Part shown: positions 1 to 64,000 of the stretch, piece after piece
How positions within the stretch are numbered: position 1 is the stretch's first letter
Layout of the letters: each line of letters begins with the position of its first letter
Assembly (NCBI GenBank): GCA_963830245.1
Contig: CAWHNC010000090.1
Span: forward strand, 59,187-123,186
Source: Nitrospirota bacterium
GTDB lineage: Bacteria; Nitrospirota; Thermodesulfovibrionia; Thermodesulfovibrionales; Dissulfurispiraceae
Length of the DNA stretch: 64,000 bases
Direction: 5' to 3'
The notes under the pieces: generated by a model
Database searches by the model: none
Told to the model about the DNA's origin: nothing
Seen by the model: the letters and a program-made list of their open reading frames with translations, nothing else
Made by a program: the position numbers and the translations under genes

Positions 1-17
1 TAAAAGATAAGAGCGTA

Positions 18-1304
18 GTGCGATCAATGATGGACAGCCTGATTTATGATGCGGTCTTTGAACAGGTTGATGAAAAGAAGAGGGCGCTATTCCTCCTTGT
101 TAAAGAAATTGCAAAGGCCTGCGGCGCTATTCCAGCCTCTATCCAGGGTCTTTATGAAGAGATGGGGAGAAACTATCCCGGGTTCACCGTTCCTGCCATG
201 AATATCCGGGGACTCACTTACGATACAGCGAGGGCAGCTTTCAGAAAGGCGCATGAATTGAAAGTCGGGCCCATGATCTTTGAGATTGCAAGGTCTGAAA
301 TCGGCTATACAAAACAGCGGCCGCTCGAATATGCCGCAGTTGTCCTGGCAGCAGCGGTCAGGGAAGGGCACGAAGGTCCTGTTTTTATTCAGGGCGACCA
401 TTTCCAACTGGTACGAAAGAATTATCTGAGCGACCCCGGGCTTGAAGTGAAATACATAAAGGAGCTGATCGCCGAGGCGATAGACGCCGAGTTCTACAAT
501 ATAGACATCGATTCCTCAACGCTCGTTGATCTCTCAAAGTCTGTTGTAAAAGAACAGCAGCGGCCCAACTTTGAGCGGACCGCCGAATTAGCGGAGCACG
601 TAAGGCAGTTGCAGCCTGCCGGAATAGAAGTGTCGATAGGCGGGGAGATAGGTGAAATAGGCACAAAGAACAGCACCCCTGAGGAATTAAAAGCTTATAT
701 CGACGGGTTCAGGGAGACTTTTAAGGGGACCCGGGGGCTGAGCAAACTAAGTGTGCAAACAGGCACAACCCACGGTGGTGTTGTCCTGCCCGACGGCACC
801 CTGGCAAAAGTGAAAATAGATTTTGACACTTTGAGAGTTCTTTCGGAACATGCGCGGAAGGAGTACGGCCTTTCGGGATGCGTGCAGCATGGGGCCTCAA
901 CGCTCCCCGAAGAAGCATTCCATATGTTCCCGGAGACAACTACATCTGAAGTACATCTCGCCACCGGCTTCCAGAACATCATGTATGATTGCCCCAGCCT
1001 TCCGGGAGAGTTCAGAAAAGATGTCTATGAGTTCATATCAAAAGAATACGCAAAAGAGAGGAAAGAAGGGCAGACCGAGGAGCAGTTTATCTACAGCACC
1101 CGGAAAAAGGGGTTTGGTCCGCTGAAGAAAAAATGGTGGGCCTTGCCTGCCGATATAAAAGGCCACATAATAAATGACCTGGAGAAGAAATTCGGACTAC
1201 TTTTTGAGCAGCTAAAGGTTACCGGTACGCAGGACATATTAAAAAGGACCATCAAGCCCGTGACCGTAAAAAAAGAAATCAATTCGTCTCTGCTGGGGGT
1301 GTAA
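18..1304 (+). CDS. fba: class II (metal-dependent) fructose-1,6-bisphosphate aldolase
   Basis: 428-aa ORF with motifs PAMNIRG, IQGDHFQ, SIGGEIGEIG and VQHGAST, typical of long class II FBP aldolases. GTG at 18; alternative ATG at 27/30. Confidence 0.85.
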   Translation: MRSMMDSLIYDAVFEQVDEKKRALFLLVKEIAKACGAIPASIQGLYEEMGRNYPGFTVPAMNIRGLTYDTARAAFRKAHELKVGPMIFEIARSEIGYTKQRPLEYAAVVLAAAVREGHEGPVFIQGDHFQLVRKNYLSDPGLEVKYIKELIAEAIDAEFYNIDIDSSTLVDLSKSVVKEQQRPNFERTAELAEHVRQLQPAGIEVSIGGEIGEIGTKNSTPEELKAYIDGFRETFKGTRGLSKLSVQTGTTHGGVVLPDGTLAKVKIDFDTLRVLSEHARKEYGLSGCVQHGASTLPEEAFHMFPETTTSEVHLATGFQNIMYDCPSLPGEFRKDVYEFISKEYAKERKEGQTEEQFIYSTRKKGFGPLKKKWWALPADIKGHIINDLEKKFGLLFEQLKVTGTQDILKRTIKPVTVKKEINSSLLGV

Positions 1305-2632
1305 ATGAACGCCGTGGATATACAGTCCTTGGACCCAAGACTTCCAACAATTCAACAGGCAGACCTTGCAGGTAAAACGGTCCTTGTGAGATTCGACCAT
1401 AATGTAGTGAAGGACGGAGAGATCAGAGATCCGTTCAGGATTGACCAGACCTTTGGCACGCTTTATAACATTGTCGAGCGGGGCGGCAGACCCATTCTAA
1501 TGACCCATGTGGGCAGGCCGAAGGATAAAAAGACAGGCGACATCGCCTGCAAGGCTTCTGAGTCTGTTGAGCCTATCGCCGAATATCTCGAACACAAGCT
1601 GCATACTACCTTCCATATCCCGCGATTCAATATTGACCCCAAGCTTGGCATAGTGGGGATAGATACGTCCATTAATCTTGCCATCCGCAGCTTGCGTGAA
1701 CATAAAATCGGGGGGATCTATCTTCCCAATACCAGGTGGTTTCAGGGAGAGGAAGCAGGGGGGGAGGCACGGGAAAACTTTGCGCTCCAGCTTGCGGGCC
1801 TCGCAGACATTTTTATCAATGACGCCTTTGGCTCATGGCAGCCCCATGCCTCAACATATGATGTGACAAAGCATTTGCCGTCCTATGCCGGATTTTTGAT
1901 GCAGCAGGAAATAGCCAATTTAAATTCGGTTATTAATCCGGAGCGCCCCTTTGTTGCCGTTGTTGCAGGGGCAAAATACGACACAAAAATAGGCCCGCTC
2001 TACGCCATTTATGACAAGGTTGATAAACTGATTCTGGGTGGAGTGATTTATAACGCTTTCCTTTGCGCCAAATATGGGGTAAAGATCGAAGGGGTATCTG
2101 ATAAAGACGTTACGGCTGCTAAAGAGCTCGTTGAAAAAGACAGGATCAATGGTAAAATCGTAGAGCTTCCTTACCTTGTGGAATCAGACACCCTTGAAGG
2201 GAAAGTTGAGGGGAAATACAGAAACCTCTCCATCAAAGATTTCATCCCGGGAAACAATACAAATACATACTCGATATTGATGCCCGGTCTTTTGAGGACG
2301 AGGCAGTGGCCGCTAGCATTCTTGACGCCAAAACTATTTTCGTCAATGCGGTAATGGGGTATACCCCTCATTTTACAGCGGGTTCGGAAGCATTGGACAG
2401 CACGATAGACCATAACAGGACCGCTATTAAAATGTACGGGGGAGGAGACACGCTCCAGGAATTCAAGAATCTATGCCCCGGCCTTTATCTTTCGGTGCTT
2501 GATAATACTCAATACTACTTCTTTACGGGCGGGGGCACGGTCCTCACTGCGATAGAGCAGGGGAGCCCTTACGGACTCAAGCCGCTCGAGGCTTTGATGG
2601 AAAATAAGAGTGCCCTAAAAAATCAATTTTAA
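1305..2632 (+). pseudogene. pgk: phosphoglycerate kinase, reading frame broken near 2250-2270 (true pseudogene or homopolymer miscall)
   Basis: ORF 1305-2354 carries the PGK N-domain (VLVRFDHNV, ILMTHVGRPK). The -1 frame continues ...YILDIDARSFEDEAVAASILDAKTIFVNAVMG...GGGDT (ORF 2306-2632). One extra A in the aaa run at 2261-2263 would fuse the two halves. Confidence 0.8.
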
Positions 2633-2636
2633 ATTT

Positions 2637-2691
2637 TGAATGTTGAATTAGTGAAGAATCCTTAATTTAACATTCAACATTCAGCATTTTT
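2637..2691 (+). terminator. hairpin plus T-run after pgk
   Basis: tgaatgttgaat (2637-2648) pairs with attcaacattca (2672-2683), a 12-bp stem followed by gcattttt. The arms contain gaatgtt/aacattc tandem words. Confidence 0.45.
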
Positions 2692-2710
2692 GAAAACGAG
2701 GGAGGGGTCA

Positions 2711-3925
2711 ATGGCAAGTATAAAAAAGATAGGCGTCATCACAAGCGGTGGTGATTGCGGCGGTCTTAACGCGGTCATTAAAGGGGTGTCACGCGAGGCT
2801 TATGCCCATGGGATCGAATCAGTTGTTATTCCCAACGGTTACGCCGGTCTTTACAACCTCGTGGAACTCGAATCAGTTGTACTGCTTAATGCGGAGAGGA
2901 TCAGCCGCATCGAGGCCTCGCTTGCAGGAAGCGAAGCCGGCCATTCACGGGTCAAGATCAGCAAAATAGCAGACCCGAAAAAGTATGAGCGCATTAAAGA
3001 AGGGCTCAGGAAGTTCGGCATAGACGCCCTGGTCATAAGCGGTGGCGATGATACGGGAAGTGTTGTAGTGGACCTCGGCTCCCAGGGCATACCCTGCGTG
3101 CATGTCCCCAAGACCATGGACCTCGATCTCCAGACTTACAGCGTTGGAGGAGACTCATCAATTAACAGGGTCGCTATTTTTACACGGGAACTGAAAACCA
3201 CGGGCCTCAGCCACAACCGTATCCTCGCGATAGAAGTATTCGGCAGATATGTGGGACATACCGCGCTGCATGGCGGGATCGGCGCTGAAGCCGACTGCAT
3301 ATTGATACCTGAAATCCCCGTGGACTTTGATGTCGTATACAGCGATATGAAAACCACTTATTGCAACAGGGTCATGCGCAGCGATGTGAAGGCAGGGACA
3401 TATATAATCGTTGTTGCCGAGGGCATGAAGAATGCGACTGGTGAAATGCTTTATGACGACGCAGCAGGAGTGGACGCCTTCGGTCATAAAAAACTTGCGG
3501 GCGCGGGGAAATATGTGAGGCAGGAGCTTGAGAAACGCCTGAAGGAGGACCCCGCAATGAAAGAGTTTATGAAAGAGACTGGAATGTATGCGCCCGGCGT
3601 ATACGAAGTACCCGAGGTGCGGGAAGTCACGCCTGGCCATCTTGTGCGCGCAGGAGGGTCTTCAGCCTATGATGTGAATTTCGGGTACAAGGCGGGCGCC
3701 TGCGCAGTGCTTATGCTGATAGAGGGGAAGACAGGCAACACCATTGTCGATGTTGATGGCAACCAAATATCCTATATCCCGACACCCGAGGCAATTAAAC
3801 AGAGAAAAGTTGATACCGCTGAAATTGCCCTTTTTGAGAGCCTGGGCACCTGCTTCGGGCGCAAGCCTGAAAAGTTCAACTACGAACTTGTAGAAAGGAA
3901 AATTCCAATAGCGAGGCATATTTAA
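2711..3925 (+). CDS. phosphofructokinase family protein (PPi-type residue signature)
   Basis: Motifs GVITSGGDCGGLNAVI, ISGGDDTGS, VPKTMDLD and FGRYVGH. ATG 2711 is preceded by gagggagggg. Confidence 0.85.
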   Translation: MASIKKIGVITSGGDCGGLNAVIKGVSREAYAHGIESVVIPNGYAGLYNLVELESVVLLNAERISRIEASLAGSEAGHSRVKISKIADPKKYERIKEGLRKFGIDALVISGGDDTGSVVVDLGSQGIPCVHVPKTMDLDLQTYSVGGDSSINRVAIFTRELKTTGLSHNRILAIEVFGRYVGHTALHGGIGAEADCILIPEIPVDFDVVYSDMKTTYCNRVMRSDVKAGTYIIVVAEGMKNATGEMLYDDAAGVDAFGHKKLAGAGKYVRQELEKRLKEDPAMKEFMKETGMYAPGVYEVPEVREVTPGHLVRAGGSSAYDVNFGYKAGACAVLMLIEGKTGNTIVDVDGNQISYIPTPEAIKQRKVDTAEIALFESLGTCFGRKPEKFNYELVERKIPIARHI

Positions 3926-3939
3926 TATGGCAAGAAAAA

Positions 3940-5178
3940 GTGACGGCACAGTCGGCATCATTGTCGGGGGGGGCCGGCCCGGGGATTAATGGCGTTATCA
4001 GTTCGGCTACTATTGAAGCTGTTAATCAGGGCAGGAAGGTCGTCGGCATAAAAGGGGGATTCAAGCCGCTCTTTGAAGGCAGGACAGACTGCACTCTTCC
4101 GCTCAACATATGTGACGTATCGAGGATACATACGCAGGGCGGCTCTATTTTAAGGACCTCACGGGACTTCCCTGACAGGGTAAAGGAGAGATTTGCGATA
4201 TTGATGTCGACGCTCAAGCAGCTCGACATCAACTATCTTGTTACTGTCGGCGGCGAGGGCACACTTTTTATGGCTAACTGGATTGGCCGGGAATCCAGGG
4301 GGGACATGAGTATCGTGCATGTCCCAAAAACTATTGATAACGATATCCCTTTGCCGGGGGGAGCTTCGACGTTCGGCTTTCAGACGGCGCGGCATCTCGG
4401 AGTGGAGATTGTCCAAAACATAATGGAAGACGCCAAGACCACCGGCCGGTGGTACTTTATCACCACGATGGGCAGGCATGCCGGCCATCTTGCTTTAGGC
4501 ATCGGAAAGGCTGCAGGGACAACAATAACGCTCATTGCAGAGGAATTCACCGAGGACAAGGTCTCCTTCAAGAAGGTTGCCGATGTGCTTGCAGGCTCTA
4601 TAATAAAGAGACTCGCCTACGGCATAGACCACGGGGTTGCTGTACTTGCCGAAGGCATTTCCGAGAAATTCGATTATGACGAACTCAGCGATTATGAGCA
4701 GGTGGAAAAGGATGAAACCGGTAGGACCAGGCTTTCCGAAATCCAGCTTGGCAGGGTGTTAAAGACTTTTGTGATGAACACGCTTGAGTCTCTGGGCATA
4801 CATACTACCATTGTGGACAAGAACATAGGCTATGAACTGCGGGCTGCCGCCCCCATCCCGTTTGACCTTGAATATACGAGAGACCTTGGCTACGGCGCCA
4901 TCCGGTACCTCCTCAGAGGTGGGACTGATGCAATGATTGTGCTCAGTGACGGGCATTTGAGAGCTATTCCTTTTGCCGAGATGGTGGACTATGCCACAGG
5001 CAATATGAAGATCAGGAAAGTGGATATCACTTCTGAAACGTATGAGGTGGCACTGAAGTATATGCGGCGATTAACTCGCGACGATTTTGAAGGGGAGCCG
5101 CTGCAACGCCTTGCCGGCACGGTTAGTCTGAGTCCCCGCGAATTTATCGGCAGATTCGGCTATCTTGTCGGCCTCTGA
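3940..5178 (+). CDS. second phosphofructokinase paralogue; N-terminus interrupted by a G8 tract
   Basis: Motifs GGAGPGINGVI, TVGGEGT, VPKTIDNDI and MGRHAGHLAL. A natural ATG at 3927 (MARKSDGTVGIIVGG...) is in another frame and stops at 3987. The frames meet in the G8 run at 3966-3973. Confidence 0.8.
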   Translation: MTAQSASLSGGAGPGINGVISSATIEAVNQGRKVVGIKGGFKPLFEGRTDCTLPLNICDVSRIHTQGGSILRTSRDFPDRVKERFAILMSTLKQLDINYLVTVGGEGTLFMANWIGRESRGDMSIVHVPKTIDNDIPLPGGASTFGFQTARHLGVEIVQNIMEDAKTTGRWYFITTMGRHAGHLALGIGKAAGTTITLIAEEFTEDKVSFKKVADVLAGSIIKRLAYGIDHGVAVLAEGISEKFDYDELSDYEQVEKDETGRTRLSEIQLGRVLKTFVMNTLESLGIHTTIVDKNIGYELRAAAPIPFDLEYTRDLGYGAIRYLLRGGTDAMIVLSDGHLRAIPFAEMVDYATGNMKIRKVDITSETYEVALKYMRRLTRDDFEGEPLQRLAGTVSLSPREFIGRFGYLVGL

Positions 5179-5179
5179 G

Positions 5180-5641
5180 ATGCAAGGGTCTGTGAACATC
5201 CAGAGGGAGGATCTGGAGAGGGCTGAAAGACTCAAGATTGTTTTTCAGGCACTCTACGAAGTGAACAAAAGAATCCCTATAATTGTCGAGGGTAAAAGGG
5301 ATGTTTCCGCCCTCAGGAAAATAGGCCTGGTAGGTGAAATCATCGCGCTCCACGGCGGTATGGGCATATATGAATTCTGTGAGGATATAGCTGAACGGTT
5401 CCACCGTGTTGTCCTTCTTACAGATTGGGACAATAAAGGAGAGCATCTCTATAAAACTGTAGCAGAGCATTTAAAAGGCTCCTGGGAGGAATTTTCGCCG
5501 TTCAGAGAAATAGTCAAGGTCCTTTGCCAGAAAGATATAAAGGACGTAGAAGGAGTCCCTCTGCTCCTGGAACGGCTGGCCGGGGCAGCAATCAAGGTCG
5601 GAGAGACCGGGGAATCAGAAGGCTTCCGCGGTGATATTTGA
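5180..5641 (+). CDS. Toprim domain protein
   Basis: IIVEGKRDVSAL and LLTDWDNKGE resemble the Toprim E and DxD motifs. Confidence 0.6.
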   Translation: MQGSVNIQREDLERAERLKIVFQALYEVNKRIPIIVEGKRDVSALRKIGLVGEIIALHGGMGIYEFCEDIAERFHRVVLLTDWDNKGEHLYKTVAEHLKGSWEEFSPFREIVKVLCQKDIKDVEGVPLLLERLAGAAIKVGETGESEGFRGDI

Positions 5642-5985
5642 TAACAAAACGTTTCGGGAAAAAAGGCGAGGATATTGCTGCGGCATATCTTAAGGGAAAA
5701 GGCTATAAGATCCTGCACCGCAACTACAGGACGCCGCTTGGCGAGGCCGATATGATCATAAGCGACAACGATATCCTTGCATTTGTGGAGGTCAAGGCAA
5801 GAACCGGCAATTCATTTGGAGAGCCTTTTGAGGCAGTGGACTTCCGCAAACAGGAAAAAATCAGGAAAATAGCGCTATATTATCTTAAACAGCATAGGGT
5901 TGAATATCAGGTCAGGTTTGATGTGGTAAGCATTGTCTCTAAAAATGGAAAAGAAGAGATAAATCATATAATAGAAGCGTTTTAA
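5638..5985 (+). CDS. yraN: YraN family (UPF0102) endonuclease
   Basis: GEDIAAAYLKGKGYKILHRNYRTPLGEADMI...FVEVKAR is the classical YraN pattern. The TTG start overlaps the upstream stop. Confidence 0.8.
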   Translation: MITKRFGKKGEDIAAAYLKGKGYKILHRNYRTPLGEADMIISDNDILAFVEVKARTGNSFGEPFEAVDFRKQEKIRKIALYYLKQHRVEYQVRFDVVSIVSKNGKEEINHIIEAF

Positions 5986-6012
5986 AACAGGTTATAGGTT
6001 ATAGGTAAAAAA

Positions 6013-6098
6013 CCGAAGATGAGAAGATGGGAAGTTGCGAGGTTGAGCAACAACCCTGTAACTTCACACCTTCCAACTTCACAACTTCTCATCTTTGG
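6013..6098. repeat. long imperfect intergenic hairpin with internally repetitive arms
   Basis: 6013-6036 pairs with 6075-6098: 24 positions, 2 mismatches, 1 G-U. The arms are made of gaagatg/gaagttg words. The right arm ends at the ilvE ribosome-binding site. Confidence 0.55.
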
Positions 6099-6109
6099 AG
6101 ATTGTCGTT

Positions 6110-6994
6110 ATGTTTGTCTATCTGAACAATAAGATCGTCCCTGCTGCAGAGGCCAGGATCTCTGTCTTTGACCATGGTTTTTTGTATGGCGATGGCATAT
6201 ACGAGACAATGCGCGTCTATGATGGCGTTATTTTTTTGATCGGTGAGCACCTTAACAGGTTGCGGCGTTCGGCTTCGCTTATAGGGCTTGATCTTCCTAA
6301 AAATGACGCCGACATGCGGTCAGCTGTTTATGACACGCTTCTTGCGAATGATTTGAGCGATGCATATGTCCGCGTGACGATCTCACGCGGATCCGGGGAG
6401 ATAGGTCTTGACCCGGACCTCTGCAAAGAGCCTACTTTTATAATCATTGCGGAAAAGTTTAAGAACTATCCGCGGTCGTATTACGAAAATGGAATACGAC
6501 TGAAGATAGCCTCGGTCAGGAGAAACCTGAAAGAGGCGCTTAATCCGCAGATCAAATCGCTAAACTTTCTAAATAACATCCTGGCCAAAATTGAGGCAAA
6601 GAAGGTCGATGCACACGAAGCGATAATGCTCAATGCTTACGGGCATCTTGCTGAAGGCACTGTAAGCAACATCTTCTTTTTAAAAAACAGCATACTTCAC
6701 ACACCGTCGATCAAATGCGGTATCCTTGACGGCATTACGCGGGCGCTGGTGATTGATCTGGCTGCAAGAAATGCGATCACTGTAAAAGAGGGGGATTTCA
6801 AACCTGAAGACTTGTACGGGGCCACCGAGGTGTTCATAACAAACTCTACTATGGAAGTTATGCCGGTGAGCAGGGTTGACGAAGTGCATTTCAACGTAGG
6901 GGAAACCGCCAGGTTGCTGCTCACAAAATACAAACAGGAGGTGAAAGTGTATGTCAGAGAAAAAAAGGATGAAGGCCCCTCATTATGGGACTAA
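6110..6994 (+). CDS. ilvE: class IV aminotransferase (branched-chain or D-amino-acid aminotransferase)
   Basis: VFDHGFLYGDGIYETMRVY, EGTVSNIF and GILDGITR are fold-type IV PLP enzyme motifs. Confidence 0.8.
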   Translation: MFVYLNNKIVPAAEARISVFDHGFLYGDGIYETMRVYDGVIFLIGEHLNRLRRSASLIGLDLPKNDADMRSAVYDTLLANDLSDAYVRVTISRGSGEIGLDPDLCKEPTFIIIAEKFKNYPRSYYENGIRLKIASVRRNLKEALNPQIKSLNFLNNILAKIEAKKVDAHEAIMLNAYGHLAEGTVSNIFFLKNSILHTPSIKCGILDGITRALVIDLAARNAITVKEGDFKPEDLYGATEVFITNSTMEVMPVSRVDEVHFNVGETARLLLTKYKQEVKVYVREKKDEGPSLWD

Positions 6995-7661
6995 CCGGAT
7001 TTCTCCTGGAGAATTGGCACGCTATCTTGATCAGACACTCTTAAATCCGGATGCTTCAGAGGCGGACATAATAAAACTCTGTAAAGAAGCAGTCCGATAT
7101 AATTTTTATTCCGTTTGCATTCACCCCTATTACGTTCCGCTTTGCAAGGCGGTCCTGACCGGATATGACATAAAAGTTTCAACCGTAATAGGGTTTCCAC
7201 TCGGCATGACGATAAAAAGCGCAAAAGTCTATGAGGCAACGCAGGCGGTGCTGTACGGCGCCCAGGAGCTTGACGTTGTAATAAATATTGGGGCCGTCAA
7301 GTCCGGCAATCTGGATTTTGTAGGCGAAGAGATTTCTGAGATACTGTCCGCAACCAGGTCTGCTGTCCATAAAGTCATTATCGAGTCATGTTACCTGAAC
7401 GAGAAAGAGAAGCGCGCCGTTACGCAAATAGCGGTGAGCTGCGGTGCGCCTTTCATCAAGACATCAACAGGATTCGGGACAAGAGGTGCAACGGTAAAAG
7501 ACGTTAAACTGATCAAAGCTATTATTAAGGACAGGGCTGAAGTCAAGGCAGCCGGCGGCATCAGAACATTGTCGCAGGTACTGCGTTTTATACAGGCAGG
7601 GGCCGTGCGCATTGGAACGAGTTCAGGGCCGGAAATAATGCGCGAGGCACTGGTCGCATAA
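6951..7661 (+). CDS. deoC: deoxyribose-phosphate aldolase
   Basis: LDQTLLNPDAS, FIKTSTGF (Schiff-base Lys context) and VKAAGGIRT. The start is uncertain (6951 or 6969); 6951 overlaps ilvE by 44 nt. Confidence 0.85.
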   Translation: MSEKKRMKAPHYGTNRISPGELARYLDQTLLNPDASEADIIKLCKEAVRYNFYSVCIHPYYVPLCKAVLTGYDIKVSTVIGFPLGMTIKSAKVYEATQAVLYGAQELDVVINIGAVKSGNLDFVGEEISEILSATRSAVHKVIIESCYLNEKEKRAVTQIAVSCGAPFIKTSTGFGTRGATVKDVKLIKAIIKDRAEVKAAGGIRTLSQVLRFIQAGAVRIGTSSGPEIMREALVA

Positions 7662-7771
7662 AGACTTTTCCCGTTCTTATTGGCTCGCTGATCCTCGTGT
7701 TCGACCACACGGGACTACGAACGCTATACATTGCTTCTTTCATGCCCGGGGACAGTATCAGTTAAACATCT

Positions 7772-8149
7772 TCAGCCGCGCTCTATGCGTATTTCTTTAA
7801 TAGCGCCTTTTATATTCCTCAGTACTGCTGCATCTCCAACAATTTTTCCTACAAGATTTACGGCGCTGGCAGGCACAGGGTCGAGGCCTTTGCTCATTGG
7901 AGTCGGCCCGAAAAAGATAGCAAGTGCATTGCCGGGAGGCCAATATCCGATATCGCCGACTTTGACCACAGTAACAGCTGTTTCATCAGAAGGCATGCTG
8001 ACCGGGATTTCAAAATAAAATTCGTCACCCCATTTATTAGGCCCTGCAATGATAGGCAGTGCTTCCGCAACTTTTTTTGCGCATGGGGTATCAAGAAGTT
8101 CAGCATCAAGCATGATCCCCGCGACTGTTATAATGATCTTAACCGGCAT
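7772..8149 (-). CDS. cyclophilin-like fold protein
   Basis: GDEFYFEIP...VGDIGYWPPGNALAIFFGPTP matches the cyclophilin-like (TM1367-type) family pattern. Confidence 0.6.
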   Translation of the reverse strand: MPVKIIITVAGIMLDAELLDTPCAKKVAEALPIIAGPNKWGDEFYFEIPVSMPSDETAVTVVKVGDIGYWPPGNALAIFFGPTPMSKGLDPVPASAVNLVGKIVGDAAVLRNIKGAIKEIRIERG

Positions 8150-8287
8150 AATGCAATACCTCCTATTCTTGTATTAACAGATCCTGTAACTGAGTCATTA
8201 TAAAGAAAAGAGCGTCTTTCTGAAAATACATTTTTAAGCCTGTTATAATAAGTATGTTCCAGTGTTGATATCTCAGTGGGAGGAGTA

Positions 8288-8656
8288 ATGCTCAAAAAAG
8301 GTCTTCTGGAATCACCGAAGCGAAGTCGTCCGGGTTTACTGTCTCACATATTACTGCAGTCCGGCGATACGGCAACTGATAATCTGGCAATTGCCTGGAT
8401 TGAGGTTGAATCAGGTTCCAAACAGCAACCCCACCATCATGTGCCGGAACAAGCTTACATTATTATCGGCGGGCAAGGCTGTATACACGTCGGCTCAGAT
8501 ATCGACAATATACGAACAGGTGATCTTATATATATCCCGCCTAATGCAGAACACTTTATAGAAAATACAGGGAATGAGAAGCTTAGTTATATTTCAGTCA
8601 CGGTTCCTGCCTTAAACATTGAGGCCCTGTATGACTCCGGCCAACTCAAGCATTAG
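8288..8656 (+). CDS. cupin domain protein
   Basis: PHHHVPEQAYIIIGG...GDLIYIPPNAEHFIEN is a two-motif cupin signature. Confidence 0.7.
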   Translation: MLKKGLLESPKRSRPGLLSHILLQSGDTATDNLAIAWIEVESGSKQQPHHHVPEQAYIIIGGQGCIHVGSDIDNIRTGDLIYIPPNAEHFIENTGNEKLSYISVTVPALNIEALYDSGQLKH

Positions 8657-8827
8657 GCGGGCTTGTTGCTGTACAGTATGCAGGAGTCCTCAAGAACCCA
8701 CCTCGTAAACTAAGTGTCTGTCTTTTCAGTATATAGGAAAACCATGCACACGGATATCAGCACGCTCCTACGGTAACTTCATGTATCCTCCGATTTGCTG
8801 CATAGCTTAACCGCGGTAAATTAGAAT

Positions 8828-9241
8828 ATGGATCAAGCAACCATATCCAATAAACGGGAAAACTACAGGGTCAAAACCCTGGCGCTGATAGCCTGCGTCC
8901 CGATTCCCGCATCCGAAGATAGCAATGATATTTTAACGGATCATTTGCGGCGGGTGACGGAGCGGTGGGTTGATGTCAACCTCAGCATAGGCGGCATTTC
9001 GTTCCCTGACAAGCGGGGGTGGGGCTATGATTGCGGAGACTTGATCCAGATGTATATCAGGCCTGTGTCCGGCCAGCCTGTCGTAAGCGTGGCTCAGGTT
9101 GTCCGCAGGGATAGCCCGGATAATAGCGTGGCAACCGTAGCCGCGAGATTTCTCCGGCTAAGTCCTGAGGCTGAAAGGAAACTGTCCTCTGCGGTGCTGG
9201 ATTGTCAGCGGAAACAGAGTTCTATCAGAGGGCCATTCTAA
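8828..9241 (+). CDS. PilZ domain protein
   Basis: RENYR (RxxxR) near the N-terminus and NLSIGG ((D/N)xSxxG). Confidence 0.65.
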   Translation: MDQATISNKRENYRVKTLALIACVPIPASEDSNDILTDHLRRVTERWVDVNLSIGGISFPDKRGWGYDCGDLIQMYIRPVSGQPVVSVAQVVRRDSPDNSVATVAARFLRLSPEAERKLSSAVLDCQRKQSSIRGPF

Positions 9242-9265
9242 GCTAATGGATGTTATAGGTAACCA

Positions 9266-9291
9266 AGCCGGCTGAAGGAGCCGGCTCTTTT
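9266..9291. terminator. hairpin between convergent genes
   Basis: Self-complementary agccggct occurs twice (9266-9273 and 9279-9286) with a 5-nt loop, followed by ctttt. Confidence 0.5.
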
Positions 9292-9320
9292 AAAGCGCTT
9301 AAGACTGCAATCTCCCGGCA

Positions 9321-10793
9321 TCAATAGGAATTGACGCCAGTCACAAGTGATGTTGCATCCATGTTTCCAATAGCACTCCAGAAAACAGGCCAGTTTGCAG
9401 CGGTAATCGGGTCACTCTCGTTACTGTTAGTTGGAGCAGAATAATTATTCCCGGAAAAAAAGTACCCTCTGTAAAGTGACTGTTGTGCACTATTCGTTTT
9501 AAGCAATGGATAAAGATTTGTTAAGGAGTTATTTAAAGGACCTTGCATGGCGTACGCTGCCGAAAAAGTGTAATAGCTGTTAAACTGTGCCGGCAAGGTA
9601 GCGAGGTCGTAATTTATGGAAACATAATCTACAGGCTGAAATGTACCGGAAGAAATTTTAAATATCTTGAAAGCCGGGTTATTGCCAAAAAACGGTGCTA
9701 TAGAAGGCGTAATCTCCAGCACGTTATTAGTAGGCGACATGATGCGATATTCATCCATATGAGTATGGGCTCCAAGCGTCAGGCTTATAAGACCCGGATA
9801 TTTCTGAAGCGTGGTCATAAAGCTCGACTGGTAATTCGGCTCCAACATCATGTAGGCTGACGTTGTTGTAACCGGAAGACCGTTGGCGACCGTTGCAGCT
9901 ATGACGTCACCAGGGGGCACATGCATTAAAAGCCACACTTTTTGGCCGGCAGCCTGGGCTGCAGCAAGCTGGGAATCAAGCCATGCAATTTCAGTTGCTA
10001 CCGCAGCGCTGTTGTCAACCGGGACTCCATTCGCGAGCAAAATCGTGTTAATTCCTATCACCACCAGATTTGTTCCAAGCGGCCGGCAAGAATAATATCC
10101 ACCGGCAGTAAAGGTACTATTAAAAGTCTGCCGGTCCGTAATTCCATTCAGGAAATTTGTGTAAAAGTTTTCCGCATTACTGGAAAGGAAAGCGCTGTCC
10201 GGCCCCCAACCCGTATAAGAATCAAGGTTTCCGACAGCAAACAGGACAGGAACATTCGCGAGTGCAGCCCTCACCTGAGTTGTAAAGAATGAAACCGCTT
10301 TATCAGTAAATGCCTCTAAGGCTGCAACTGCTGCAGCACCTGAACTTCCGTAAAGGGTGAAAAACCTTGTCGGAATGTTATGCCCAAGAATATCGCCTGT
10401 ATAGATAACAAGCGGACACGACCCAAGGTTTCGACTTATGTTTGCAAGGGCGAGCATGAGCAAAGGGTAGTTTGTATCGTTTCCCCATGTTGGTGGTGTT
10501 GTTATTTTTGATGTCTGGAAAATACTCGCCCACTGACCGGGATCCGAAGAATTAAGCAACGGGAAAAGAGTTTGATCGTATAGAGGATCAAAATGAACAT
10601 CCGAGAAAACAAGCACCGGGAAGCTACTCCCGGAAGAAGCGCCGCTGCCACATGCACTCAGTCCGGCGAAATACGCACCGGCAGCTGTAGCCGCCGAATA
10701 CTTTATGAAGTCGCGCCTTGTTATCCCTTTTATACCGCAACCGTCGAGAACTGAATTTAAGTCATCGCCTTTACTGTCTTTACTGTTTTTCAC
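9321..10793 (-). CDS. Tat-exported lipoprotein, acid-sphingomyelinase-like metallophosphoesterase
   Basis: Twin-arginine RRDFIKYS and lipobox LSAC. Metallophosphoesterase motifs SDVHFD, GDILGHN, GNLDS, MHVPPG and GAHTHMDEY. GTG start preceded by aggaga. Confidence 0.75.
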   Translation of the reverse strand: MKNSKDSKGDDLNSVLDGCGIKGITRRDFIKYSAATAAGAYFAGLSACGSGASSGSSFPVLVFSDVHFDPLYDQTLFPLLNSSDPGQWASIFQTSKITTPPTWGNDTNYPLLMLALANISRNLGSCPLVIYTGDILGHNIPTRFFTLYGSSGAAAVAALEAFTDKAVSFFTTQVRAALANVPVLFAVGNLDSYTGWGPDSAFLSSNAENFYTNFLNGITDRQTFNSTFTAGGYYSCRPLGTNLVVIGINTILLANGVPVDNSAAVATEIAWLDSQLAAAQAAGQKVWLLMHVPPGDVIAATVANGLPVTTTSAYMMLEPNYQSSFMTTLQKYPGLISLTLGAHTHMDEYRIMSPTNNVLEITPSIAPFFGNNPAFKIFKISSGTFQPVDYVSINYDLATLPAQFNSYYTFSAAYAMQGPLNNSLTNLYPLLKTNSAQQSLYRGYFFSGNNYSAPTNSNESDPITAANWPVFWSAIGNMDATSLVTGVNSY

Positions 10794-10958
10794 AATGTTC
10801 TCCTGTTATTGGTGGTATGCATCTTTATTCGCTTAATGGCCCGCTCTCCGGGATAAAGACCTGAGCTTGGGTCCGGAACATGCTCGAAAGGTCCTCTACG
10901 CTCCCGGGCAGGCATTCATCTTTTGTCTAAAGGCACGGGGTTAAACAACTGACCTGTT

Positions 10959-10987
10959 ATTATATCTGAGTTAAGCAACTCTATCAA
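10959..10987 (-). promoter_or_regulatory. sigma-70-type promoter (TTGATA-17-TATAAT) for the phosphoesterase gene
   Basis: Reverse complement of 10982-10987 is TTGATA and of 10959-10964 is TATAAT, with a 17-nt spacer. Confidence 0.45.
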
Positions 10988-11023
10988 CACACCCGGTCAT
11001 TCCAGTGTTTGAATAAATAATAG

Positions 11024-11052
11024 TTGACTTACGAGCTCAAGTATTATATAAT
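11024..11052 (+). promoter_or_regulatory. near-consensus sigma-70 promoter TTGACT-17-TATAAT
   Basis: TTGACT at 11024-11029, an exactly 17-nt spacer, TATAAT at 11047-11052. Confidence 0.6.
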
Positions 11053-11058
11053 TTAATC

Positions 11059-11291
11059 AGAGAGAGAGGGAAAAACTCTCTCTCTGCCCTTTCTCCACGT
11101 ACGGTGTCAGATACGGGAGAAAGGATCCTCGAAAGAGGCGACGGGGCTGCAGAAGACAGACCCGGGTTAACTGACGGAAATGAAGCAAAAGTTGCTGATT
11201 GGTTGGCTAACCAAAGAGGTTACCGGGCGTTTTCCGGCAACCTTTAAAAAGTGAGGTAGGCGGCTTAAGTGCCATCTACCTCTTATTTTTT
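11059..11291 (+). ncRNA. candidate stand-alone structured small RNA of unknown class (~230 nt)
   Basis: Bounded by a consensus promoter and an intrinsic terminator, with no ORF of 60 aa or more. Contains a 5' (ag)5/(ct)5 hairpin, a cctttctcc/ggagaaagg stem, a cctcGAAAgagg tetraloop hairpin, and ttggtt/aaccaa and ggttaccgg/ccggcaacc hairpins. Confidence 0.5.
11253..11291. terminator. intrinsic terminator, probably bidirectional
   Basis: gaggtag (11253-11259) pairs with ctacctc (11276-11282), plus inner ggc/gcc pairs, followed by ttatttttt. An A-run on the left serves the convergent minus-strand regulator gene. Confidence 0.65.
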
Positions 11292-11325
11292 GTCTGGGTT
11301 CCTCGCCGCCTGGAGCTTACCGTCG

Positions 11326-13241
11326 TCAAGGGATCAAAGCGTTCTGACTTTTGAGTCGGCGCCACAACGTAGTTCGACTAATCCCCAGTTTGGCGGCTGT
11401 TTTGCCATAATGGTAGTTTGATTCCTCCAGCGCCTTCAGCAACAATGACTTGTTCAAGTCAAAATTGAAGGGAGAATCTGCTGCAGACGTAGCTATGGAT
11501 GATCCTTCACGATTATTTTCCCCGGCTAACGGCCGCAACAACATTCCTTCGAGGTCCCCGGACTCGATGACGCCGCTTTTATTGAGGACAGCAAGGCGTT
11601 CCGCAATGTTGCGCAATTCACGCACATTGCCAGGCCAATGATGTTCTTGCAATATTCTCCGGCCTTCCGGGCTGATGTCACTACAAGGCCTGCCCAAAAA
11701 TTGACAATATTTTTTGACAAAGTGAGATATTAGCGGGATGATGTCTTCATGTCGTTCCCGGAGCGGCGGCAGGTCAAGCCTGAGCACATTGATCCGATAA
11801 TAAAGGTCTTCGCGAAAGAGCCCTTCCTGTGTCAGCTTGTAAAGGTTCCGATTTGTAGCCGCAATAATACGGACGTCAATGGGGATAATCTTGTCATCGC
11901 CGAGGCGCATTATTTCCCTCTCCTGCAACACTCGCAATAACCGTCCCTGCAGCTTTAATGGGAATTCCGATATCTCATCTAAAAAGATCGTTCCCGGTGA
12001 GCCAGTTCAAATAAACCCATTTTCCCCCCGCGGACTGCGCCGGTAAATGCCCCGGTTGCATAACCGAAAAGCTCACTTTCCAGGAGATTCTCCGGCAATG
12101 CTGCGCAGTTTACAGCTAAAAAAGGTCCATTTCGGCGGCGGCTGGCATTGTGAATACTCTGGGCGAAGATTTCCTTTCCGGTTCCGGTTTCGCCTATGAT
12201 GAGGATGGTTGAATTCACCTCGCCAAATTCTTTTGCAACTGATATGGTTTGCCTGATGGCGTGACTTTCACCCAAAATATCGGAAAAAGTCAGTTTAGCC
12301 ACATGACCACGCTCATAATCTTTGCGTCGAATCCTTCCCTCCAACTCCTGGATAACACTGACAGGCTGAAACGTTGCGACAGCTCCTACTGCCCGGCCGT
12401 TGACGAAAATCGGGACTCTGTTAACAGCAAGCCTCTGCCCATTGATTGTTTCAATTTCCCCTAATTCGGAGTGTCCCGTTTCCAAAACTTTTCCGAGACC
12501 CAATTGTGGGAAAAAGCTATCAACAGGCAGGCAGATTACCGCATCACTAACGCCGGTCAACTTCACAGCAGCTGAATTTACCAGGTCAATGATGCCTGCA
12601 GCATTGACTGCTATAACGCCTTCAGTCGCATAATCCAGGATTGCATGGAACTGTTCCGCACGCTCCTGCTCCTGACGACGTATAAGTGCCACGCGTTTCG
12701 CACTTTTCAAGGCATGATAGACATCTTCCTGCGCTATTTTTATGAATTCGGCGTACATGCCGTATTGCTCAGCTATTACCTTGGACATTACTCCGCCAAT
12801 GACCACATTGACTCCGTTTTCTTTCACGCGCTGAATGCTCGCTACAACTTCGTTTTCATCCTGGATTGCAACTACTATTAACTCGATCCCAACGATATCC
12901 TCGATTTTTTTTACGCCATAAATCATATCCCGGGAGCCGACAATCGCAATTTTTTCAGGGGCATATTTTTTTTTGCATTCCCAAATAGTTCTCATTATTT
13001 CATAGCCGCTTACCGGAAGCTCTACAACCGGCGTGTCCTTTATGCGCTGTTTTAAAGTGGCTGCCGTGATTCCCCGGGCAACAATGACATCCGTGCTTAT
13101 GTTTTTCCAGTCATCAATTTCGCGCTCAAACTTGGCCAGACAAATTTCGAGTTCCCAACCGTCATCCCCTTGCTCTTTGAATACCTCTTTCACTATGTCG
13201 CCTATTTCCGAATATGGAACAAAAAAAGTTATCTTACCCAC
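11326..13241 (-). pseudogene. sigma-54-dependent transcriptional activator (PrpR_N-PAS-AAA+-HTH), frame broken inside the AAA+ domain
   Basis: ORF 11979-13241 carries the PrpR-type N-domain, a PAS domain, GETGTGKE and ESELFGY...GLFELAH. ORF 11326-11937 carries RVLQEREIMRLG...IIAATN, a GAFTGA-family core and a C-terminal HTH. The missing [18 protein letters not shown] is readable in the third frame across 11940-11995. The break is at the ccc run 11993-11995. Confidence 0.85.
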
Positions 13242-13327
13242 TCTATTCCCTTTATTGTCAGTTTTTCCCCGTTACACTCATTGTTGCCAGTGACAACTTA
13301 TTGTACCACGGCAAGGGTCGGCAAGAT

Positions 13328-13358
13328 ATGAAACAAATGAAACACAATGAACACTATG
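13328..13358. promoter_or_regulatory. candidate upstream activator sites: ATGAA(A)CA direct repeats
   Basis: atgaaaca, aatgaaacac, aatgaacac and tatg start at 13328, 13337, 13347 and 13356, a 9-10-nt phasing, about 80-110 nt upstream of the -24 element. Confidence 0.35.
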
Positions 13359-13437
13359 TTGCGGCTCATTTATGATCCCCTGCGATATCTATTAATAAAT
13401 ACATGATAAATCAGAGATATACATTATAATCAACACT

Positions 13438-13453
13438 TGGCATTTTTTTTGCT
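13438..13453 (+). promoter_or_regulatory. sigma-54 (-24/-12) promoter
   Basis: TGGCAT-ttttt-TTGCT with GG at 13439-40, GC at 13451-52 and exactly 10 nt between. It lies 86 nt upstream of the ATG at 13539 and is divergent from the sigma-54 activator gene. Confidence 0.65.
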
Positions 13454-13538
13454 TTGTTTAATCTGTTTGAATTTTATACTTTTGCCTGAGCGGCAAACAG
13501 AAACCCTGGATCAAGCGAGGGCTACGGGAGAATAGGGA

Positions 13539-14285
13539 ATGAAAATAGACGCGACTAAGTGTCTTGGGTGTGGACGTTGCCTGGTCTACTGTACAATGGG
13601 CGCAATCGGATTTACACGTCGCGAACATGGGCAGGTGTGCGCTTATGTTAATGAAGATGAATGTGTGGACTGCGGCGTATGTTATCGTGCGGGAATATGT
13701 GTTGGCAAGGCAATGTACGAGCCGATGCCCGAATGGCCGCGTTCTGTGCGTGGCACCTTTAGCAACCCGCTTGTGGAACATAAGGAAACAAAAGTTCCGG
13801 GACGGGGGACAGAAGAAATGAAAACCAATGACGTTACGGGTCGGTTTAAATTAGGCGAAGCGGGTGTGGCTGTGGAAATGGGCCGCCCGGGAACCGGTGC
13901 GCGTTTTTTTGATATTGAGAAAGTTGCCATGGCAATTGCGTCATTGGGGGACATAGTCTTTGAGCCTAATAATCCTATAACGGGCTTGATGGCAGATAAA
14001 TCTACAGGCAAAATGAACCCTGAAGTACTAAATGAAAAGGTTTTATCGGCAATTATCGAGATGACGGTCCCACTTCACCGGGTGTTGGACATTTTTGAGG
14101 TTGTTAAAAAAGTCACAAAAAATATCTCTACTGTTTGTTCACTTGACCTGACATGCAGAGTGGACGCTGATGACACTACACCTGCTTTTGATCTTGCCCG
14201 TACAGCAGGTTTTAAACCAACGGCACATGGGAAAACGAATGTGGGACTTGGCAAGCCGTTTTTTGTTGAGGAGATACTGAAATGA
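13539..14285 (+). CDS. 4Fe-4S dicluster domain protein with an unassigned C-terminal domain
   Basis: Contains CLGCGRCLVYC and CVDCGVCYRAGIC ferredoxin motifs. The remaining ~180 aa are not recognisable. Confidence 0.6.
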   Translation: MKIDATKCLGCGRCLVYCTMGAIGFTRREHGQVCAYVNEDECVDCGVCYRAGICVGKAMYEPMPEWPRSVRGTFSNPLVEHKETKVPGRGTEEMKTNDVTGRFKLGEAGVAVEMGRPGTGARFFDIEKVAMAIASLGDIVFEPNNPITGLMADKSTGKMNPEVLNEKVLSAIIEMTVPLHRVLDIFEVVKKVTKNISTVCSLDLTCRVDADDTTPAFDLARTAGFKPTAHGKTNVGLGKPFFVEEILK

Positions 14286-14923
14286 GCCATACACTGCACA
14301 GAAGAGGGACTCCGGAAAGCTTAAAAAAAGATTTTGTGGTTTTTGCGATGACGGCAAAAAAAATCAACGATGCCGGATCGAGTCTAAGATTAAGACGGTT
14401 TCTCGAAATAATCAGCAAGTACGGTCCGGTCAATTTGGGCGATATGAAAACCGGCAACCGTTTTATCACTCCTGCTGAAGTGATTATCGACAACGTGAAA
14501 GATACCTCTATTGTCCACGGAGTGTTTGACACCAGGGAATCATTAATCAGGGCGCTTAAGGAAGTGAAGGAAGCCGACCTGGGAGTTTCGGTGATAATCT
14601 CAGGACTTCTTGATGGGGTTAAGGAGTGTTGTGGTCAAGCCGGGCTGGGCAGGCACACATGTGAAACATCGCTTGGCATATGGGGAAGAACAGAGCGTCT
14701 GCCTGATGAAGATATTCTTAATTTTACTACCATGTGCGGACACGGGCAGGTGCCTTTCAACCTGGTAAAAAAAATGATCGCAGACATTAAAGAGGGGCGG
14801 CGGACTGTGGAAGAGGCTGCAGAAGAGCTCACAAAACCATGCCAATGCGGAGTTTTCAACCCCCATCGGGCTGCTGCAATGCTGGAGGAAATATTATGCC
14901 TCTGGGGAGTGATGGTCTCTTAA
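14282..14923 (+). CDS. hypothetical protein, Cys-containing
   Basis: ATGA overlap with the upstream gene and TAATG overlap with the downstream gene imply translational coupling. Contains MCGHGQVP and CQCGVFNPHRAA; no family recognised. Confidence 0.5.
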   Translation: MSHTLHRRGTPESLKKDFVVFAMTAKKINDAGSSLRLRRFLEIISKYGPVNLGDMKTGNRFITPAEVIIDNVKDTSIVHGVFDTRESLIRALKEVKEADLGVSVIISGLLDGVKECCGQAGLGRHTCETSLGIWGRTERLPDEDILNFTTMCGHGQVPFNLVKKMIADIKEGRRTVEEAAEELTKPCQCGVFNPHRAAAMLEEILCLWGVMVS

Positions 14924-15480
14924 TGAAGCATATATGGGTCGATATTGATAAGTGTTTGGGCTGCAAGACCTGTGAATTGCAATGTGCAATAGAGCGTAAC
15001 TCGGTAAGCAAGACGCTTGCCGGAGCAGCCTTGGAGGATCCGAGGCCGATACCGAGGGTTGGAGTCAGCGGTCCGACGGGCAAGAGCTTTCCAATCCAGT
15101 GCCGCCATTGCCAGGATGCACCTTGTTTAACTGCCTGTCCTTCCGGCGCGATGCAGCGCTATGCAGAAAAGGGAACTGTATTTGTTGCCGAGGACAAATG
15201 CAGGGGTTGCTGGATGTGTGTCATGACTTGTCCTTTTGGGGTTGTGACTCCTTCAGCCCAATACAAAGTGGCGGTGAAATGTGATGCATGCATGCATATG
15301 GAAGAGCCTGCATGCGTCGCCTCTTGCCCAACCGGCGCACTTATGCATTGCGATGAAGAAGCCTTTATGAAGGTTTTGACAGCGAAGCGGGGCCAAATAT
15401 CGGTTTTTGCCAAATCCGTTTCAACAGCAGAACGATCTAATATTGTAAGTTTAGATATATCAAAGGACGGTAAAAGATGA
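14923..15480 (+). CDS. cooF: CooF-type 4Fe-4S ferredoxin
   Basis: Four Cys clusters: CLGCKTCELQC, CRHCQDAPCLTAC, CRGCWMCVMTCP and CDAC...CVASCP. Sits immediately upstream of cooS. Confidence 0.75.
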   Translation: MKHIWVDIDKCLGCKTCELQCAIERNSVSKTLAGAALEDPRPIPRVGVSGPTGKSFPIQCRHCQDAPCLTACPSGAMQRYAEKGTVFVAEDKCRGCWMCVMTCPFGVVTPSAQYKVAVKCDACMHMEEPACVASCPTGALMHCDEEAFMKVLTAKRGQISVFAKSVSTAERSNIVSLDISKDGKR

Positions 15481-16925
15481 AAGAGGTCAAAAAAAAATCA
15501 TGTGATGCAGCAACTAACGCTATGCTTATTAAAGCTATGCGATCAGAGATTGATGTGATCTGGGACCGTACAGAGGCCATGCAGCCCCAATGCGGTTTTG
15601 GACGGTTAGGCATTTGCTGCACCGAGTGCAATGATGGTCCCTGCAGGACAAATCCGTTTGCGTCAGACAATCAACTGACAGTATGCGGACGTACTCAAAG
15701 CGAATCGGTTTCCGGCCACTTTCTTAAGAAGGCTACTGACGGCGCAGCAGCATTTGCAAGTCTCGCAAAAGAGTTCCAGGCTGATATTGACGGGCGCACT
15801 GCACAAACGGTTCTATCGCCTGCGGATTGCATGTTGGCCCCGGCAGATTATACTTCGCGACTGTCAGAGATCGGGCAAACCACAACGAAATTCCTAATGT
15901 CGATCAGGGCGGCTAAGGAACAAGTCTATGCGGGAAAAGACAGGTTTGCGATTACGACGGCAAATATGGGCTCTTTGAAAGACGATGCTGTTAATATTGT
16001 ACTGCTCGGCCATGTCGCTCCTCATATAGTCAGCGCACTCATAAATGAAACGTCTAAAAGTGATGTCCTATTTAACTTTACCGGTATGTGCGGCGGAGAA
16101 ATAAACGGCAACTTGCCGGTGTTGACAAATTATCAATCTCAGGAGATGCCGTTACTGACAGGCGCGGTTGACCTGCTGATTATTGGTTCGCAATGTGTAA
16201 TGCCGGCTACGGTATCGTTGGCCAAGGCATTGAATGTCCCTGTCGCTGCCGCTGCCGGGCTTAACGATCGCAAAAGGGCTGAGGCAGTTATTCAAATGGC
16301 TATCAGCGCTTCCCTTATTCGAAACGGGAAAAAAGTCAATATCCCGGCCTCCATGGAGAAACTATATACAGGGTACACCACGGCAAACAGCCGCGAGCTA
16401 TTAGAAACATTAGCCGGGGCATACTCCAGGGGCATTGTAAAAGGGTTAGTGTATATCGGAGGATGCGGCAATGTTGCGAAGACCCAGGACGAGTCAATTA
16501 TTAATTTGGCAGCGCGGCTGCTTGCATACGGATATGTGATAGTCACTGCCGGTTGCGCAGGAACTGCTTTGGCAAAGGCAGGGATGTGCAGCCCGGAATA
16601 TGTTTTGCGGGCAGGATTGGAAAGCATATCAGAAATCGGCATACCTCCGGTGCTGCATATCGGTTCATGCCATGATGCAGGAGAATTTATCAAAATGGCG
16701 CAAAGTATTCGTTCCCACAAAATACCTGTATTCGCCGCAATGCAGGAACTCAGGCACAACAAGGTATTGGCAACAGCAATAGCTTTTGCTTCAGAAGGCA
16801 TTTCAACTTATATTGATTGGGGTGAAGCAACGTTTTTTCCAAAAACGGAGTTGGCGGGTCATGTTTTGCCGATAAGTGATCTTGAACAACTCATGCAAAA
16901 TTCTGCCAAAGTTGAAGCAGGCTAA
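15477..16925 (+). CDS. cooS: compact CooS-family Ni,Fe-CO dehydrogenase homologue (482 aa)
   Basis: EAMQPQCGFGRLGICCTECNDGPCRTNPF...VCG (D/B-cluster pattern), VNIVLLGH, GSQCVMP, IGGCGNV, VTAGCAG, LHIGSCHD and RHNK. Confidence 0.8.
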   Translation: MKEVKKKSCDAATNAMLIKAMRSEIDVIWDRTEAMQPQCGFGRLGICCTECNDGPCRTNPFASDNQLTVCGRTQSESVSGHFLKKATDGAAAFASLAKEFQADIDGRTAQTVLSPADCMLAPADYTSRLSEIGQTTTKFLMSIRAAKEQVYAGKDRFAITTANMGSLKDDAVNIVLLGHVAPHIVSALINETSKSDVLFNFTGMCGGEINGNLPVLTNYQSQEMPLLTGAVDLLIIGSQCVMPATVSLAKALNVPVAAAAGLNDRKRAEAVIQMAISASLIRNGKKVNIPASMEKLYTGYTTANSRELLETLAGAYSRGIVKGLVYIGGCGNVAKTQDESIINLAARLLAYGYVIVTAGCAGTALAKAGMCSPEYVLRAGLESISEIGIPPVLHIGSCHDAGEFIKMAQSIRSHKIPVFAAMQELRHNKVLATAIAFASEGISTYIDWGEATFFPKTELAGHVLPISDLEQLMQNSAKVEAG

Positions 16926-16941
16926 GGCTGGGGGCGGAAGC

Positions 16942-18156
16942 GTGTATATCATAGTCGGCCAGGGGATTGCGGGGGCAACTGCTGCGGCTGAACTGCGTAA
17001 GCAGGACCGTCAATCTCCGGTAACCGTAATCACCAATGAACATGACTATTTGTATAACCGAATAGATTTACCGGACATTATTGCCGGTAAATACAAGTCA
17101 TCCGAGACATTGCTGAAAAGGGCGGAAGACTTTGACTGCCTCGGGATAAACTGCGTGATGGGTGAGAAGGTGACCGCCGTGCTGCCCGCCCAAAAAACAG
17201 TGGAGGTTTCTTCAGGTCAGCGGTTTCAATATCATAAATTGCTGCTCGCAACCGGCTCACTGCCGGTGATGCCGCCCATCGTAGGCAGCACGACAGCCGG
17301 GGTATACAGCCTGTGGACGATGCGGCAGGCGGAAGAAATTATAGATGCGGCTTCAAAAGCTCGCAGAGTTGTGGTTATAGGGGCCGGCCTGATCGGATTA
17401 AAAACCGCACTTGCACTTAAGAAACGCGGCTTGAAAGTAACTGTTGTTGAGAAGTTGCAGCGCATGTTACCACGCCAACTTGATGATGAGGCATCGGAAA
17501 TACTGAGTGATCGCCTGAGGGATATGGGAATAGAGATTCTGGTGAACGCCGGCGTGGAGGGCATAGCTGCAATCAACGGCTCAGTTAGCAGTGTTCAGTT
17601 AGACAATGGTTCTCTGCCCGCCGATATGGTGATCATGTCAATAGGGGTAACCCCTAATATTAAATTGGCTGTCTCAGCCGGAATAAGAACCGGACGGGGT
17701 ATAATTGCAAACGAATTCCTGCAGACCTCCATGCCGGATATTTATGCCGCGGGGGATGCTGCTGAAACATTCGATAGTGTTACCGGTGCTTCTGCCGTTC
17801 CTGCAACCTGGCCGGTTGCAGTCGAGCAGGGACGAATTGCTGCCTGCAACATGGCGGGCCGCAAAGAAAAATATCACGGGTCATTAGCTATGAATGCGGT
17901 AGAAGTGGGAGGCATCCCTCTTGTGTCTATAGGCGATATAGCAGGCAGGCCGGGAGATTCTGTGCTTGCAGATCGCAGGGGGGATAAATATCGGAAAGTA
18001 GTGATTCGTGACAATGTACTTCGCGGGGTACTTTTCATGGGGGACATTCGACAGGCAGGTGTCATTGGAGCTCTAATTTCGCGCCGTGCCCGGTTGGAGA
18101 ACTATGAAAAGCTTATATCGCCATATTTCAGTTTCGCGGATTTAATAGCAGAGTAA
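16942..18156 (+). CDS. FAD-dependent pyridine nucleotide-disulfide oxidoreductase (FNOR-type CooS partner)
   Basis: IIVGQGIAGATAA and VVVIGAGLIGLKTA Rossmann motifs and a YAAGDAA motif. GTG 16942 follows gggggcggaag. Confidence 0.8.
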   Translation: MYIIVGQGIAGATAAAELRKQDRQSPVTVITNEHDYLYNRIDLPDIIAGKYKSSETLLKRAEDFDCLGINCVMGEKVTAVLPAQKTVEVSSGQRFQYHKLLLATGSLPVMPPIVGSTTAGVYSLWTMRQAEEIIDAASKARRVVVIGAGLIGLKTALALKKRGLKVTVVEKLQRMLPRQLDDEASEILSDRLRDMGIEILVNAGVEGIAAINGSVSSVQLDNGSLPADMVIMSIGVTPNIKLAVSAGIRTGRGIIANEFLQTSMPDIYAAGDAAETFDSVTGASAVPATWPVAVEQGRIAACNMAGRKEKYHGSLAMNAVEVGGIPLVSIGDIAGRPGDSVLADRRGDKYRKVVIRDNVLRGVLFMGDIRQAGVIGALISRRARLENYEKLISPYFSFADLIAE

Positions 18157-18166
18157 CAGGGGAGGA

Positions 18167-19162
18167 ATGACCATGTCTTTTTTAACAAAGGCGGCCTTGC
18201 TCAAGGGACCTTACAATATCGATCTTGTAGAACGAGAGCTGGTCTGCGGCGAAGATGAAGTTATAGTAAAGAACCATTTGATAGGCATTTGCGGATCTGA
18301 CAAAAGTTTTTACCGGGGACAACTCCCGCCTAAAACAGCCGAATTCAGACAAGAGCCTAAATTCCCTTTTTGGTTGGGTCATGAGAGCGGAGGTACGGTT
18401 GTTGAAGTTGGTCCAAAGGTGAGAGACTTCAAAGCCGGTGACAAAGTTATTTGTTTTGGCTGGAACAATAATTTTGCGACATACTTTGTCGCCAAGGATT
18501 TTCAATTGCAGCCTGTTCCTGAGGGTCTGGACATGGATTTTGGCGCCCTGGGAGAACCTATCTCCTGTGCGATGTATTCAGGACTTAATTCGGGCGTTCA
18601 ATTGGGAGATGTTGTCGTAGTTATGGGAGGCGGGTTTGCGGGCCAGATCATTGCGCAATGCGCAAAACACAAAGGCGCTTATAAAGTGATTGTAGCTGAC
18701 ATCCTGGATGGAAAACTGAAATTGGCCCGGCAGTTGGGGGCGGATATAACAGTGAACCTGAAACGCGACAATATTGTGGAAGTTGTTTCGGAACTTACAA
18801 AGGGAAGAGGCGCTGATGTGGTTGTGGAGGCTGCCGGGTCGGCGGACTCGTTTAATACCGCTTCCGAAATTATCAGGCATAACGGCAAGTTTGTTTTTTA
18901 CAGCTGGGTGACTCAACCCATAACTCTGAACATAAGCCGCTGGCATGACGATGGGCTCGAATTCCTCAATACCTGCCTGGTCCATCACACATGGAGGGAA
19001 AGGTATGTCTGGACACCGCTGACACTTCGCCCGGTTATTCAGGGTCAAGTCCAAATCAGACCTTTGATTACTGATGAGTTCAAACTGGAAGATATTAAAT
19101 CCGGCTTTGAATTGGCTGATAAGGATGAAACAGCGATTAAGATCGTTTTTCGGATAGACTAG
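18167..19162 (+). CDS. Zn-dependent alcohol/polyol dehydrogenase (MDR family)
   Basis: GICGSDKSFYRG, GHESGGTVVEVG and VMGGGFAGQI. Confidence 0.8.
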   Translation: MTMSFLTKAALLKGPYNIDLVERELVCGEDEVIVKNHLIGICGSDKSFYRGQLPPKTAEFRQEPKFPFWLGHESGGTVVEVGPKVRDFKAGDKVICFGWNNNFATYFVAKDFQLQPVPEGLDMDFGALGEPISCAMYSGLNSGVQLGDVVVVMGGGFAGQIIAQCAKHKGAYKVIVADILDGKLKLARQLGADITVNLKRDNIVEVVSELTKGRGADVVVEAAGSADSFNTASEIIRHNGKFVFYSWVTQPITLNISRWHDDGLEFLNTCLVHHTWRERYVWTPLTLRPVIQGQVQIRPLITDEFKLEDIKSGFELADKDETAIKIVFRID

Positions 19163-19179
19163 CCTGTTGCCTTATCGTA

Positions 19180-19208
19180 TTGACAAGGGACCCTCCTCGT
19201 GCTATTTT
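19180..19208 (+). promoter_or_regulatory. possible promoter TTGACA-17-TATTTT
   Basis: TTGACA at 19180-19185, a 17-nt spacer, TATTTT at 19203-19208, 60 nt upstream of the ATG at 19268. Confidence 0.3.
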
Positions 19209-19267
19209 TCTCTCATACGGGAAAAGTAAATTCTTTTCATCAACGCAGGACTACAGAAGGAGGGGGC

Positions 19268-20182
19268 ATGGAACGAAAGGGCGGAACGGGCTCCGGGGCA
19301 CCCCTCGACTGCATCGTCATCGGGGCAGGCCCGGGAGGCCTGCAGGCCTGCATCCACCTGGGACGCTACAACTTAAAAGGACTGCTCTTCCATCGTCCCG
19401 GTGGGAGGACCCACCATGCAAAGCACATCGAGAACTACCTGGGGCACCACGCCATCTCTGGCCCGGACCTCCTGGAAACGGGCCTCGCCCAGGCGGAGAG
19501 CTTCGGCGTGGCTGTGGAGCGCGCACAGGTGGAGCGTGTCACAGCCCGGGAGGGGCACTTCGAGGTGATAGCCGCGGGGAAGACCTACAGCTCCCGCTTC
19601 GTCATCGCTGCCTCGGGGGCACGGGAGAGCCTAGCCCCTTTCAAGAACCTCGCGCGTTTCTTCGGCACCTCCTACTTCACCTGCATGATCTGCGACGGAT
19701 ATCGCACTACCGGCAGGAAGCTGCTCGTCATCGACCGCACCATCCATGGCGCTCGCCTCAGCGTCGGGATGAAGCAGCTGTTCACCAGCGACGTTACCTT
19801 CCTCTCCCATGGCTTCTCCCTGAACCCGGAGTACGCTGCGCTGCTCGATGAGGAGGGGATCGACCGGGTTGAGGGGAAACCGGAGGAGCTTCTCGGTGAG
19901 GATACCCTCTATGGGGTGAGGCTCGCCGACGGGCGTGTCATACCCTGCGAGGTCATCATGGGTTGGGGGGGGATATCCCTAAACGACGAGTATCTCGAAG
20001 GTCTGCCCCTGGAGCGCGATGCCGAAGGGTTCAAGATCGTAACGAGTGGCGCCGGCGAGTCAAGCGTCCCGGGCCTCTTCGTCCTCGGCGCTCTCCGCCA
20101 GGGCCACTCCCAGGCGATCATCTCCGCCGGCCAGGGGGCTGAGGCGGCGATCGAGATCACAACGAGGATCGTCGCGCTCTAA
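19268..20182 (+). CDS. thioredoxin-reductase-like FAD-dependent oxidoreductase, compositionally foreign
   Basis: DCIVIGAGPGGLQA, a redox CMICDGY (CxxC-DG) and GLFVLGA. SD gaaggaggggg. Hand-counted GC in two 60-nt samples is 67% and 63%, versus 37% and 42% in the flanks. Confidence 0.75.
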   Translation: MERKGGTGSGAPLDCIVIGAGPGGLQACIHLGRYNLKGLLFHRPGGRTHHAKHIENYLGHHAISGPDLLETGLAQAESFGVAVERAQVERVTAREGHFEVIAAGKTYSSRFVIAASGARESLAPFKNLARFFGTSYFTCMICDGYRTTGRKLLVIDRTIHGARLSVGMKQLFTSDVTFLSHGFSLNPEYAALLDEEGIDRVEGKPEELLGEDTLYGVRLADGRVIPCEVIMGWGGISLNDEYLEGLPLERDAEGFKIVTSGAGESSVPGLFVLGALRQGHSQAIISAGQGAEAAIEITTRIVAL

Positions 20183-20188
20183 CCCACA

Positions 20189-21292
20189 TTATTCAGGTAT
20201 TTGATAATAGAGGTAAACAGAAATCAGGGCAAATATGAGAGGCATAATCCATGGAGCGGCAAGCGGGTTTATCGCCCCGGTGTAACCCAGGGACAAAAAG
20301 ACAGAATATCCCAGCCAATAAACGAGGCTTATCAGAAGACCCATGCCTGCCGCAATAACGCCGCTGTGCGACTGAGACTTTTCATGGAGGATTTTCTGCA
20401 GCACTTTGTGATCGCCTCCTACTGATAGCGATATGCCCAGCAGCAGCATGAAAAAGTTGATAAGCGGGTATGATAGACGAGAACTTATATCAACACTGAG
20501 CTTGATGTTCTTAAAGCCCGCCTCAGCAAGCCTTTTCTGGTATCTGATTAACTCCATCATGCTCATTTCCTCGACTGTCCAGAGGTCCTCCCGGAATATT
20601 TTTGGAGATTCAATATTCGGGTATGCCATTTCCGGCAGGCTCGAGATCTTTCCGTTCGACATATCGTACAATGTAACAGTCTTCAGCTTCCATGCCGAAC
20701 CTTCCCATTCGGCAGTTTCGGCATTTATCCGTTCTTTCAACTGCCCCGCGTCAAACTGAAAAATGCTGACATCCTTTGAGATATTCTTGTCCGGCAAATA
20801 AAGCCCGATACGCACTATGGAACCGTCCTTTCCCCTCATATAGAGTGTGCCTTCCTTGAAGGTCACTTCTTTCTTTTTTTCCGTTATTTGGTTTCTTATC
20901 GATTTTATTCGCTTTGCTGTGGCCGGAATCACTATTTCCTCAAGTCCGAAACCGAGCAGCGTGAGCGCAAGTCCGATGGCCAGAAAAGGCAGGAGGATGC
21001 GTTTCATTCTTCCTGATGCTGCCTTAATGATGATTATTTCCTTTCTTTTGATCGCCTGAGAGAAAATAAAGAGGCTGGCAAGCAGCGTTGACATTGCCAT
21101 AAGATAATGGAAATACTTTGGGATTGTCATAACAGTATACTCGAAAAGCAATTTCAGCGCAGGCTTATGCGGCATGAATTCGTCAATTTTATCGATGAGG
21201 CCGATTATACTGAAGATAAGCGATATGCCGAGCCCCAGCACAATGAGCGCTTTCAAAAATTCCTTTATATAAAGTTTTTGTATAATTAACAT
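20189..21292 (-). CDS. lptG: LPS export ABC permease LptG (YjgP/YjgQ family)
   Basis: MLIIQKLYIKEFLK N-terminus, about 6 TM segments with a large periplasmic loop, adjacent to an lptF-like paralogue. Confidence 0.75.
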   Translation of the reverse strand: MLIIQKLYIKEFLKALIVLGLGISLIFSIIGLIDKIDEFMPHKPALKLLFEYTVMTIPKYFHYLMAMSTLLASLFIFSQAIKRKEIIIIKAASGRMKRILLPFLAIGLALTLLGFGLEEIVIPATAKRIKSIRNQITEKKKEVTFKEGTLYMRGKDGSIVRIGLYLPDKNISKDVSIFQFDAGQLKERINAETAEWEGSAWKLKTVTLYDMSNGKISSLPEMAYPNIESPKIFREDLWTVEEMSMMELIRYQKRLAEAGFKNIKLSVDISSRLSYPLINFFMLLLGISLSVGGDHKVLQKILHEKSQSHSGVIAAGMGLLISLVYWLGYSVFLSLGYTGAINPLAAPWIMPLIFALISVYLYYQIPE

Positions 21293-21350
21293 AATAAAAC
21301 CCTATTGCCTATACCCTATTTTCATTTCCTGTTCACCCTGTCGAACACTA

Positions 21351-22382
21351 CTAACGCGAATACCGCCAGTATAGTAAAGGAGAGCCAGCGCCGGCGATAA
21401 GGGGCAATTTACCTGATCGCGCCAGGTTCTCGCCATAAATGAGTAATGTATAGTAAATGGCAAACACAGATAAACCAACGGTCAACCCCCCCAGCTTCCC
21501 GGATTTTCCAGCCATAAGAGACAGGGCCGGGCCAAGGAAAATTATTATAAGGCATATGGCAGGCATCGAAATCCTGCGGTAAAATTCAAGTAAATAAGGA
21601 ATCTTTTTATCCGGGATTGTTCTCGCCCCATTCAACAGTTCGACCGGCGTCAGTTCGCTGTTTTTCGGGTCCCCCGGATCAATTGAAGGAGTTAACTTGA
21701 AATGATACTTTCCGAATTGTATCTCGGTGATCATTGCATTATTCGTAATATAAACGTGGCCGTTCGATAGAGAAAAACTTAACGTGTCATTTTCCGGCAC
21801 TATTGCTCCCTCACTCGCAACGATTATCTTTTGTTCATCCTTTTTCCTTTCATCAACGATGAAAATACCGGACAGTCGGGTCGGGGAGGGTTTTTCTCTC
21901 ACCAGTATCATAATGTCCTTGAATGCCGTATTGAAAATGCCTTCTTCAATAGTCATCGGCGCCCGCTCAGTCAGTATTTCAGTCAGCCCCTTTCTCAGGT
22001 AAGTGCTTCCTTTAGGACTTAAATAGAAGCTGATTCCAATGCCGACGACAAAGCACACCAACCCCAAATAGACGACGGGAATTGCTATGGCCTTGAACGG
22101 CATACCACTCGTCTTCAGTATAATGATCTCGTTGTCGGTGCCCATCCTTCCGTAAGCGAGCAGAACGGACAGCAGCATAGCCATGGGTATGGTGAGGATA
22201 AGTATCTGCGGCTGCAGGTACAAGACTATTTTTGCGATATCCGATAACGATGCTCCCACGCCCGCAAGGAGCCTGCTCAGGCGCAGCAGTTTTTCCATCA
22301 TCAATGTGAAATTGAGGAAAAGGATGGACAGAAAAAAAGATGAAAGCAGTTCTTTTAGAATAGACCGGTGAATTATCAGCAT
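21351..22382 (-). CDS. lptF: LPS export ABC permease LptF (YjgP/YjgQ family)
   Basis: MLIIHRSILKELLSSF N-terminus at ATG 22382 and the same topology as lptG. The ORF extends to a TTG at 22493. Confidence 0.75.
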   Translation of the reverse strand: MLIIHRSILKELLSSFFLSILFLNFTLMMEKLLRLSRLLAGVGASLSDIAKIVLYLQPQILILTIPMAMLLSVLLAYGRMGTDNEIIILKTSGMPFKAIAIPVVYLGLVCFVVGIGISFYLSPKGSTYLRKGLTEILTERAPMTIEEGIFNTAFKDIMILVREKPSPTRLSGIFIVDERKKDEQKIIVASEGAIVPENDTLSFSLSNGHVYITNNAMITEIQFGKYHFKLTPSIDPGDPKNSELTPVELLNGARTIPDKKIPYLLEFYRRISMPAICLIIIFLGPALSLMAGKSGKLGGLTVGLSVFAIYYTLLIYGENLARSGKLPLIAGAGSPLLYWRYSR

Positions 22383-22560
22383 GCCATGTATAAAATATCC
22401 TATATTCAGTAAAAAGGTCAAAAAAGACGGTAGCGGGTCAGCCTGTTTTTGCTCTGGATCAATACCGGGAAAATCGATCTTCGGAACGGCCAAATGTTAT
22501 AATTAATGAAGATTGTAAAAATAACTGACCTGCGCCAAAACGTCAAGTCGGGAGGCAATT

Positions 22561-22998
22561 ATGATGCATATAAAGAAGGCTTCAGATTTATTTCGTAACG
22601 GTTTCAATTGTTCTCAGTCAGTTTTTGCCGCTTTTGCGAAAGACTACGGACTGGACGAAGCGCAGGCATTGAAACTGGCTTGCGGGTTAGGCGGCGGGAT
22701 GGGATGCACGGCAAGGACCTGCGGAGCTGTGACAGGGGCGTTATTGGTCTTAGGGTTGAAGTACGGCAGCAGCCGGGCGGAAGACAAAGACTCAAAACCC
22801 TTAACCTACAGGAAAGTCAGGGACTTCATAGAAGAATTTGAAAAAAGGCGTGCATCGATTGAGTGCAGGCGATTAATAGGAACTGATATAAGCTCCCCAA
22901 AAGGGTTCGCGGAAGCAACGGAAAAGAAGCTTTTCAAAACTATCTGTCCCCAAATAGTGGAAGATGCCGCAGATATATTGGGGAAAATGATTTTATAG
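22561..22998 (+). CDS. C_GCAxxG_C_C family protein
   Basis: FNCSQSV...ACGLGGGMG...TCGAVTGA...ICPQIV is the defining Cys pattern. Confidence 0.75.
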   Translation: MMHIKKASDLFRNGFNCSQSVFAAFAKDYGLDEAQALKLACGLGGGMGCTARTCGAVTGALLVLGLKYGSSRAEDKDSKPLTYRKVRDFIEEFEKRRASIECRRLIGTDISSPKGFAEATEKKLFKTICPQIVEDAADILGKMIL

Positions 22999-23069
22999 GC
23001 AAGCTTTAAAATTGCTTTTTAAGGCGATTTGCATTATGCTAATAGTATCAAATATATGGAGGTTAGAGT

Positions 23070-23390
23070 ATGGTTACCATATCAGAAAAGGCGGTAGAAA
23101 AAGCAAAGGCCATATTGGCTGCGGAGGGCAAAGACAGTTGGGGACTTAGAATTTATAGTGCCGGCGGTGGATGCTGTGGTCCATCGTATGGCCTTGATAT
23201 AGATGAGAAACCGCTGTCTGATGACGAGATTATCGAGAAAGACGGTTTAAAAGTTTTTGTTGACAGGAACATGGCCGGCACGCTTGCAGGTATGCAACTC
23301 GACTACTTTGACGATGGAGATCGGGAAGGATTTACGCTTTCAGGAGGCGCTGCTCCTTCATGCAGTTCCGGCTGCAAAAGTTGCGGATAA
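23070..23390 (+). CDS. HesB/IscA-type iron-sulfur cluster insertion protein
   Basis: [13 protein letters not shown]...GLRIY...[11 protein letters not shown]..., about 106 aa, with a Cys-rich C-terminus. Confidence 0.7.
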
Positions 23391-23400
23391 AAAAACCGTA

Positions 23401-24372
23401 ATGTTTCCTGTACATCGTTTCAGGAGATTAAGAAAGAACGAGGCAATCAGGAGGATGGTGAGGGAAACCGCCATTTCTCCTGATTGTTTTATTTATCCAC
23501 TGTTTGTTACCTTCGGCAGAGGAGTCAAAAAAGAGATTTCCTCAATGCCAGGCTGCTACCAGGAGTCTGTTGATGTCATAGTCGGCAGCGCAAAAGAGGC
23601 GCATTCCCTGGGCATCCCGGCAATAATGCTCTTCGGTATCCCTGAGAACAAAGACGAACTCGGCACTTCTGCTTATGATGAGAAAGGCGTGGTGCAGGAT
23701 GCTATTAAAGCTATAAAAAATGCTCTGCCGGAACTTTATGTGATAACGGATGTGTGCATGTGCGAATATACGAGCCACGGACACTGCGGGATCATTGACA
23801 ATGGCGATGTGGACAATGATAAAACTCTCAGGCTGCTTGCCATGGAAGCCGTGTCCCATGCAAGGGCCGGGGCCGATATGATTGCCCCTTCCGACATGAT
23901 GGACGGCAGGGTTGCTGCTATCAGGACCGCCCTCGACAAGGAGGGCTTTACGGACACCCCTATAATGTCCTATGCCGCAAAATACTCTTCAGCTTTTTAT
24001 GGACCGTTCAGGGAAGCCGCAGAATCCACGCCACAGTTCGGAGACAGGCGCACTTACCAGATGGACCCTGCAAACAAGCGTGAGGCGCTGAAAGAAGTTG
24101 CTCTCGACATAGAAGAAGGCGCTGATATTATAATGGTGAAACCGGCTCTGGCATACCTCGATATAATTGCTTCGGTAAAGTCCTCTTGCGATCTGCCTGT
24201 AGCGGCCTACAATGTAAGCGGCGAATACTCAATGATCAAGGCCGCGGGACAACTCGGCTGGATTGATGAAAAAAGGGCAATGATGGAAATGCTGCTGTCT
24301 ATAAAGCGAGCAGGCGCCGACATCATAATCACCTATTTCGCAAAAGAAGCGGCAAGAGTTTTAAACAGTTAA
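23401..24372 (+). CDS. hemB: porphobilinogen synthase (delta-aminolevulinate dehydratase)
   Basis: [59 protein letters not shown] and [11 protein letters not shown]. Confidence 0.9.
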
Positions 24373-24427
24373 TCACACTCCGGAGACTTATCAGTTTCAT
24401 ATTTCAAAGTGTATCATTCTGATGACA

Positions 24428-24751
24428 TTATTGCAGATCAATTACTTTTTTCAAGTGACGAAATCCGGAAGCTGCAGTGGGCCAGCCGGCGTAAAATGCA
24501 ATATGAGTAATCGCAGCCACAAGCTCTTCCTTCGTGAGACCGTTTTCAAAAGCCTTCTTAAGATGAAATTCGACTTGCTCTATACGATTCAGAGCAACCA
24601 AGCATGTGACAGTAATTAAGCTTTTATCGCGTTGCGAGAGTCCTGGACGTTTCCAGATATCACCGAAAAGAAAGTCTTGTGTAAGTTTCGCAAATTCCGG
24701 TGCTACAGCCTTTAAGTCATCTATCGCTTTTTGTTCGTCACTGCCTGCCAT
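24428..24751 (-). CDS. carboxymuconolactone decarboxylase (AhpD-like) family protein
   Basis: FGDIWKRPGLSQRDKSLITV...THIAFYAGWP is the CMD family pattern. Confidence 0.8.
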   Translation of the reverse strand: MAGSDEQKAIDDLKAVAPEFAKLTQDFLFGDIWKRPGLSQRDKSLITVTCLVALNRIEQVEFHLKKAFENGLTKEELVAAITHIAFYAGWPTAASGFRHLKKVIDLQ

Positions 24752-24865
24752 GTTTATCTCCTTTTTTAGTTGTTAAACTCAATGATTCCCCTATTTGTAT
24801 CCAATTCGACTCAAATGGACTATGAGATCTCTTAAGACTCTTCCCGAATTTTCATCCTCTCCCTC

Positions 24866-24994
24866 CGAAAAAAAAAGAGCCATATTTTATCAAAGTTATA
24901 CGCGCTTCCCTAAAACACACTAAATTATAACACGCTGCCGGTGCTTGTTCTATGAATTTTGCGATATTAAATATGCCGGAACATCTGCTTCCCG
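24866..24994. repeat. copy A of a ~130-bp direct repeat
   Basis: About four-fifths identical by eye, with a few indels, to 26698-26829. Carries TGTTATAAT (extended -10) on the minus strand at 24925-24933. Confidence 0.8.
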
Positions 24995-25218
24995 ATACTC
25001 ACAGAAAACATCATATCGCGGGATACCCGAAAATATAAATAGTTCTTTCGAAAATCGACGCCGGCATATCAACAGCCGGCATTCATGTTGGCTGTCTCTG
25101 CGAATGCAAGATTGCCTAAGACTTCACTAATTAACTGAGAGTGCAAGTGTTTATTCTGGAATAAAAAAGAAATTCGAGCGATAATTAAGCATATAATCAT
25201 CGTTTGGAGGTGTAAGAG

Positions 25219-25452
25219 GTGAAAAGAGTCTTGTTCGACGTGGGGAAAGAGCTATGCGGGGAATGTACTCTCGCTTTACGGAGATTTATCGGACATATGG
25301 AAGGGGTTGCGTCGATAGACATTGAAGCAGGTAAAGTTGCTGTAGCATTTGACAATGCAAAAATTGCCGAGCGTGATCTTCTAAAGATCACGACAGACAG
25401 TCTGGAGAAACTGGGATATCCCCCAAAAGTTGTCGATACTAGTGAGGAATAG
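25219..25452 (+). CDS. heavy-metal-associated (HMA) domain protein
   Basis: CGEC metal-binding motif in a ~70-aa beta-alpha-beta-beta-alpha-beta-sized protein. GTG start, GGAGG 8 nt upstream. Confidence 0.55.
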   Translation: MKRVLFDVGKELCGECTLALRRFIGHMEGVASIDIEAGKVAVAFDNAKIAERDLLKITTDSLEKLGYPPKVVDTSEE

Positions 25453-25454
25453 GC

Positions 25455-25871
25455 ATGCCATCATTCGTAGTACATGAGCATCATGCCCGGCGCCTCCATT
25501 TCGACGTCAGACTTGAGACGGACGGCGTGCTAAAATCATGGGCTGTGCCCAAAGGACCCTCAATGAATCCGTCTTACAAACGCCTTGCCATCATGGTAGA
25601 GGATCATGCGTTAGACTATGGCTCTTTTGAAGGCGTAATACCCGAGGGTGAGTACGGTGCAGGAAGGGTTGTCATTTGGGATCATGGCACATATGAACTA
25701 GTAAAAGGAACAATAGCCTGCGGCAAAATGGAATTGCTTCTTAAGGGGAAGAAGTTGAAAGGCGCTTTTGTCATGACAAGAATGAAGGGTAAGGAGAATG
25801 AGTGGCTGCTGATAAAAATGAGGGACGCTTATGCAGACCCATCCTTCAGAATTGAGACAGTCGTCAAATAG
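25455..25871 (+). CDS. stand-alone DNA ligase D 3'-phosphoesterase domain protein
   Basis: FVVHEHHARRLHFDVRLE...VLKSWAVPKGPS...EGEYGAG is the LigD-PE signature. Confidence 0.75.
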   Translation: MPSFVVHEHHARRLHFDVRLETDGVLKSWAVPKGPSMNPSYKRLAIMVEDHALDYGSFEGVIPEGEYGAGRVVIWDHGTYELVKGTIACGKMELLLKGKKLKGAFVMTRMKGKENEWLLIKMRDAYADPSFRIETVVK

Positions 25872-26058
25872 TGTGCGGGATTTAGCTGCAGTATGCAAAG
25901 TAAACCATTCACTCCTCAACCGGCAATATATTGCCTTCTGAATCAAACTTCGGGGAATTCACAGCATCAGACACCTTATACATCTTCATTCCCTCAGATC
26001 AACCTTTCCTTTCGGCAATATTACCGGCATCCTGTCGTGTATGTCCGCGCTTCAATCC

Positions 26059-26649
26059 TTATGGAGTGTCGATCTTATGTGCAGGCCAATAATATAAGGC
26101 GGCTTCTCCGCGTAGTCCGGGGCCGTTCTTTACTGCCACGACTTCCCTGCCGCGAAACCAGAAAGTGAGTGATACAACAGGTGTGCCGGGCTTGAGCATT
26201 TCATCGAGGAAGTTTGCCAGCTTCGGCATTTTTTTTATCATCAGGTAACAAGTAACCGCATCCGCATCCCGTAAATCAGAATTATAAAAATTGCCTCTTT
26301 GTAAAAACACATTGGGCATATTTCGTGTTCGAAGGCGGGCTATCCAGTAGGGGAAGGGCGACATTTCAATGCCCCGAATCTGTGCATCGGGGAAAGCGCG
26401 CGCCAGAGCAACCACAAGCATTCCCCAGCCACAGCCCAATTCATACACAATCGCCTGTTCTGATAGGTTCGCCTGTTTCAACAGAGCAATAATGTCGGCA
26501 GCCTCGGCAGAATTTGCCGGCATAGGCGGAACACCCGTAATAGCCTGAAACGCCAGCAATGATAAGCCAATCACCAAAACAATCAAAAGGACAGTGAACA
26601 AGAAAATATCAGGCATGGAGTAAGCTTCCCAGTTAAGCAGACAGTTCAA
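26059..26649 (-). CDS. class I SAM-dependent methyltransferase with an N-terminal TM helix
   Basis: VYELGCGWGMLVVALA (motif I). Start is TTG 26649 or ATG 26616. Confidence 0.75.
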   Translation of the reverse strand: MNCLLNWEAYSMPDIFLFTVLLIVLVIGLSLLAFQAITGVPPMPANSAEAADIIALLKQANLSEQAIVYELGCGWGMLVVALARAFPDAQIRGIEMSPFPYWIARLRTRNMPNVFLQRGNFYNSDLRDADAVTCYLMIKKMPKLANFLDEMLKPGTPVVSLTFWFRGREVVAVKNGPGLRGEAALYYWPAHKIDTP

Positions 26650-26697
26650 AGATATCTCTGTCGCATGAGTTTTTTTGCTTTAATATCAAACGCACCC

Positions 26698-26829
26698 CCG
26701 AAAAAGAGAGCCATATTTTTATCAGGGTTATACGCACGCCCTAAAAACACACAAATTATAACACGCCACCCGCTGCTTGTTCAGAGATGAATTTTCGGAT
26801 ATGAAAACATACCAAAACATCAGCTTCCC
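26698..26829. repeat. copy B of the ~130-bp direct repeat
   Basis: See copy A. Minus-strand TGTTATAAT at 26755-26763. Confidence 0.8.
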
Positions 26830-27144
26830 ATGAGAGTTTCGATTGCAGGTTCTGAAGGACATAAGCTACTGAATGAGCAGGGACCAGTAAAACACTGGGT
26901 CCTAACAGACATGCCACTCCCTGAGGGAGCGAATATGATTCTCTACAAGGATTGTGGTGTTGCATCTGCATACGCAAAAGCATCGATGAAAAAATTTGGG
27001 ATTGATTGGATTGATCATCCATGTTTTAAGTCTGAATTGTTTAACAGATATCGAATGCAGATAACTGTTTTAAATGGCAATCCTGATATCGCCGCATACA
27101 AACTCAAGTTTTTTTATTCCCAAAACTTATGGGTGAAGATTTAA
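26830..27144 (+). CDS. hypothetical protein (weak call)
   Basis: 104-aa ORF with a globular-looking composition, starting right at the end of repeat copy B. No family recognised and no clear SD. Confidence 0.3.
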   Translation: MRVSIAGSEGHKLLNEQGPVKHWVLTDMPLPEGANMILYKDCGVASAYAKASMKKFGIDWIDHPCFKSELFNRYRMQITVLNGNPDIAAYKLKFFYSQNLWVKI

Positions 27145-27558
27145 TAGCGGCAATCCTATTCTATAATGTTTCTCTCATAATTCTATTTTTAGGCATCTCT
27201 TTATTAGTTGTCATTTTTGTTAAATCGAGAAAATACTTGGTGAGAAAGTACCTTGACACGAATACGAAAACATGAGAGGTTTTCTATAGTTAGGAACATT
27301 TAGGTGACGGTGTTAACTTTGTTGATATAATGGGTGTCGGGTCTTTAGAGAGTGCCGCCGCAAGCTATTCCCGATAGAAATTATTTTCAGGAAGATTCAC
27401 ATTTTTCTAGTTTCCATATGTTCTGTACGGGAAATAATTAACACTGAGCAGAATTTATTATCAAAAGGACCCGATGGTGGCAGATGTCGACACGCCAGTT
27501 GTCGTGCTGCGGTTGTACATTTCTGGCAATAAGACGTGATGCCCTTTCCTATCGCCCT

Positions 27559-27948
27559 TCACCTGTTTTTCAGATTCCGCAAAATCTGTGAAAATTCGTT
27601 TTTGCCCGACTTACCGGTAGCAAGAGTAATCATGGCATCGTATAACATACCCGCTGGATCATCAACGGTGTTTCCGTTCATCTCCAGGAAAACAAGTGCA
27701 GACGCAAGTGCTGTTCTCTTATTGCCATCTATGAAAGGGTGGTTTTGTGAGAGATAAAAAGCATAGGCTGCTGCCATTTCGAAGATATCCGCATGGAGGA
27801 ACTGATCTGAAAATGATGCATAAGGCATAGAAACGGCTGAAATCAGCAAATTGATATCTCTTATTCCCTTTCCACCTCCGTATCGCTGGATCTGATCTGC
27901 ATGAATTTCAATCACTTCCGCGAGGGTGAGAAAAACAGGCGCTCTCAT
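27559..27948 (-). CDS. doc: type II toxin Doc (death-on-curing, Fic fold)
   Basis: Contains HPFIDGNKRTAL, the Fic/Doc motif. 129 aa. Confidence 0.85.
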   Translation of the reverse strand: MRAPVFLTLAEVIEIHADQIQRYGGGKGIRDINLLISAVSMPYASFSDQFLHADIFEMAAAYAFYLSQNHPFIDGNKRTALASALVFLEMNGNTVDDPAGMLYDAMITLATGKSGKNEFSQILRNLKNR

Positions 27949-27951
27949 CTA

Positions 27952-28176
27952 CTAGGCAAGTTTTCTGAGCGTTGTTTCATGTCGCTTGTTTACTTTCTCA
28001 AACGCTGTCTTGAACCTATTCTCCCTCCTTTCATCCTTTACCGGAGAAATTATCAGGTTTTTGCCGTCTGTCGTGATTTCAAGCGGTGTATCCATATCAA
28101 CCTTCAAAAGGTCAAGAATCGGTTTGTCTATTATCAGCGCTGCGCTATTGCCGTGCGAGATGAGCTTTTTAAGCAT
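27952..28176 (-). CDS. AbrB/MazE/SpoVT-type antitoxin
   Basis: MLKKLISHGNSAALIIDKPILDLL (swapped-hairpin pattern). Ends 3 nt before doc. GGAGG upstream of ATG 28176. Confidence 0.75.
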   Translation of the reverse strand: MLKKLISHGNSAALIIDKPILDLLKVDMDTPLEITTDGKNLIISPVKDERRENRFKTAFEKVNKRHETTLRKLA

Positions 28177-28368
28177 ATACACCTCCTCCTTTCTGTATAC
28201 ACATTGTATCACCAATAGCGATCTCCGTCAATAAACATGTGGGCGCAACTCGACCTGATAGCACTAGAACACTCCGTCCGTTGATTTTCAAAAACAACAA
28301 ACACCGTTGACAGGTCAGCAAACGCCGAACACGAGAAATGATCGGCTATCATGCCGCGCTTTGATTAG

Positions 28369-29724
28369 TTAACTGAAGATCTTGCCGGGGTTCATAAGCC
28401 CCCGCGGGTCAAACACCGCTTTTATCCCTTTCATGATCTCTGTTTCACGTTTCTTAATTTCCATGCCGAAATAGGGCGCCTTTGTCAGGCCTATTCCATG
28501 CTCTCCGGACAGGGACCCGCCCAGCCTGATGGTGCTTTCAAATATTTTCGACACAAGCTCAAGGCCACGCTTATATTCATCCTCATCACTTCTGTCAACC
28601 ATAATATTGACATGCAGATTTCCGTCTCCCGCATGACCGAAGGTTATTATTTTTATCCCGCTGCGTTCGGAGATACTGCGCAACTCCATAAGCATAATAG
28701 GGACTTTATCCCTGGGCACAACGATGTCTTCGTTGATTTTTGTCGGCTTGAGATGGTATAGAGCAGGCGAGATCGATCTCCTTGCCTCCCAGAGCCTTTC
28801 CGTTGCCATAGAGTCCTCTGCAACAATGACGTCCGCCCCCAGCGTCCTGCAAATATCTACAACGCGCTCGGCTTCTTTCCTGATGGTCGCCGGATAGCCG
28901 TCAATCTCAATAAGCAGCAATGCCTCGACATCGGTAGGCAGACCTATCGGCTTATAATTTTCAATGGCCTCAATGGCCGACTTGTCAAGCAGTTCCATAG
29001 TCCGGGGGATAATCTTCGAGGTGATTATTTTTGAAACAGCAGTGCCTGAAGCCTCCAGGCTGTTGAAGAGAACGAGAAGTGTCATAATATCTTCGGGAAG
29101 GGGAAGCATCTTGAGTCGAATTCTTGTGGACATTGCGAGTGTGCCTTCTGATCCGATAAGCAGGTTCCGCAGATCATAGCCGACCGCCCTTTTATGCGTT
29201 TTGCCTCCTGTCGCAATTAAAGTGCCGTCAGGCATTACAGCCTCGATGCCCATGACATAATCACGAGTTACTCCATATTTAAGCGCCCTTGGGCCACCGG
29301 CATTGGTTGCCACATTGCCGCCGATGGTACAGTTATTGAGACTGGCAGGGTCGGGGGGGTAAAAGAATCCCAGATACTCAAGCTCCTTCTGCAGTTTTCC
29401 ATTTATAATGCCGGGCTCGACGGTTACAGTCATATTCCTTGTATCGACATCGAGCAATTTTCGCATTTTCTCAAAGCTTATGACAATGCTGTTGGTTGCC
29501 GGAACAGATGCACCGGTCATGCCGGTGCCTGCGCCGCGGGCTACGATGGGATGGTTATTTGCAGCGGCAAATTTTATTACCTTAATGAGCTGGTCAGTAT
29601 TAACAGGCCATGCAACAGCGTGAGGCAGTACGGCTTCTGAACTTGATGAATCAAAACTGTAACATACCCGATCTTCTTTTTCTGTCGAGATTTCGACACT
29701 GGGAATAAGCGAGGCGTCTCTCAT
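28369..29724 (-). CDS. glcD: FAD-linked oxidase (GlcD / D-lactate dehydrogenase family)
   Basis: VARGAGTGMTGASVP FAD-binding PCMH motif and C-terminal GGSLSGEHGIGL...DPRGLMNPGKI. Confidence 0.85.
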   Translation of the reverse strand: MRDASLIPSVEISTEKEDRVCYSFDSSSSEAVLPHAVAWPVNTDQLIKVIKFAAANNHPIVARGAGTGMTGASVPATNSIVISFEKMRKLLDVDTRNMTVTVEPGIINGKLQKELEYLGFFYPPDPASLNNCTIGGNVATNAGGPRALKYGVTRDYVMGIEAVMPDGTLIATGGKTHKRAVGYDLRNLLIGSEGTLAMSTRIRLKMLPLPEDIMTLLVLFNSLEASGTAVSKIITSKIIPRTMELLDKSAIEAIENYKPIGLPTDVEALLLIEIDGYPATIRKEAERVVDICRTLGADVIVAEDSMATERLWEARRSISPALYHLKPTKINEDIVVPRDKVPIMLMELRSISERSGIKIITFGHAGDGNLHVNIMVDRSDEDEYKRGLELVSKIFESTIRLGGSLSGEHGIGLTKAPYFGMEIKKRETEIMKGIKAVFDPRGLMNPGKIFS

Positions 29725-29788
29725 AACTATGTAAAAATTATACTACTTAAGCCGTTGTTGTTCAAATTCAGCCCGCCGCTTAACTGTG

Positions 29789-30001
29789 CTAAGTCCTTGC
29801 CTTGACTTTTGCAGGGGACTTGAACCGCATCGCCTTCAGGCGTTTCCTCCTTGCTTCTCTCTGTTTCGCCTTTAATTTTTTCGATGGCTTAAGGTAAAAA
29901 CTTCTTTTCTTTATTTCCTTGAAAAGGCCATCTCTCTGCAGCCTGCGCTTCAGATCCTTGAGTGCCTTTTCTACATCGTTTCCACTAACATTTACCTGCA
30001 A
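29789..30001 (-). CDS. rpsU: 30S ribosomal protein S21
   Basis: (M)QVNVSGNDVEKALKDLKRRLQRDGLFKEIKKRSFYLKPSKKLKAKQREARRK. TTG start 5 nt after GGAGG. Confidence 0.8.
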   Translation of the reverse strand: MQVNVSGNDVEKALKDLKRRLQRDGLFKEIKKRSFYLKPSKKLKAKQREARRKRLKAMRFKSPAKVKART

Positions 30002-30002
30002 G

Positions 30003-30353
30003 TTACCTCCTTCCTCTTCCCGGCCCCCTGCTACCTGCACCTCCGCCAAAGCCGCCTGCTCCGCTTCCTCTTCTTGCTCCGAAACTGGGTTTGTTCCCTT
30101 TGGGAGCCTGAGGTTTTGCCTCGGCAACAGAGAGTGTTTTCTCCATAAATACAGTGCCGTTGATCGTCTCGATCGCTTTTTTTGCGTCTTCTTCCGTTAC
30201 CATCTCTACAAAGCCAAAACCCTTGGACCGTCCTGTATGGAAATCGGTTATAATGGTTGCTGTTTCAACCTCTCCCGTTTTCTCGAAGAGTTCTTTAAGT
30301 TCATCCTGTGTTGTTTTGAAAGAAATATTTCCAACGTAAAGTTTCTTGCCCAT
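30003..30353 (-). CDS. RRM-type RNA-binding protein with a Gly/Arg-rich tail
   Basis: RNP2 KLYVGNI, RNP1 KGFGFVEM and a C-terminal GGFGGGAGSRGPGRGRR tail. Confidence 0.85.
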   Translation of the reverse strand: MGKKLYVGNISFKTTQDELKELFEKTGEVETATIITDFHTGRSKGFGFVEMVTEEDAKKAIETINGTVFMEKTLSVAEAKPQAPKGNKPSFGARRGSGAGGFGGGAGSRGPGRGRR

Positions 30354-30375
30354 TTCGTATCTCCTTTCAAATAAA

Positions 30376-30413
30376 ATAAAAACCCCGGACCCTTTCTTTT
30401 AAAGTTTCCGGGG
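30376..30413 (-). terminator. terminator after smc
   Basis: On the minus strand, ccccgga and tccgggg form a stem followed by ttttt. Confidence 0.45.
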
Positions 30414-30527
30414 GTGCTTAACTTTAAAAGCCAACTAATCTAAGTATAATCTTATAACAGGCCTATTGTAAACATTTATTTCTGAAACATAAGTTCAGTG
30501 CGACTCCGTATTTATGAACTGAAGCAC

Positions 30528-33500
30528 TTACGGAATGTTTTCGATTTCAGCAAATTGCAGGGAAATTGCCTTTGATACGCCGGGTTCTTCCATAGTGATG
30601 CCATAAAGGTAGTCTGCCACTTCCATAGTGGACCTGTTATGGGTAATGACGATAAATTGCGTGTCCTTTGAAAGCCCCTTGATCGTCTGTGCAAACCGCA
30701 CGGTATTTGACTCATCAAGAGGGGCGTCCACTTCATCAAGTATGCAAAGTGGGCTGGGTTTTATCAGGAAACCGGCAAACAGGAGCGACAGAGAGGTGAG
30801 GGCTTTCTCTCCGCCTGAAAGCAGGTTCAGGTTCTGAAGCTTCTTGCCTGGCGGCTGAGCTATGATCTCGACACCTGACTCCAATATGTTGTCTTCGTCA
30901 GTGAGAATAAGATCTGCCCTGCCCCCTCCGAAAAGTGTCTGGAAAACCTCGGTGAATTTTGCCCTGAGCGCATCATATGCCTCCCGGAGCTTTCTTTTTG
31001 TAGAGGCATTAATCCTGCTAATGGCCTCTTCCAGTTCCGCAATCGAAAGAGTCAAATCCTGCTGCTGCTTTGTCAGGAAGTCATAACGGTTCTTGAGTTC
31101 TTCATATTCCTCAATAGTGCCGAGGTTTACGGGCCCCAGATCGCGTATTTTCTCGCTTAGTTGCCTGACCTGCTCCTCATCTTCGGCAAGGTCAAATCCC
31201 TCTGTTTCAATTTCCTGGTCCTTGATTGGGACACCGTATTTATTGGCAATAGAGCTTTCGATATTCTCTGCCCTCAGCCTGTTTTCAATAGCCTTTGCGT
31301 TTGCATCAGCCAACTGCGAGGATATGGCGTCGATTTCGAAACGCATGCTCTTGAGGGAGTTGTTCTCAGCAACAAGTGTCTGGCTTTCGGTATCTATCGC
31401 TTCCTTTTGCGATGCCCTCTCCCTGCGCATGACATCAGCGCCGATAACCAGCGTTTTTATGGCATCTTCATAACCCTGCAGTTCAGAAGCTGCCTTCGAA
31501 AGCTTCTGAGCAGCTTCATCTGCCTCCTGAAACGCCGCCTTCCTGCTCTGCTCAAGCTCTTTTAGCGCACCGGCAATACTTACTTTCTCCCTCTGCAGCG
31601 ACTCCATCTTTTCCTTGTGTGAAGTAATAGAGAGCTGCAGATCGGTCACCTCAGACCTAGCCGCCTCATATTCGGTCCTTACTGATCCAATGGAGTCCTG
31701 AAGCGCAGCTATACTATCGTTAAAAGAATCACTTTCTTTTTCAGAAAGGCCGATTTCTTCAGATTTTGCAGCAATCAGCATCAATAATGATTCTTTTTCC
31801 CCGGTGATCGTGGCGATTTCAGAATTAAGAAAAGAAATTTTCCTTTCTTTTCTTTCAGCTTCCTCATATAGGTTTTTCAGGGAATGTTCTGCTACCGACA
31901 GTTCCTTTTCAACAGCAACTAGAGTGTCCCCTGCATTTGTCAGCAGTTCATTATTCTCAGACATTAACCCTGATGCAACTGATAAATCGTTTTCAAACGT
32001 ATTGATAAGCGCTTGCTGCTTCAGGACGGCTGCCTGGAGTTCTTTTATCTCTCTCTTCCTCTTAAGTATGTCCTTACCCTGCCCGGCAAGGATTACTCCA
32101 TCCCTGTCAATGAGCTCACCATCAAGTGTAACCAGAGCATAATGCCGGGACGCCTTTTGATTTCTGAACGAAATAGCGCTCTGGAGGTCTCTCGCTATAA
32201 GAGTATTTTCAAGTATCCTGCCAGCGGGACCCTGCATTTCGCTGTTCTCAAAGCTTATAAAATCGGAAGCCTTCCCGATAATACCGGCAAGGGGTTCTTC
32301 AACTCCCGGCTCTGAATGCTCAAAATCGAACCCTGTGTAAAGGAGGGCTGTTCTGGCCAGATTCCTTTCTCTAATCACAGCCGTTGCAGCCAGTATGTCG
32401 TCAACGTTTTTCAGCAGGATCGAGTTTATCCTCTCGGAAAGTGCCGCCTCTATAGCTTTTTCGTATTCTTTTTCGGTGCTTATAATATCGGAAAGAACAG
32501 GGCAATCAGCCGAGAGCCCTGATGTTCCCTCTCCATCAGGGGCAGTCCGCCTGACAGCAGGCACAGCTTCTGTCAGCACATCCATGAGCGACTTGTCAAA
32601 AGCGAGTTCTTTTAACGAGTCCTCGCGCGCCAGGTTTGATGCCAATGACTCGCGTTCTGTTGCAAGAAGGCTTTTTTTACTTTCGATATCCCTGTTTAAA
32701 TTCTCTGTTTCAATCCTCAGCGCCTCTCTTTCAGACTGTATTGCCGAAAGCCTGTCCTTAAGTCCGGTGATATGCTCCGCCTCAGCCCTGATGAATTCTT
32801 CAGAAGCGGCAATACCGTTTCTTACTACTTCAAAGTCCTTTGCCGAGGCTGATTCGCGATACTGCAACGTTTCAAAAGAGGACTGGAGCTTGTGCAGTTC
32901 ATTCCTCTTTTGACTGACGATCTCTGAAACCCTGAACAGTTCCCTTCTTTTCTCTTCCAACCCGGACTCTTTGTCCCCGATAGAACTTTCAAGAGACAAA
33001 AGGGTTTCCCTTTTTTCGCCGAGTTCCTCGGTCAGTCCGGACATGCCGGAGGAGAAAGCACTTATATCTGCGTCAAGACCGCCAAGTTTTGTTATAAGTT
33101 CTTCATTTTTTTTATCAAAAACGCCCTGTTGGGCGGAAAGCCGCGCTATATCCGCTCCTCTGTTGTCTATTGCCGTCTTTAATATGGCTACATATTTCTC
33201 AGATTCGGAAATCTCCTTCTCTTTGCTGTAAAGAGAATTTTCGAGGTCGGCAAGCGTCTTTTCCTTGCCGGCCAGCTCCAGCCTCTTTGTTTCAAGCTGG
33301 TTTTCAAGCGAGGAGAGCGCACTCCTCTTTAATGAATCGGTTTCCTTTAATTTTTCTATTTCAACCGAAAGTTCTTGCATAATGCCGCTTAGGCGCATGT
33401 ATTCTCTTTTTGCAATCCTAAGGTCAATGCATGAAAGCTCACCGTTAAGACGTTTGTAGCGCTCCGCTTTTTTTACCTGCCGGTCAAGACTGTTTATCTG

Positions 33501-34133
33501 GCGTTTGACCTCATATACGATATCATTGATGCGCTGCAAGTTCTGTTTGGAAGATTCGAGTTTTGACAGCGCTTCGGTTTTCCTGACTTTGTATTTCATC
33601 ACCCCGGCGACTTCTTCTATCAGGAATCTCCTGTCCAGGGGCTTGGCATTGATTATTTCCGTAACCCTTCCCTGGTCCAGTATCGAATAGCTTTTGACGT
33701 CAAGGCCGGTGTCAAGGAAAATATCTTTAATGTCCTTTAGCCTGCATTGGCTTTTATTGAGCAGATATTCGCTTTCTCCCGAACGGTAGAGCCTGCGTGA
33801 AACAGAGGTCTCGTCTTTTGGCGAGCTTGTTTCCGACGTGCCTCCGTTATTGCCTTCAGCAGGCTGCTTCCCGGAAAAGAAGATTTGCATAGTGACCTCT
33901 GCCATGCCCTTCTGCTTAATGGTGGACGAACCCTGGAAGATAACTTCCTCCATCTTTTCACCGCGCAGGCTTTTGACGCTTTGTTCCCCCAGCACCCACT
34001 TGAACGCATCAACGACATTGCTTTTACCGCATCCGTTAGGTCCTACGATACAGGTAACGCCGTCGTGGAGCCTGATCACCGTTTTATCGGAAAAAGATTT
34101 AAAGCCGACAAGCTCTATCTGTTTAACCCTCAT
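30528..34133 (-). CDS. smc: chromosome segregation protein SMC
   Basis: 1201 aa. N-terminal Walker A GPNGCGKSN, long coiled coils, a hinge, LSGGEKALTSLSL, and Walker B ILDEVDAPLD. Confidence 0.95.
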   Translation of the reverse strand: MRVKQIELVGFKSFSDKTVIRLHDGVTCIVGPNGCGKSNVVDAFKWVLGEQSVKSLRGEKMEEVIFQGSSTIKQKGMAEVTMQIFFSGKQPAEGNNGGTSETSSPKDETSVSRRLYRSGESEYLLNKSQCRLKDIKDIFLDTGLDVKSYSILDQGRVTEIINAKPLDRRFLIEEVAGVMKYKVRKTEALSKLESSKQNLQRINDIVYEVKRQINSLDRQVKKAERYKRLNGELSCIDLRIAKREYMRLSGIMQELSVEIEKLKETDSLKRSALSSLENQLETKRLELAGKEKTLADLENSLYSKEKEISESEKYVAILKTAIDNRGADIARLSAQQGVFDKKNEELITKLGGLDADISAFSSGMSGLTEELGEKRETLLSLESSIGDKESGLEEKRRELFRVSEIVSQKRNELHKLQSSFETLQYRESASAKDFEVVRNGIAASEEFIRAEAEHITGLKDRLSAIQSEREALRIETENLNRDIESKKSLLATERESLASNLAREDSLKELAFDKSLMDVLTEAVPAVRRTAPDGEGTSGLSADCPVLSDIISTEKEYEKAIEAALSERINSILLKNVDDILAATAVIRERNLARTALLYTGFDFEHSEPGVEEPLAGIIGKASDFISFENSEMQGPAGRILENTLIARDLQSAISFRNQKASRHYALVTLDGELIDRDGVILAGQGKDILKRKREIKELQAAVLKQQALINTFENDLSVASGLMSENNELLTNAGDTLVAVEKELSVAEHSLKNLYEEAERKERKISFLNSEIATITGEKESLLMLIAAKSEEIGLSEKESDSFNDSIAALQDSIGSVRTEYEAARSEVTDLQLSITSHKEKMESLQREKVSIAGALKELEQSRKAAFQEADEAAQKLSKAASELQGYEDAIKTLVIGADVMRRERASQKEAIDTESQTLVAENNSLKSMRFEIDAISSQLADANAKAIENRLRAENIESSIANKYGVPIKDQEIETEGFDLAEDEEQVRQLSEKIRDLGPVNLGTIEEYEELKNRYDFLTKQQQDLTLSIAELEEAISRINASTKRKLREAYDALRAKFTEVFQTLFGGGRADLILTDEDNILESGVEIIAQPPGKKLQNLNLLSGGEKALTSLSLLFAGFLIKPSPLCILDEVDAPLDESNTVRFAQTIKGLSKDTQFIVITHNRSTMEVADYLYGITMEEPGVSKAISLQFAEIENIP

Positions 34134-34405
34134 AACCTATAATTGTACGGTGGTTTAAATAAAAGGGTCAAGTCAAAAAAAAGTCCCGGCAGCGGGTGAG
34201 TTTGTTGGTACGGTGGTCCGGAGCGAAAACAAGCTTACCCGGTACCAAAGCGGCTAATATTTGAATTAATTTTTTTTATTTGACGATTGACCCATCAGTA
34301 TATTAGCCTGTATTGTTCAGCTTTTGAAGTATTTATAAGTATCATTTTATCCATAATGTTTAATTGCAATCACTTTGTTTAAAACTCAATAAATAGGAGG
34401 TTTCT

Positions 34406-35590
34406 ATGCCAAAGAAATACCCGACACCACTGTTGGATGAGCTTGAAAAAGGTCCATTTCCAAGCTTCGTAACAGAAATCAAAAAGGCGGCTGTAAAAAA
34501 CGATATGGCTGCCGACGAGCTTGGACTGCTCGAAAAGTCGTACAGGGACAGGCGGGGCTACTGGAAGCACGGCGGCATCGTCGGTGTCCGCGGATACGGA
34601 GGCGGCGTTATCGGCAGATACTCATCACTCCCGGAGGAATTCCCGGCTGTCGCTAACTTTCACACCATCAGAATCAATTCCACCTCGGCATTCTTTTACA
34701 CATCGAAGTTCTTAAATGAAATGTGCGATATCTGGGACAAGTACGGAAGCGGCCTCACCAATATGCACGGCTCAACCGGCGATCTGGTTCTTTTAGGTAC
34801 CAACACTGAAAGTCTTGAGCCTATATTTGCTGAATTTTCGTCACGGGGCTGGGATTTGGGCGGTTCCGGGTCAGCAATGCGGACGCCGAGCTGCTGCGTA
34901 GGGCCGGCGCGGTGCGAATGGGCAAATATCGACACCCTTGATATCAATTATGCTGTCACCCAGGAATTCCAGGATGAGATGCACAGGCCTGCATTCCCGT
35001 ATAAATTCAAGTTTAAAACAGCGGGCTGCGCTGTGGATTGTATAGCTTCTATTGCCCGCGCCGACTGCTCCATCATCGGCACATGGAAGGGCTCTATCGC
35101 AGTCGACCAGAAAGAAGTTGCTGCTTATACAAAGGGCGGGATGAACATCCAGGAAGAAATCGTTGATATGTGCCCCAGCAAATGCATGAGCTTTAACGGC
35201 AAAGAATTAAAGATCGACGATGCCAACTGTGTACGCTGCATGCACTGCATAGCAAAGATGACAAAGGCTTTAAGGCCGACCGGTGAAAAAGGCGCCACCA
35301 TTCTTATCGGCAGCAAGGCACCCTTTGTTATCGGCGCCACTCTTTCCCATGTGATTGTTCCGTTCATGAAAATGGAGCCGCCATATACTGAATTGAAAGA
35401 ACTGGTCAGGAAGATGTGGGAATGGTGGGACGAGCACGGAAAGAACAGGGAGAGGATCGGCGAACTGATCATCAGAAGGGGCATGAGGGAGTTCCTTGAG
35501 TTCATCGGGGTTGATCCTATTCCTCAGATGGTGAAGGAGCCCAGAAGGGATCCCTTCTATTTCTGGACCGAAGCAGACTTACAGAAATAA
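34406..35590 (+). CDS. dsrA: dissimilatory sulfite reductase alpha subunit
   Basis: N-terminus PTPLLDELEKGPFPSFVTEIKK, siroheme/Fe-S Cys motifs and a ferredoxin insert CPSKC...CVRCMHC. Followed by dsrB and dsrD. Confidence 0.9.
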   Translation: MPKKYPTPLLDELEKGPFPSFVTEIKKAAVKNDMAADELGLLEKSYRDRRGYWKHGGIVGVRGYGGGVIGRYSSLPEEFPAVANFHTIRINSTSAFFYTSKFLNEMCDIWDKYGSGLTNMHGSTGDLVLLGTNTESLEPIFAEFSSRGWDLGGSGSAMRTPSCCVGPARCEWANIDTLDINYAVTQEFQDEMHRPAFPYKFKFKTAGCAVDCIASIARADCSIIGTWKGSIAVDQKEVAAYTKGGMNIQEEIVDMCPSKCMSFNGKELKIDDANCVRCMHCIAKMTKALRPTGEKGATILIGSKAPFVIGATLSHVIVPFMKMEPPYTELKELVRKMWEWWDEHGKNRERIGELIIRRGMREFLEFIGVDPIPQMVKEPRRDPFYFWTEADLQK

Positions 35591-35622
35591 CAATATATAT
35601 CTATCAATAAAGGAGGAAAATT

Positions 35623-36693
35623 ATGGCGTTACCACAAAGAAGAACAGATATAGGACCACCTCACTATAAGGACTATCTGCCGCCGGTAATCCAGAAAAAT
35701 TACGGGGACTGGAAGTATCACGAGGTCATCAATCCCGGAGTGATGGTCCATGTGTCCAACAAAGGAGAAAAAATCTGGTCGGTAAGGGTCGCTTCTCCAA
35801 GGCTCCTCAGCACTGATACTATAAGAGAGCATGCCGCTCTTGCTGAAAAATATTGCGGCGGGTATCTGCGTTATACAACCCGGCACAACGTCGAATTTCT
35901 TGTTTCTGATGAGAAGAACGTAGAACTGCTGCAGAAGGAACTCAAAAGCAAGAATTTTATGGTCGGCGGGATCGGCCCAAGGATAAGCAATATTGTCCAC
36001 ACACAGGGCTGGATCCATTGTCATTCTGCCGCATGTGATGCATCGGGTCTCGTCAAGGTGCTTATGGACGAGTTCGCTGATTATTTCACTACTAAAGAAA
36101 CCCCTAACAAGGTAAGATTGGCAGTTGCATGCTGCACCAATATGTGCGGCGCTGTTCACTGCTCCGATATAGCGCTGGTCGGTATCCACAGGAAAATTCC
36201 TACTGTTGAGGTCGACAAAATCAAAAACATGTGCGAGGTGCCATCCACAATAGCTGCGTGCCCGACAGGCGCAATCAGCCCTGATCCTGCAAATAAAAGC
36301 GTCAAGATCAAAGAAGAGAAATGCATGTATTGCGGAAACTGCTTCTCTGTCTGTCCGGCGCTCCCTATTGCGGATCCCGTGAATGACGGAATCGCTATTG
36401 TCGTAGGCGGAAAGGTCGGGAACCTGAGGAGCAACCCAATGTTCTCCAAATTAGCTATCCCTTACCTGAAGAACAATCCTCCGAGGTGGCCTGAAGTCAC
36501 TGCGGCTGTTAAAACGATCCTCGAAGCATACATCTCAGGTGCAAAAAAGCACGAGAGGGTGGGCGAATGGGTCGAGAGGATAGGCTGGGAGTCATTCTTC
36601 AAGACCACCAAGTTGCCGTTTACATTCCAGCATATTGACGATTTCACTATTGCAAAGGAAACATTCAGAAACTCATCTTCATTTAAATGGTAG
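35623..36693 (+). CDS. dsrB: dissimilatory sulfite reductase beta subunit
   Basis: [19 protein letters not shown]-terminus, plus [10 protein letters not shown] and CPTGA...[12 protein letters not shown]. Confidence 0.9.
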
Positions 36694-36707
36694 AATAAAA
36701 TACTGTC

Positions 36708-36737
36708 ATCATGGGTACGCAATCGCGTACCCATGAT
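36708..36737 (+). other. perfect 13-bp intercistronic hairpin between dsrB and dsrD
   Basis: atcatgggtacgc, loop aatc, gcgtacccatgat. No T-run follows. Confidence 0.55.
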
Positions 36738-36782
36738 AAGAACAGGTAAGTAAAAACTGCTAACCAAGGAAAGGTGCTATTC

Positions 36783-37001
36783 ATGGAAATAGAAGAGATA
36801 GAACAGAAGATATATGCGCTGGTCGAGAAGTCCGTCGGGAAAAAGAAGCTGAAATCGAGCGATATACAAAAGACGATTTCTGCAGAGGCAGGCGTAACGA
36901 GGGACGAGGTAAAGGCCGCACTGAGAGTTCTTGTTGATAGTGGAAAACTTATTTATACGTATTTCGGCGGAAGCTTTGTAGAGATACCGCCTCAGCAGTA
37001 A
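36783..37001 (+). CDS. dsrD: DsrD
   Basis: 72-aa winged-helix-like protein (KKLKSSDIQK...LVDSGKLIYTYFGGSFVEIP) directly after dsrB. Confidence 0.8.
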   Translation: MEIEEIEQKIYALVEKSVGKKKLKSSDIQKTISAEAGVTRDEVKAALRVLVDSGKLIYTYFGGSFVEIPPQQ

Positions 37002-37020
37002 GCAATAGCTTATAAATACA

Positions 37021-37072
37021 AAAAGGCAGGGCTGTCTATCTGAATCAGTAGATAGACAGCCCTGCCTTTTTT
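37021..37072. terminator. strong bidirectional intrinsic terminator after dsrD
   Basis: 17-bp perfect stem (37025-37041 with 37050-37066) flanked by aaaa and tttttt. Confidence 0.8.
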
Positions 37073-37131
37073 GCTTAGTGCTTCAGTTCATAAATTTATT
37101 GATAATGAGGGATAGGTTATAATAAATAACG

Positions 37132-38607
37132 ATGAACGCTTTCCCACGACTGGTCATAGCGGGAGTGAGGGGCGGGAGCGGCAAGACAATACTCTCGCTC
37201 GCCATAATAGCCGGGCTGAGATCTCAAAAGGGGCTGAAGGTAGTCCCTTTTAAAAAGGGGCCTGATTACATTGACGCCGGTTGGCTTTCGGTCTCTGCTC
37301 AGAGGCCCTGTTATAACCTTGATCCCTTTTTTCTTTCCGGAGAAATGATCCTGAATTCCTTTGTCTCCCATGCGCGTGGTGATGTTGCAGTCATTGAGGG
37401 CAACAGGGGGTTGCATGACGGGATGGATGCCGGTGGTTCATATAGTACGGCCGAGTTGGCCAAGCTGTTGGCATCTCCCGTTGTCCTGGTAATAGATTGC
37501 AGCAAGATGACCAGGACTGCTGCTGCAGTGGTGCTTGGGTGCATGCATCTGGACAGTGAGGTGGCGATAAAAGGAGTAGTGCTGAACCGTGTGGCAGGAG
37601 AGAGACATGAGCAAGTTGTTCGGGAATCGATCAACAGATATTGCTCGCTGCCGGTGGTTGGAGTGATCCCCAGACTCGCTGCCGACGACATCCCCGAGCG
37701 CCACATGGGACTGGTTCCCTACCAGGAGCATCCCGACACTGTAAAGGTCATTGCCCTTGCCGAAGAGATAGCGGGCAAGTATCTAGACATTGATGCAATA
37801 ACTAAAATCGCTATGGCTGCGGAGCCTTTGGAGAAAATGGGGGCAGCGCCCATTTTTTCTCCACAAATAGAAAAAAAAATGGGCGCTGTCCCTATTTTCT
37901 CCAGGGGGCTGGATGAGACTGTAAGAATAGGTGTTCTGCGCGACTCGGCGTTTCAGTTTTATTACCCTGAAAACTTTGAGGAACTTGAAAAGAGAGGCGC
38001 CGAAATCGTAGATATAAATGCATTGACCGATAGTCGTCTCCCGGATGTTGATGCCCTGTACATCGGAGGAGGTTTCCCTGAGACCAATGCCCTCCGGCTT
38101 GCCGGGAACACGGGATTCATAAACTCCATTCGAAATATGGCTGAAAGAGGTCTGCCTATTTACGCGGAGTGCGGAGGTTTAATGTTTTTAGGCGAAAGCA
38201 TCACTGTAGAAGGTGAAAAATACCCTATGGCCGGAGTATTTCCCATTACCTTTGAAATGAAGAAGAGACCTCAGGCTCATGGATACACCATTGTCGAGAT
38301 AGACAGGCCAAACCCCTTTTACCCGACTGGAACGTTACTGCGCGGGCATGAATTCCATTATTCCGAGGTTACGGGGATTGCGGAGGGGGCATTGCAATAT
38401 TCGGCATTTTCGATGCAGCGGGGCAAGGGAATAAAAGACAAAAGGGATGGCATTTGCGTCAATAATGTGCTTGGTACGTATACCCATGTACATGCCCTCG
38501 GCTCTCCTGAGTGGACCTCAGGGCTTATTAATTGCGCATTGAAGTTTAAAGAACAAAAAACAATTAACCACAGGGTGCACAGAGAAAAGTCAAAACATGA
38601 GATATAG
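37132..38607 (+). CDS. dsrN: cobyrinic acid a,c-diamide synthase family amidase (DsrN)
   Basis: VIAGVRGGSGKT P-loop and a C-terminal GATase domain with YAECGGLMFLG. Located inside the dsr locus. Confidence 0.85.
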   Translation: MNAFPRLVIAGVRGGSGKTILSLAIIAGLRSQKGLKVVPFKKGPDYIDAGWLSVSAQRPCYNLDPFFLSGEMILNSFVSHARGDVAVIEGNRGLHDGMDAGGSYSTAELAKLLASPVVLVIDCSKMTRTAAAVVLGCMHLDSEVAIKGVVLNRVAGERHEQVVRESINRYCSLPVVGVIPRLAADDIPERHMGLVPYQEHPDTVKVIALAEEIAGKYLDIDAITKIAMAAEPLEKMGAAPIFSPQIEKKMGAVPIFSRGLDETVRIGVLRDSAFQFYYPENFEELEKRGAEIVDINALTDSRLPDVDALYIGGGFPETNALRLAGNTGFINSIRNMAERGLPIYAECGGLMFLGESITVEGEKYPMAGVFPITFEMKKRPQAHGYTIVEIDRPNPFYPTGTLLRGHEFHYSEVTGIAEGALQYSAFSMQRGKGIKDKRDGICVNNVLGTYTHVHALGSPEWTSGLINCALKFKEQKTINHRVHREKSKHEI

Positions 38608-38724
38608 ATGTGAGAAATTAAGGAATATTCTTTTCTTTGCATTGTAAATTTTTTTCTCTGTGTTCTCGCTTAGAAAGCGCCTACTTTTGGCTGTGGTTTA
38701 TTTTGACGTGTTTTGAGGTGAAAG

Positions 38725-39786
38725 ATGATTAAGTACACTCCGGAATGCCCTTTCTGCGGGCGCCTTATCAGTCGTCCGGCTGAAATTAAGAGTGATCTCG
38801 GCAATGTGACCGGCGGGACATGTGAATGCAGTGCTGTGTACGTGTGCGACCCTACAGGCCATAATACCGGTGAAGCATTCTCGGAGGCGCTTGCACTGGC
38901 AAAGGGCGGCTGGCAGATCGATGGGATGGATGAGAGCGTGGATTACGAGACTTTTGACATTGATTACGATGAGAAAAGTCATCAGAGGATGTTCTCAAGA
39001 GGTCTCAAGAGTCTGTCAGGAAGACTTGTTTTTGTTAAATTGAAAGTGCAGCAGTTTGAAAATTCCTTGCCGGCCCCGACAACACCGGCTGCCGTGGATG
39101 TCAGTCGCCGGACAATCACCAAAGAGAGCAAAATGAATATAAAGGACAGGATAAAGGGGTTGCTTGAATTGCGGGCTTATGATCAGGTGGCGGATCTGGC
39201 CGGGCAGGACAAAAGCGCCATGAGATGGCTCATATCATTGTCATATGATAAAACAGATGTGATAAGCTGGAGGGCTATTGAGGCTGCCGGGGTGATTTCA
39301 CGGACTTTCTCGAAAGGAAGGATAGATATACTGCGCGAAACCATAAGACGGCTTTTATGGTCGATGGGCGAAGAATCCGGCGGCATTGGCTGGAGCGCAG
39401 CAGAAATGCTCGGCGAAATAGTTACGGGTGACCCTGACGCTTTTAATGACATTATTCCTATCCTCTGGTCTTTCAGGGAGGAAGAGATGTTCCGGGCAGG
39501 CATAGTCTGGGCGATGGGACGCATTGCTATGGTTCGGCCTGAACTGGTCGCATTTATTATTCAGGACCTGCCGGAGATGCTGGAAGACAGAAACCCGGTG
39601 GTCAGGGGCTATACTGTCCGGTTAATGGGCCTGCTGCCGGAAGCTTTAAATACAGGGGAAGTAAGACAGCTGATATCGAAACTTTTGGGCGATATGGCGC
39701 CGGTGCCGGTTTATTACGAGGGGGAATTGCTGTCAATAAGAGTCGGCGAGATCGCAGACGGGGTTCTGCATAAAGCGGTCATATAA
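38725..39786 (+). CDS. hypothetical protein: N-terminal Cys-rich zinc-ribbon-like module plus C-terminal HEAT/ARM-like repeats
   Basis: CPFCGRL...CECSAVYVCD, followed by repetitive helical segments (WRAIEAAG, LWSMGEESGGIGW, IVWAMGRIA, VRGYTVRLMG). Confidence 0.55.
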   Translation: MIKYTPECPFCGRLISRPAEIKSDLGNVTGGTCECSAVYVCDPTGHNTGEAFSEALALAKGGWQIDGMDESVDYETFDIDYDEKSHQRMFSRGLKSLSGRLVFVKLKVQQFENSLPAPTTPAAVDVSRRTITKESKMNIKDRIKGLLELRAYDQVADLAGQDKSAMRWLISLSYDKTDVISWRAIEAAGVISRTFSKGRIDILRETIRRLLWSMGEESGGIGWSAAEMLGEIVTGDPDAFNDIIPILWSFREEEMFRAGIVWAMGRIAMVRPELVAFIIQDLPEMLEDRNPVVRGYTVRLMGLLPEALNTGEVRQLISKLLGDMAPVPVYYEGELLSIRVGEIADGVLHKAVI

Positions 39787-39922
39787 TTTTATAATATTAT
39801 TTTATTTGACCTGAGAGCCTGTTCTATATTATCTTGATAAGTCCAAATGTCGTTTTTTTATCTAATTAATATTATAATATAAGATAACTTTAAAATTGCG
39901 GGAAAAAAAGGAGGAAAGCATT

Positions 39923-40258
39923 ATGGCTAATATTGAAGTTGCGGGTAAGCAAGTTGAGGTTGACGAGGATGGCTACATGGTTGATCTGGAGGATTGGAAT
40001 AAGGACATAGCGAGTTACATGGCTAAGGGTGACGGCCTTGATCTTACAGAGTCCCACTGGGAAATTATAAATTTCCTTAGAGAATATTATAAGAAATACC
40101 AGATAGCTCCCATGATAAAGATCCTTGTGAAAGAAATCGGAAAGGTCATGGGTCCTGACAAAGGCAATACAAAATATCTTTACGAACTTTTTCCGGACGG
40201 CCCTGCAAAGCAGGCTTGCAGATACGCAGGACTGCCGAAGCCTACAGGTTGCGTGTAA
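39923..40258 (+). CDS. dsrC: DsrC (TusE/DsrC/DsvC family)
   Basis: The C-terminal arm ...CRYAGLPKPTGCV carries both conserved cysteines. HWEIINFLREYY is also present. Confidence 0.9.
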   Translation: MANIEVAGKQVEVDEDGYMVDLEDWNKDIASYMAKGDGLDLTESHWEIINFLREYYKKYQIAPMIKILVKEIGKVMGPDKGNTKYLYELFPDGPAKQACRYAGLPKPTGCV

Positions 40259-40298
40259 ACCGGCAATGCACGCGCAACAATATAATCTAAAATAAAGA

Positions 40299-40340
40299 AA
40301 CAGGTAGGAGGCAGGGGTGGTTGTCTCTTACCTGTTTTTT
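40299..40340 (+). terminator. intrinsic terminator after dsrC
   Basis: aacaggtagga (40299-40309) pairs with tcttacctgtt (40326-40336) with one G-U, followed by tttt. Confidence 0.6.
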
Positions 40341-40360
40341 GCATTCCGGGTGGGAGGGAA

Positions 40361-40927
40361 ATGAATCTTATAGATCTCTTGTCAGAAAAGAGACCCGCCA
40401 TCTTGAAAAGGTGGCTTGATGTTACAGTTGATTATTACCCGGCCGAAACTTCACTTTTCTTAAAAAAACAAACGGACCAGTTTGCAAATCCTGTGGGCCA
40501 TACACTTGCGCAGGGAACTGAAGCCATTTTTGATGCCCTGCTTTGCGGAACTGATGCTGAAAAATCCGCTCCATTTCTCGACAGCATCATACGAATCAGG
40601 GCTGTTCAGGAAGGTTCTCCCTCCCGGGCCCTCGTCTTTATCTTTCTGTTAAAAGGGATAATAAGAGAGATACTCGGTCCTGCCGCGCAGGAGACAGCTG
40701 TGGCAGAAGAGTTGGCAGAACTCGATTCCAAGATCGATGCCATTGCCCTCCGTGCCTTCGACAGTTTCATTAAATGTCGTGAAAAAATCTATGAACTGAA
40801 AGCAAACGAAACTAAAAATATGACTTACAGGCTCCTTCAAAAAGCCCAGATGCTTTGCGAAATCCCCGGAGATGAGCCTGGGGTCAAGGGAGAACAACAG
40901 TGCGAAACCAAAACCATAAAGAGGTAG
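40361..40927 (+). CDS. DsrT-like protein (assigned by position upstream of dsrM)
   Basis: 188-aa soluble helical protein immediately 5' of dsrMKJOP. The assignment rests on position only. Confidence 0.4.
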   Translation: MNLIDLLSEKRPAILKRWLDVTVDYYPAETSLFLKKQTDQFANPVGHTLAQGTEAIFDALLCGTDAEKSAPFLDSIIRIRAVQEGSPSRALVFIFLLKGIIREILGPAAQETAVAEELAELDSKIDAIALRAFDSFIKCREKIYELKANETKNMTYRLLQKAQMLCEIPGDEPGVKGEQQCETKTIKR

Positions 40928-40931
40928 CAAA

Positions 40932-41924
40932 ATGAAAACCCTATTCCCTTTGTTCGCAGTAATAATCCTGATTTTGCTTGTTAGTGCAGGCGTGCAGTTT
41001 GGTAACTTGCACTTCCTGTTTGGGGTCATTATCCCGTATGCAGCCTTGGCGACATTCGTTGCAGGGATAATTTATCGTGTTGTGAAATGGGCCGGCTCTC
41101 CGGTGCCGTTTTGCATACCGACCACATGCGGACAGCAGAAATCACTCCCCTGGATTAAACAGAGCAAACTCGAAAATCCTTCGAGCATGCTTGGGGTCAT
41201 AGGCCGAATGGCCCTGGAAGTGTTCTGTTTCCGGTCTCTTTTCAGGAATGTCAAAACTGAAATGAGACATGGGCCAAAGGTCACTTACGGCTCCGACAAA
41301 TGGCTCTGGCTTGCAGGACTGGCGTTCCACTGGTCTTTCCTGATAATACTCATCAGGCATTTCAGGTTTTTCTCTTTGAAGGTGCCTTTTCTGCTTCATG
41401 TAGTCGAAAGTCTGGATAGTTTTATGCAAATAGGCGTTCCCCTGCTCTATATGACTGATGTCGTGCTTGTAGTTTCTGTAACCTATCTTTTTATAAGAAG
41501 AGTAACTATCCCCCAAGTGCGCTATATCTCTCTTCCGGCGGACTACTTTCCTCTTTTCCTCATTCTGGGCATTGCCTGCACCGGTATAATGATGCGCTAC
41601 TTTACAAAGGTTGCCCTTGTCAGTGTTAAGGAGTTGTCAATGGGGCTCATAAGCTTCAACCCGGTGGTACCCGATGGAATAGGAGTTATTTTTTACATAC
41701 ACCTTTTCCTTATCAGTGTCCTGTTTGCCTATTTCCCGTTCAGCAAGCTGGTGCACATGCCAGGGGTTTTCCTCAGCCCGACAAGGAATATGATCAATAA
41801 CAGCCGCATGGTAAGGCACGTGAACCCATGGAACTACCCTGTGCATGTCCATACCTATGAGGAATATGAAAATGATTTCAGGGAGAAAATGAAAACGGCT
41901 GGAATCCCGGTCGATAAGGAGTAG
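40932..41924 (+). CDS. dsrM: DsrM (NarI-like membrane di-heme b protein)
   Basis: Multi-TM protein with conserved His residues, first gene of the MKJOP set. Confidence 0.85.
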   Translation: MKTLFPLFAVIILILLVSAGVQFGNLHFLFGVIIPYAALATFVAGIIYRVVKWAGSPVPFCIPTTCGQQKSLPWIKQSKLENPSSMLGVIGRMALEVFCFRSLFRNVKTEMRHGPKVTYGSDKWLWLAGLAFHWSFLIILIRHFRFFSLKVPFLLHVVESLDSFMQIGVPLLYMTDVVLVVSVTYLFIRRVTIPQVRYISLPADYFPLFLILGIACTGIMMRYFTKVALVSVKELSMGLISFNPVVPDGIGVIFYIHLFLISVLFAYFPFSKLVHMPGVFLSPTRNMINNSRMVRHVNPWNYPVHVHTYEEYENDFREKMKTAGIPVDKE

Positions 41925-41926
41925 AC

Positions 41927-43549
41927 ATGGCTAAATTTACAGCAAAACCCAACGAGTTATCGAAAATAAATCTTATACCTCCCAAGACGGAATGGATGGA
42001 TACCCCTGTTGAAATAAAGGAACATATGTATTGCCATCCGGCAAAAGCTAAGGAGCTCAACGCGGTCGGGTTTCCCAACGCGAGGGAGTGGAAACCTACG
42101 GAAGAAGACTGGAAGCTGCCTGCGAACTGGGAGCAGACCATCCTGCAAGGAATGCAGGATCTGCTGAAAAAATATCGTTCCTTCAGTCTTTTCATGGACA
42201 TATGTGTCCGATGCGGGGCCTGTGCTGACAAATGCCATTTCTATATCGGCTCAGGGGACCCAAAAAACATGCCCGTGCTAAGGGCCGAATTATTGCGGTC
42301 AGTCTACCGCGGCAACTTCACCCTTGCCGGGAAAATATTAAAAAAATTCGCTGGTGCGCGTGACCTCACCGTAAATGTGCTTAAAGAGTGGTGGTATTAT
42401 TTTTATCAGTGCACCGAATGCCGTCGCTGCTCTGTTTTCTGCCCTTACGGTATTGATCAGGCTGAAATCACCATGATGGGCAGGGAGCTTCTCAATCTGT
42501 TGGGGCTTAATATCGGCTGGATCGCCGGCCCGATCGCTGCTTGCTATATGAAAGGCAACCACCTCGGACTCGAACCTCATACAATAAAATCCTGTATTGA
42601 TCTCTTCTCGGAAGACATAGAAACGATCACCGGCATTAAAATAGAGCCGACCTTCAACCGGAAGGGAGCCGAAATACTTTTCGTCACCCCTTCGGGCGAC
42701 CTCTTTGCAAACCCGGGCACGTATACGGCGATGGGCTATATGATGCTGTTTCATGAACTCGGCCTCGATTACACCTGGAGCACCTATGCCTCAGAGGGAG
42801 GCAATTTCGGATTCTTCACCACAAATGAAATGGCGAAAAGACTAAATTCGAAGCTCTATGCTGAAGCGAAACGCCTTGGCGTAAAGTGGATACTCGGCGG
42901 AGAGTGCGGGCATATGTGGAGAGTGCTCCACCAGTACATGGACACATGGAACGGTCCGGCGGATTTTCTCGAAGAACCCGTCTCTCCCATAACAGGCACA
43001 AGGTTCGATAATGCAAAGTCGACGAAGATGGTGCATGTTGTCGAATTCACTGCCGACCTTATCAAAAACGGTAAACTTAAGCTGGACAAGAGCAGAAACG
43101 ATCACCTGAAGGTGACCTTTCACGACTCATGCAACACATCACGCGGTATGGGGCTGCTTGATGAGCCGCGGTATGTGATCAATAACGTCTGCAACCATTT
43201 TTATGAGATGCCTGAGAACACAATCAGAGAAAAAACCTTCTGCTGTGGAAGCGGTACGGGACTGAACGCCTCTGAGAACATGGAACTGCGTATGAGGGGC
43301 GGATTTCCTAGGGCCAACGCGGTGAAACACGTACATGATAAATACGGAGTTAATATGCTTGCCAACGTATGCGCGATTGACAGGGCTACCCTTTCGACCG
43401 CCATGGACTATTGGGTGCCGGGTGTAGGTGTGAGCGGGACACACGAACTTGTCGCCAACGCCCTTGTTATGAAAGGCGAAAAAGAGAGGACTCTTGATAT
43501 AAGGCTCGAACCCCTTCCCGGAAAAGAAGGCGCCGAGGAGGTAAACTGA
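41927..43549 (+). CDS. dsrK: DsrK (HdrD-like Fe-S protein with CCG domains)
   Basis: CVRCGACADKC, CTECRRCSVFCP, and CCG-type motifs (FHDSCN, CCGSGTG). Confidence 0.9.
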   Translation: MAKFTAKPNELSKINLIPPKTEWMDTPVEIKEHMYCHPAKAKELNAVGFPNAREWKPTEEDWKLPANWEQTILQGMQDLLKKYRSFSLFMDICVRCGACADKCHFYIGSGDPKNMPVLRAELLRSVYRGNFTLAGKILKKFAGARDLTVNVLKEWWYYFYQCTECRRCSVFCPYGIDQAEITMMGRELLNLLGLNIGWIAGPIAACYMKGNHLGLEPHTIKSCIDLFSEDIETITGIKIEPTFNRKGAEILFVTPSGDLFANPGTYTAMGYMMLFHELGLDYTWSTYASEGGNFGFFTTNEMAKRLNSKLYAEAKRLGVKWILGGECGHMWRVLHQYMDTWNGPADFLEEPVSPITGTRFDNAKSTKMVHVVEFTADLIKNGKLKLDKSRNDHLKVTFHDSCNTSRGMGLLDEPRYVINNVCNHFYEMPENTIREKTFCCGSGTGLNASENMELRMRGGFPRANAVKHVHDKYGVNMLANVCAIDRATLSTAMDYWVPGVGVSGTHELVANALVMKGEKERTLDIRLEPLPGKEGAEEVN

Positions 43550-43550
43550 A

Positions 43551-43949
43551 ATGTATAATAGCGGGAAAATAATAGCAGGACTTCTTGTCTTTGTAGCAAT
43601 AATCGCGTTCCCTTTTATCTATAGCATGGGAACGGATATTGTGAAGCCTGAACCTAAAATCGATACCCCTGTTATTCAGCAGATGGCTGTAAAGCAGTGC
43701 GTTGAGTCCAAGAATTTTATGAAAGCCGAGCATATGCAGCTGCTGAACAACTGGAGGGATGAAGTAGTTCGCGAGGGCAAAAGGGTTTATGTAGCTTCTG
43801 ACGGAAAACAATACAACATGAGCCTCCAAAATACTTGCATGCATTGCCATTCGAACAAAAAAGAGTTTTGTGACACCTGCCATAATTATATGGCTGTCAA
43901 GCCTTACTGCTGGGATTGTCATATCGCACCGAAGGAGAACAACTTATGA
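43551..43949 (+). CDS. dsrJ: DsrJ (triheme cytochrome c)
   Basis: N-terminal TM anchor and three CxxCH motifs: CMHCH, CDTCH and CWDCH. Confidence 0.8.
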   Translation: MYNSGKIIAGLLVFVAIIAFPFIYSMGTDIVKPEPKIDTPVIQQMAVKQCVESKNFMKAEHMQLLNNWRDEVVREGKRVYVASDGKQYNMSLQNTCMHCHSNKKEFCDTCHNYMAVKPYCWDCHIAPKENNL

Positions 43950-44764
43950 GTATGGACAGAAGGCAATTTCTAAGAATAGCTGGAATTTCGACCATATTGG
44001 GCATAGGGGCCGCAACAGGAGTCAACAGTCTCAGGCATGACGCTGCCGAGGCCTCGGAGTTTGAGCCCGGACCGGATGCATTAAAAGCAAAGCGCTGGGG
44101 CTTTGTCATTGATATGAGCAAGTTCAAGACTGATGAGGACTTCAAGAGGGTCATCCAGTCCTGTCACAGCATCCATAATGTCCCTGATTTCGGCAACGCC
44201 AAGGACGAGATAAAATGGATCTGGAAAGATACCTTTGAGCACGTATTCCCTGACCAGGAAGAGAAGTACAGGAGCGAGGAGATGAAAGAGAAGCCCTTTG
44301 TCGTTCTCTGCAACCACTGCGCCGAGCCTCCATGTGTAAGGGTATGTCCAACCAAAGCTACATTCAAGAGAGCTGACGGCATAGTCATGATGGATATGCA
44401 CCGCTGCATTGGCTGCAGGTTTTGCATGGCAGCCTGTCCTTACGGTTCGAGGAGTTTCAATTTCAGGGACCCCCGCGGCAAGGCCGAAAACGGGCAGCCT
44501 TTTATCAAAGAGCTTAATCCCGAATTCCCGACCCGCACCAAGGGTGTGGTTGAAAAGTGCACACTCTGCTATGAGCGGCTTGCCAAGGGACTCAAGCCGG
44601 CGTGTGTCGAAGCATCAAATGGCGGCATCATGTTCGGTGATCTGGAAGACCCGAATTCTGAGGTGAGACAACTTATCGGTAAACAATACACCATAAGGAG
44701 AAAGCCGGAGCTCGGAACTCAGCCCAGCATTTACTACATCATAGGAGGGAGCGAAAATGCTTGA
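43946..44764 (+). CDS. dsrO: DsrO (Tat-exported 4Fe-4S ferredoxin)
   Basis: MSMDRRQFLRIAG twin-arginine signal. CNHCAEPPCVRVCP, CIGCRFCMAACP and CTLCYERL. ATGA overlap with dsrJ. Confidence 0.85.
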   Translation: MSMDRRQFLRIAGISTILGIGAATGVNSLRHDAAEASEFEPGPDALKAKRWGFVIDMSKFKTDEDFKRVIQSCHSIHNVPDFGNAKDEIKWIWKDTFEHVFPDQEEKYRSEEMKEKPFVVLCNHCAEPPCVRVCPTKATFKRADGIVMMDMHRCIGCRFCMAACPYGSRSFNFRDPRGKAENGQPFIKELNPEFPTRTKGVVEKCTLCYERLAKGLKPACVEASNGGIMFGDLEDPNSEVRQLIGKQYTIRRKPELGTQPSIYYIIGGSENA

Positions 44765-45926
44765 AAGAGCGCTTACCGGTGGGAAAAGCTACTGGGGCTG
44801 GATAGTTTTATTACTTGGGATAATCGGCGTAGGCTTCATATGCTACCTGAAGCAGTTCACCTACGGGTTGGGCATCACCGGCCTGAGCAGGGATGTCAGT
44901 TGGGGGTTTTATATTGCACAGTTTACCTTCCTTGTCGGCGTGGCCGCATCCGCAGTGATGCTGGTCATACCATACTACCTGCATAATTACAAGAAATTCG
45001 GAAGAATAGTTATCCTCGGAGAGTTTCTGGCAATTGCGTCCGTTATCATGTGCATGCTGTTCATTTTTGTTGATATGGGGCAGCCGACGAGAGTTATGAA
45101 CGTTATGCTGCACCCGACTCCCAACTCGATTATGTTCTGGGACATGTGCGTCCTGCTTGGCTACCTCATCCTCAATCTGGTTATCGGATGGACCACGTTG
45201 GGCGCTGATCTTAAAGAGGTACCGCCGCCGGCATGGGTAAAACCGCTTATCTATCTGTCAGTTCCATGGGCGGTCAGCATTCACACCGTTACAGCTTTTC
45301 TCTATGCCGGTCTGCCGGGAAGAGAGCTTTGGCTTACCGCCATAATGGCAGCGCGGTTCCTTTCTTCGGCCTTTGCCGCAGGTCCTGCTCTTCTTATCCT
45401 GCTCGCCATGATCGTCAGGAAGCTCAGCAAGTTCGATCCGGGTAAAGAAGCCCTCCAGTCGTTGGCGAAAATAGTAACCTATGCAATGTCCGTCAACGTG
45501 TTTTTCTTTCTGCTTGAAGTGTTTACTGCATTTTACAGCAAGATACCTTCGCATATGGCCCCCATCAAATATCTCTTTGTCGGCCTTGATGGCCACACAA
45601 GACTGGTCCCATTTATGTGGACCGCCACTGTTCTTGCGTTCGTTGGACTTGTTTTGCTGATAAACCCGCATACCCGCAAGAACGAGGGCATCCTTCCTTT
45701 TGCACTTATCGCGGTATTCATTGCGTCCTGGATAGATAAGGGAATGGGCCTGGTAGTCGGCGGATTTGTTCCCAATCCGTTTGAGAGAGTTGTTGAGTAT
45801 TCGCCGACGGCTCCTGAGCTGCTTATTACCCTGGGAGTTTACTGCATTGGCGCTCTTGTCCTTACCGTTCTTTATAAGGTCGCTGTTTCGGTAAAGGAAG
45901 AAGTGGGCGAGTCGGCGCATCATTAA
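44757..45926 (+). CDS. dsrP: DsrP (NrfD/PsrC-like membrane protein)
   Basis: About 10 TM segments, overlaps the dsrO stop, last gene of MKJOP. Confidence 0.85.
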   Translation: MLERALTGGKSYWGWIVLLLGIIGVGFICYLKQFTYGLGITGLSRDVSWGFYIAQFTFLVGVAASAVMLVIPYYLHNYKKFGRIVILGEFLAIASVIMCMLFIFVDMGQPTRVMNVMLHPTPNSIMFWDMCVLLGYLILNLVIGWTTLGADLKEVPPPAWVKPLIYLSVPWAVSIHTVTAFLYAGLPGRELWLTAIMAARFLSSAFAAGPALLILLAMIVRKLSKFDPGKEALQSLAKIVTYAMSVNVFFFLLEVFTAFYSKIPSHMAPIKYLFVGLDGHTRLVPFMWTATVLAFVGLVLLINPHTRKNEGILPFALIAVFIASWIDKGMGLVVGGFVPNPFERVVEYSPTAPELLITLGVYCIGALVLTVLYKVAVSVKEEVGESAHH

Positions 45927-46001
45927 TTGGGAGTCGGCCAGTTTGATTTTTCAAACTGGGGCATTTTATAATATCAGGAAAAGGCGGGAGGTATTGCTGC
46001 A

Positions 46002-46187
46002 ATGTATATGGTTTCTGTTGATGCGGAGAAGTGTGAGGGCTGCGAGGAGTGCGTGAATATATGCCCGCAGGGTGTTTTTAGAATGGTTGATGCCAAGTCT
46101 GATCCCTATCAGACTGGTGAGTGCGTATTTTGTGAGAGTTGTATCGGCGTTTGCCCGACATCTACAATCGCGATAACCGAGATGTAA
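46002..46187 (+). CDS. small 2x[4Fe-4S] ferredoxin
   Basis: CEGCEECVNICP and CVFCESCIGVCP in 61 aa. Confidence 0.8.
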   Translation: MYMVSVDAEKCEGCEECVNICPQGVFRMVDAKSDPYQTGECVFCESCIGVCPTSTIAITEM

Positions 46188-46240
46188 GCTTTATTGCCGA
46201 TTTTCGGACCGTATAACACGCATACGCATAACACATAACA

Positions 46241-46297
46241 AAGGAGCCGGGCACTCAATACACCTCAAAGCAGTGTATATTGAGTGCCCGGCTCCTT
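46241..46297. terminator. bidirectional terminator between convergent operons
   Basis: ggagccgggcactcaata (46243-46260) pairs with tattgagtgcccggctcc (46278-46295), an 18-bp stem flanked by A- and T-rich sequence. Confidence 0.7.
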
Positions 46298-46324
46298 TGT
46301 ATGTTCTGCTCTGACAGGGCAGAT

Positions 46325-46576
46325 TTATTTTTTCTCTATAAATATCTCCCAGTAGCCTTTATCTTCCAGCTTTACCACCTCTATTCCATACCCCTTTTTT
46401 TCTGCAAACCTCGGGATGGAATCCTCAGCAGATGCAGGAGCGTCACAAAGGATTTTGAGGATCGCGCCCTCGGTCATTTTTTCGAGCTGTTTTTTCGTCA
46501 ATACCAGAGGATAGGGACAGACCCTGCCTAAGACGTCCAGAGTTTCCGTAGGTGTTTGCGTTTTTAAGTCAGCCAT
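46325..46576 (-). CDS. tusA: TusA-family sulfurtransferase
   Basis: LDVLGRVCPYPLV (Cys-Pro-x-Pro motif), 83 aa. Confidence 0.8.
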   Translation of the reverse strand: MADLKTQTPTETLDVLGRVCPYPLVLTKKQLEKMTEGAILKILCDAPASAEDSIPRFAEKKGYGIEVVKLEDKGYWEIFIEKK

Positions 46577-46605
46577 TTTTTATAAGCCTCCTGTTTATTT
46601 TTTTC

Positions 46606-47019
46606 TTAGCAAAAAAGAAGATGGTCCACTGACTCCATCGCCTTTTGGATTTCACTATAGGGCACAATCTTCGCTTTGGTTTCTCCCCCGATATCATCCG
46701 CATCCATTATCAGGGCGTCTTCCTTAATGCCTAATCTGTCGATGTCCTCTTTGCATATCAAGACATTCAAATCAAGGAGAAGGGAGTTTTTTACATGCTG
46801 TTCCAGACTGGTGATGCCATAATTCTTCATAGCTTGCTGGTTCTTCAGGCAATTAAGAACGCCGTCGCCAATAAAACAGACGACCGGTTCAACATTATCT
46901 CCGTCTTCCAGATATATTTCTACAGTTTGACTCGAAATAGCGTGGGTCATTGCAAGCCGTGAGCCTTCAATTTTATAAGGGAGCGTCCTGATAACAAATC
47001 CCAGTTTCTTTATCGCCAT
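46606..47019 (-). CDS. DsrE/DsrF-like family protein (DsrF-like position)
   Basis: 137 aa, FVIRTLPY...FIGDGVLN pattern, adjacent to a dsrE-like gene. Confidence 0.55.
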   Translation of the reverse strand: MAIKKLGFVIRTLPYKIEGSRLAMTHAISSQTVEIYLEDGDNVEPVVCFIGDGVLNCLKNQQAMKNYGITSLEQHVKNSLLLDLNVLICKEDIDRLGIKEDALIMDADDIGGETKAKIVPYSEIQKAMESVDHLLFC

Positions 47020-47020
47020 A

Positions 47021-47383
47021 TTAATCTCCTCCTATATGAAGGACCCTGTCAGCTGTAAAGGTGCTTGCAAGATACCAATCCATGCTGAACCTTTTGACGC
47101 CCTCCATAGTGTCCTCTTTGTGGTAGCCTCTCGCCTCTGCGCACGCCTCGCAGGCAGTCACCTGCAAATTGCCGGTCGCAACGAGTTCCTGAACCTTTTT
47201 TGCAAGGGCTGAATAATCCTTAAATGCCTTCTGCCCTTTTTTAGAGAGCATTGTTCCATTGCCTGATATCCATAGGTCGACCTTGTGGCCTTTCTGTATT
47301 GCAGCTTCAGAGAGCTTTACGGCAAAATCGAGCGACAATGAGCCGACCAGTGATGAAAAGGTGCCTATTGTTAATTTTCCCAT
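47021..47383 (-). CDS. DsrE-family sulfur relay protein
   Basis: 120 aa. LWISGNG...VTACEACAEARG contains a candidate active-site Cys in the usual context. Confidence 0.7.
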   Translation of the reverse strand: MGKLTIGTFSSLVGSLSLDFAVKLSEAAIQKGHKVDLWISGNGTMLSKKGQKAFKDYSALAKKVQELVATGNLQVTACEACAEARGYHKEDTMEGVKRFSMDWYLASTFTADRVLHIGGD

Positions 47384-47402
47384 GCATGTCTCCTTTCAAG
47401 GA

Positions 47403-47699
47403 TTATATCCATATTGTTTTTTCGTAGTCATTGAAAATAAGATCGACAACATCGCCGTAAGTTACCACCTTTACCCTGGCGTCGACGTTTGCGGCGGTGA
47501 ATCCCCTGCTTTCAAGATCCTCAGACAGTACGTAATATGCAGCCTTCTTGTCGAGGACTGAAGATGCCTTGCCGTCTTCCTTTATAGTCGCAGTATAAAT
47601 GCCGTTACCTACAAAAATTATGCCGAGCTTGTCAGCTGTCAGCCTGTCAATGACATCAGCACCTGAACGGTACTCACTAAAAAAAACGCCTAATTTCAT
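47403..47699 (-). CDS. DsrH/TusB-like protein
   Basis: 98 aa from ATG 47699 (GGAGG upstream). IIFVGNGIY...YVLSEDLESRGF...VVTYGDVVDL pattern. Confidence 0.6.
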   Translation of the reverse strand: MKLGVFFSEYRSGADVIDRLTADKLGIIFVGNGIYTATIKEDGKASSVLDKKAAYYVLSEDLESRGFTAANVDARVKVVTYGDVVDLIFNDYEKTIWI

Positions 47700-47805
47700 G
47701 ATCACACCTCCTCTAATTCTAACAGTTTTTTCAGCCACCCAAACAGACTTTAATGCTATTTCTAACAAAAATGAATAGTGCATATATGATAGATGCAGGT
47801 CTACT

Positions 47806-47846
47806 TTTATACCAGTAAAACAATAGAATTGTCAATAGAAAATTGT
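47806..47846 (-). promoter_or_regulatory. TTGACA-18-TATAAA promoter overlapped by two tandem ACAAT-N-ATTGT palindromes
   Basis: Minus strand: -35 at 47830-47835 and -10 at 47806-47811. Palindromes acaat-aga-attgt (47820-47832) and caat-agaaa-attg (47833-47845). Confidence 0.4.
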
Positions 47847-47951
47847 GAGCAATAACAATATCTTATATGAGTATGGCAATAATTTATAGGATTGGCGGCG
47901 CCGTAAATAATGACCTTCCTGGAAGTAAGGGGTAATCTTTAAAATGCATTT

Positions 47952-49277
47952 TTATGGCCAAAGCAACATATACAGAAGGGTATCAATTTCATCGAGAAGC
48001 TCTTTAAATATCCCGCCGTGGCTTTTTGAGCTGGAAAAGAGTTCCGTCCTCATTTTTTGTATTTCAGGATCGTCACACTTCTCATAGGTGATATGTCCTT
48101 TCTGCATTGCACGCCTTTCGAGAATTAGGAGCTGCTTTGCCTTTTCAACAAAAGGGAAAAGCAAAGCTTTAATCCTCAGTGCGTAGTCAGTAATGAGAGA
48201 CGGGTCAGCGCCGCTGTATCTTATGAGTTCTGAAATTTCTTTAATCAGTACGTACAAATTACAATATTCGAGCCCCCTGACACCTCGCTGCCACTGCAAT
48301 AGCATCGGGGTTCTCCAGAACCAGAGAAAATTACGCTGCCCGAGAGCAATCAATTCATCGACTGCTGCTTCGAGTTCGTCCAATAGCGCGAAAGACCTCT
48401 CGCTATCTCCTATCGGCCCCGCGTCCCCGGGTATTCGTGTCTGCGAGTTTTCATCTGTCCTTTCCGCGCCGGCAAGATAGCGCCATATATTTGTCAGCAC
48501 CACAGCGCCGTTCGTATCTCCGGGGGTATCGAAATGGACCAGCGAGAGCATTACCTTTCCCTTTCCATATGCTCCTTCGACAACTGCGGGATCATTAAGA
48601 AGTCGGTCAGGGTCGAGATTGATCCCATAATATTTTTCCCTGTCAGCCCAATTGCTATAGCGCACTGTATCACCCACATTGAGATCTGAACTGAATGAGT
48701 CGGGCAGGGCATGTCCATAAGTAGCAAGTAAGCGGGTGTCATTTCTGTCCGGCAAAAATTGCGAGGGCCACCATGCGTGGAATACCGGATCTGTGATGCC
48801 CTGCCAAATAGTGCGTCCGGAGAGATTCAACCGTATTCTGCCGCTGAAACTCGGGACCCTCTCTTTAGTGGATTTTCTGCTGACGTTCAGCAGGCCGATT
48901 CCGTCCAGGGTCGCAAGCCCGGCGCCGCCGCAAAAGCCGAGGTAATTGCCGCCGCTGCCGACAAATTCTTTTATTTTATTGGCGCCTTCTGCGCCAAGCG
49001 TCTTGATTTTGTTGGAAGCCCAACCGCCCGGAACAAAAAGGAGTTTGTGCCCGGTGAGAATACCTTTCACTATATCTTCGGAACGAATCAGCTCGAAGGG
49101 CAGGCCGGCAGCCTTCAATGCCCTGTATGCCATCAACCCCCATAGAAATGATTCATCCCATAGGAATGCAATTTTGCCGTCAGCCATTATCAGCGGTAAG
49201 GCAAACCCATTTAAAATTGCTCTTCCCTGTTCGTTCCTGGAAGAGGGAGCAAAAAGGAGATTCCTCTTCACCCGCAA
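47952..49277 (-). CDS. hypothetical protein with a BPL_N / class I glutamine-amidotransferase-like N-terminal region
   Basis: VPGGWA...GGNYLGFCGGAGLA. The C-terminal half is helical and unassigned. Start uncertain (TTG 49277 or ATG 49187). Confidence 0.45.
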   Translation of the reverse strand: MRVKRNLLFAPSSRNEQGRAILNGFALPLIMADGKIAFLWDESFLWGLMAYRALKAAGLPFELIRSEDIVKGILTGHKLLFVPGGWASNKIKTLGAEGANKIKEFVGSGGNYLGFCGGAGLATLDGIGLLNVSRKSTKERVPSFSGRIRLNLSGRTIWQGITDPVFHAWWPSQFLPDRNDTRLLATYGHALPDSFSSDLNVGDTVRYSNWADREKYYGINLDPDRLLNDPAVVEGAYGKGKVMLSLVHFDTPGDTNGAVVLTNIWRYLAGAERTDENSQTRIPGDAGPIGDSERSFALLDELEAAVDELIALGQRNFLWFWRTPMLLQWQRGVRGLEYCNLYVLIKEISELIRYSGADPSLITDYALRIKALLFPFVEKAKQLLILERRAMQKGHITYEKCDDPEIQKMRTELFSSSKSHGGIFKELLDEIDTLLYMLLWP

Positions 49278-49412
49278 GACGGTGTCCGCAGCGAACGGAC
49301 TTGACTATACCTGAAATTTCATCCATATTTTCATCATGCATACGATCAGTATAAAAATATTTCTCTCTGATTAGCAAATTGACGGCATTAAGAAAAATAA
49401 GGAGACAATCAT

Positions 49413-50084
49413 ATGAGGATTATCAGGTTATCGGGCCTGGCTGTTTTATTTCTGTTAGCAATATCATATGCTGACGTTGTAAATGCTGCATCGGGCGACA
49501 GAAATGTGCTTTGGGATATCGTGTCTCATTGCGTTGATTCCGGCAGTGCGCTTCATTGCGAAGATTGCCGGTGGCCGATAGTGGGGAGTGTATGTGCCTG
49601 TTTGAGCACGACAGAAGTGTGGAGAAAGTCCGATGACTTTGTCGTCATTCGTGATCACAAAATGTGCGGATGTCCGGTTGGGTTTGTGCACGGGCTCGCT
49701 ATGCCTCTCAGGCGGGTGAGTGGCGTGGAAGCCAAGGACCGCCCTCCTGGTATTTGGCGCTTTGCCTGGGAGGTCGCAGAAAAACGCATGAGGGCATCTG
49801 AAATTGCACTTGTAGCGAATGAAAAGATGTGCCGCAGCCAGGACCAACTCCACGTGCACATCGTTAAGCTCAATAGTGAGGGGCACAAGAGCTTTATAGG
49901 CAATAATACAGCTACAGTGGCTAACCTCGACCAGGTGTGGAGTAAAGCAGAAGAACTCGCCAAAAATGCGGGGCTAAAAACTTACAGCGTACTCGTAAAA
50001 CTTGGTGACAAGGGTTTTGTGGTGCTGGTTGATGACAGTTGTTTTGAAAAAAGATATACCGAAGATTCATGTTATATCAGATGA
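49413..50084 (+). CDS. cdh: CDP-diacylglycerol pyrophosphatase family protein
   Basis: Signal peptide. LWDIVSHC..., FVVIRDHK, GLAMPL..VSGVE and QDQLHVHIV (HIT-like) follow the Cdh pattern. Confidence 0.6.
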   Translation: MRIIRLSGLAVLFLLAISYADVVNAASGDRNVLWDIVSHCVDSGSALHCEDCRWPIVGSVCACLSTTEVWRKSDDFVVIRDHKMCGCPVGFVHGLAMPLRRVSGVEAKDRPPGIWRFAWEVAEKRMRASEIALVANEKMCRSQDQLHVHIVKLNSEGHKSFIGNNTATVANLDQVWSKAEELAKNAGLKTYSVLVKLGDKGFVVLVDDSCFEKRYTEDSCYIR

Positions 50085-50151
50085 AAGCTCACCGTCAGCC
50101 TTGACCAGGTTCAGTATAAGCTCGCCATGAGATTGACTGCACAACTATTTT

Positions 50152-51207
50152 TTAAGGCTCGAAATAACCTTTCAACTTCAAAGCAAGGTCTTCCGGAAGG
50201 TTTATAATCAATTCAGAATGAAGAAGTTTTTGAAGAAAATAATCATCATTCCGGTAATTGGGATAAAGATTTTGCCTGCTGATGATCTTTACGATACAGC
50301 GGCAACCCTCCCTGAACGCGGGGTCTCTCGCCGCAAGGACCGAATAGTTGAATCCCAGATGCCCTAAACTTTCATACATGGAGAGAACTCTGGAGATTCC
50401 ATAGGCTAGGTCCCCGGTATCTGAATCAGAGAGGATGCCGTAGTCGCACTCCCCCTCATGAATAGCATTAATTTCATTGTTCCCCATTGGCGAAAAGGGA
50501 GTGATCCAGTGCCACTTTCCCTTTTGTGCAACATATCGAACATTGTTTTTTCTCTCTTCGCTTATCAAATCCATAAAATAGCATGAGCCGTTGTCCCGAT
50601 AATACGAGCGGCCGGCCTCCAGAAGCCTGGCATGGTGTGAATATGCCATAGGAGTAATCAGCAACTGTAAATGAGGATGCACCAAACTTGCTCCTGCCGT
50701 AAAGAGATAATTCGCGTTGACTGCAACAAATGATGCAGCAGGGTCCCGGCTGTAAATGGTATTTATAAAATTCCGCGCAGCTATAAGCCCGTTGCCTATT
50801 ATATCGGGGCTGAATTCCGCAAGCTTCAGAAAATGGACCTTGCTGAGGGCTATAACGGAATGGTATTTACCGATGGGGTAGAGATTAGGGAATAAAACAG
50901 CCTCCCCGACTTTTATGCGGCCTCCGGGAATAATGTCCTCCGGATACCGGGGAGTGCTCCTTTCAACCGCATCACCGCAAAAAAAACAATTTGTCGAACT
51001 TTCCTGAACCATTTTGTCGATTAGCGCCTGGTCATTTTCACCGAAAAAGAATTTTGCCTTATTCTTCATATAGTGGTTATACACGCTGATGTCCCCGAGG
51101 AGGGGGTCCCTGCGGACTTCCACCTTCTGCACGTCCTCCTCGAAATCGTTAAAGGGGTGCAGAATCTTCACATCCGACTCATGGCTTTCAAATATGATTT
51201 TCGACAC
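50152..51207 (-). CDS. galactose-1-phosphate uridylyltransferase-like (GalT/HIT superfamily) protein
   Basis: CFFCGD zinc motif and ASLVHPHLQL, the HxHxQ nucleotidyl-transfer motif. Confidence 0.7.
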   Translation of the reverse strand: MSKIIFESHESDVKILHPFNDFEEDVQKVEVRRDPLLGDISVYNHYMKNKAKFFFGENDQALIDKMVQESSTNCFFCGDAVERSTPRYPEDIIPGGRIKVGEAVLFPNLYPIGKYHSVIALSKVHFLKLAEFSPDIIGNGLIAARNFINTIYSRDPAASFVAVNANYLFTAGASLVHPHLQLLITPMAYSHHARLLEAGRSYYRDNGSCYFMDLISEERKNNVRYVAQKGKWHWITPFSPMGNNEINAIHEGECDYGILSDSDTGDLAYGISRVLSMYESLGHLGFNYSVLAARDPAFREGCRCIVKIISRQNLYPNYRNDDYFLQKLLHSELIINLPEDLALKLKGYFEP

Positions 51208-51225
51208 AGTATCTCCCTCCTAAAA

Positions 51226-51328
51226 GTAAGCAGTAGGCACTAAGCAGTAGGCAGCAAAAAAAGAAAAAATCAGAGTATAAGTTGGTCCATTTTTAATCTT
51301 TTGTGCTTACTGCCTACTGCTTACTGCC
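51226..51328. repeat. intergenic inverted repeat built from GCAGTAR heptamers
   Basis: gtaagcagtaggca (51226-51239) pairs perfectly with tgcctactgcttac (51311-51324). A second register (51241-51254 with 51310-51323) is also perfect. The loop is A/T-rich. Confidence 0.55.
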
Positions 51329-51337
51329 TTCTGTTCT

Positions 51338-51814
51338 TTAATATCTCAGTGTTGCCTTCATTCTTTTCGGATTGACAATTAAATTAAGCGCATCTACCGT
51401 TGACGATACGACAATATCGGCTGAAACAACCGCGTCCCTGGAGCACCCCTCGGCAAGACAAACGGCGACGCCTACTTTCGCTGCCTTCAGCATTCTCCTA
51501 TCGTTGTTCCCATTGCCGAACGCTATCACGCTTCCAGCGCCGAGCTTTTGCACGAACTCCTCCTTCTGAATATCGTGACTTTCTCCTGTGAGGATATGTA
51601 TATCGCACTTAACCCCTTCGAGTTCATTCCTCGCCTTTCCAAAAGTATCGGCTGTCAGAATATGCAGATCGAGGATTCCGGCGATTTCGTTCAACTTTTC
51701 TTTTACTCCAGACAGAAGTTCCCCATCGACCGAGAGCGTACCGGTGAAGTCTGAAACGAGATGGCTAAGCTTGACCGGGCCGAACACGGGTATTTCAATT
51801 TCCAGCATTTGCAT
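51338..51814 (-). CDS. HAD-superfamily protein (soluble P-type-ATPase-like)
   Basis: VSDFTGTL (DxxGT) and GNGNNDRRMLKAAKVGVAV motifs. Confidence 0.65.
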   Translation of the reverse strand: MQMLEIEIPVFGPVKLSHLVSDFTGTLSVDGELLSGVKEKLNEIAGILDLHILTADTFGKARNELEGVKCDIHILTGESHDIQKEEFVQKLGAGSVIAFGNGNNDRRMLKAAKVGVAVCLAEGCSRDAVVSADIVVSSTVDALNLIVNPKRMKATLRY

Positions 51815-52502
51815 CCCTGTGAGTGTATTTTATAACGTGCACATCCGACATTACGACAATGCCCTCGCCAACCATATCATCAAGAATCGGGATGGCCTTG
51901 CTGATGTTCTCCTCGGTATCTATTATTGATATCATAATAGGCAATTCCCCATGCTTCGTAAGCGTTTTCTTTTTGTGATACCTCCTGTGGGGTCCGTATC
52001 CCGCAATCGCCTTATATACAGTTGCACCCGCTATGTCAGCCATGATAAGCCTTTTGACGATTGCCTCGTATAAAGACCCTCCCTCCCATTCGTCGTCCTC
52101 GCTAATCATTATGCGGAGCATCTTGGCCTTGCCCTCGAGCTTCATATGTTCACCTTCCCTTTTTTCAAAAGCCGAAGGACGGCTTTTTATGATGTTCGTG
52201 TCTGTTACCTCCACAAGCCCCTTATCAACTACCTGATAAACGTCAGGCAGGACTTTATTGATCATTTCCTCCGATTCGACCACCTCTATTTTTACCGGCA
52301 TACTTGTGGAGAGTTCAAGTATCTTGGTGGTGTGGAACTTGCCGTCGCTGCCGTACCCGGCTATTCCCCTGAAGACGCTTACCCCGATAATTTTTCGCTT
52401 GAAAAAAATGTCGAGCAGCACCTCATATACCGGCTTTCCATTGTACTTATCTGCTTCATCCACATATACCGTAAGTTTTTTGGCTGGTCCCCTCGCAATC
52501 AT
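51795..52502 (-). CDS. tandem DUF190 domain protein
   Basis: Two copies of the L(T/R)(V/I)Y...GKPVYE/GSLYEAIV...GATV(F/Y)(R/K)(G/A)IAGYG pattern. Confidence 0.7.
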   Translation of the reverse strand: MIARGPAKKLTVYVDEADKYNGKPVYEVLLDIFFKRKIIGVSVFRGIAGYGSDGKFHTTKILELSTSMPVKIEVVESEEMINKVLPDVYQVVDKGLVEVTDTNIIKSRPSAFEKREGEHMKLEGKAKMLRIMISEDDEWEGGSLYEAIVKRLIMADIAGATVYKAIAGYGPHRRYHKKKTLTKHGELPIMISIIDTEENISKAIPILDDMVGEGIVVMSDVHVIKYTHRDANAGN

Positions 52503-52513
52503 CGGTTTCTCTC

Positions 52514-52930
52514 CTATAATATCCTGGCTATTACTTCACCTGTTTTCAACGCAACAAAACCGAGAAACACACTCAAAACAACATTGAGACCGGCCAGAAA
52601 AAGCTCACCATCCTTTAACAGCCGACCTGTTTCATATTCAAAAGTCGAGAAGGTAGTATATGCGCCGAGAAACCCAACAATCAGCAATAACCTCCAGAGC
52701 GGGTTCGCGGTGAACCTCTCGGTCAGCAAGGTCATGAGCAGGCCGATGATGAAACTCCCGCTTAAATTGACCACAAAGGTTCCGAGCGGGAAAGTCCTAC
52801 CCCATTTTTGGCCGATCCATGCAGCAAGGACATATCTTGATATGGCTCCTATGAATCCACCCACGCCTATTACCAGATAATTTATCACTCTTCGCCCTAT
52901 TTCAATATCGTTACTGAACAGCTGGAACAT
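52514..52930 (-). CDS. crcB: fluoride ion channel CrcB/Fluc
   Basis: IGVGGFIGAISRY, GTFVVNLSGSF and GFLGAYTTFSTF. ATG 52930 lies 6 nt after AAGGAGG. Confidence 0.85.
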   Translation of the reverse strand: MFQLFSNDIEIGRRVINYLVIGVGGFIGAISRYVLAAWIGQKWGRTFPLGTFVVNLSGSFIIGLLMTLLTERFTANPLWRLLLIVGFLGAYTTFSTFEYETGRLLKDGELFLAGLNVVLSVFLGFVALKTGEVIARIL

Positions 52931-52953
52931 GTGCAACCTCCTTTGCGGACATT

Positions 52954-53035
52954 AAAAAACTCCTGCTCTCATTAATATTAAGAGCAGGAGTTATCAGTCC
53001 TTAAAGGACGGTTACCGGCGAACTCCATCGCCCTG
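52954..53035 (-). promoter_or_regulatory. fluoride riboswitch (crcB motif) with a terminator expression platform
   Basis: The minus strand reads GGGCGAUGGAGUUCGCCGGUAACCGUCCUUUAAGGACUGAUAACUCCUGC, matching the conserved crcB-motif pattern: GGCGAUG, pseudoknot GGAGUU/AACUCC, P3 GUCC/GGAC and CUGAU. The 3' pseudoknot strand is shared with an 11-bp terminator stem (52959-52969 with 52981-52991) plus a U-run. Confidence 0.8.
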
Positions 53036-53140
53036 AAAACAGCATAATTTATAAACTATCAGAATATGACAGTATAGTCAATAAAATAATCAAAACGATT
53101 GATTATTTAATCAAGTACTCGCCAGTTTCAGGAATTCCCC

Positions 53141-53407
53141 CTACTTTTCGATTTCCCAGTTAGTCTCAAATGTGTTGTCATACTCAGTGTAGACGTAGCC
53201 CATAAGCTTTCCAACGCCGGGCAATGCGCCCTCCTTAATACGCCAGTAGGCAAGATAAATACCAGGGACGAGCTGGTTATCTTCAGTATTCTGCCAGACC
53301 TCGCGTTTTTCCATTACCCGCCATAAGGTTCCGTGTTTCCTGCTTTTTACCGTTTGCCCAACTCTTGGCAACTTCTTGTGTTGTTCCACTTCTTCATGTC
53401 CTTTCAT
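53141..53407 (-). CDS. hypothetical protein
   Basis: 88-aa ORF, no family recognised. Confidence 0.4.
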   Translation of the reverse strand: MKGHEEVEQHKKLPRVGQTVKSRKHGTLWRVMEKREVWQNTEDNQLVPGIYLAYWRIKEGALPGVGKLMGYVYTEYDNTFETNWEIEK

Positions 53408-53447
53408 TGGAATAACCCCTCCTCACGTGTTTGTGCAGCGCGATCCA

Positions 53448-53771
53448 TCAATTCAGCGATATAGGATACTCCTGAAACAGAGGCCCATTGTGTTGCGCAG
53501 ACCGTGAAACAACTCTGGCACATAAGTATATCTTTGCATGAACTTCACGTATGGTTGCGTTCAGCTCAACTAAAGCTTTTTTAAAAGTAGTAGCTGCTTC
53601 GCCACACGCCTCTATCTCCCGGACCAGTTTTTCCAGATTCCTTTTGGATTCTTCAAAATTCTTCTTTAAATTAAAATCTCTTTCCCTGGATTCCTGAATA
53701 AGGCGCTTGTATTGTTCTTTTTCTTCCTCAGAAAGGGTCGCAATGTAGTCTTCCAACTTTACATATCTCAT
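53448..53771 (-). CDS. hypothetical coiled-coil protein
   Basis: ATG 53771 (MRYVKLEDYI...). E/K-rich helical sequence, no family recognised. Confidence 0.4.
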   Translation of the reverse strand: MRYVKLEDYIATLSEEEKEQYKRLIQESRERDFNLKKNFEESKRNLEKLVREIEACGEAATTFKKALVELNATIREVHAKIYLCARVVSRSAQHNGPLFQEYPISLN

Positions 53772-53864
53772 ATGTCCGCCTCTGCCGATTATCAACAAGT
53801 CCTTTTAATTAAATTAGACTATAAATATCATCCAATGTCAATAGCCCTCTACCCTTTCCATGTG

Positions 53865-54293
53865 TCATTTGGCCATGACCGGGACGTCTCTGAATTGGGC
53901 CTTCATACCATCAAATACTATTTCTAACACTGACAGCAGCTTAGGTTTAGAATAGACATTTTTAAAAACAAGTGCAGCTCTCACAGGAATATCTGAAACA
54001 AGACTGTTTGTAATCCAATCATCATCTGAAGAATTCCCCATTATGACCTTATCGGCTTTAAATTCATTCCCGATTTTATCTAAAATTCTTGAACCCGCAT
54101 TCCCCAAAATGGTCACTTCCTTGTCCTGACCCTTACTGGTTACCGTAAATTCACAAGCTACTGTCTGACCCGAGAGCCTGCACGTCTGTAATTGAAACAG
54201 GAAGTTCTTTACCTCCACCTCTTGTTGCCCGAGGGCAGTGCCGGCTGACATCAGCAGAAAACAGCAGAGAACCGTACCAAACAGCTTTTGCAT
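53865..54293 (-). CDS. secreted hypothetical protein
   Basis: Signal peptide MQKLFGTVLCCFLLMSAGTALGQ and a beta-rich mature part. Confidence 0.5.
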   Translation of the reverse strand: MQKLFGTVLCCFLLMSAGTALGQQEVEVKNFLFQLQTCRLSGQTVACEFTVTSKGQDKEVTILGNAGSRILDKIGNEFKADKVIMGNSSDDDWITNSLVSDIPVRAALVFKNVYSKPKLLSVLEIVFDGMKAQFRDVPVMAK

Positions 54294-54322
54294 GACATTT
54301 TCCTCCTAATGATTTTTGTTTT

Positions 54323-55486
54323 TCATCTCTCTATCCTTTGCCTCATCTCCTGCATCATGTCTCCCATCTCTTTTTCGACCTCCGCCCATAGATCCTCGAT
54401 CCTGTACGGTCTCTTCGGAGTAAGAATTGTATCACTGTTTATTTTAACCGGTGGCTCACCCTTTTTAATCTCTTTGTCTTCAGCAGGCTTCTGTGTCTGC
54501 TTTTCGACGAGCTCAACCTTGTCAGCAACTTTTACTACAGGATTAATATCCACTGCAACAGTCTTTTCAGGTTCTGCGGTTTCCTTTTTTTGTTCGATCT
54601 TCTGAACTACGTCCGGGTTTCTTTCAACAGGCTGGGGCTCCCTGATAACTACTTTCACTTTATCGGCTTTAATATCTTTAACAGCCGTTTTAGGTGTTGC
54701 ATCTTCAATAGCTGCAACTTGCGGCGTTGTTTCACTGTACAATGACTTTTTGCCATATGCTATGAATATTCTTTTTCCGTCGAGCCATTTTTTTACAACT
54801 GACGCTTTAATCGCAAAATTAACGCCTGTTATAGGCATATTGTCGTCCCCAAGCCTCGCTGCAGCCGAGTTGATGCCTATCATATATCCCCTTCTATCAA
54901 GAAGGGGCCCGCCTGAGTTGCCCCTGTTCAGGCTGGTATCTGTCTGAAAGACATTCTTGCCCGGAATATTGGACTGGTTTTTTATCTCGCCGCTTATCCG
55001 ACCGTATGTCAGCGTCCAGAGACCGCCTTGCTCAGGATGCCCGATTGCTACTACCTCTTCACCGATCTTGATCTCCTCTGAATTGCCGATTTCAATAATA
55101 CCGGTATCCGAAGGCAACCCCTTGACCCTTAAAACAGCAAGGTCGAGATCTGTGTCATAAGCGATCACATCAGCCGTGTACCGCTTGACAAGATCACTGC
55201 TGAACTTGCCCGTCACAACATCAGGTTTGAGATATACCCTGATATTGGTCCACAAACGGGAAGCACCCTTGTCGTATATTACATGGGCATTTGTAATGAC
55301 TGTCCCCGGGGCTATAATGGAGCCTGAGCCGACCATGCCGCTTTTCCCCTCTTCCGAAGCAAGCACCAGTACGACTGCCTTTGAATTTTTCTCGTACACT
55401 TCAACTGCCGGGAAGGCGCCGACAAGGGCCGGCAATACCAAAAGCAGCAAAAAACAAATACACGCTGATATTTTCATTTTTTTCAC
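54323..55486 (-). CDS. secreted trypsin-like (S1C/HtrA-type) serine protease without PDZ, with a K/E/P-rich C-terminal extension
   Basis: Signal peptide, VITNAHVI (His), DLAVLRV (Asp) and NRGNSGGPLLD (Ser). Confidence 0.8.
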   Translation of the reverse strand: MKKMKISACICFLLLLVLPALVGAFPAVEVYEKNSKAVVLVLASEEGKSGMVGSGSIIAPGTVITNAHVIYDKGASRLWTNIRVYLKPDVVTGKFSSDLVKRYTADVIAYDTDLDLAVLRVKGLPSDTGIIEIGNSEEIKIGEEVVAIGHPEQGGLWTLTYGRISGEIKNQSNIPGKNVFQTDTSLNRGNSGGPLLDRRGYMIGINSAAARLGDDNMPITGVNFAIKASVVKKWLDGKRIFIAYGKKSLYSETTPQVAAIEDATPKTAVKDIKADKVKVVIREPQPVERNPDVVQKIEQKKETAEPEKTVAVDINPVVKVADKVELVEKQTQKPAEDKEIKKGEPPVKINSDTILTPKRPYRIEDLWAEVEKEMGDMMQEMRQRIER

Positions 55487-55510
55487 CTTTGCTTCTTTTT
55501 TGTATTGTCA

Positions 55511-55625
55511 AGACTGAACCACAGAGACACGGAGGCACGGAGAAATTCTTTAAACAAATATTTACCGCTTTCTTTCAAAAAATCCATTTATTTCTCTGTG
55601 TCTCCGTGCCTCTGTGGTTCAGTCT
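55511..55625. repeat. 36-bp-stem intergenic hairpin built from RCACGGAG octamers
   Basis: 55511-55546 pairs with 55590-55625: the outer 16 bp are perfect, and overall there is 1 mismatch and 2 G-U. The loop is 43 nt. It fills the whole intergenic gap. Confidence 0.75.
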
Positions 55626-56320
55626 TTATTTCTTTCAGCTTCTTTTTCTTTTAAATTGACTATCTCTTTCCCGAGATTATCAAAGGCCGTTGAGGCCTTG
55701 CTTTTGACACCTTCGACAATCTCTTTCTCCTTATCAAGCACAACAGCCTTTTTGTATGTCTTTTCAGCTTTTTTTAGTGAATACGCGTCACCCATTTCAG
55801 CTTTTTTGAGTTCTTCTTTTGCCTTGTCAACAGCATAGCCTGTCATTTCATCAAGATTCTCAGCAGCGCCCTTTCTCTTAAGCACTGCTATCGCAAAGAC
55901 AAAGTTTTCCTTTTCGCCATGCTTTACGATGCGTGATCCTGCAAGGAATTCGTCAACCGTCTCTTCAACGATGGCGCTGAACTCGCTGCGGCATGCGCCC
56001 TGGTCCTGAAAGGTTCTATATATTTTGCCCTCGCATTGCCTGTCTATGCTTTCAGCTTTGATTCGCACCTTTATTTGCTTGGCGATATCAAGCCTCGCGA
56101 GGACCTCTGCCACTCTTTTATCATTATAGCGATTATCTGTCTTAGGCACTTCCGCTATCCCCACAATGTAGCTGTTTTGAGGGTATTCGAGGTATGCGGT
56201 TTCATACAAAGTCGCAGATGCGGCGTATGAGACACCAGGGAGAAAAATCATAATCATCATAATACTACTGATTACTGATTCCTTCAAGCGCACTATCACA
56301 CGTTCAGCTTTCTTAATCAT
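55619..56320 (-). CDS. secreted LPP20-like protein
   Basis: TM/signal segment. YIVGIAEVPK...RVAEVLARLDIAKQIKVRIKAES resembles the LPP20 core. K/E-rich tail. Confidence 0.5.
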   Translation of the reverse strand: MIKKAERVIVRLKESVISSIMMIMIFLPGVSYAASATLYETAYLEYPQNSYIVGIAEVPKTDNRYNDKRVAEVLARLDIAKQIKVRIKAESIDRQCEGKIYRTFQDQGACRSEFSAIVEETVDEFLAGSRIVKHGEKENFVFAIAVLKRKGAAENLDEMTGYAVDKAKEELKKAEMGDAYSLKKAEKTYKKAVVLDKEKEIVEGVKSKASTAFDNLGKEIVNLKEKEAERNKD

Positions 56321-56323
56321 ATA

Positions 56324-56773
56324 TCACTCTATCACCTTAACAACGAATATATCTTGTGTTATGCCGCCGCCGGTGTCGCCTATGGTAATCCTTAATTTAT
56401 GAATGCCGGCCGGCAGCTCTGCCCTGTCCACTTTCACGCCCTGTTTTGTGGTGTATCGTTTGACCCTGTCCGTAATATCGATATTGAAAAACTTGAGGCA
56501 TTCAACCTTGAACTTTGACAGATCGACCTCGCTGCCCTCTCGTGGTATGAACTGTACCTCGATTGCAAGCGGTGATTTGTATTCATGATTTGTTTCGGGA
56601 ACCACTATCATAATCCTGGGTCCGTTGTTCAGAGGTCTGCTGACCTCATAAACCCCTCCGGGTGCTTCCTGCATAGCGGCCTCTTCTTTAGTGAGCAGCA
56701 CTACTGCTTCAGCAGCGCTGCAGACTGAGAGGGCTACTGTCAGACAGATTATTGCCGCAAATATCCTTACCAT
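56324..56773 (-). CDS. secreted hypothetical protein (Ig-like size)
   Basis: Signal peptide ...SVCSAAEA, beta-rich, 149 aa. Confidence 0.5.
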   Translation of the reverse strand: MVRIFAAIICLTVALSVCSAAEAVVLLTKEEAAMQEAPGGVYEVSRPLNNGPRIMIVVPETNHEYKSPLAIEVQFIPREGSEVDLSKFKVECLKFFNIDITDRVKRYTTKQGVKVDRAELPAGIHKLRITIGDTGGGITQDIFVVKVIE

Positions 56774-56806
56774 GGCGATTTCTCCTTACACGCGCCTTAT
56801 GACAAC

Positions 56807-57436
56807 TTATGGCCGGTCTTTAGCTTCGGCCTCTTTCTGCTCAAGCTGCTTATGCAGGCGGTCAGCGTTTTTCCTTATGTATTCTTTTGTATTCGGGTCT
56901 ATGTCTTTTGTCTGATCAAGGTTGTTCTTTAACAATTCGATGTCAACTCTTGCCAATGAAAAGAGTTCTCCGGTTCCCGGATTTTGCCAATGATCAACGA
57001 TCTGGACTCCCCTTAGTGTCATTGCCGTAATTGTCTTGATGGCAGATTCGACGAGCTGGCTTTCTGAGCCGGCATTGGCAGACCCGGCATTCATGGACTC
57101 CATGTAGTCTTTTTGTAAAGAAGCAGTATATACCTGTATCTCTTTGGCAAGGGCCGCCCTTGCCCTGTCTTCAGAAGCCATTCTCAGCATGGAGGGGTTT
57201 TTCATTTCCGCTGCAGAACCGACGCCATAGAATACATTCCCGTGATGCCCGCTGAAAGCCCCGCTCCCCTTTACCACCCAGCCTGGAGCCTTAAGGTCCT
57301 GGATGGGTGTTGTTTCAGTAATCTTTTCGGCGCTTTTAGTGCTTCCACAACCTGTAAGCAAACCCGCAACCGCCAGTAATGCCAAAGCAAGTCTTAATGC
57401 CTTTATCATTTTTTTATCCTCCTGATTATATTTCAA
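56807..57436 (-). CDS. LPP20-family lipoprotein
   Basis: Lipobox LLTGCGS. PGWVVKGSGAF...FYGVGSA...RARAALAKEIQVYTAS matches the LPP20 pattern. Confidence 0.6.
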   Translation of the reverse strand: MKYNQEDKKMIKALRLALALLAVAGLLTGCGSTKSAEKITETTPIQDLKAPGWVVKGSGAFSGHHGNVFYGVGSAAEMKNPSMLRMASEDRARAALAKEIQVYTASLQKDYMESMNAGSANAGSESQLVESAIKTITAMTLRGVQIVDHWQNPGTGELFSLARVDIELLKNNLDQTKDIDPNTKEYIRKNADRLHKQLEQKEAEAKDRP

Positions 57437-57470
57437 CTTAACTTATATTAGACGGACACTAATCTGCCGT

Positions 57471-59123
57471 TTAGAATTCAAAATAGTCCGTTACCCCATT
57501 TTTTGAAACAACCACGCCATTTCTGCCTGTGGCTGATAAATAAACCCCGGAATTCCTTATGCCTTTTATATTTGTTTTGATCTCCGGTCTGTCTTTATAA
57601 TTTACAAGGCAGATCCTGTTGTTTTTCACAAGCAGGAATATCTGAGAATTCCGCGCTTTATACACCTTCAGGTTCTCTTTTTTTGTGACAGATATTTCTT
57701 CAACCAATTCATAATTGTTCTCTTTTCTGATAACAGCGCCTGGTTTAATTTTCATGTGCCTGGGAACCTCAATACCGAAATCAGGCTGCTCTTCCTTTGA
57801 TGGCGCAGCACCCAATGCGGGGTCCACATTTTTTTTCAGCATCCTGTTTAAGGCATTCAGGTTAATGGCAGCTATGTTATCGGCCTCCCTGAATGCGGCC
57901 AATATGGCCTCTGCCTTGTCGAGCATGGCTTCACTCCCCATCTCAAACCCCAGCATTATATAGACGACAGCCAGATTGTTCCTGATCTTTTTGTTTTCCG
58001 GAGATAACTTTAACGCGTCTTCAAGCACTGCCGCCGCGTCATAATACCTGTTGTCAATTATATAGGCGCACCCGAGATTATTTTTGGCTTCAGCATAGAA
58101 CGGGTCGTACTCCACCGCCTTTTTGAGGTCCTCTATCGCCGGGGCCAATAATTTTTTGTATTCATGGTACTTTTCTTCTGAATACCCCCTTGCAACAGGG
58201 ATTGTCTCTGCCCTTGTCTTTGTATCAATTCCAAAGGAGAGGGTGAAAGGGAATGATTCAGGTGTCCTCGATTCTAAAAATTGCTCATATGCCTGACGCA
58301 GGTAAATACTGCCAAGATCAGAGTAAACCTCTCTGCCGGGGAAATAAGAGGCATATCTGCCCAAAAGACTGATCGCATCATCATAGTGCCCTATATAATA
58401 GTTGATCACTCCCATTTTAAACAGGATGATCCTGTCCGAGACCTCTTTCAGGCGCATTCTGACCGCCATCAATCTTTTTCCATAAAAAGAGGCTATGCTG
58501 CTTGAGGAATTCAGGTCCGGATTTGACCATTTCGACCAGTCGAGAAAGAAGTTTTCGTCCTCATATATGATTTCAGCGCTTTTGTAGCTGGCGAGGGTGG
58601 CGTAAATAATACCGTATTGGTCTGCCTGCAATTCTTTGGACAGGAGCAGATCAGGTTTTTTGGCAAGCTCCCTTATGTCCTGAAATGCGAGTGAACTGTC
58701 CTTGTCGCCCGCCTTAGTGTTCAAAAACTTGTACTGCCAGAAATCCCCGTTGAACTGATGGGCGATCTCATGCCCGATAACAAAGGCGAGCCTTGAATCA
58801 CCCTTTTCAGGAGACCTCCCTTCATAGCAGAACTTAAGCGCGTCATTGGCCAGGATGATGGAACCGTCAGCAAGGGATTGAGCCCAGGGCGCCCCTTCAT
58901 GCCTGATAATATAAAGCGAGGGCTCTACGCCGACCCTCCTGTCTGCGGCAGAGAGGATATTGTTATAAATATTATGCGCCCTCTGGTACAGCCTGCCTGT
59001 TTTGACTTCTCCGTATTTGTTGATCCAGTATTCTTTTTTGCCCATGTCTTCAGCCGATGCGCCTGAGCAGACAAGCAAAACAAAAACAGAGGTCAAAAAA
59101 ATTGTCGTTAAGTGAGTTTTCAT
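57471..59123 (-). CDS. secreted M48-type zinc metalloprotease fused to TPR repeats
   Basis: FVIGHEIAHQF (HExxH) followed by several TPR-like AxxxY/L repeats. ATG 59123 gives a signal peptide; the ORF extends to 59165. Confidence 0.75.
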   Translation of the reverse strand: MKTHLTTIFLTSVFVLLVCSGASAEDMGKKEYWINKYGEVKTGRLYQRAHNIYNNILSAADRRVGVEPSLYIIRHEGAPWAQSLADGSIILANDALKFCYEGRSPEKGDSRLAFVIGHEIAHQFNGDFWQYKFLNTKAGDKDSSLAFQDIRELAKKPDLLLSKELQADQYGIIYATLASYKSAEIIYEDENFFLDWSKWSNPDLNSSSSIASFYGKRLMAVRMRLKEVSDRIILFKMGVINYYIGHYDDAISLLGRYASYFPGREVYSDLGSIYLRQAYEQFLESRTPESFPFTLSFGIDTKTRAETIPVARGYSEEKYHEYKKLLAPAIEDLKKAVEYDPFYAEAKNNLGCAYIIDNRYYDAAAVLEDALKLSPENKKIRNNLAVVYIMLGFEMGSEAMLDKAEAILAAFREADNIAAINLNALNRMLKKNVDPALGAAPSKEEQPDFGIEVPRHMKIKPGAVIRKENNYELVEEISVTKKENLKVYKARNSQIFLLVKNNRICLVNYKDRPEIKTNIKGIRNSGVYLSATGRNGVVVSKNGVTDYFEF

Positions 59124-59130
59124 TGCCCTA

Positions 59131-60030
59131 TTATTTGGACAGGATGAAGTCCCCTGTGTACTCAAAGTACTCTCCGTTACTCGGTTTGCCTGTAATTAAC
59201 CAACTATACTCTCTTTTTTTTATTATGATTTTCCTGTCCAAAGAAACCTTCGCCTCGTTGGTAATCCGTGAATAGATGACCTTCCCGTCTCTCTTCTCTT
59301 TTATTGAAAATGTATATATGGTGACATTATATATAGGCTTCCATTTAAAGACAATTTCTGATCCCACCTGAGTGATCTCCATATAGCTTACTTCTCTGGT
59401 AACATCCGTTCCTGTAAATCCAAAGGACGAGGGCACTTCAGAATTCCTGACAGTCAGTTTTTCAGTAGACTCTATTGGAATGATGGCAGGCTTCTCAGGC
59501 AACTTAAACATGATGAGAAGGACAATAGCGACCGCCACAGTCATTGCATATACGGGGATAGGGGGCAGCGATGATGCAAAGCCTGTTATGTATCCTTTGA
59601 TATGTTCATACACGGATGCCCTTTGTCTGTTTGCAGCTGGTTGTTCGGTCAGAGACTGCAAAGCCTTCGCCCTCCATTCATTCGGGACGGCCATCGCCTC
59701 TGCATCAGTATCAAGCGCCCGGTAGTAGGGGGCCGACCTGTCAAGGCAGCAATCGCATTGCATTATGTGTTTGGATATCGTTTCCATAGCAAGAGGCGGG
59801 GCTTCATTTTTTATATACGAGCCGAGCTCCCAGTCTTCAGGGCAGGAAGGTGTTGCCTGTTTGTCCTTGAATGCTTTTTGTAACCTTTGCTCCATCATTT
59901 TCAGGCCGCTATAAACTTCAAAGCATTTCCCGCACAAGGCAAGATGGTCTTCGCTTTCAGTATCCAGCGGACCGCCGTCGATGAAAGACTGGATTGTGTT
60001 TAAATCCAGATGCTCTTTTTTTCCATTCAT
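59131..60030 (-). CDS. anti-sigma factor (zf-HC2) with a single TM helix and a periplasmic domain
   Basis: HLALCGKC (H-x3-C-x2-C) near the N-terminus and TM segment IPVYAMTVAVAIVLLIMF. Lies directly downstream of the sigma-like genes. Confidence 0.6.
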   Translation of the reverse strand: MNGKKEHLDLNTIQSFIDGGPLDTESEDHLALCGKCFEVYSGLKMMEQRLQKAFKDKQATPSCPEDWELGSYIKNEAPPLAMETISKHIMQCDCCLDRSAPYYRALDTDAEAMAVPNEWRAKALQSLTEQPAANRQRASVYEHIKGYITGFASSLPPIPVYAMTVAVAIVLLIMFKLPEKPAIIPIESTEKLTVRNSEVPSSFGFTGTDVTREVSYMEITQVGSEIVFKWKPIYNVTIYTFSIKEKRDGKVIYSRITNEAKVSLDRKIIIKKREYSWLITGKPSNGEYFEYTGDFILSK

Positions 60031-60181
60031 AAGCCCCTGCTCCCCAATCCATTAGTCGTCATTCCCGAAGTAGTGATCGGGAATGACAGCTAAAAACATT
60101 GAACATAAGTAAAGAAGTATTAGTCACTCTACACCAGTTGCCATAAATGTTATTTGACGGACATAAAGTTTCAACTTTGAA

Positions 60182-60793
60182 CTATAGATCAATTTCCTCC
60201 AAAATATATTTCAAATTCTCCAACCCGAACGAGGCATCCTCTTTATAAAGGGCCTTGAGCTTCCTAAGCACGCCTTTCAGCCCAAGGTTCAGCTCATAAA
60301 AGACATCCTGCTCTTTCAGTTCGCCGAGGGTTTTATCAGGAACCAGACTGAACCCAAGTTTTTTTGAAAACCCGACAATATCCTTTGCAGACAGTTTATG
60401 CCTATATCTCAACCTCAACAAACGTTTTTGATGTACGGGGATTTGCTCCAGCGCATCTTTTAAAAAGGTGATGAATTCATCGATAATGAGTTTTTCATCC
60501 AGGTTAAGCCCGACCGAGGCCACAGGCAAGTCCTCAGCATCCGGATCATCTGAATGAATAGAGATAAATCGGGGTTCTTCTACAAGATAAAGCTGTCCGG
60601 TTTTGATAAGCAGATGCCTGATGCCGCTTATCTTATCCTTTGCCTTTTCGAGAGGCAGGCCAAGTTCCGTTGATATCTGCTCCGCGGATTTTCTTAGCCT
60701 CAGGCCTATAAATATCTTCTGATCAAGCTTATCAAGGGCTTTAATTGCTTTGGGGAGTCTTTCCGATACCCACTCGTTAATATGCCCTTCCAT
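60182..60793 (-). CDS. sigma-70 region-4-like protein (two HTH-like segments)
   Basis: LDKLDQKIFIGLRLRKSAEQISTELGLPLEKAKDKISGIRHLL, and a second segment IPVHQKRLLRLRYRHKLSAKDIVGFSKKLGFS. Confidence 0.5.
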   Translation of the reverse strand: MEGHINEWVSERLPKAIKALDKLDQKIFIGLRLRKSAEQISTELGLPLEKAKDKISGIRHLLIKTGQLYLVEEPRFISIHSDDPDAEDLPVASVGLNLDEKLIIDEFITFLKDALEQIPVHQKRLLRLRYRHKLSAKDIVGFSKKLGFSLVPDKTLGELKEQDVFYELNLGLKGVLRKLKALYKEDASFGLENLKYILEEIDL

Positions 60794-61166
60794 ACTTCCA
60801 TCTTAACCACTCGATATATGTTGACCTGGCGTTTATTATGGACCAGACAAATGTCTTAAGGCTGCAGTTGTTAGTGCCCTTGTATGCCTTGATTTTTTTC
60901 TTCAGAAATTCAAAAAACCAGACATATGATTCCATGCATTCATCGCATTGGTCAAGCGGGAAGCATTTTTCCCCTCTGCGTTGCTTACGAAGAACGATCA
61001 ATGAACATAATCTCTCTCTTGCAGAATAGGCGCAATGCGTCTTCATAAGAGCCGATACCTTTGAAAGAACAAGGTCCGTGTATTCAGCCACAAACTTTTC
61101 ACAAGCATCTGCATCGCGTGAACATACGCTTCCGGCAAATGTCAGATCCTCAACTATGCCTTGCAT
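60777..61166 (-). CDS. sigma-70 region-2-like protein with a Cys-rich insert
   Basis: FVAEYTDLVLSKV and SLKTFVWSIINARSTYIEWLRWKYGR resemble ECF regions 2.1 and 2.3-2.4. Overlaps the next ORF by 17 nt. Confidence 0.45.
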   Translation of the reverse strand: MQGIVEDLTFAGSVCSRDADACEKFVAEYTDLVLSKVSALMKTHCAYSARERLCSLIVLRKQRRGEKCFPLDQCDECMESYVWFFEFLKKKIKAYKGTNNCSLKTFVWSIINARSTYIEWLRWKYGRAY

Positions 61167-61249
61167 TAAAGACAGCTCCTCTCTTAAACAGGCACTGCAA
61201 TTGGCTTTTTCAGATTATCCGGAACCCGCATTCTTCACTGCTTCTGTTC

Positions 61250-62764
61250 TTATTTTGATTCTCTTTGCTGCGCTCTTTGCTTATTATCCGCCCTCGGACC
61301 CTGCCTCCCCTTATCAGCTTGTCTTGGTCTCTGTCTTTCCTGTATTTTACCCTGCGGCAGCTTTTGCAGTCTTGGCTGTTTTGCTTCTCCCATCCGGAGT
61401 TTTGGCTGTTTTGTCTCTCCCATCTTGAGCTTTTGCTGTTTTGCCTCTCCCATCTTGAGTTGTCTGCCCTGCTGCCGTCTAACCTGGTGTTGCTGTTCAT
61501 CAACAGGTCGAACAGGTCTTTCCTTTCCGGCTCTCGCCCTGTCAAAGCCCTCTTTTTTGCGGCTCTCCTGCTCTCGCTTTGCTTCCTCCCGCGATCTTAT
61601 GCCCTGTGCAGGTTTCTCTTCAACCTTATTAAGAGAACTATTATTAATTGTTATAACCCGGCTACGTTCATGAGTAGCCGGCCTGGAATTTGTGAACTCC
61701 TGCCGGAGCCGGAGTATATCATGCAGTTTCCTCTCCTTCTGCATATCCGCAAGGGCCATACCCCTGTTGTCTCTCTGACTATAAAGTCCAGCCCTCACGC
61801 GGTATGCCCACGGTTCGAGCGGATCCATGCGCATGGCCCTGTTGACCTCCTCCAGTGCCTGCTCCTTATCGCCGAACCGCTCAAACACAAAAGCCCTTGC
61901 CAGTGTGGCCCTTGTCTCTATCTCCGGGTTTAACCGGACTGCCTTATTCAGCGCTGCAAAAGCTTCCTGGGGAATATCCAGGAATACGTAGACAATGCTT
62001 GTCGCGATATATGCAGTCGGCGCCACCTGAGGACTCAGGGCAATAGCGTTATTCAGTGTATCAAGGGCTCCGTAGTAATCCCCGGAATTGATGTTCACAT
62101 AACCGTTTTGGACCATGTCGAGACCGCTGATCTGGTTCACATCATCATTATATGCGGTCACATAATCTTGCCGGACCACCTGCTGCGGCGCCGGTTGCGG
62201 GGATACATCGGCTGTCTGATCGCTGTGTTGACCCTGATTTTGCGGTGAGGTATCGGCGGTCTGATCACGCTGTTGACCCTGGGCTTGCATGGCGAGCATG
62301 TCCGCTTTAAGTCCCTCTACTTCAGTCTGGAGGTCGTCAATTTTTTTTTGAGTGTTTTCCAGCTCCACAATCTGATCCTGATTCCTGGCCATGTTTTCAA
62401 GCTTTTTGGCAATATCGTCGGGATCAAATGTCGCCTCGGCCTTCATATAGAAGACTTTGCCGTCCCATGACTCATCAATGACCTTGAGACCCACAATGCC
62501 TGCAGTCATGGCATTGATCTGGTCGGATTCAAGCTGGAGACCCTTAACAACGGTTGTGCCCGCGATATAGGTCCCGACCTCTTCCAGAACCAGCCTTTTG
62601 ATCTGCGCCATCGCCATGACCCTGCTTGAAGCCTTGCTGTCCTGCTCGCCGGCCTGATATGAATATTCTTTGACAATGGTTTTTTGAGCGGCATTCGCCA
62701 TGCCGGAAAGGAGGATAATGCCTGTAAGAAGAGAAATCAGTATCTGAAGGGTTCTGAGTTTCAT
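61250..62764 (-). CDS. secreted LPP20-like/coiled-coil/TPR protein with a repetitive basic tail
   Basis: Signal peptide, an N-domain similar to LPP20 paralogues, a Q-rich 15-aa duplication, TPR-like repeats and a KMGEAKQxKL x3 tail. Confidence 0.6.
   Translation of the reverse strand: MKLRTLQILISLLTGIILLSGMANAAQKTIVKEYSYQAGEQDSKASSRVMAMAQIKRLVLEEVGTYIAGTTVVKGLQLESDQINAMTAGIVGLKVIDESWDGKVFYMKAEATFDPDDIAKKLENMARNQDQIVELENTQKKIDDLQTEVEGLKADMLAMQAQGQQRDQTADTSPQNQGQHSDQTADVSPQPAPQQVVRQDYVTAYNDDVNQISGLDMVQNGYVNINSGDYYGALDTLNNAIALSPQVAPTAYIATSIVYVFLDIPQEAFAALNKAVRLNPEIETRATLARAFVFERFGDKEQALEEVNRAMRMDPLEPWAYRVRAGLYSQRDNRGMALADMQKERKLHDILRLRQEFTNSRPATHERSRVITINNSSLNKVEEKPAQGIRSREEAKREQESRKKEGFDRARAGKERPVRPVDEQQHQVRRQQGRQLKMGEAKQQKLKMGETKQPKLRMGEAKQPRLQKLPQGKIQERQRPRQADKGRQGPRADNKQRAQQRESK
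61371..61460. repeat. 3 x 30-bp in-frame tandem repeat
   Basis: Units 61371-61400, 61401-61430 and 61431-61460 differ at a few positions. They encode KMGE(A/T)KQ(Q/P)KL(K/R) in the minus-strand CDS. Confidence 0.85.
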
Positions 62765-63362
62765 TGATCCTCACCTGAATAATTGGATGATAACAAATTA
62801 CTTACTGCCATGCAAGGTAATTTTAGATGAGATGCCATATGGTTGGCAGTTATAGCACATATTCGCCATACTGAAACAATTATCCGATAAGCTATTAGCA
62901 ACGGTGCTCGATAGGAATAGGTACGAACTATTTGAATCTCGAAGCCCCAGGGCCGGACTAATGTTATTGTTTCATGAAAGTTCGCTTTCTTTCCTTGCCG
63001 ACGACTCTCGGCTAATGCCTTTGCTAAACCTCTTCTGACCTCAGCGTTATCTATAAGTTTTTGATCCGCAGGTCCGAGCAGTGCTCTAACCCGAACAATA
63101 TATTTCCCGATGCTGATTTCATCGGACCCTATTGCACGCGATAACAGTCGAGCACATGCCCGAAATAGCCATTCCCGTGAAAATGGAAGACGGTAGGACC
63201 ATCGATCTTTCCTGCAAAAGCTACACCGACGATTCCCCCATCGCTTAATTTAATCGTGTCAGTGGTGAATGATATGGACATCGTCATCTATTTCTCTTTC
63301 TGTTTGCTGCTGTCATACTGTCTTGCTCATCATTACTCTTATAATATATGCTTATTTTAAGC

Positions 63363-63713
63363 ATGAGAGAAAGAGCAAAAAAACCTCCAATTCCTTCCGA
63401 AAGACCTGATACAATCAGGCATGAAATTATAGCACTCCTTAAAGGCGCAACTTTTGCGGCAAAAGATATCTCTTCTCACGTTAAGATTACTGAAAAAGAA
63501 GCTTATGATCACCTTGAACATATTCGGAAGACCCTGGCCAGCATTCATGGGGCCCTCATTATTACTCCGGCAGAATGCAAAAAATGCGGCTTCATCTTCA
63601 AAAAGAGAGAGCGTCTCAAAAAGCCGGGCAGGTGTCCAGTGTGCCATAATGAGGCTATAGAAGCTCCACTTTTTTCGATAACTTTGCATGAAATTGACGG
63701 ACCAAAGGAGTAA
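63363..63713 (+). CDS. HTH domain fused to a C-terminal zinc ribbon (predicted transcriptional regulator)
   Basis: IRHEIIALLKG..FAAKDISSHVKITEKEAYDHLEHI, then CKKCGF...CPVCHN. Confidence 0.55.
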   Translation: MRERAKKPPIPSERPDTIRHEIIALLKGATFAAKDISSHVKITEKEAYDHLEHIRKTLASIHGALIITPAECKKCGFIFKKRERLKKPGRCPVCHNEAIEAPLFSITLHEIDGPKE

Positions 63714-63746
63714 TTATCCTTAAAGTCCGCATTGGGGGACACGGCT

Positions 63747-63962
63747 CTAAGGAATTTGGATAAGCTTTAATGCTATGCCGATAAGTGCGGCCTGTTCTTT
63801 GCTCATTTCGCCCAAGCTGTCACGTCGTTCTGTCATGCGCCGAAATCGAGTGAAGTCTGTCGGTAAACCTTCGGTATCCACAAGATAAGCAATTTTCTGG
63901 ATAATCCCCCTGATGTCTTCCGGATGTTTTATCCGACCTTTTATCTTGGGAAAATATTTCAT
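63747..63962 (-). CDS. hypothetical protein (weak)
   Basis: 71-aa ORF near the window edge, no family recognised. Confidence 0.3.
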   Translation of the reverse strand: MKYFPKIKGRIKHPEDIRGIIQKIAYLVDTEGLPTDFTRFRRMTERRDSLGEMSKEQAALIGIALKLIQIP

Positions 63963-64000
63963 CTTCAGCCGGCCTCTGGCACTGTCAAATTCGATATCCG

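Follow-up and report, generated by a model that had tools for sequence, protein, structure and literature searches.

X RNA, a free-standing and structured small RNA of wetland Nitrospirota found next to 6S RNA in a sister lineage

Introduction

Among the small RNAs described in bacteria, those closest to the locus reported here are (i) the CsrB/Rsm sponges, (ii) the RNAs with an SgrS-type Hfq module, and (iii) the 6S RNA. CsrB/Rsm sponges carry many, usually at least five, A(N)GGA motifs located in loops or between hairpins. The SgrS-type Hfq module delineated by the Aiba laboratory is reportedly made of one or several hairpins, a U/A-rich linker, a terminator and a U-tail of at least six residues. 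The 6S RNA (SsrS, RF00013) is an abundant non-coding RNA with a strong sigma-70 promoter; its rod-like fold comprises a closing stem uniting both ends, a large central bubble and a terminal stem, and it binds the sigma-70 RNA polymerase holoenzyme and acts as a template for product RNAs. In the Bacillus cereus group, tandem 6S genes, ssrSA and ssrSB, are described (PMC7726162). Apart from these Bacillus genes, nothing relevant was found in the literature on an RNA of the present kind in Nitrospirota or on a small RNA linked to 6S.

The present work deals with a 64,000-nucleotide stretch of DNA from a Nitrospirota bacterium (GenBank assembly GCA_963830245.1, contig CAWHNC010000090.1, positions 59,187 to 123,186), hereafter called the window, where positions 11015-11291 would best be explained as a free-standing gene encoding an abundant, structured and trans-acting small RNA of ~232 nt, designated X RNA. 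Like 6S RNA, X RNA is abundant, non-coding and headed by a strong sigma-70 promoter, and both are linked in a sister lineage, but they share no similarity in sequence or by covariance model (CM), the rod with its central bubble being replaced by seven hairpins and an intrinsic terminator. With ssrSA-ssrSB, the likeness lies in two abundant small RNA genes placed head to tail, the first of which is a 6S gene; in Bacillus, however, both are 6S genes, whereas the fold of X RNA is unrelated to 6S and its gene, in most genomes, has left the 6S locus and possesses its own promoter. X RNA resembles CsrB/RsmY/RsmZ in being a multi-hairpin, free-standing and highly abundant RNA present in several copies in some genomes, but lacks both an enrichment of GGA in loops and an Rfam match to any Csr/Rsm family. 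As to the SgrS-type Hfq module, X RNA exhibits a similar succession of a hairpin (P6), the segment UUUAAAAAGU, a terminator hairpin (P7) and a U-tail of 6-8 residues, the comparison bearing on layout alone, but its P7 stem and loop and its linker are invariant beyond the needs of an Hfq module. X RNA appears to belong to none of the three families compared and constitutes a new family within the free-standing bacterial small RNAs, distinguished by a 6S-X arrangement and by a portable, near-invariant double-hairpin 3' module.

Gene position and transcription signals

The X RNA gene, found once in the window, lies between a phosphoesterase gene and a sigma-54 regulator gene, a position already given in the initial annotation and with which the Pfam domains agree. 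Upstream and divergent, the first (9321-10793, minus strand) encodes a TAT-signal Metallophos phosphoesterase; downstream and convergent, the second encodes a PrpR_N/PAS/sigma-54 activator and is split by a frameshift into 11979-13241 and 11326-11937, both on the minus strand. No gene follows X RNA on the same strand.

The promoter region (11015-11052, plus strand) comprises a -35 box TTGACT (11024-11029), a 17-nt spacer and a -10 box TATAAT (11047-11052), which in a promoter scan match 11 of 12 consensus positions, with an A/T-rich AATAATAG directly 5' of the -35 box and a conserved GCTCAAGT inside the spacer. This near-consensus promoter, first pointed out at 11024-11052 from the letters alone, is conserved together with the RNA in relatives, the -35 box, the spacer motif and the -10 box being kept in 12 of the 15 full-length homologues. 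A divergent second promoter, also with 11 of 12 positions, is located on the minus strand (10987-10959) and is the phosphoesterase gene's own.

Transcription would proceed from this sigma-70 promoter and end at an intrinsic terminator, of which the fold gives a stem of 8+3 bp from G11253 to C11282, interrupted by one C.A mismatch and leading into TTATTTTTT (11283-11291). A simple terminator scan made no plus-strand call at this hairpin, P7, probably because of the internal C.A mismatch; termination there is supported by the fold and by RNA coverage in relatives. The terminator originally proposed at 11253-11291 holds as such on account of its fold, its conservation and the zero depth past the homologous site in relatives. 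From these signals, we infer a start at ~11059, i.e., 7 nt past the -10 box, a 3' end within the U-run and a length of ~232 nt, so that the transcript of ~230 nt initially suggested is supported and its size slightly adjusted. The resulting transcript (11059-11291, plus strand) is backed by the fold, by metatranscriptome contigs and by the covariance model R1, which matches the window over 11058-11293 at 250 bits.

A chain of seven hairpins

The minimum free energy (MFE) of the segment 11058-11291 (234 nt) is -101.6 kcal/mol against a mean of -67.5 kcal/mol for shuffled sequences (z = -7.6), and none of 200 dinucleotide shuffles folded as well. The MFE structure consists of seven consecutive local hairpins, P1 to P7; the six hairpins listed in the initial annotation are all present, the count being short by P4. 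P1 to P5 appear both in the MFE fold and in the RNAalifold consensus. P1 (11058-11086) is an (AG)n/(CU)n hairpin with a stem of variable sequence, where double-sided changes occur at three of seven modelled pairs, and a loop GGA(A)C kept in all members. P2 (11088-11124) pairs CCUUUCUCC with GGAGAAAGG, is topped by a 3-bp distal stem with a ~11-nt loop, and shows one-sided (G.U) changes only, with 95% of the alignment cells paired. P3 (11127-11138), CCUC-GAAA-GAGG, is a hairpin with a GNRA-type tetraloop and an almost invariant sequence (98% of cells paired). P4 (11142-11164) follows the consensus GGGRCUG/CAGYCCC with a 7-nt loop CAGWAGA; in the window, GGGGCUG/CAGACCC leaves a G.A mismatch at a position occupied by A-U, G-U or G-C in relatives. 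P5 (11165-11212) is a long hairpin on a 12-bp base, GGUUAGCUGACG/CGUCGGCUAACC, with double-sided changes at two pairs and a distal part varying in length and sequence through indels of 4, 5 and 9 nt.

The last two hairpins form the near-invariant 3' module. P6 (11213-11245; AAAG-AG-GUU-A-CCGGG/UCCGG-C-AAC-CUUU, from RNAalifold) opens it and includes a conserved A.C mismatch; its pair G11225-C11235 is A-U in most relatives, and in the partial copy of locus L056 the stem is maintained by compensatory changes (CCAGG/UCUGG to CCGAA/UUCGG). The single-stranded, A-rich linker J6/7 (AAAAAGU, 11246-11252), which together with the preceding CUUU reads UUUAAAAAGU, is identical in 14 of 15 members, locus L060 having a single change just 5' of it. 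Finally, P7 (11253-11282), folding as the terminator hairpin ahead of its U-run (11283-11291), pairs in 100% of cells, 9 of its 11 pairs never varying; in one peat contig, its G.U and C.A are replaced by U-A and G-C.

RNAalifold on 14 sequences returned the same seven helices with 65 pairs. In a MAFFT alignment of 15 sequences, 96.2% of the cells are standard pairs, a share that drops to 41-52% once partners are shifted by 1-3 columns; double-sided changes affect six pairs against a shuffle mean of 2.0, and the covariation score was reached by none of 500 shuffles. In a model-fitted alignment, which is biased to structure by construction, 96.6% of cells pair and the same six double-sided pairs are found against 1.7 in shuffles. 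The double-sided changes are located in P1, P5 and P6, and P2, P3, P4 and P7 exhibit G.U variation or none, their support being energetic and conservational. The closeness of the members (mean column identity of 84%) keeps covariation modest, and the conservation of the stems (94% at paired against 82% at unpaired positions) can also result from plain purifying selection across short evolutionary distances. The conservation that the initial annotation proposed to check is found in 15 full-length homologues, with the structure kept and some covariation.

Since the minus strand also folds well (-98 kcal/mol, z = -7.8), folding energy cannot decide the strand. G.U makes up 97 of 973 paired cells, and pairing drops from 96.6% to 88.0% when the alignment is read as the minus strand; from the promoter, the U-run and these G.U pairs, X RNA is assigned to the plus strand.

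Regarding known families, ARAGORN detected no tRNA or tmRNA gene in 10500-11800. Rfam 15 at gathering score gave a fluoride riboswitch elsewhere in the window and nothing on X RNA; at E<=10, the region 10780-11400 gave chance microRNA and FsrA matches of 12-15 bits, and the homologous loci gave nothing on X RNA itself. The view that the RNA fits no known family is thus borne out by Infernal against Rfam 15.

A string of hairpins could suggest a CsrB/RsmZ-type sponge titrating CsrA through GGA motifs in loops, the more so as every member has the P1 loop GGA(A)C, a further GGAAC lies between P2 and P3, and P5 contains ACGGAAA. Yet, with 4-7 GGA per molecule against an estimated ~5-6 expected from composition, the motif is not enriched; most of its occurrences are in stems, only one of the three candidate sites, that of the P1 loop, persists in every member and the bulk of the conserved sequence is unrelated to GGA, which leaves a sponge with a very slim chance of being the right reading.

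Distribution and genomic context

Homologues were sought by exact-pattern scans of genome and metagenome collections. A first pattern including the U-tail was too strict and retrieved one locus only; because exact words were required, the distribution given here is a lower bound. Fifteen full-length homologues and one partial (L056) were found, 78-88% identical to the window and all from Nitrospirota metagenome-assembled genomes (MAGs) or wetland/peat metagenomes: nine loci (L036, L046, L048, L051, L052, L053, L055, L057, and L060) belong to six MAGs assigned to Nitrospirota or "Nitrospiraceae," and five (L037, L038, L039, L041, and L043) to JGI metagenomes. MFD04752.bin.2.24 harbours three full copies and a partial one, and MFD01476.bin.1.65 two copies. 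In the Logan read index, soil and wetland runs contain the X RNA sequence. BLAST against plasmid and phage collections gave no X RNA match; two pattern matches on viral contigs were rejected as chance, with a CM score of ~20 bits on a P7-like hairpin only, and L040 is a match of the same kind. As far as pattern searches see, the family, of which the RNA of the window is the first member to be described, is confined to a clade of uncultured wetland/peat Nitrospirota. This lineage restriction, like the multiple copies in some genomes and the linkage to 6S in a sister lineage, had gone unseen in the first reading of the sequence.

The borders of the homology are sharp. At the 5' side, it sets in with the A/T-rich stretch next to the -35 box or, in the two loci devoid of this promoter and positioned behind a 6S gene (L041 and L052), at the transcript start; at the 3' side, it ends at the U-run, one subgroup sharing ~18 further bases. 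A DNA contig of 1054 nt aligns with the window over 11015-11291 only, both its flanks being unlike those of the window. The flanking genes show no similarity from locus to locus, and the downstream genes differ in identity and orientation. Among 35 loci found through a search with the phosphoesterase, none has X RNA beside the phosphoesterase gene; the best relative of the protein (88% identity), in a Nitrospirota MAG, has an intergenic region that cannot be aligned with that of the window and its X RNA copy lies on another contig (L053). Since its neighbours are never the same, X RNA acts in trans.

The same context bears on a cis-acting element, be it a 5' leader or riboswitch, a neighbouring gene's 3' UTR or a gene for a small protein. 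Its intergenic location and an overlapping GTG-initiated ORF of 47 aa (11104-11247) are what such a reading can draw on, but the gene that follows is convergent, no locus lacks the terminator and what lies downstream varies with the locus; as for the ORF, the longest on the plus strand, only 7 of 15 members keep it intact and it has no Pfam match, and among the 15 members no ORF is conserved, indels of 1, 2, 4 and 5 nt breaking the frames. A cis element is therefore hardly credible, and the original statement that the RNA is not a leader stands, both through the convergent gene and through the unrelated flanks across loci.

The position of X RNA, different in every genome including those of close relatives, and the presence of up to four copies in one MAG, some of them near IS21 copies and a RelE gene, might alternatively mark it as something carried, or left behind, by a mobile or selfish element. 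Its borders nonetheless show no terminal repeats, whether inverted or direct, homology stops exactly at the promoter and the U-run (give or take the few further bases of one subgroup), and no transposase or integrase is consistently adjacent; together with the lack of plasmid or phage matches, the chance nature of the viral-contig hairpins and a copy number of 1-4 rather than tens, this makes a mobile origin scarcely probable.

Expression in situ

X RNA relatives are present in at least 20 wetland and peat metatranscriptome runs, the version of L046 in at least 18 of such runs. In two wetland metatranscriptomes, contigs of 207 and 192 nt, ~95% identical to the window, cover 11075-11281 and 11071-11260, respectively; otherwise, only short cross-matches to the conserved sigma-54 domain were found within 1 kb. 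The exact allele of the window was found in DNA runs only and in none of the RNA runs, where the relatives are ~95% identical. Logan contigs come without strand information, and their depth gauges expression only roughly. On L046, this depth reaches 50-500 over X RNA and falls to 0 directly past the terminator in three of four runs; on L041, where three runs aligned, none of them has any depth past the U-run. In metatranscriptome contigs, the depth of X RNA is of the same order as that of 6S RNA, and X RNA appears to be among the most abundant non-ribosomal transcripts of the clade in situ, in the range of 6S. One contig, X23, bridges X RNA and the divergent neighbour, and DNA carry-over or read-through may accordingly lie behind part of the coverage.

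The discrete transcript expected from the initial annotation is thus matched by close relatives that assemble as discrete covered stretches in metatranscriptomes, and a transcript, conservation with covariation and the lack of a family assignment by Infernal are found together. A conserved promoter and terminator, evidence of transcription and a conserved structure, i.e., what is generically looked for in an independent small RNA, are all present. X RNA is a genuine, abundant and trans-acting small RNA of a new family; that it is encoded by a gene, transcribed in relatives and structured is well supported, and we hold this with high confidence.

Association with 6S RNA

In five loci (L041, L052, L048, L056, and L060), a conserved element of 175 nt with its own promoter, TTGACA-17-TAAA(A/C)T, lies just upstream of X RNA. 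In L048, this element scores 29.1 bits (E = 5e-4) with the Rfam 6S model (RF00013), whose gathering threshold is 46.4, and adopts a rod-like fold open at a central bubble; we take it to be the 6S RNA of the lineage, on the basis of this model match and fold. The distance to X RNA varies: in L041 and L052, X RNA begins ~10 nt past 6S, and in L041 the promoter scan finds the 6S promoter only; in L048 and L060, X RNA has its own promoter and lies ~130 and ~220 nt further on, L060 having two promoters and no terminator found between 6S and X RNA; in L056, 6S is joined directly to P6-P7. Some RNA contigs extend from the 3' end of 6S into the L060-type spacer, and one goes directly from the 3' end of 6S into P2-like sequence. 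The linkage thus concerns 5 of 16 loci from at least three organisms. X RNA is apparently co-transcribed with 6S in this sister lineage, where it makes up the distal portion of a 6S-X unit; in the lineage of the window, where no 6S gene was found within the window itself, X RNA is an independent gene. Between 6S and X RNA, RNAduplex gave unconstrained whole-molecule duplexes only.

Such an arrangement raises the question of a divergent second 6S-type RNA (6S-2, or ssrSA-ssrSB-like) binding the RNA polymerase holoenzyme directly. X RNA does stand in tandem behind a genuine 6S in five loci, its abundance is comparable to that of 6S, and the B. cereus group has 6S genes in tandem (PMC7726162). 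X RNA nevertheless has no Rfam 6S match even at E<=10, is made of seven local hairpins with covariation in P1, P5 and P6 and shows neither rod, closing stem nor central bubble; it also ends in an intrinsic terminator instead of a processed closing stem. A 6S-type identity is thus very improbable.

Possible modes of action

With respect to what X RNA does, two modes deserve to be weighed, namely (i) base pairing with mRNAs and (ii) the binding of a protein. According to the first, X RNA would be a classical small RNA dependent on an Hfq-like chaperone and regulating mRNAs in trans through a seed, where P6, the linker, P7 and the U-tail would bind the chaperone, and the P2 loop or opened pyrimidine-rich arms would provide the seed. 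A free-standing gene with its own promoter and terminator fits this reading, as does the 3' end, which has the layout of an Hfq module with UUUAAAAAGU, then P7, then UUAUUUUUU. Three pyrimidine-rich arms, CCUUUCUCC, CUCUCUCU and CUACCUCUU, show complementarity to Shine-Dalgarno (SD) sequences and, once opened, might pair with ribosome-binding sites, but these anti-SD-like tracts are all locked within stable stems, and unpaired positions are less conserved than paired ones. Among 81 start regions of the window, a candidate target of J6/7 and the 5' arm of P7 was found at 51226-51255, upstream of the ORF 51207-50152 (minus strand), with -23.7 kcal/mol against -18.2 kcal/mol for the best control (sd 2.1); this lone candidate, however, sits within a long local inverted repeat, and with the other four query sets no pairing in the same start regions exceeded that of shuffled controls. 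A tblastn search for hfq, csrA and proQ, covering the window and the homologous loci, i.e., a tiny part of the genomes, revealed none. Base pairing through a chaperone is the main rival reading, possible but less likely than not. Separately, P6-P7 was considered as a mimic of 16S helix 45 with the anti-SD tail by local alignment with a generic 16S 3' end; this was rejected as 268 of 500 shuffles align as well.

Stoichiometric protein binding or sequestration is tentatively favoured over a short antisense seed, as a leaning that remains short of an even chance. The reasons are that conservation is higher in stems than in single strands (94% against 82%), that P7 and the linker show an invariance far past the needs of a terminator, that A.C and C.A mismatches are conserved in P6 and P7, that the sole long accessible conserved stretch is A/U-rich, and that X RNA equals 6S in abundance and is expressed together with it. 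X RNA would act stoichiometrically by binding or sequestering a protein, in the same growth-state programme as 6S, with P6, the A/U-rich linker, P7 and the U-tail combining a terminator and a protein-binding or stabilising module in one. This 3' module would be portable, since one 6S copy (L056) carries P6-P7 directly. We infer the mode of action from the anatomy of the RNA and its linkage to 6S, and the explanation taken as a whole, i.e., a free-standing X RNA gene together with the proposed protein-binding mode, stands in our view about equally balanced between being right and wrong. Going further, X RNA could be a second global riboregulator beside 6S in slow-growing anaerobic Nitrospirota, binding a core machine or a global regulator, with P6-linker-P7 as the recognition site of a lineage-specific RNA-binding protein; this is a speculative proposal of rather low probability.

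Significance

Peat, fens and wet soils commonly host uncultured anaerobic Nitrospirota, whose regulation is barely known. X RNA is more conserved than its surroundings and absent from Rfam, and the 6S RNA of this lineage falls below the Rfam threshold, so that annotation misses both RNAs. With its seven helices and GNRA tetraloop, X RNA is a new addition to the orphan structured RNAs, and it supplies both a marker and a covariance model for the clade in metatranscriptomes. The linkage with 6S and the shared 3' module lead to a testable tie to growth-state control. If protein recognition by the 3' module were true, P6-linker-P7 would be transplantable onto other RNAs, 6S included, and X RNA would represent a new class of abundant bacterial ribonucleoprotein, from organisms that have never been cultured.

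Sequences Flanking the X RNA Gene

Upstream of the gene encoding X RNA, the structured small RNA with hairpins P1 to P7, lies a second sigma-70 promoter (10987-10959 (-), TTGATA-17-TATAAT, matching the consensus at 11 of 12 positions), which is oriented opposite to the X promoter and towards the phosphoesterase gene, and whose spacer and -10 element (10959-10976), together with 11035-11052 of the X promoter, constitute an imperfect inverted repeat. Within the interval 10794-10987 (-), this promoter would provide the phosphoesterase gene with a roughly 160-nt 5' UTR, for which no Rfam match was found. While the window harbours a single phosphoesterase copy, the locus of its closest relative (L001) exhibits two tandem paralogues (2443-3921 and 4001-5479) together with a 222-aa gene. 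Upstream of the phosphoesterase, RBS-proximal sequence is common to L001 and the window, whereas the remaining intergenic DNA cannot be aligned. Downstream of X RNA, the PrpR_N/PAS/sigma-54 activator (11326-13241 (-)) is interrupted by a frameshift of 1 nt located near 11975-11990 (-), at GCTCACCGGGAACGATC, inside a conserved 13-residue stretch of the protein, and is thereby divided between two ORFs; the interruption reflects either a pseudogene or an assembly error of the homopolymer type.

Further Elements in the Window

Upstream of the ORF 51207-50152, the intergenic region comprises a long inverted repeat of short tandem units (CAGTAAG/CAGTAGG and so on; 51226-51325 (-)), the 3' arm of which overlaps the Shine-Dalgarno region of this ORF. 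The same arm is complementary to the invariant A-rich linker J6/7 and the 5' arm of the terminator hairpin P7 of X RNA (-23.7 kcal/mol), a complementarity that is probably due to chance. Across the window, the sole Rfam match at gathering score is a fluoride riboswitch (crcB motif; 52978-53041 (-), 55.2 bits).

Neighbourhood of X RNA Homologues

In the MAG containing L036, a cobalamin riboswitch (L036 2506-2699 (-), 104.7 bits) lies at a distance of about 2 kb from the X copy and is unrelated to X RNA. In another MAG, a 2.8-kb repeat encoding IstB and IstA-like (rve and Mu-transposase C) proteins is 100% identical between L048 (2630-5466), L055 (1179-4015, reversed) and L056 (1-969); it is an IS21-family element, copies of which lie 0.8-5 kb away from these three X loci, and a RelE toxin gene (L060 4128-4505) is found near the fourth. 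Copies of 6S RNA are present at L048 (688-861), L056 (5761-5936), L060 (3011-3185 (-)), L041 (743-917) and L052 (4871-5042 (-)), with three copies within one MAG (MFD04752.bin.2.24). Against Rfam RF00013, for which the gathering score is 46.4, 6S RNA from this Nitrospirota lineage reaches only 29.1 bits and is thus missed by standard annotation.

Other Contexts of the P6-P7 Module

In contigs from two sequencing runs of permafrost and peat DNA (X14 and X18), only the P6-P7 module is common with the window (11205-11281, ~83-87% identity), while both flanks differ, one of these contigs being 5.3 kb long. Since the module is found within different flanking sequence, additional RNAs or loci appear to use the same 3' module.

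Follow-up and report, generated by a model that had tools for sequence, protein, structure and literature searches.

We judge, with modest confidence, that the six genes at 13539–19162 of the 64,000-nucleotide stretch of Nitrospirota DNA analysed here (the window) constitute a horizontally spread operon, controlled by sigma-54 and an enhancer-binding protein (EBP), for a multi-subunit Fe-S oxidoreductase in which two proteins, designated X and Y, form the probable catalytic core. On the best reading, the encoded Fe-S oxidoreductase is an inducible, NAD(P)-linked complex whose substrate is a small hydroxy- or oxo-organic acid. As the evolutionary core of the operon is an uncharacterised Fe-S protein pair found in hundreds of anaerobes, an undescribed enzyme is suggested. 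The features are as follows.

11326..13241, minus strand: sigma-54 EBP, PrpR_N - PAS - AAA+ (GAFTGA) - HTH_8 by Pfam; interrupted
13329..13354, plus strand: putative upstream activator site (UAS), three direct TGAAACA-like repeats
13438..13453, plus strand: sigma-54 -24/-12 element, TGGCAT-N5-TTGCT, predicted start near 13464
13539..14285, plus strand: X, 248 aa, 2x[4Fe-4S] ferredoxin domain and ~180-aa domain of no recognised family
14282..14923, plus strand: Y, 213 aa, family not recognised, defined by alignment
14923..15480, plus strand: CooF-type ferredoxin, 185 aa, Fer4_11 63.6 bits
15477..16925, plus strand: mini-CooS, 482 aa, clade G Ni-CODH homologue by HMM, PDB and alignment
16942..18156, plus strand: FNOR, FAD/NAD(P)-dependent oxidoreductase, 404 aa, GTG start, RBS
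18167..19162, plus strand: ADH, MDR Zn-dependent dehydrogenase of polyol/threonine-dehydrogenase type, ADH_N and ADH_zinc_N

Organization of the operon

Inspection of the ORFs revealed that the six plus strand genes are tightly packed in the order X, Y, CooF, mini-CooS, FNOR and ADH. The start of Y overlaps the end of X via ATGA, the start of CooF overlaps the end of Y via TAATG and that of CooS overlaps the end of CooF via ATGA, while CooS and FNOR are separated by 16 nt and FNOR and ADH by 10 nt. A Shine-Dalgarno-like sequence lies ahead of each gene and no terminator-like site was found on the plus strand within or directly downstream of the block. The coordinates, overlaps and short gaps reported in the first-pass annotation for six translationally coupled genes were reproduced, so the six-gene unit stands, and its domain calls for all six proteins were borne out by Pfam and NCBIfam searches. 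It had also described the absence of acs, Coo hydrogenase and cooC nearby, and this was confirmed: Pfam searches on all large ORFs of the window found no ACS, hydrogenase or CooC genes, and the GKGGxGK[ST] motif, scanned as a check for CooC, is absent from every frame. No transporter genes adjoin the operon in the window. The host is a sulfate-reducing bacterium. Downstream of the operon lies a TrxR-like gene that differs in GC content, has its own promoter-like site and does not consistently accompany the module in other loci.

A conserved sigma-54 promoter and an interrupted activator

The -24/-12 element recognised in the first-pass annotation is real. The sequence TGGCATTTTTTTTGCT at 13438-13453 is the sole match to TGGCAY-N5-TTGCW on either strand of the 64 kb, where 0.30 matches would be expected by chance, and the first ATG of the operon is located 86 nt downstream. 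The element recurs 50-150 nt 5' of orthologous operons in Thermosinus, Moorella, Nitrospirota, Gracilibacter and others, with equivalents at at least 10 loci; the matches total 18 in 1.33 Mb, the majority of them at the operon-upstream position. The TGAAACA-like repeats, which begin at 13329, 13338 and 13348 with a phasing of 9-10 nt, lie ~90-110 nt upstream of the -24 element and may act as an upstream activator site. A triple repeat is present at the equivalent position in Thermosinus (L006) and Nitrospirota (L011, L013), and a partial one in L028. Conservation of the -24/-12 element and of this putative UAS across orthologous operons supports sigma-54/EBP control.

As in other PrpR-family sigma-54 activators, the gene divergent from the -24/-12 promoter encodes a PrpR_N sensor, a PAS domain, an AAA+ domain with GAFTGA and a Fis-type HTH, but it is not beside prp genes and is frameshifted here. 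The domains and divergent position originally proposed for it were thus upheld, while a single intact ORF was not. The loss of a single nucleotide between 11995 and 11996, directly ahead of the Walker B motif, splits the activator into one ORF at 11979-13241 (420 aa; PrpR_N, PAS, Walker A and GAFTGA) and another at 11326-11937 (203 aa; the remaining AAA+ domain, the lid and HTH_8). Addition of one base yields a 638-aa activator, which aligns with the Thermosinus orthologue at 63% identity (residues 1-631 in both). Strain L093 (95% nucleotide identity) harbors an intact 638-aa activator gene and reads CAT CTG GGA at the break site, compared to CAC C-G GGA in the window; a second assembly, L002, carries the same deletion. 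Unless the deletion reflects an error in the assembly, the frameshift in the activator makes inducibility doubtful in the window strain, and the operon may be silent there. The catabolic or redox-balancing role suggested earlier fits the regulators and transporters of related loci (see below).

X and Y are the conserved core of the operon

Both assignments made for X and Y at the outset hold. In X, the Pfam and NCBIfam match is confined to Fer4 (residues 1-60), with cluster Cys residues 8, 11, 14, 18 and 42, 45, 48, 54, and a profile of X matched the ferredoxin domain alone in the PDB. In the second domain, the alignment shows many invariant Arg, Lys, Glu and His residues (R68, R71, H81, R89, E92, E93, K95, R102, E113 and R116). 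Y has no match in Pfam or NCBIfam, its sequence matches nothing in the PDB at E<10, and its AF2 model (pLDDT 86) matches nothing in Foldseek at E<0.05. Its alignment shows an invariant N-terminus, MSHTLHRRG, invariant His 3, 6, 79, 125 and 154 and Cys 152, 187 and 189, and a nearly invariant Cys117. We collected 3902 homologues of X and 1511 of Y; the Y family comprises 857 clusters at 50% identity, nearly all of 205-230 aa and aligned from residue 1.

The first-pass annotation had the operon built around CooS. This was not borne out, as X-Y is better conserved and often occurs without CooS, and many linked CooS-like partners lack the C-cluster. Identity to the Thermosinus counterparts is 72% for X and 79% for Y, compared to 68% for CooF, 50-51% for CooS and 53% for FNOR. 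In 74 of 76 genome loci, the gene immediately preceding Y is X. Across species-representative genomes, at least 592 loci encode Y; the taxa represented are Nitrospirota, Desulfobacterota, Negativicutes, Clostridia, Acidobacteriota, Chloroflexota, NC10, Gemmatimonadota and Bathyarchaeota. Natural fusions join X to Y (P0497) and Y to a CooF-like polyferredoxin (P0369). In the neighbourhood set of 79 loci, which are those closest to the query and not a random sample of the family, only 23 contain a CooS-like gene; a tungsten AOR takes its place in 13, directly after Y in four, and 42 have no CooS, CooF, FNOR or AOR within 7 kb. The proposed association of the two proteins with short CooS genes was examined at further mini-CooS loci, and X-Y was present in all eight inspected. 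These comparisons identify X-Y as the invariant, most conserved core of the operon.

TTT and TRAP carboxylate transporters are found near X-Y in 20 of the 79 loci, and several operons consist of a transporter and X-Y alone. CitA/CitB-like two-component systems and GntR-FCD regulators recur near X-Y elsewhere, as do hydroxy-group dehydrogenases (ADH, Ldh_2, 3-HIBDH-like and GlcD-like). As these neighbours are heterogeneous, no single substrate emerges.

Electron-transfer partners and the mini-CooS protein

CooF contains 16 Cys in four [4Fe-4S] motifs, as read from its translation, and its NCBIfam matches are HydN and the N-terminal parts of AegA and PadI. FNOR matches Pyr_redox_2 (205 bits) and Rubredoxin_C, with PadH as its best NCBIfam match (264 bits, below cut-off). 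ADH retains the catalytic Cys, His and Glu, is missing the structural-Zn lobe and is 57-89% identical to X-Y-linked ADHs of other phyla.

The mini-CooS protein harbors the D-cluster residues C39 and C47, the B-cluster residues C48, C51, C56 and C70, all the C-cluster ligands (H179, C205, C240, C330, C360 and C398) and K429, the equivalent of Lys563. The equivalent of the acid-base residue His93 is Phe93, and all members have Leu or Phe there; two further residues, Cys371 and His399, show conservation in the family. Mini-CooS matches Pfam Prismane at 138 bits. It scores 159 bits against TIGR01702 (cut-off 478) and 23 bits against HCP, and all of its PDB matches are CODH. These data place it with the Ni-CODHs, as originally assigned, rather than with the hybrid-cluster proteins. 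JGI annotates the family as hydroxylamine reductase. The C-cluster ligands are kept in 117-118 of 120 members of the window's clade and, because they are so strictly kept, CO/CO2 chemistry may still be central there. Among 35 linked CooS-like partners, 15 keep the B-cluster Cys alone, every C-cluster ligand, Lys563 and the D-cluster being gone; X, Y, CooF and FNOR persist beside them. The degenerate proteins are recognised by BLASTP (E=7e-32) and show motif-level C-to-A/N/G replacements.

Proposed function and alternatives

X-Y is most likely the catalytic core. X would contribute a 2x[4Fe-4S] electron-entry domain and its highly charged second domain, and Y its His-rich invariant N-terminus and three invariant Cys, a pattern compatible with a [4Fe-4S] cluster in which one iron is open or with a different Cys/His metal site. 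Gene order and the two fusions suggest that the proteins form a complex, in which, in the window's lineage, CooF would wire X-Y both to a clade-G mini-CooS with complete C-cluster ligands and to an FAD enzyme exchanging electrons with NAD(P)(H). Electrons would pass between substrate at X-Y, the X ferredoxin domain, the CooF/mini-CooS clusters, FNOR and NAD(P)+, with CO/CO2 at the C-cluster possibly a second entry, and the MDR dehydrogenase may carry out a neighbouring alcohol/carbonyl step. The direction of electron flow and the substrate class are inferred: the physiological substrate would not be CO alone but probably a small hydroxy-/oxo-organic acid or related carbonyl compound, presumably detected by the activator through its PrpR_N-PAS domain. 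No biochemical or expression reports on any operon member were found in the literature searched.

We regard as unlikely that mini-CooS is instead the centre, a working Ni-CODH (CO oxidation or CO2 reduction) coupled to NAD(P)(H) by CooF and FNOR, with X, Y and ADH peripheral, for example as an extra electron outlet and an NAD(P)H-using reductase. Its grouping with Ni-CODH and the complete D-, B- and C-cluster ligands and Lys563 of the window's clade favor such a role, the combination of CooS with CooF and FNOR is an established context (PMC6344411, PMC8776680) and T. carboxydivorans is a carboxydotroph (PMC3328121). However, His93 is replaced throughout, the TIGR01702 score is far under its cut-off, the window has no cooC, X-Y is far more widespread than CooS, the X-Y/CooF/FNOR set persists with CooS-like proteins unable to bind a C-cluster, and the regulator is a PrpR_N-PAS EBP, not a CO sensor like CooA or RcoM.

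The C. hydrogenoformans CooS-V carries a hybrid-type cluster. By analogy with it or with HCP, mini-CooS could hold a hybrid-cluster-like site and, with CooF and FNOR, use NAD(P)H to reduce a reactive N- or O-species, X-Y being auxiliary. The JGI label, the weak HCP match, the downstream TrxR-like gene, the presence, close to the module in Acidobacteriota, of genes for SOD and for thioredoxin-like and peroxiredoxin-like proteins, and a reported non-canonical clade B CODH (PMC13592312) are consistent with this stress or detoxification role, which we nevertheless consider improbable: the match to CODH far exceeds that to HCP, the TrxR-like gene appears independent of the module, and the PrpR-type EBP, CitA-like kinases, GntR-FCD and carboxylate-type transporters point to carbon catabolism. 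We give even less credence to X-Y as a non-catalytic pair that serves a range of low-potential oxidoreductases, CooS and AOR among them, either as a dedicated electron carrier plus a chaperone or maturation factor or as a small-molecule-binding regulatory pair. In the predicted structures, the N-terminal domain of Y and the C-terminal domain in the X model (AF2 pLDDT 84 for X; weak ACT/PII-like Foldseek matches for the domain) have ferredoxin-like/ACT/PII-like folds, which are common among ligand-binding regulatory proteins; the ferredoxin domain of X is plain, and the partners vary between CooS-like, AOR and none. Yet over half of the loci lack any such partner nearby, some operons pair X-Y with a transporter only, one locus contains three tandem X-Y pairs, as is typical of substrate-diversified enzymes, and polar residues and the exact N-terminus are extremely conserved.

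Comparison with known systems

The compact CooS of the window is not new: such proteins were described as "mini-CooS" (Techtmann et al. 2012, PMC3328121) and placed in clade G (Inoue et al. 2022, PMC8776680). That of T. carboxydivorans Nor1 (P0037; PMC3328121, PMC8776680) has the same length, 482 aa, and the conserved Cys/His ligands. The Thermosinus locus likewise has a PrpR-type EBP, X, Y, CooF, mini-CooS and FNOR, the -24/-12 element and the TGAAACA repeats, but it lacks an ADH gene, and the EBP gene there is uninterrupted and runs in the same direction as the operon. Only the adjacent cooF figures in the published description (PMC3328121); the literature searched contained no biochemical characterisation of mini-CooS and no description of its X-Y partners, sigma-54 control or degenerate paralogues.

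PadH and PadI are the NAD+-reducing pair of phenylglyoxylate dehydrogenase. FNOR resembles PadH (264 bits) and CooF resembles PadI (69 bits) of the NADH-dependent enzyme (NF045765, NF045766), an FAD enzyme and polyferredoxin through which low-potential electrons leave the catalytic core and reach NAD+; neither score attains its family cut-off, and the window core is not a 2-oxoacid:ferredoxin oxidoreductase. A CODH catalytic subunit, CooF and an FAD/NAD(P) oxidoreductase likewise share an operon in the CooS-CooF-FNOR modules of the C, D, E and F clades, for which CO-to-NAD(P)H coupling or redox balancing has been proposed (Inoue et al. 2019, PMC6344411). The window CODH differs in being ~150 aa shorter and without His93, in always occurring with X-Y, in having relatives that can lose the C-cluster and in having no CooC nearby. 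The clade B CODH of Ruminococcus flavefaciens, for which very low CO oxidation, transporter-gene linkage and an alternative substrate were reported (Bohm et al. 2026, PMC13592312), is similarly a CODH scaffold apparently repurposed, but it belongs to another clade, is full length (79 kDa) and has ABC-transporter binding proteins, not X-Y/CooF/FNOR, as partners.

Organization of the six-gene operon and its predicted promoter

The operon consists of six plus-strand open reading frames that encode, in order, X (a 248-aa protein with an N-terminal ferredoxin domain), Y (213 aa), CooF, a 482-aa CooS homologue, an FAD/NAD(P) oxidoreductase (FNOR) and an MDR Zn dehydrogenase (ADH). The junctions are ATGA or TAATG overlaps or gaps of 10–16 nt, every one of the six frames is preceded by a Shine-Dalgarno-like sequence, and no terminator-like site was found on the plus strand inside or just 3′ of the block. 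The features of the region are as follows.

13539–19162, plus strand: operon X, Y, CooF, CooS, FNOR, ADH
13438–13453, plus strand: predicted −24/−12 element
13329, 13338 and 13348: three TGAAACA repeats
11326–13241, minus strand: divergent sigma-54 activator (EBP) gene
19180–20182, plus strand: TrxR-like Pyr_redox_2 gene (from about 19268)

On inspection, the sequence TGGCATTTTTTTTGCT lies in the sigma-54 GG/GC register, with GG at −24 and GC at −12. Orientation and register are correct, the distance from TGGCAT-N5-TTGCT to the ATG of X is 86 nt, and the EBP gene is adjacent. The pattern TGGCAY-N5-TTGCW has a single match in the 64-kb window, where 0.30 would be expected by chance over the whole window and both strands. 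In the window and in loci L004–L008, L011, L012, L028 and L040 of the genomes compared, a −24/−12 element lies 50–150 nt 5′ of the first operon gene; in L013 and L075 it follows the EBP gene, with the intervening genes downstream of the element. The 1.33 Mb of loci contain 18 matches altogether, most at those operon- or EBP-linked positions. By sequence, this is a predicted sigma-54-dependent promoter that is conserved in orthologous loci. The first-pass annotation had described a packed six-gene unit under sigma-54 control and had listed the domains of its six proteins; the gene junctions, the unique and conserved element, and Pfam and NCBIfam searches, respectively, agree with it on each count.

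The TGAAACA repeats are located about 90–110 nt 5′ of the element, and the same triple repeat is found in the Thermosinus and Nitrospirota loci; it is probably a binding site for the activator. We rejected the TrxR-like gene as a seventh operon member, given its own sigma-70-like site (TTGACA-17-TATTTT), a 105-nt gap and a GC content of 0.62, compared to about 0.48 in the surroundings. It is neither conserved in the other loci nor linked to the module in other genomes, and it may be a recent acquisition.

The activator gene is frameshifted

The divergent PrpR_N-PAS-AAA+-HTH activator reported in the first-pass annotation is present in its domains (PrpR_N, AAA+ with Walker A, GAFTGA and Walker B, and HTH_8) but not as one polypeptide: the reading frame is interrupted after the GAFTGA loop and ahead of Walker B, leaving open reading frames 11979–13241 and 11326–11937. 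Insertion of one base recovers a 638-aa PrpR_N-PAS-AAA+-HTH protein that shares 63% identity with the Thermosinus activator at the same operon (residues 1–631 of each). In L093, a strain of 95% nucleotide identity (GCA_052916205.1), the gene is intact and encodes 638 aa; the break site reads CAT CTG GGA in L093 versus CAC C-G GGA in the window. A homopolymer sequencing error is an unlikely cause, since the base absent relative to L093 is a single T and the same deletion is found in a second assembly (L002), although both assemblies may stem from related read sets. Sigma-54 promoters need their activator. Because the EBP is frameshifted, the operon may therefore be silent in the window strain, unless the deletion is an assembly artefact.

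Between the EBP gene and a PilZ gene lies a minus-strand gene (9321–10793) for a 490-aa protein with a twin-arginine-type signal, RRDFIKYSAATAAGAYFAGL, and no Pfam match. L093 lacks it at that position and has the EBP gene immediately after the PilZ gene.

X and Y form the conserved core of the module

The first-pass annotation placed CooS at the centre of the operon; comparison across genomes moves that centre to X and Y, which are better conserved and commonly occur without CooS. Identities between the window and Thermosinus, where the gene order is EBP (637 aa), X, Y, CooF, mini-CooS and FNOR, are 72% for X, 79% for Y, 68% for CooF, 50% for CooS and 53% for FNOR. The same set together with ADH is also found in Nitrospirota MAGs (L011–L013) and in further metagenomic contigs. 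We detected 1511 homologues of Y and, among 1.8 billion proteins, 857 clusters at 50% identity, nearly all of 205–230 aa and matching from residue 1. Counting one genome per species, at least 592 loci encode Y, in bacteria of many phyla and in one Bathyarchaeota genome.

Among the 79 best loci, those closest to the query, X lies immediately 5′ of Y in 74 of the 76 with room for it. A CooS-like gene is present in just 23 of the 79 and a tungsten-type aldehyde:ferredoxin oxidoreductase (AOR) in 13, straight after Y in four of them, while 42 have no CooS, CooF, FNOR or AOR within 7 kb. Natural fusions join X with Y (protein P0497) and Y with a CooF-like polyferredoxin (P0369). Conversely, X-Y was present in all eight further mini-CooS loci inspected, including those of Sporomusa termitida, Anaerospora hongkongensis and Acetonema longum.

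Several loci have additional features. In a groundwater deltaproteobacterium (JACRCA010000012.1) three tandem X-Y pairs precede TctC and TctA genes, which suggests paralogous diversification of the pair. In S. termitida, A. hongkongensis and A. longum (L090, L091 and L092) a MetQ/NlpA-type lipoprotein gene (Lipoprotein_9) lies directly 5′ of the order CooF, mini-CooS, FNOR, X, Y; in Anaerospora, a MetNI-like ABC transporter and a DUF169 gene are also close by. Sulfur-trafficking genes are found near the module in two unrelated genomes (L004/L005 and L006), possibly by coincidence: TusA, NifU, cysteine desulfurase and Rrf2 in one, and YeeE-like Sulf_transp, TusA and Se_S_carrier in the other.

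The CooS homologue belongs with the mini-CooS proteins

The 482-aa protein has CODH affinity, as the first-pass annotation assumed, and not that of a hybrid-cluster protein (HCP). It scores 159 bits (E 1e-46) with TIGR01702 versus 23 bits for HCP, and all 36 of its 36 PDB matches are CODHs (best, 165 bits). HCP identity was rejected on scores of 22.7 bits with NF003658 (cut-off 367) and 17.3 with TIGR01703 (cut-off 361). The TIGR01702 score lies under the equivalog cut-off (159 versus 478 bits) and the protein is about 150 aa shorter than CODH, with roughly 80 aa deleted between residues 100 and 155, in the N-terminal helical domain.

Alignment to CODH-II assigns Cys39 and Cys47 to the D-cluster and Cys48, Cys51, Cys56 and Cys70 to the B-cluster, all of which are kept in 117–120 of 120 family members. 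The C-cluster ligands His179, Cys205, Cys240, Cys330, Cys360 and Cys398 align to His261, Cys295, Cys333, Cys446, Cys476 and Cys526 of CODH-II, with a single Cys where CODH-II has the Cys294/Cys295 pair, and Lys429 is equivalent to Lys563. Taken residue by residue, the D-, B- and C-cluster ligands and the Lys563 equivalent are kept in 115–120 of the 120 members. The acid-base pair of CODH-II, Lys563 and His93, is thus only half present: in contrast to the matched ligands, the His93 position is Phe in the window protein and Leu or Phe in all intact members, and that helix contains no His. Cys371 and His399 are conserved within the mini-CooS family, and His399 neighbours the residue that aligns to Cys526 of CODH-II.

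The protein is 51% identical to the T. carboxydivorans ‘Prismane’ protein (P0037, 482 aa) over 100% of P0037, which has the same neighbourhood. Its length of ~480 aa, WP_007288589-type similarity and full metal-ligand set qualify it, on sequence features, as a mini-CooS of clade G. The compact form already has a name, which the first-pass annotation had overlooked: a 2012 paper introduced the Thermosinus carboxydivorans 482-aa protein as a minimal CooS adjoining cooF (PMC3328121), and mini-CooS was later assigned to clade G (PMC8776680). A large 2019 survey left out sequences shorter than 550 aa (PMC6344411). The literature searched yielded no functional or biochemical data for mini-CooS or the proteins encoded beside it.

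Loss of the C-cluster in CooS-like partners of X-Y

Among 35 X-Y-linked CooS-like proteins, 20 have the full ligand set and 15 keep the four B-cluster Cys alone: their D-cluster Cys, the Lys and the C-cluster ligands have all been replaced. The degenerate proteins occur in Moorella humiferrea, Desulfitibacter, Desulfosporosinus, Peptococcaceae, Oscillospiraceae and some other lineages. Their homology to the intact proteins is secure (BLASTP E=7e-32, full length) and motif contexts are kept, such as GGCGNV to GGAGNI and AGCAG to YGNAA. No substitute set of conserved Cys was found in them, the B-cluster Cys being the only invariant ones. These loci retain X, Y, CooF and FNOR. Persistence of these four proteins after loss of the C-cluster argues against any dependence of the module's conserved function on CO/CO2 chemistry at that cluster. 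In the window's own clade, purifying selection on the ligands argues that a cluster is still made.

Sequence and fold of X and Y

In X, Pfam and NCBIfam detect a Fer4-like domain in residues 1–60 only, and the family alignment shows eight invariant Cys in two ferredoxin motifs. Beyond these motifs there is no conserved Cys; Arg68, Arg71, His81, Arg89, Glu92, Glu93, Lys95, Arg102, Glu113 and Arg116 are invariant. Y has an invariant N-terminus, MSHTLHRRG, as well as invariant His (3, 6, 79, 125 and 154) and Cys (152, 187 and 189) residues, and Cys117 is nearly invariant. Such a Cys trio would be compatible with a [4Fe-4S] cluster that leaves one iron free, like those of aconitase and IspH, or with a mixed Cys/His metal site.

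Searches for a family for Y or for the C-terminal domain of X returned only the ferredoxin domain and generic alpha/beta sandwiches. Y has no Pfam-A or NCBIfam match and a sequence profile search of the PDB gave nothing, while the PDB profile search with X matched the ferredoxin domain alone. The AF2 models are confident (pLDDT 86 for Y and 84 for X). With these, Foldseek against the PDB recovered the ferredoxin domain of X and otherwise weak ferredoxin-like, ACT or PII-type similarities, the best match of Y having only E=0.05 and TM 0.33. Nor did a paralogy test of X and Y with hhalign detect any relationship.

Redox partners and substrate class

CooF is a ferredoxin of about 180 aa (Fer4_11) with the four [4Fe-4S] Cys motifs of the CooF type, and FNOR is a Pyr_redox_2 plus Rubredoxin_C flavoprotein. 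In NCBIfam the two resemble PadI and PadH, respectively, a pair through which electrons from phenylglyoxylate oxidation reach NAD+. ADH has ADH_N and ADH_zinc_N domains, the catalytic Cys-His-Glu and a GxGxxG motif, with GICGSD, GHE and GGGFAG in the translation. Its best family matches, generic polyol or threonine dehydrogenases, all fall below equivalog cut-offs and name no substrate. The X-Y-linked ADH is unusually conserved, with 89% identity to Nitrospirota and 70–74% to Firmicutes proteins.

No transporter adjoins the operon in the window. Elsewhere, TTT (TctABC) or TRAP transporters lie beside X-Y in 20 of the 79 loci, and other neighbours include CitMHS and MFS transporters, CitA/CitB-like two-component systems and GntR-FCD regulators. 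A dehydrogenase acting on a hydroxy group recurs beside X-Y and varies in family (MDR ADH, Ldh_2, 3-HIBDH-like, GlcD/GlcF-like or SDR), and some loci have C-N hydrolases with AllG- and FdrA-like genes. The X-Y neighbours, the conservation of ADH and the likeness to PadH and PadI point to a small hydroxy- or oxo-carboxylate or related carbonyl compound as substrate, and to a low-potential redox step.

Possible functions of the module

We lean slightly towards an inducible NAD(P)-linked Fe-S oxidoreductase complex as the product of the operon, with X-Y as its catalytic core and mini-CooS, CooF and FNOR as an electron-transfer, possibly C1-redox, arm. That the CODH is instead the centre of the module in the window's clade appears unlikely: selection on the C-cluster ligands there speaks for such a role, and against it stand the replaced His93 and the many X-Y loci that have no CooS. 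What mini-CooS/clade G CODHs and many CooS-CooF-FNOR modules do has been a question since 2012, and our comparison shifts the focus from the CODH to its obligate partner pair, as the partnership outlasts complete C-cluster loss.

More tentatively, X-Y could represent a previously unrecognised metalloenzyme family, found in hundreds of anaerobic species. X would then supply the ferredoxin domain and a new charged domain, and Y a site that combines three invariant Cys with several invariant His and draws partly on its invariant N-terminus. Some lineages would have taken up a miniaturised CODH as a redox partner active on C1 compounds (CO/CO2); in others the CODH fold would survive only in a cluster-poor subunit for electron transfer or scaffolding. 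The reaction of the complex would be a low-potential conversion, so far undescribed, of a hydroxy- or oxo-acid. One option would be C-C cleavage, with mini-CooS or AOR oxidising the one-carbon or aldehyde fragment in place and the electrons passing back to X-Y or on to NAD(P)+. Such an enzyme would add a widespread reaction to anaerobic carbon metabolism and provide a second example of CODH-scaffold repurposing. Cultured carriers include Thermosinus carboxydivorans, Sporomusa termitida, Acetonema longum, Moorella humiferrea, Desulfitibacter alkalitolerans, Desulfosporosinus lacus and Halanaerobium.

Genomic context and host

The operon is flanked by housekeeping genes (glycolysis, LptFG, ALAD). 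The 64-kb window has no ACS, hydrogenase or CooC, consistent with the non-Wood-Ljungdahl context proposed in the first-pass annotation. The sole CbiA-domain protein in the window has a GATase_3 domain and sits in the dsr cluster, and is therefore DsrN-like. The cluster comprises the following.

34406–45926: dissimilatory sulfite reductase cluster
34406–35590: dsrA-like NIR_SIR
35623–36693: dsrB-like NIR_SIR
37132–38607: DsrN-like CbiA/GATase_3
40932–41924: DsrM-like
41927–43549: DsrK-like
43916–44764: DsrO-like
44757–45926: DsrP-like NrfD

From dsrAB, the DsrN-like gene and the DsrMK(J)OP-like set we infer that the host is a diderm sulfite or sulfate reducer.

Elsewhere in the window, a fluoride riboswitch (RF01734, 55 bits; 52978–53041, minus strand) lies 5′ of a gene for a tandem DUF190/PII-like protein (51795–52502), and a 158-aa open reading frame without a Pfam match (51338–51814) is also downstream of it. 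Two adjacent phosphofructokinase paralogues (411 and 412 aa; 2690–5178, plus strand) are located 3′ of class II aldolase-like and PGK genes.
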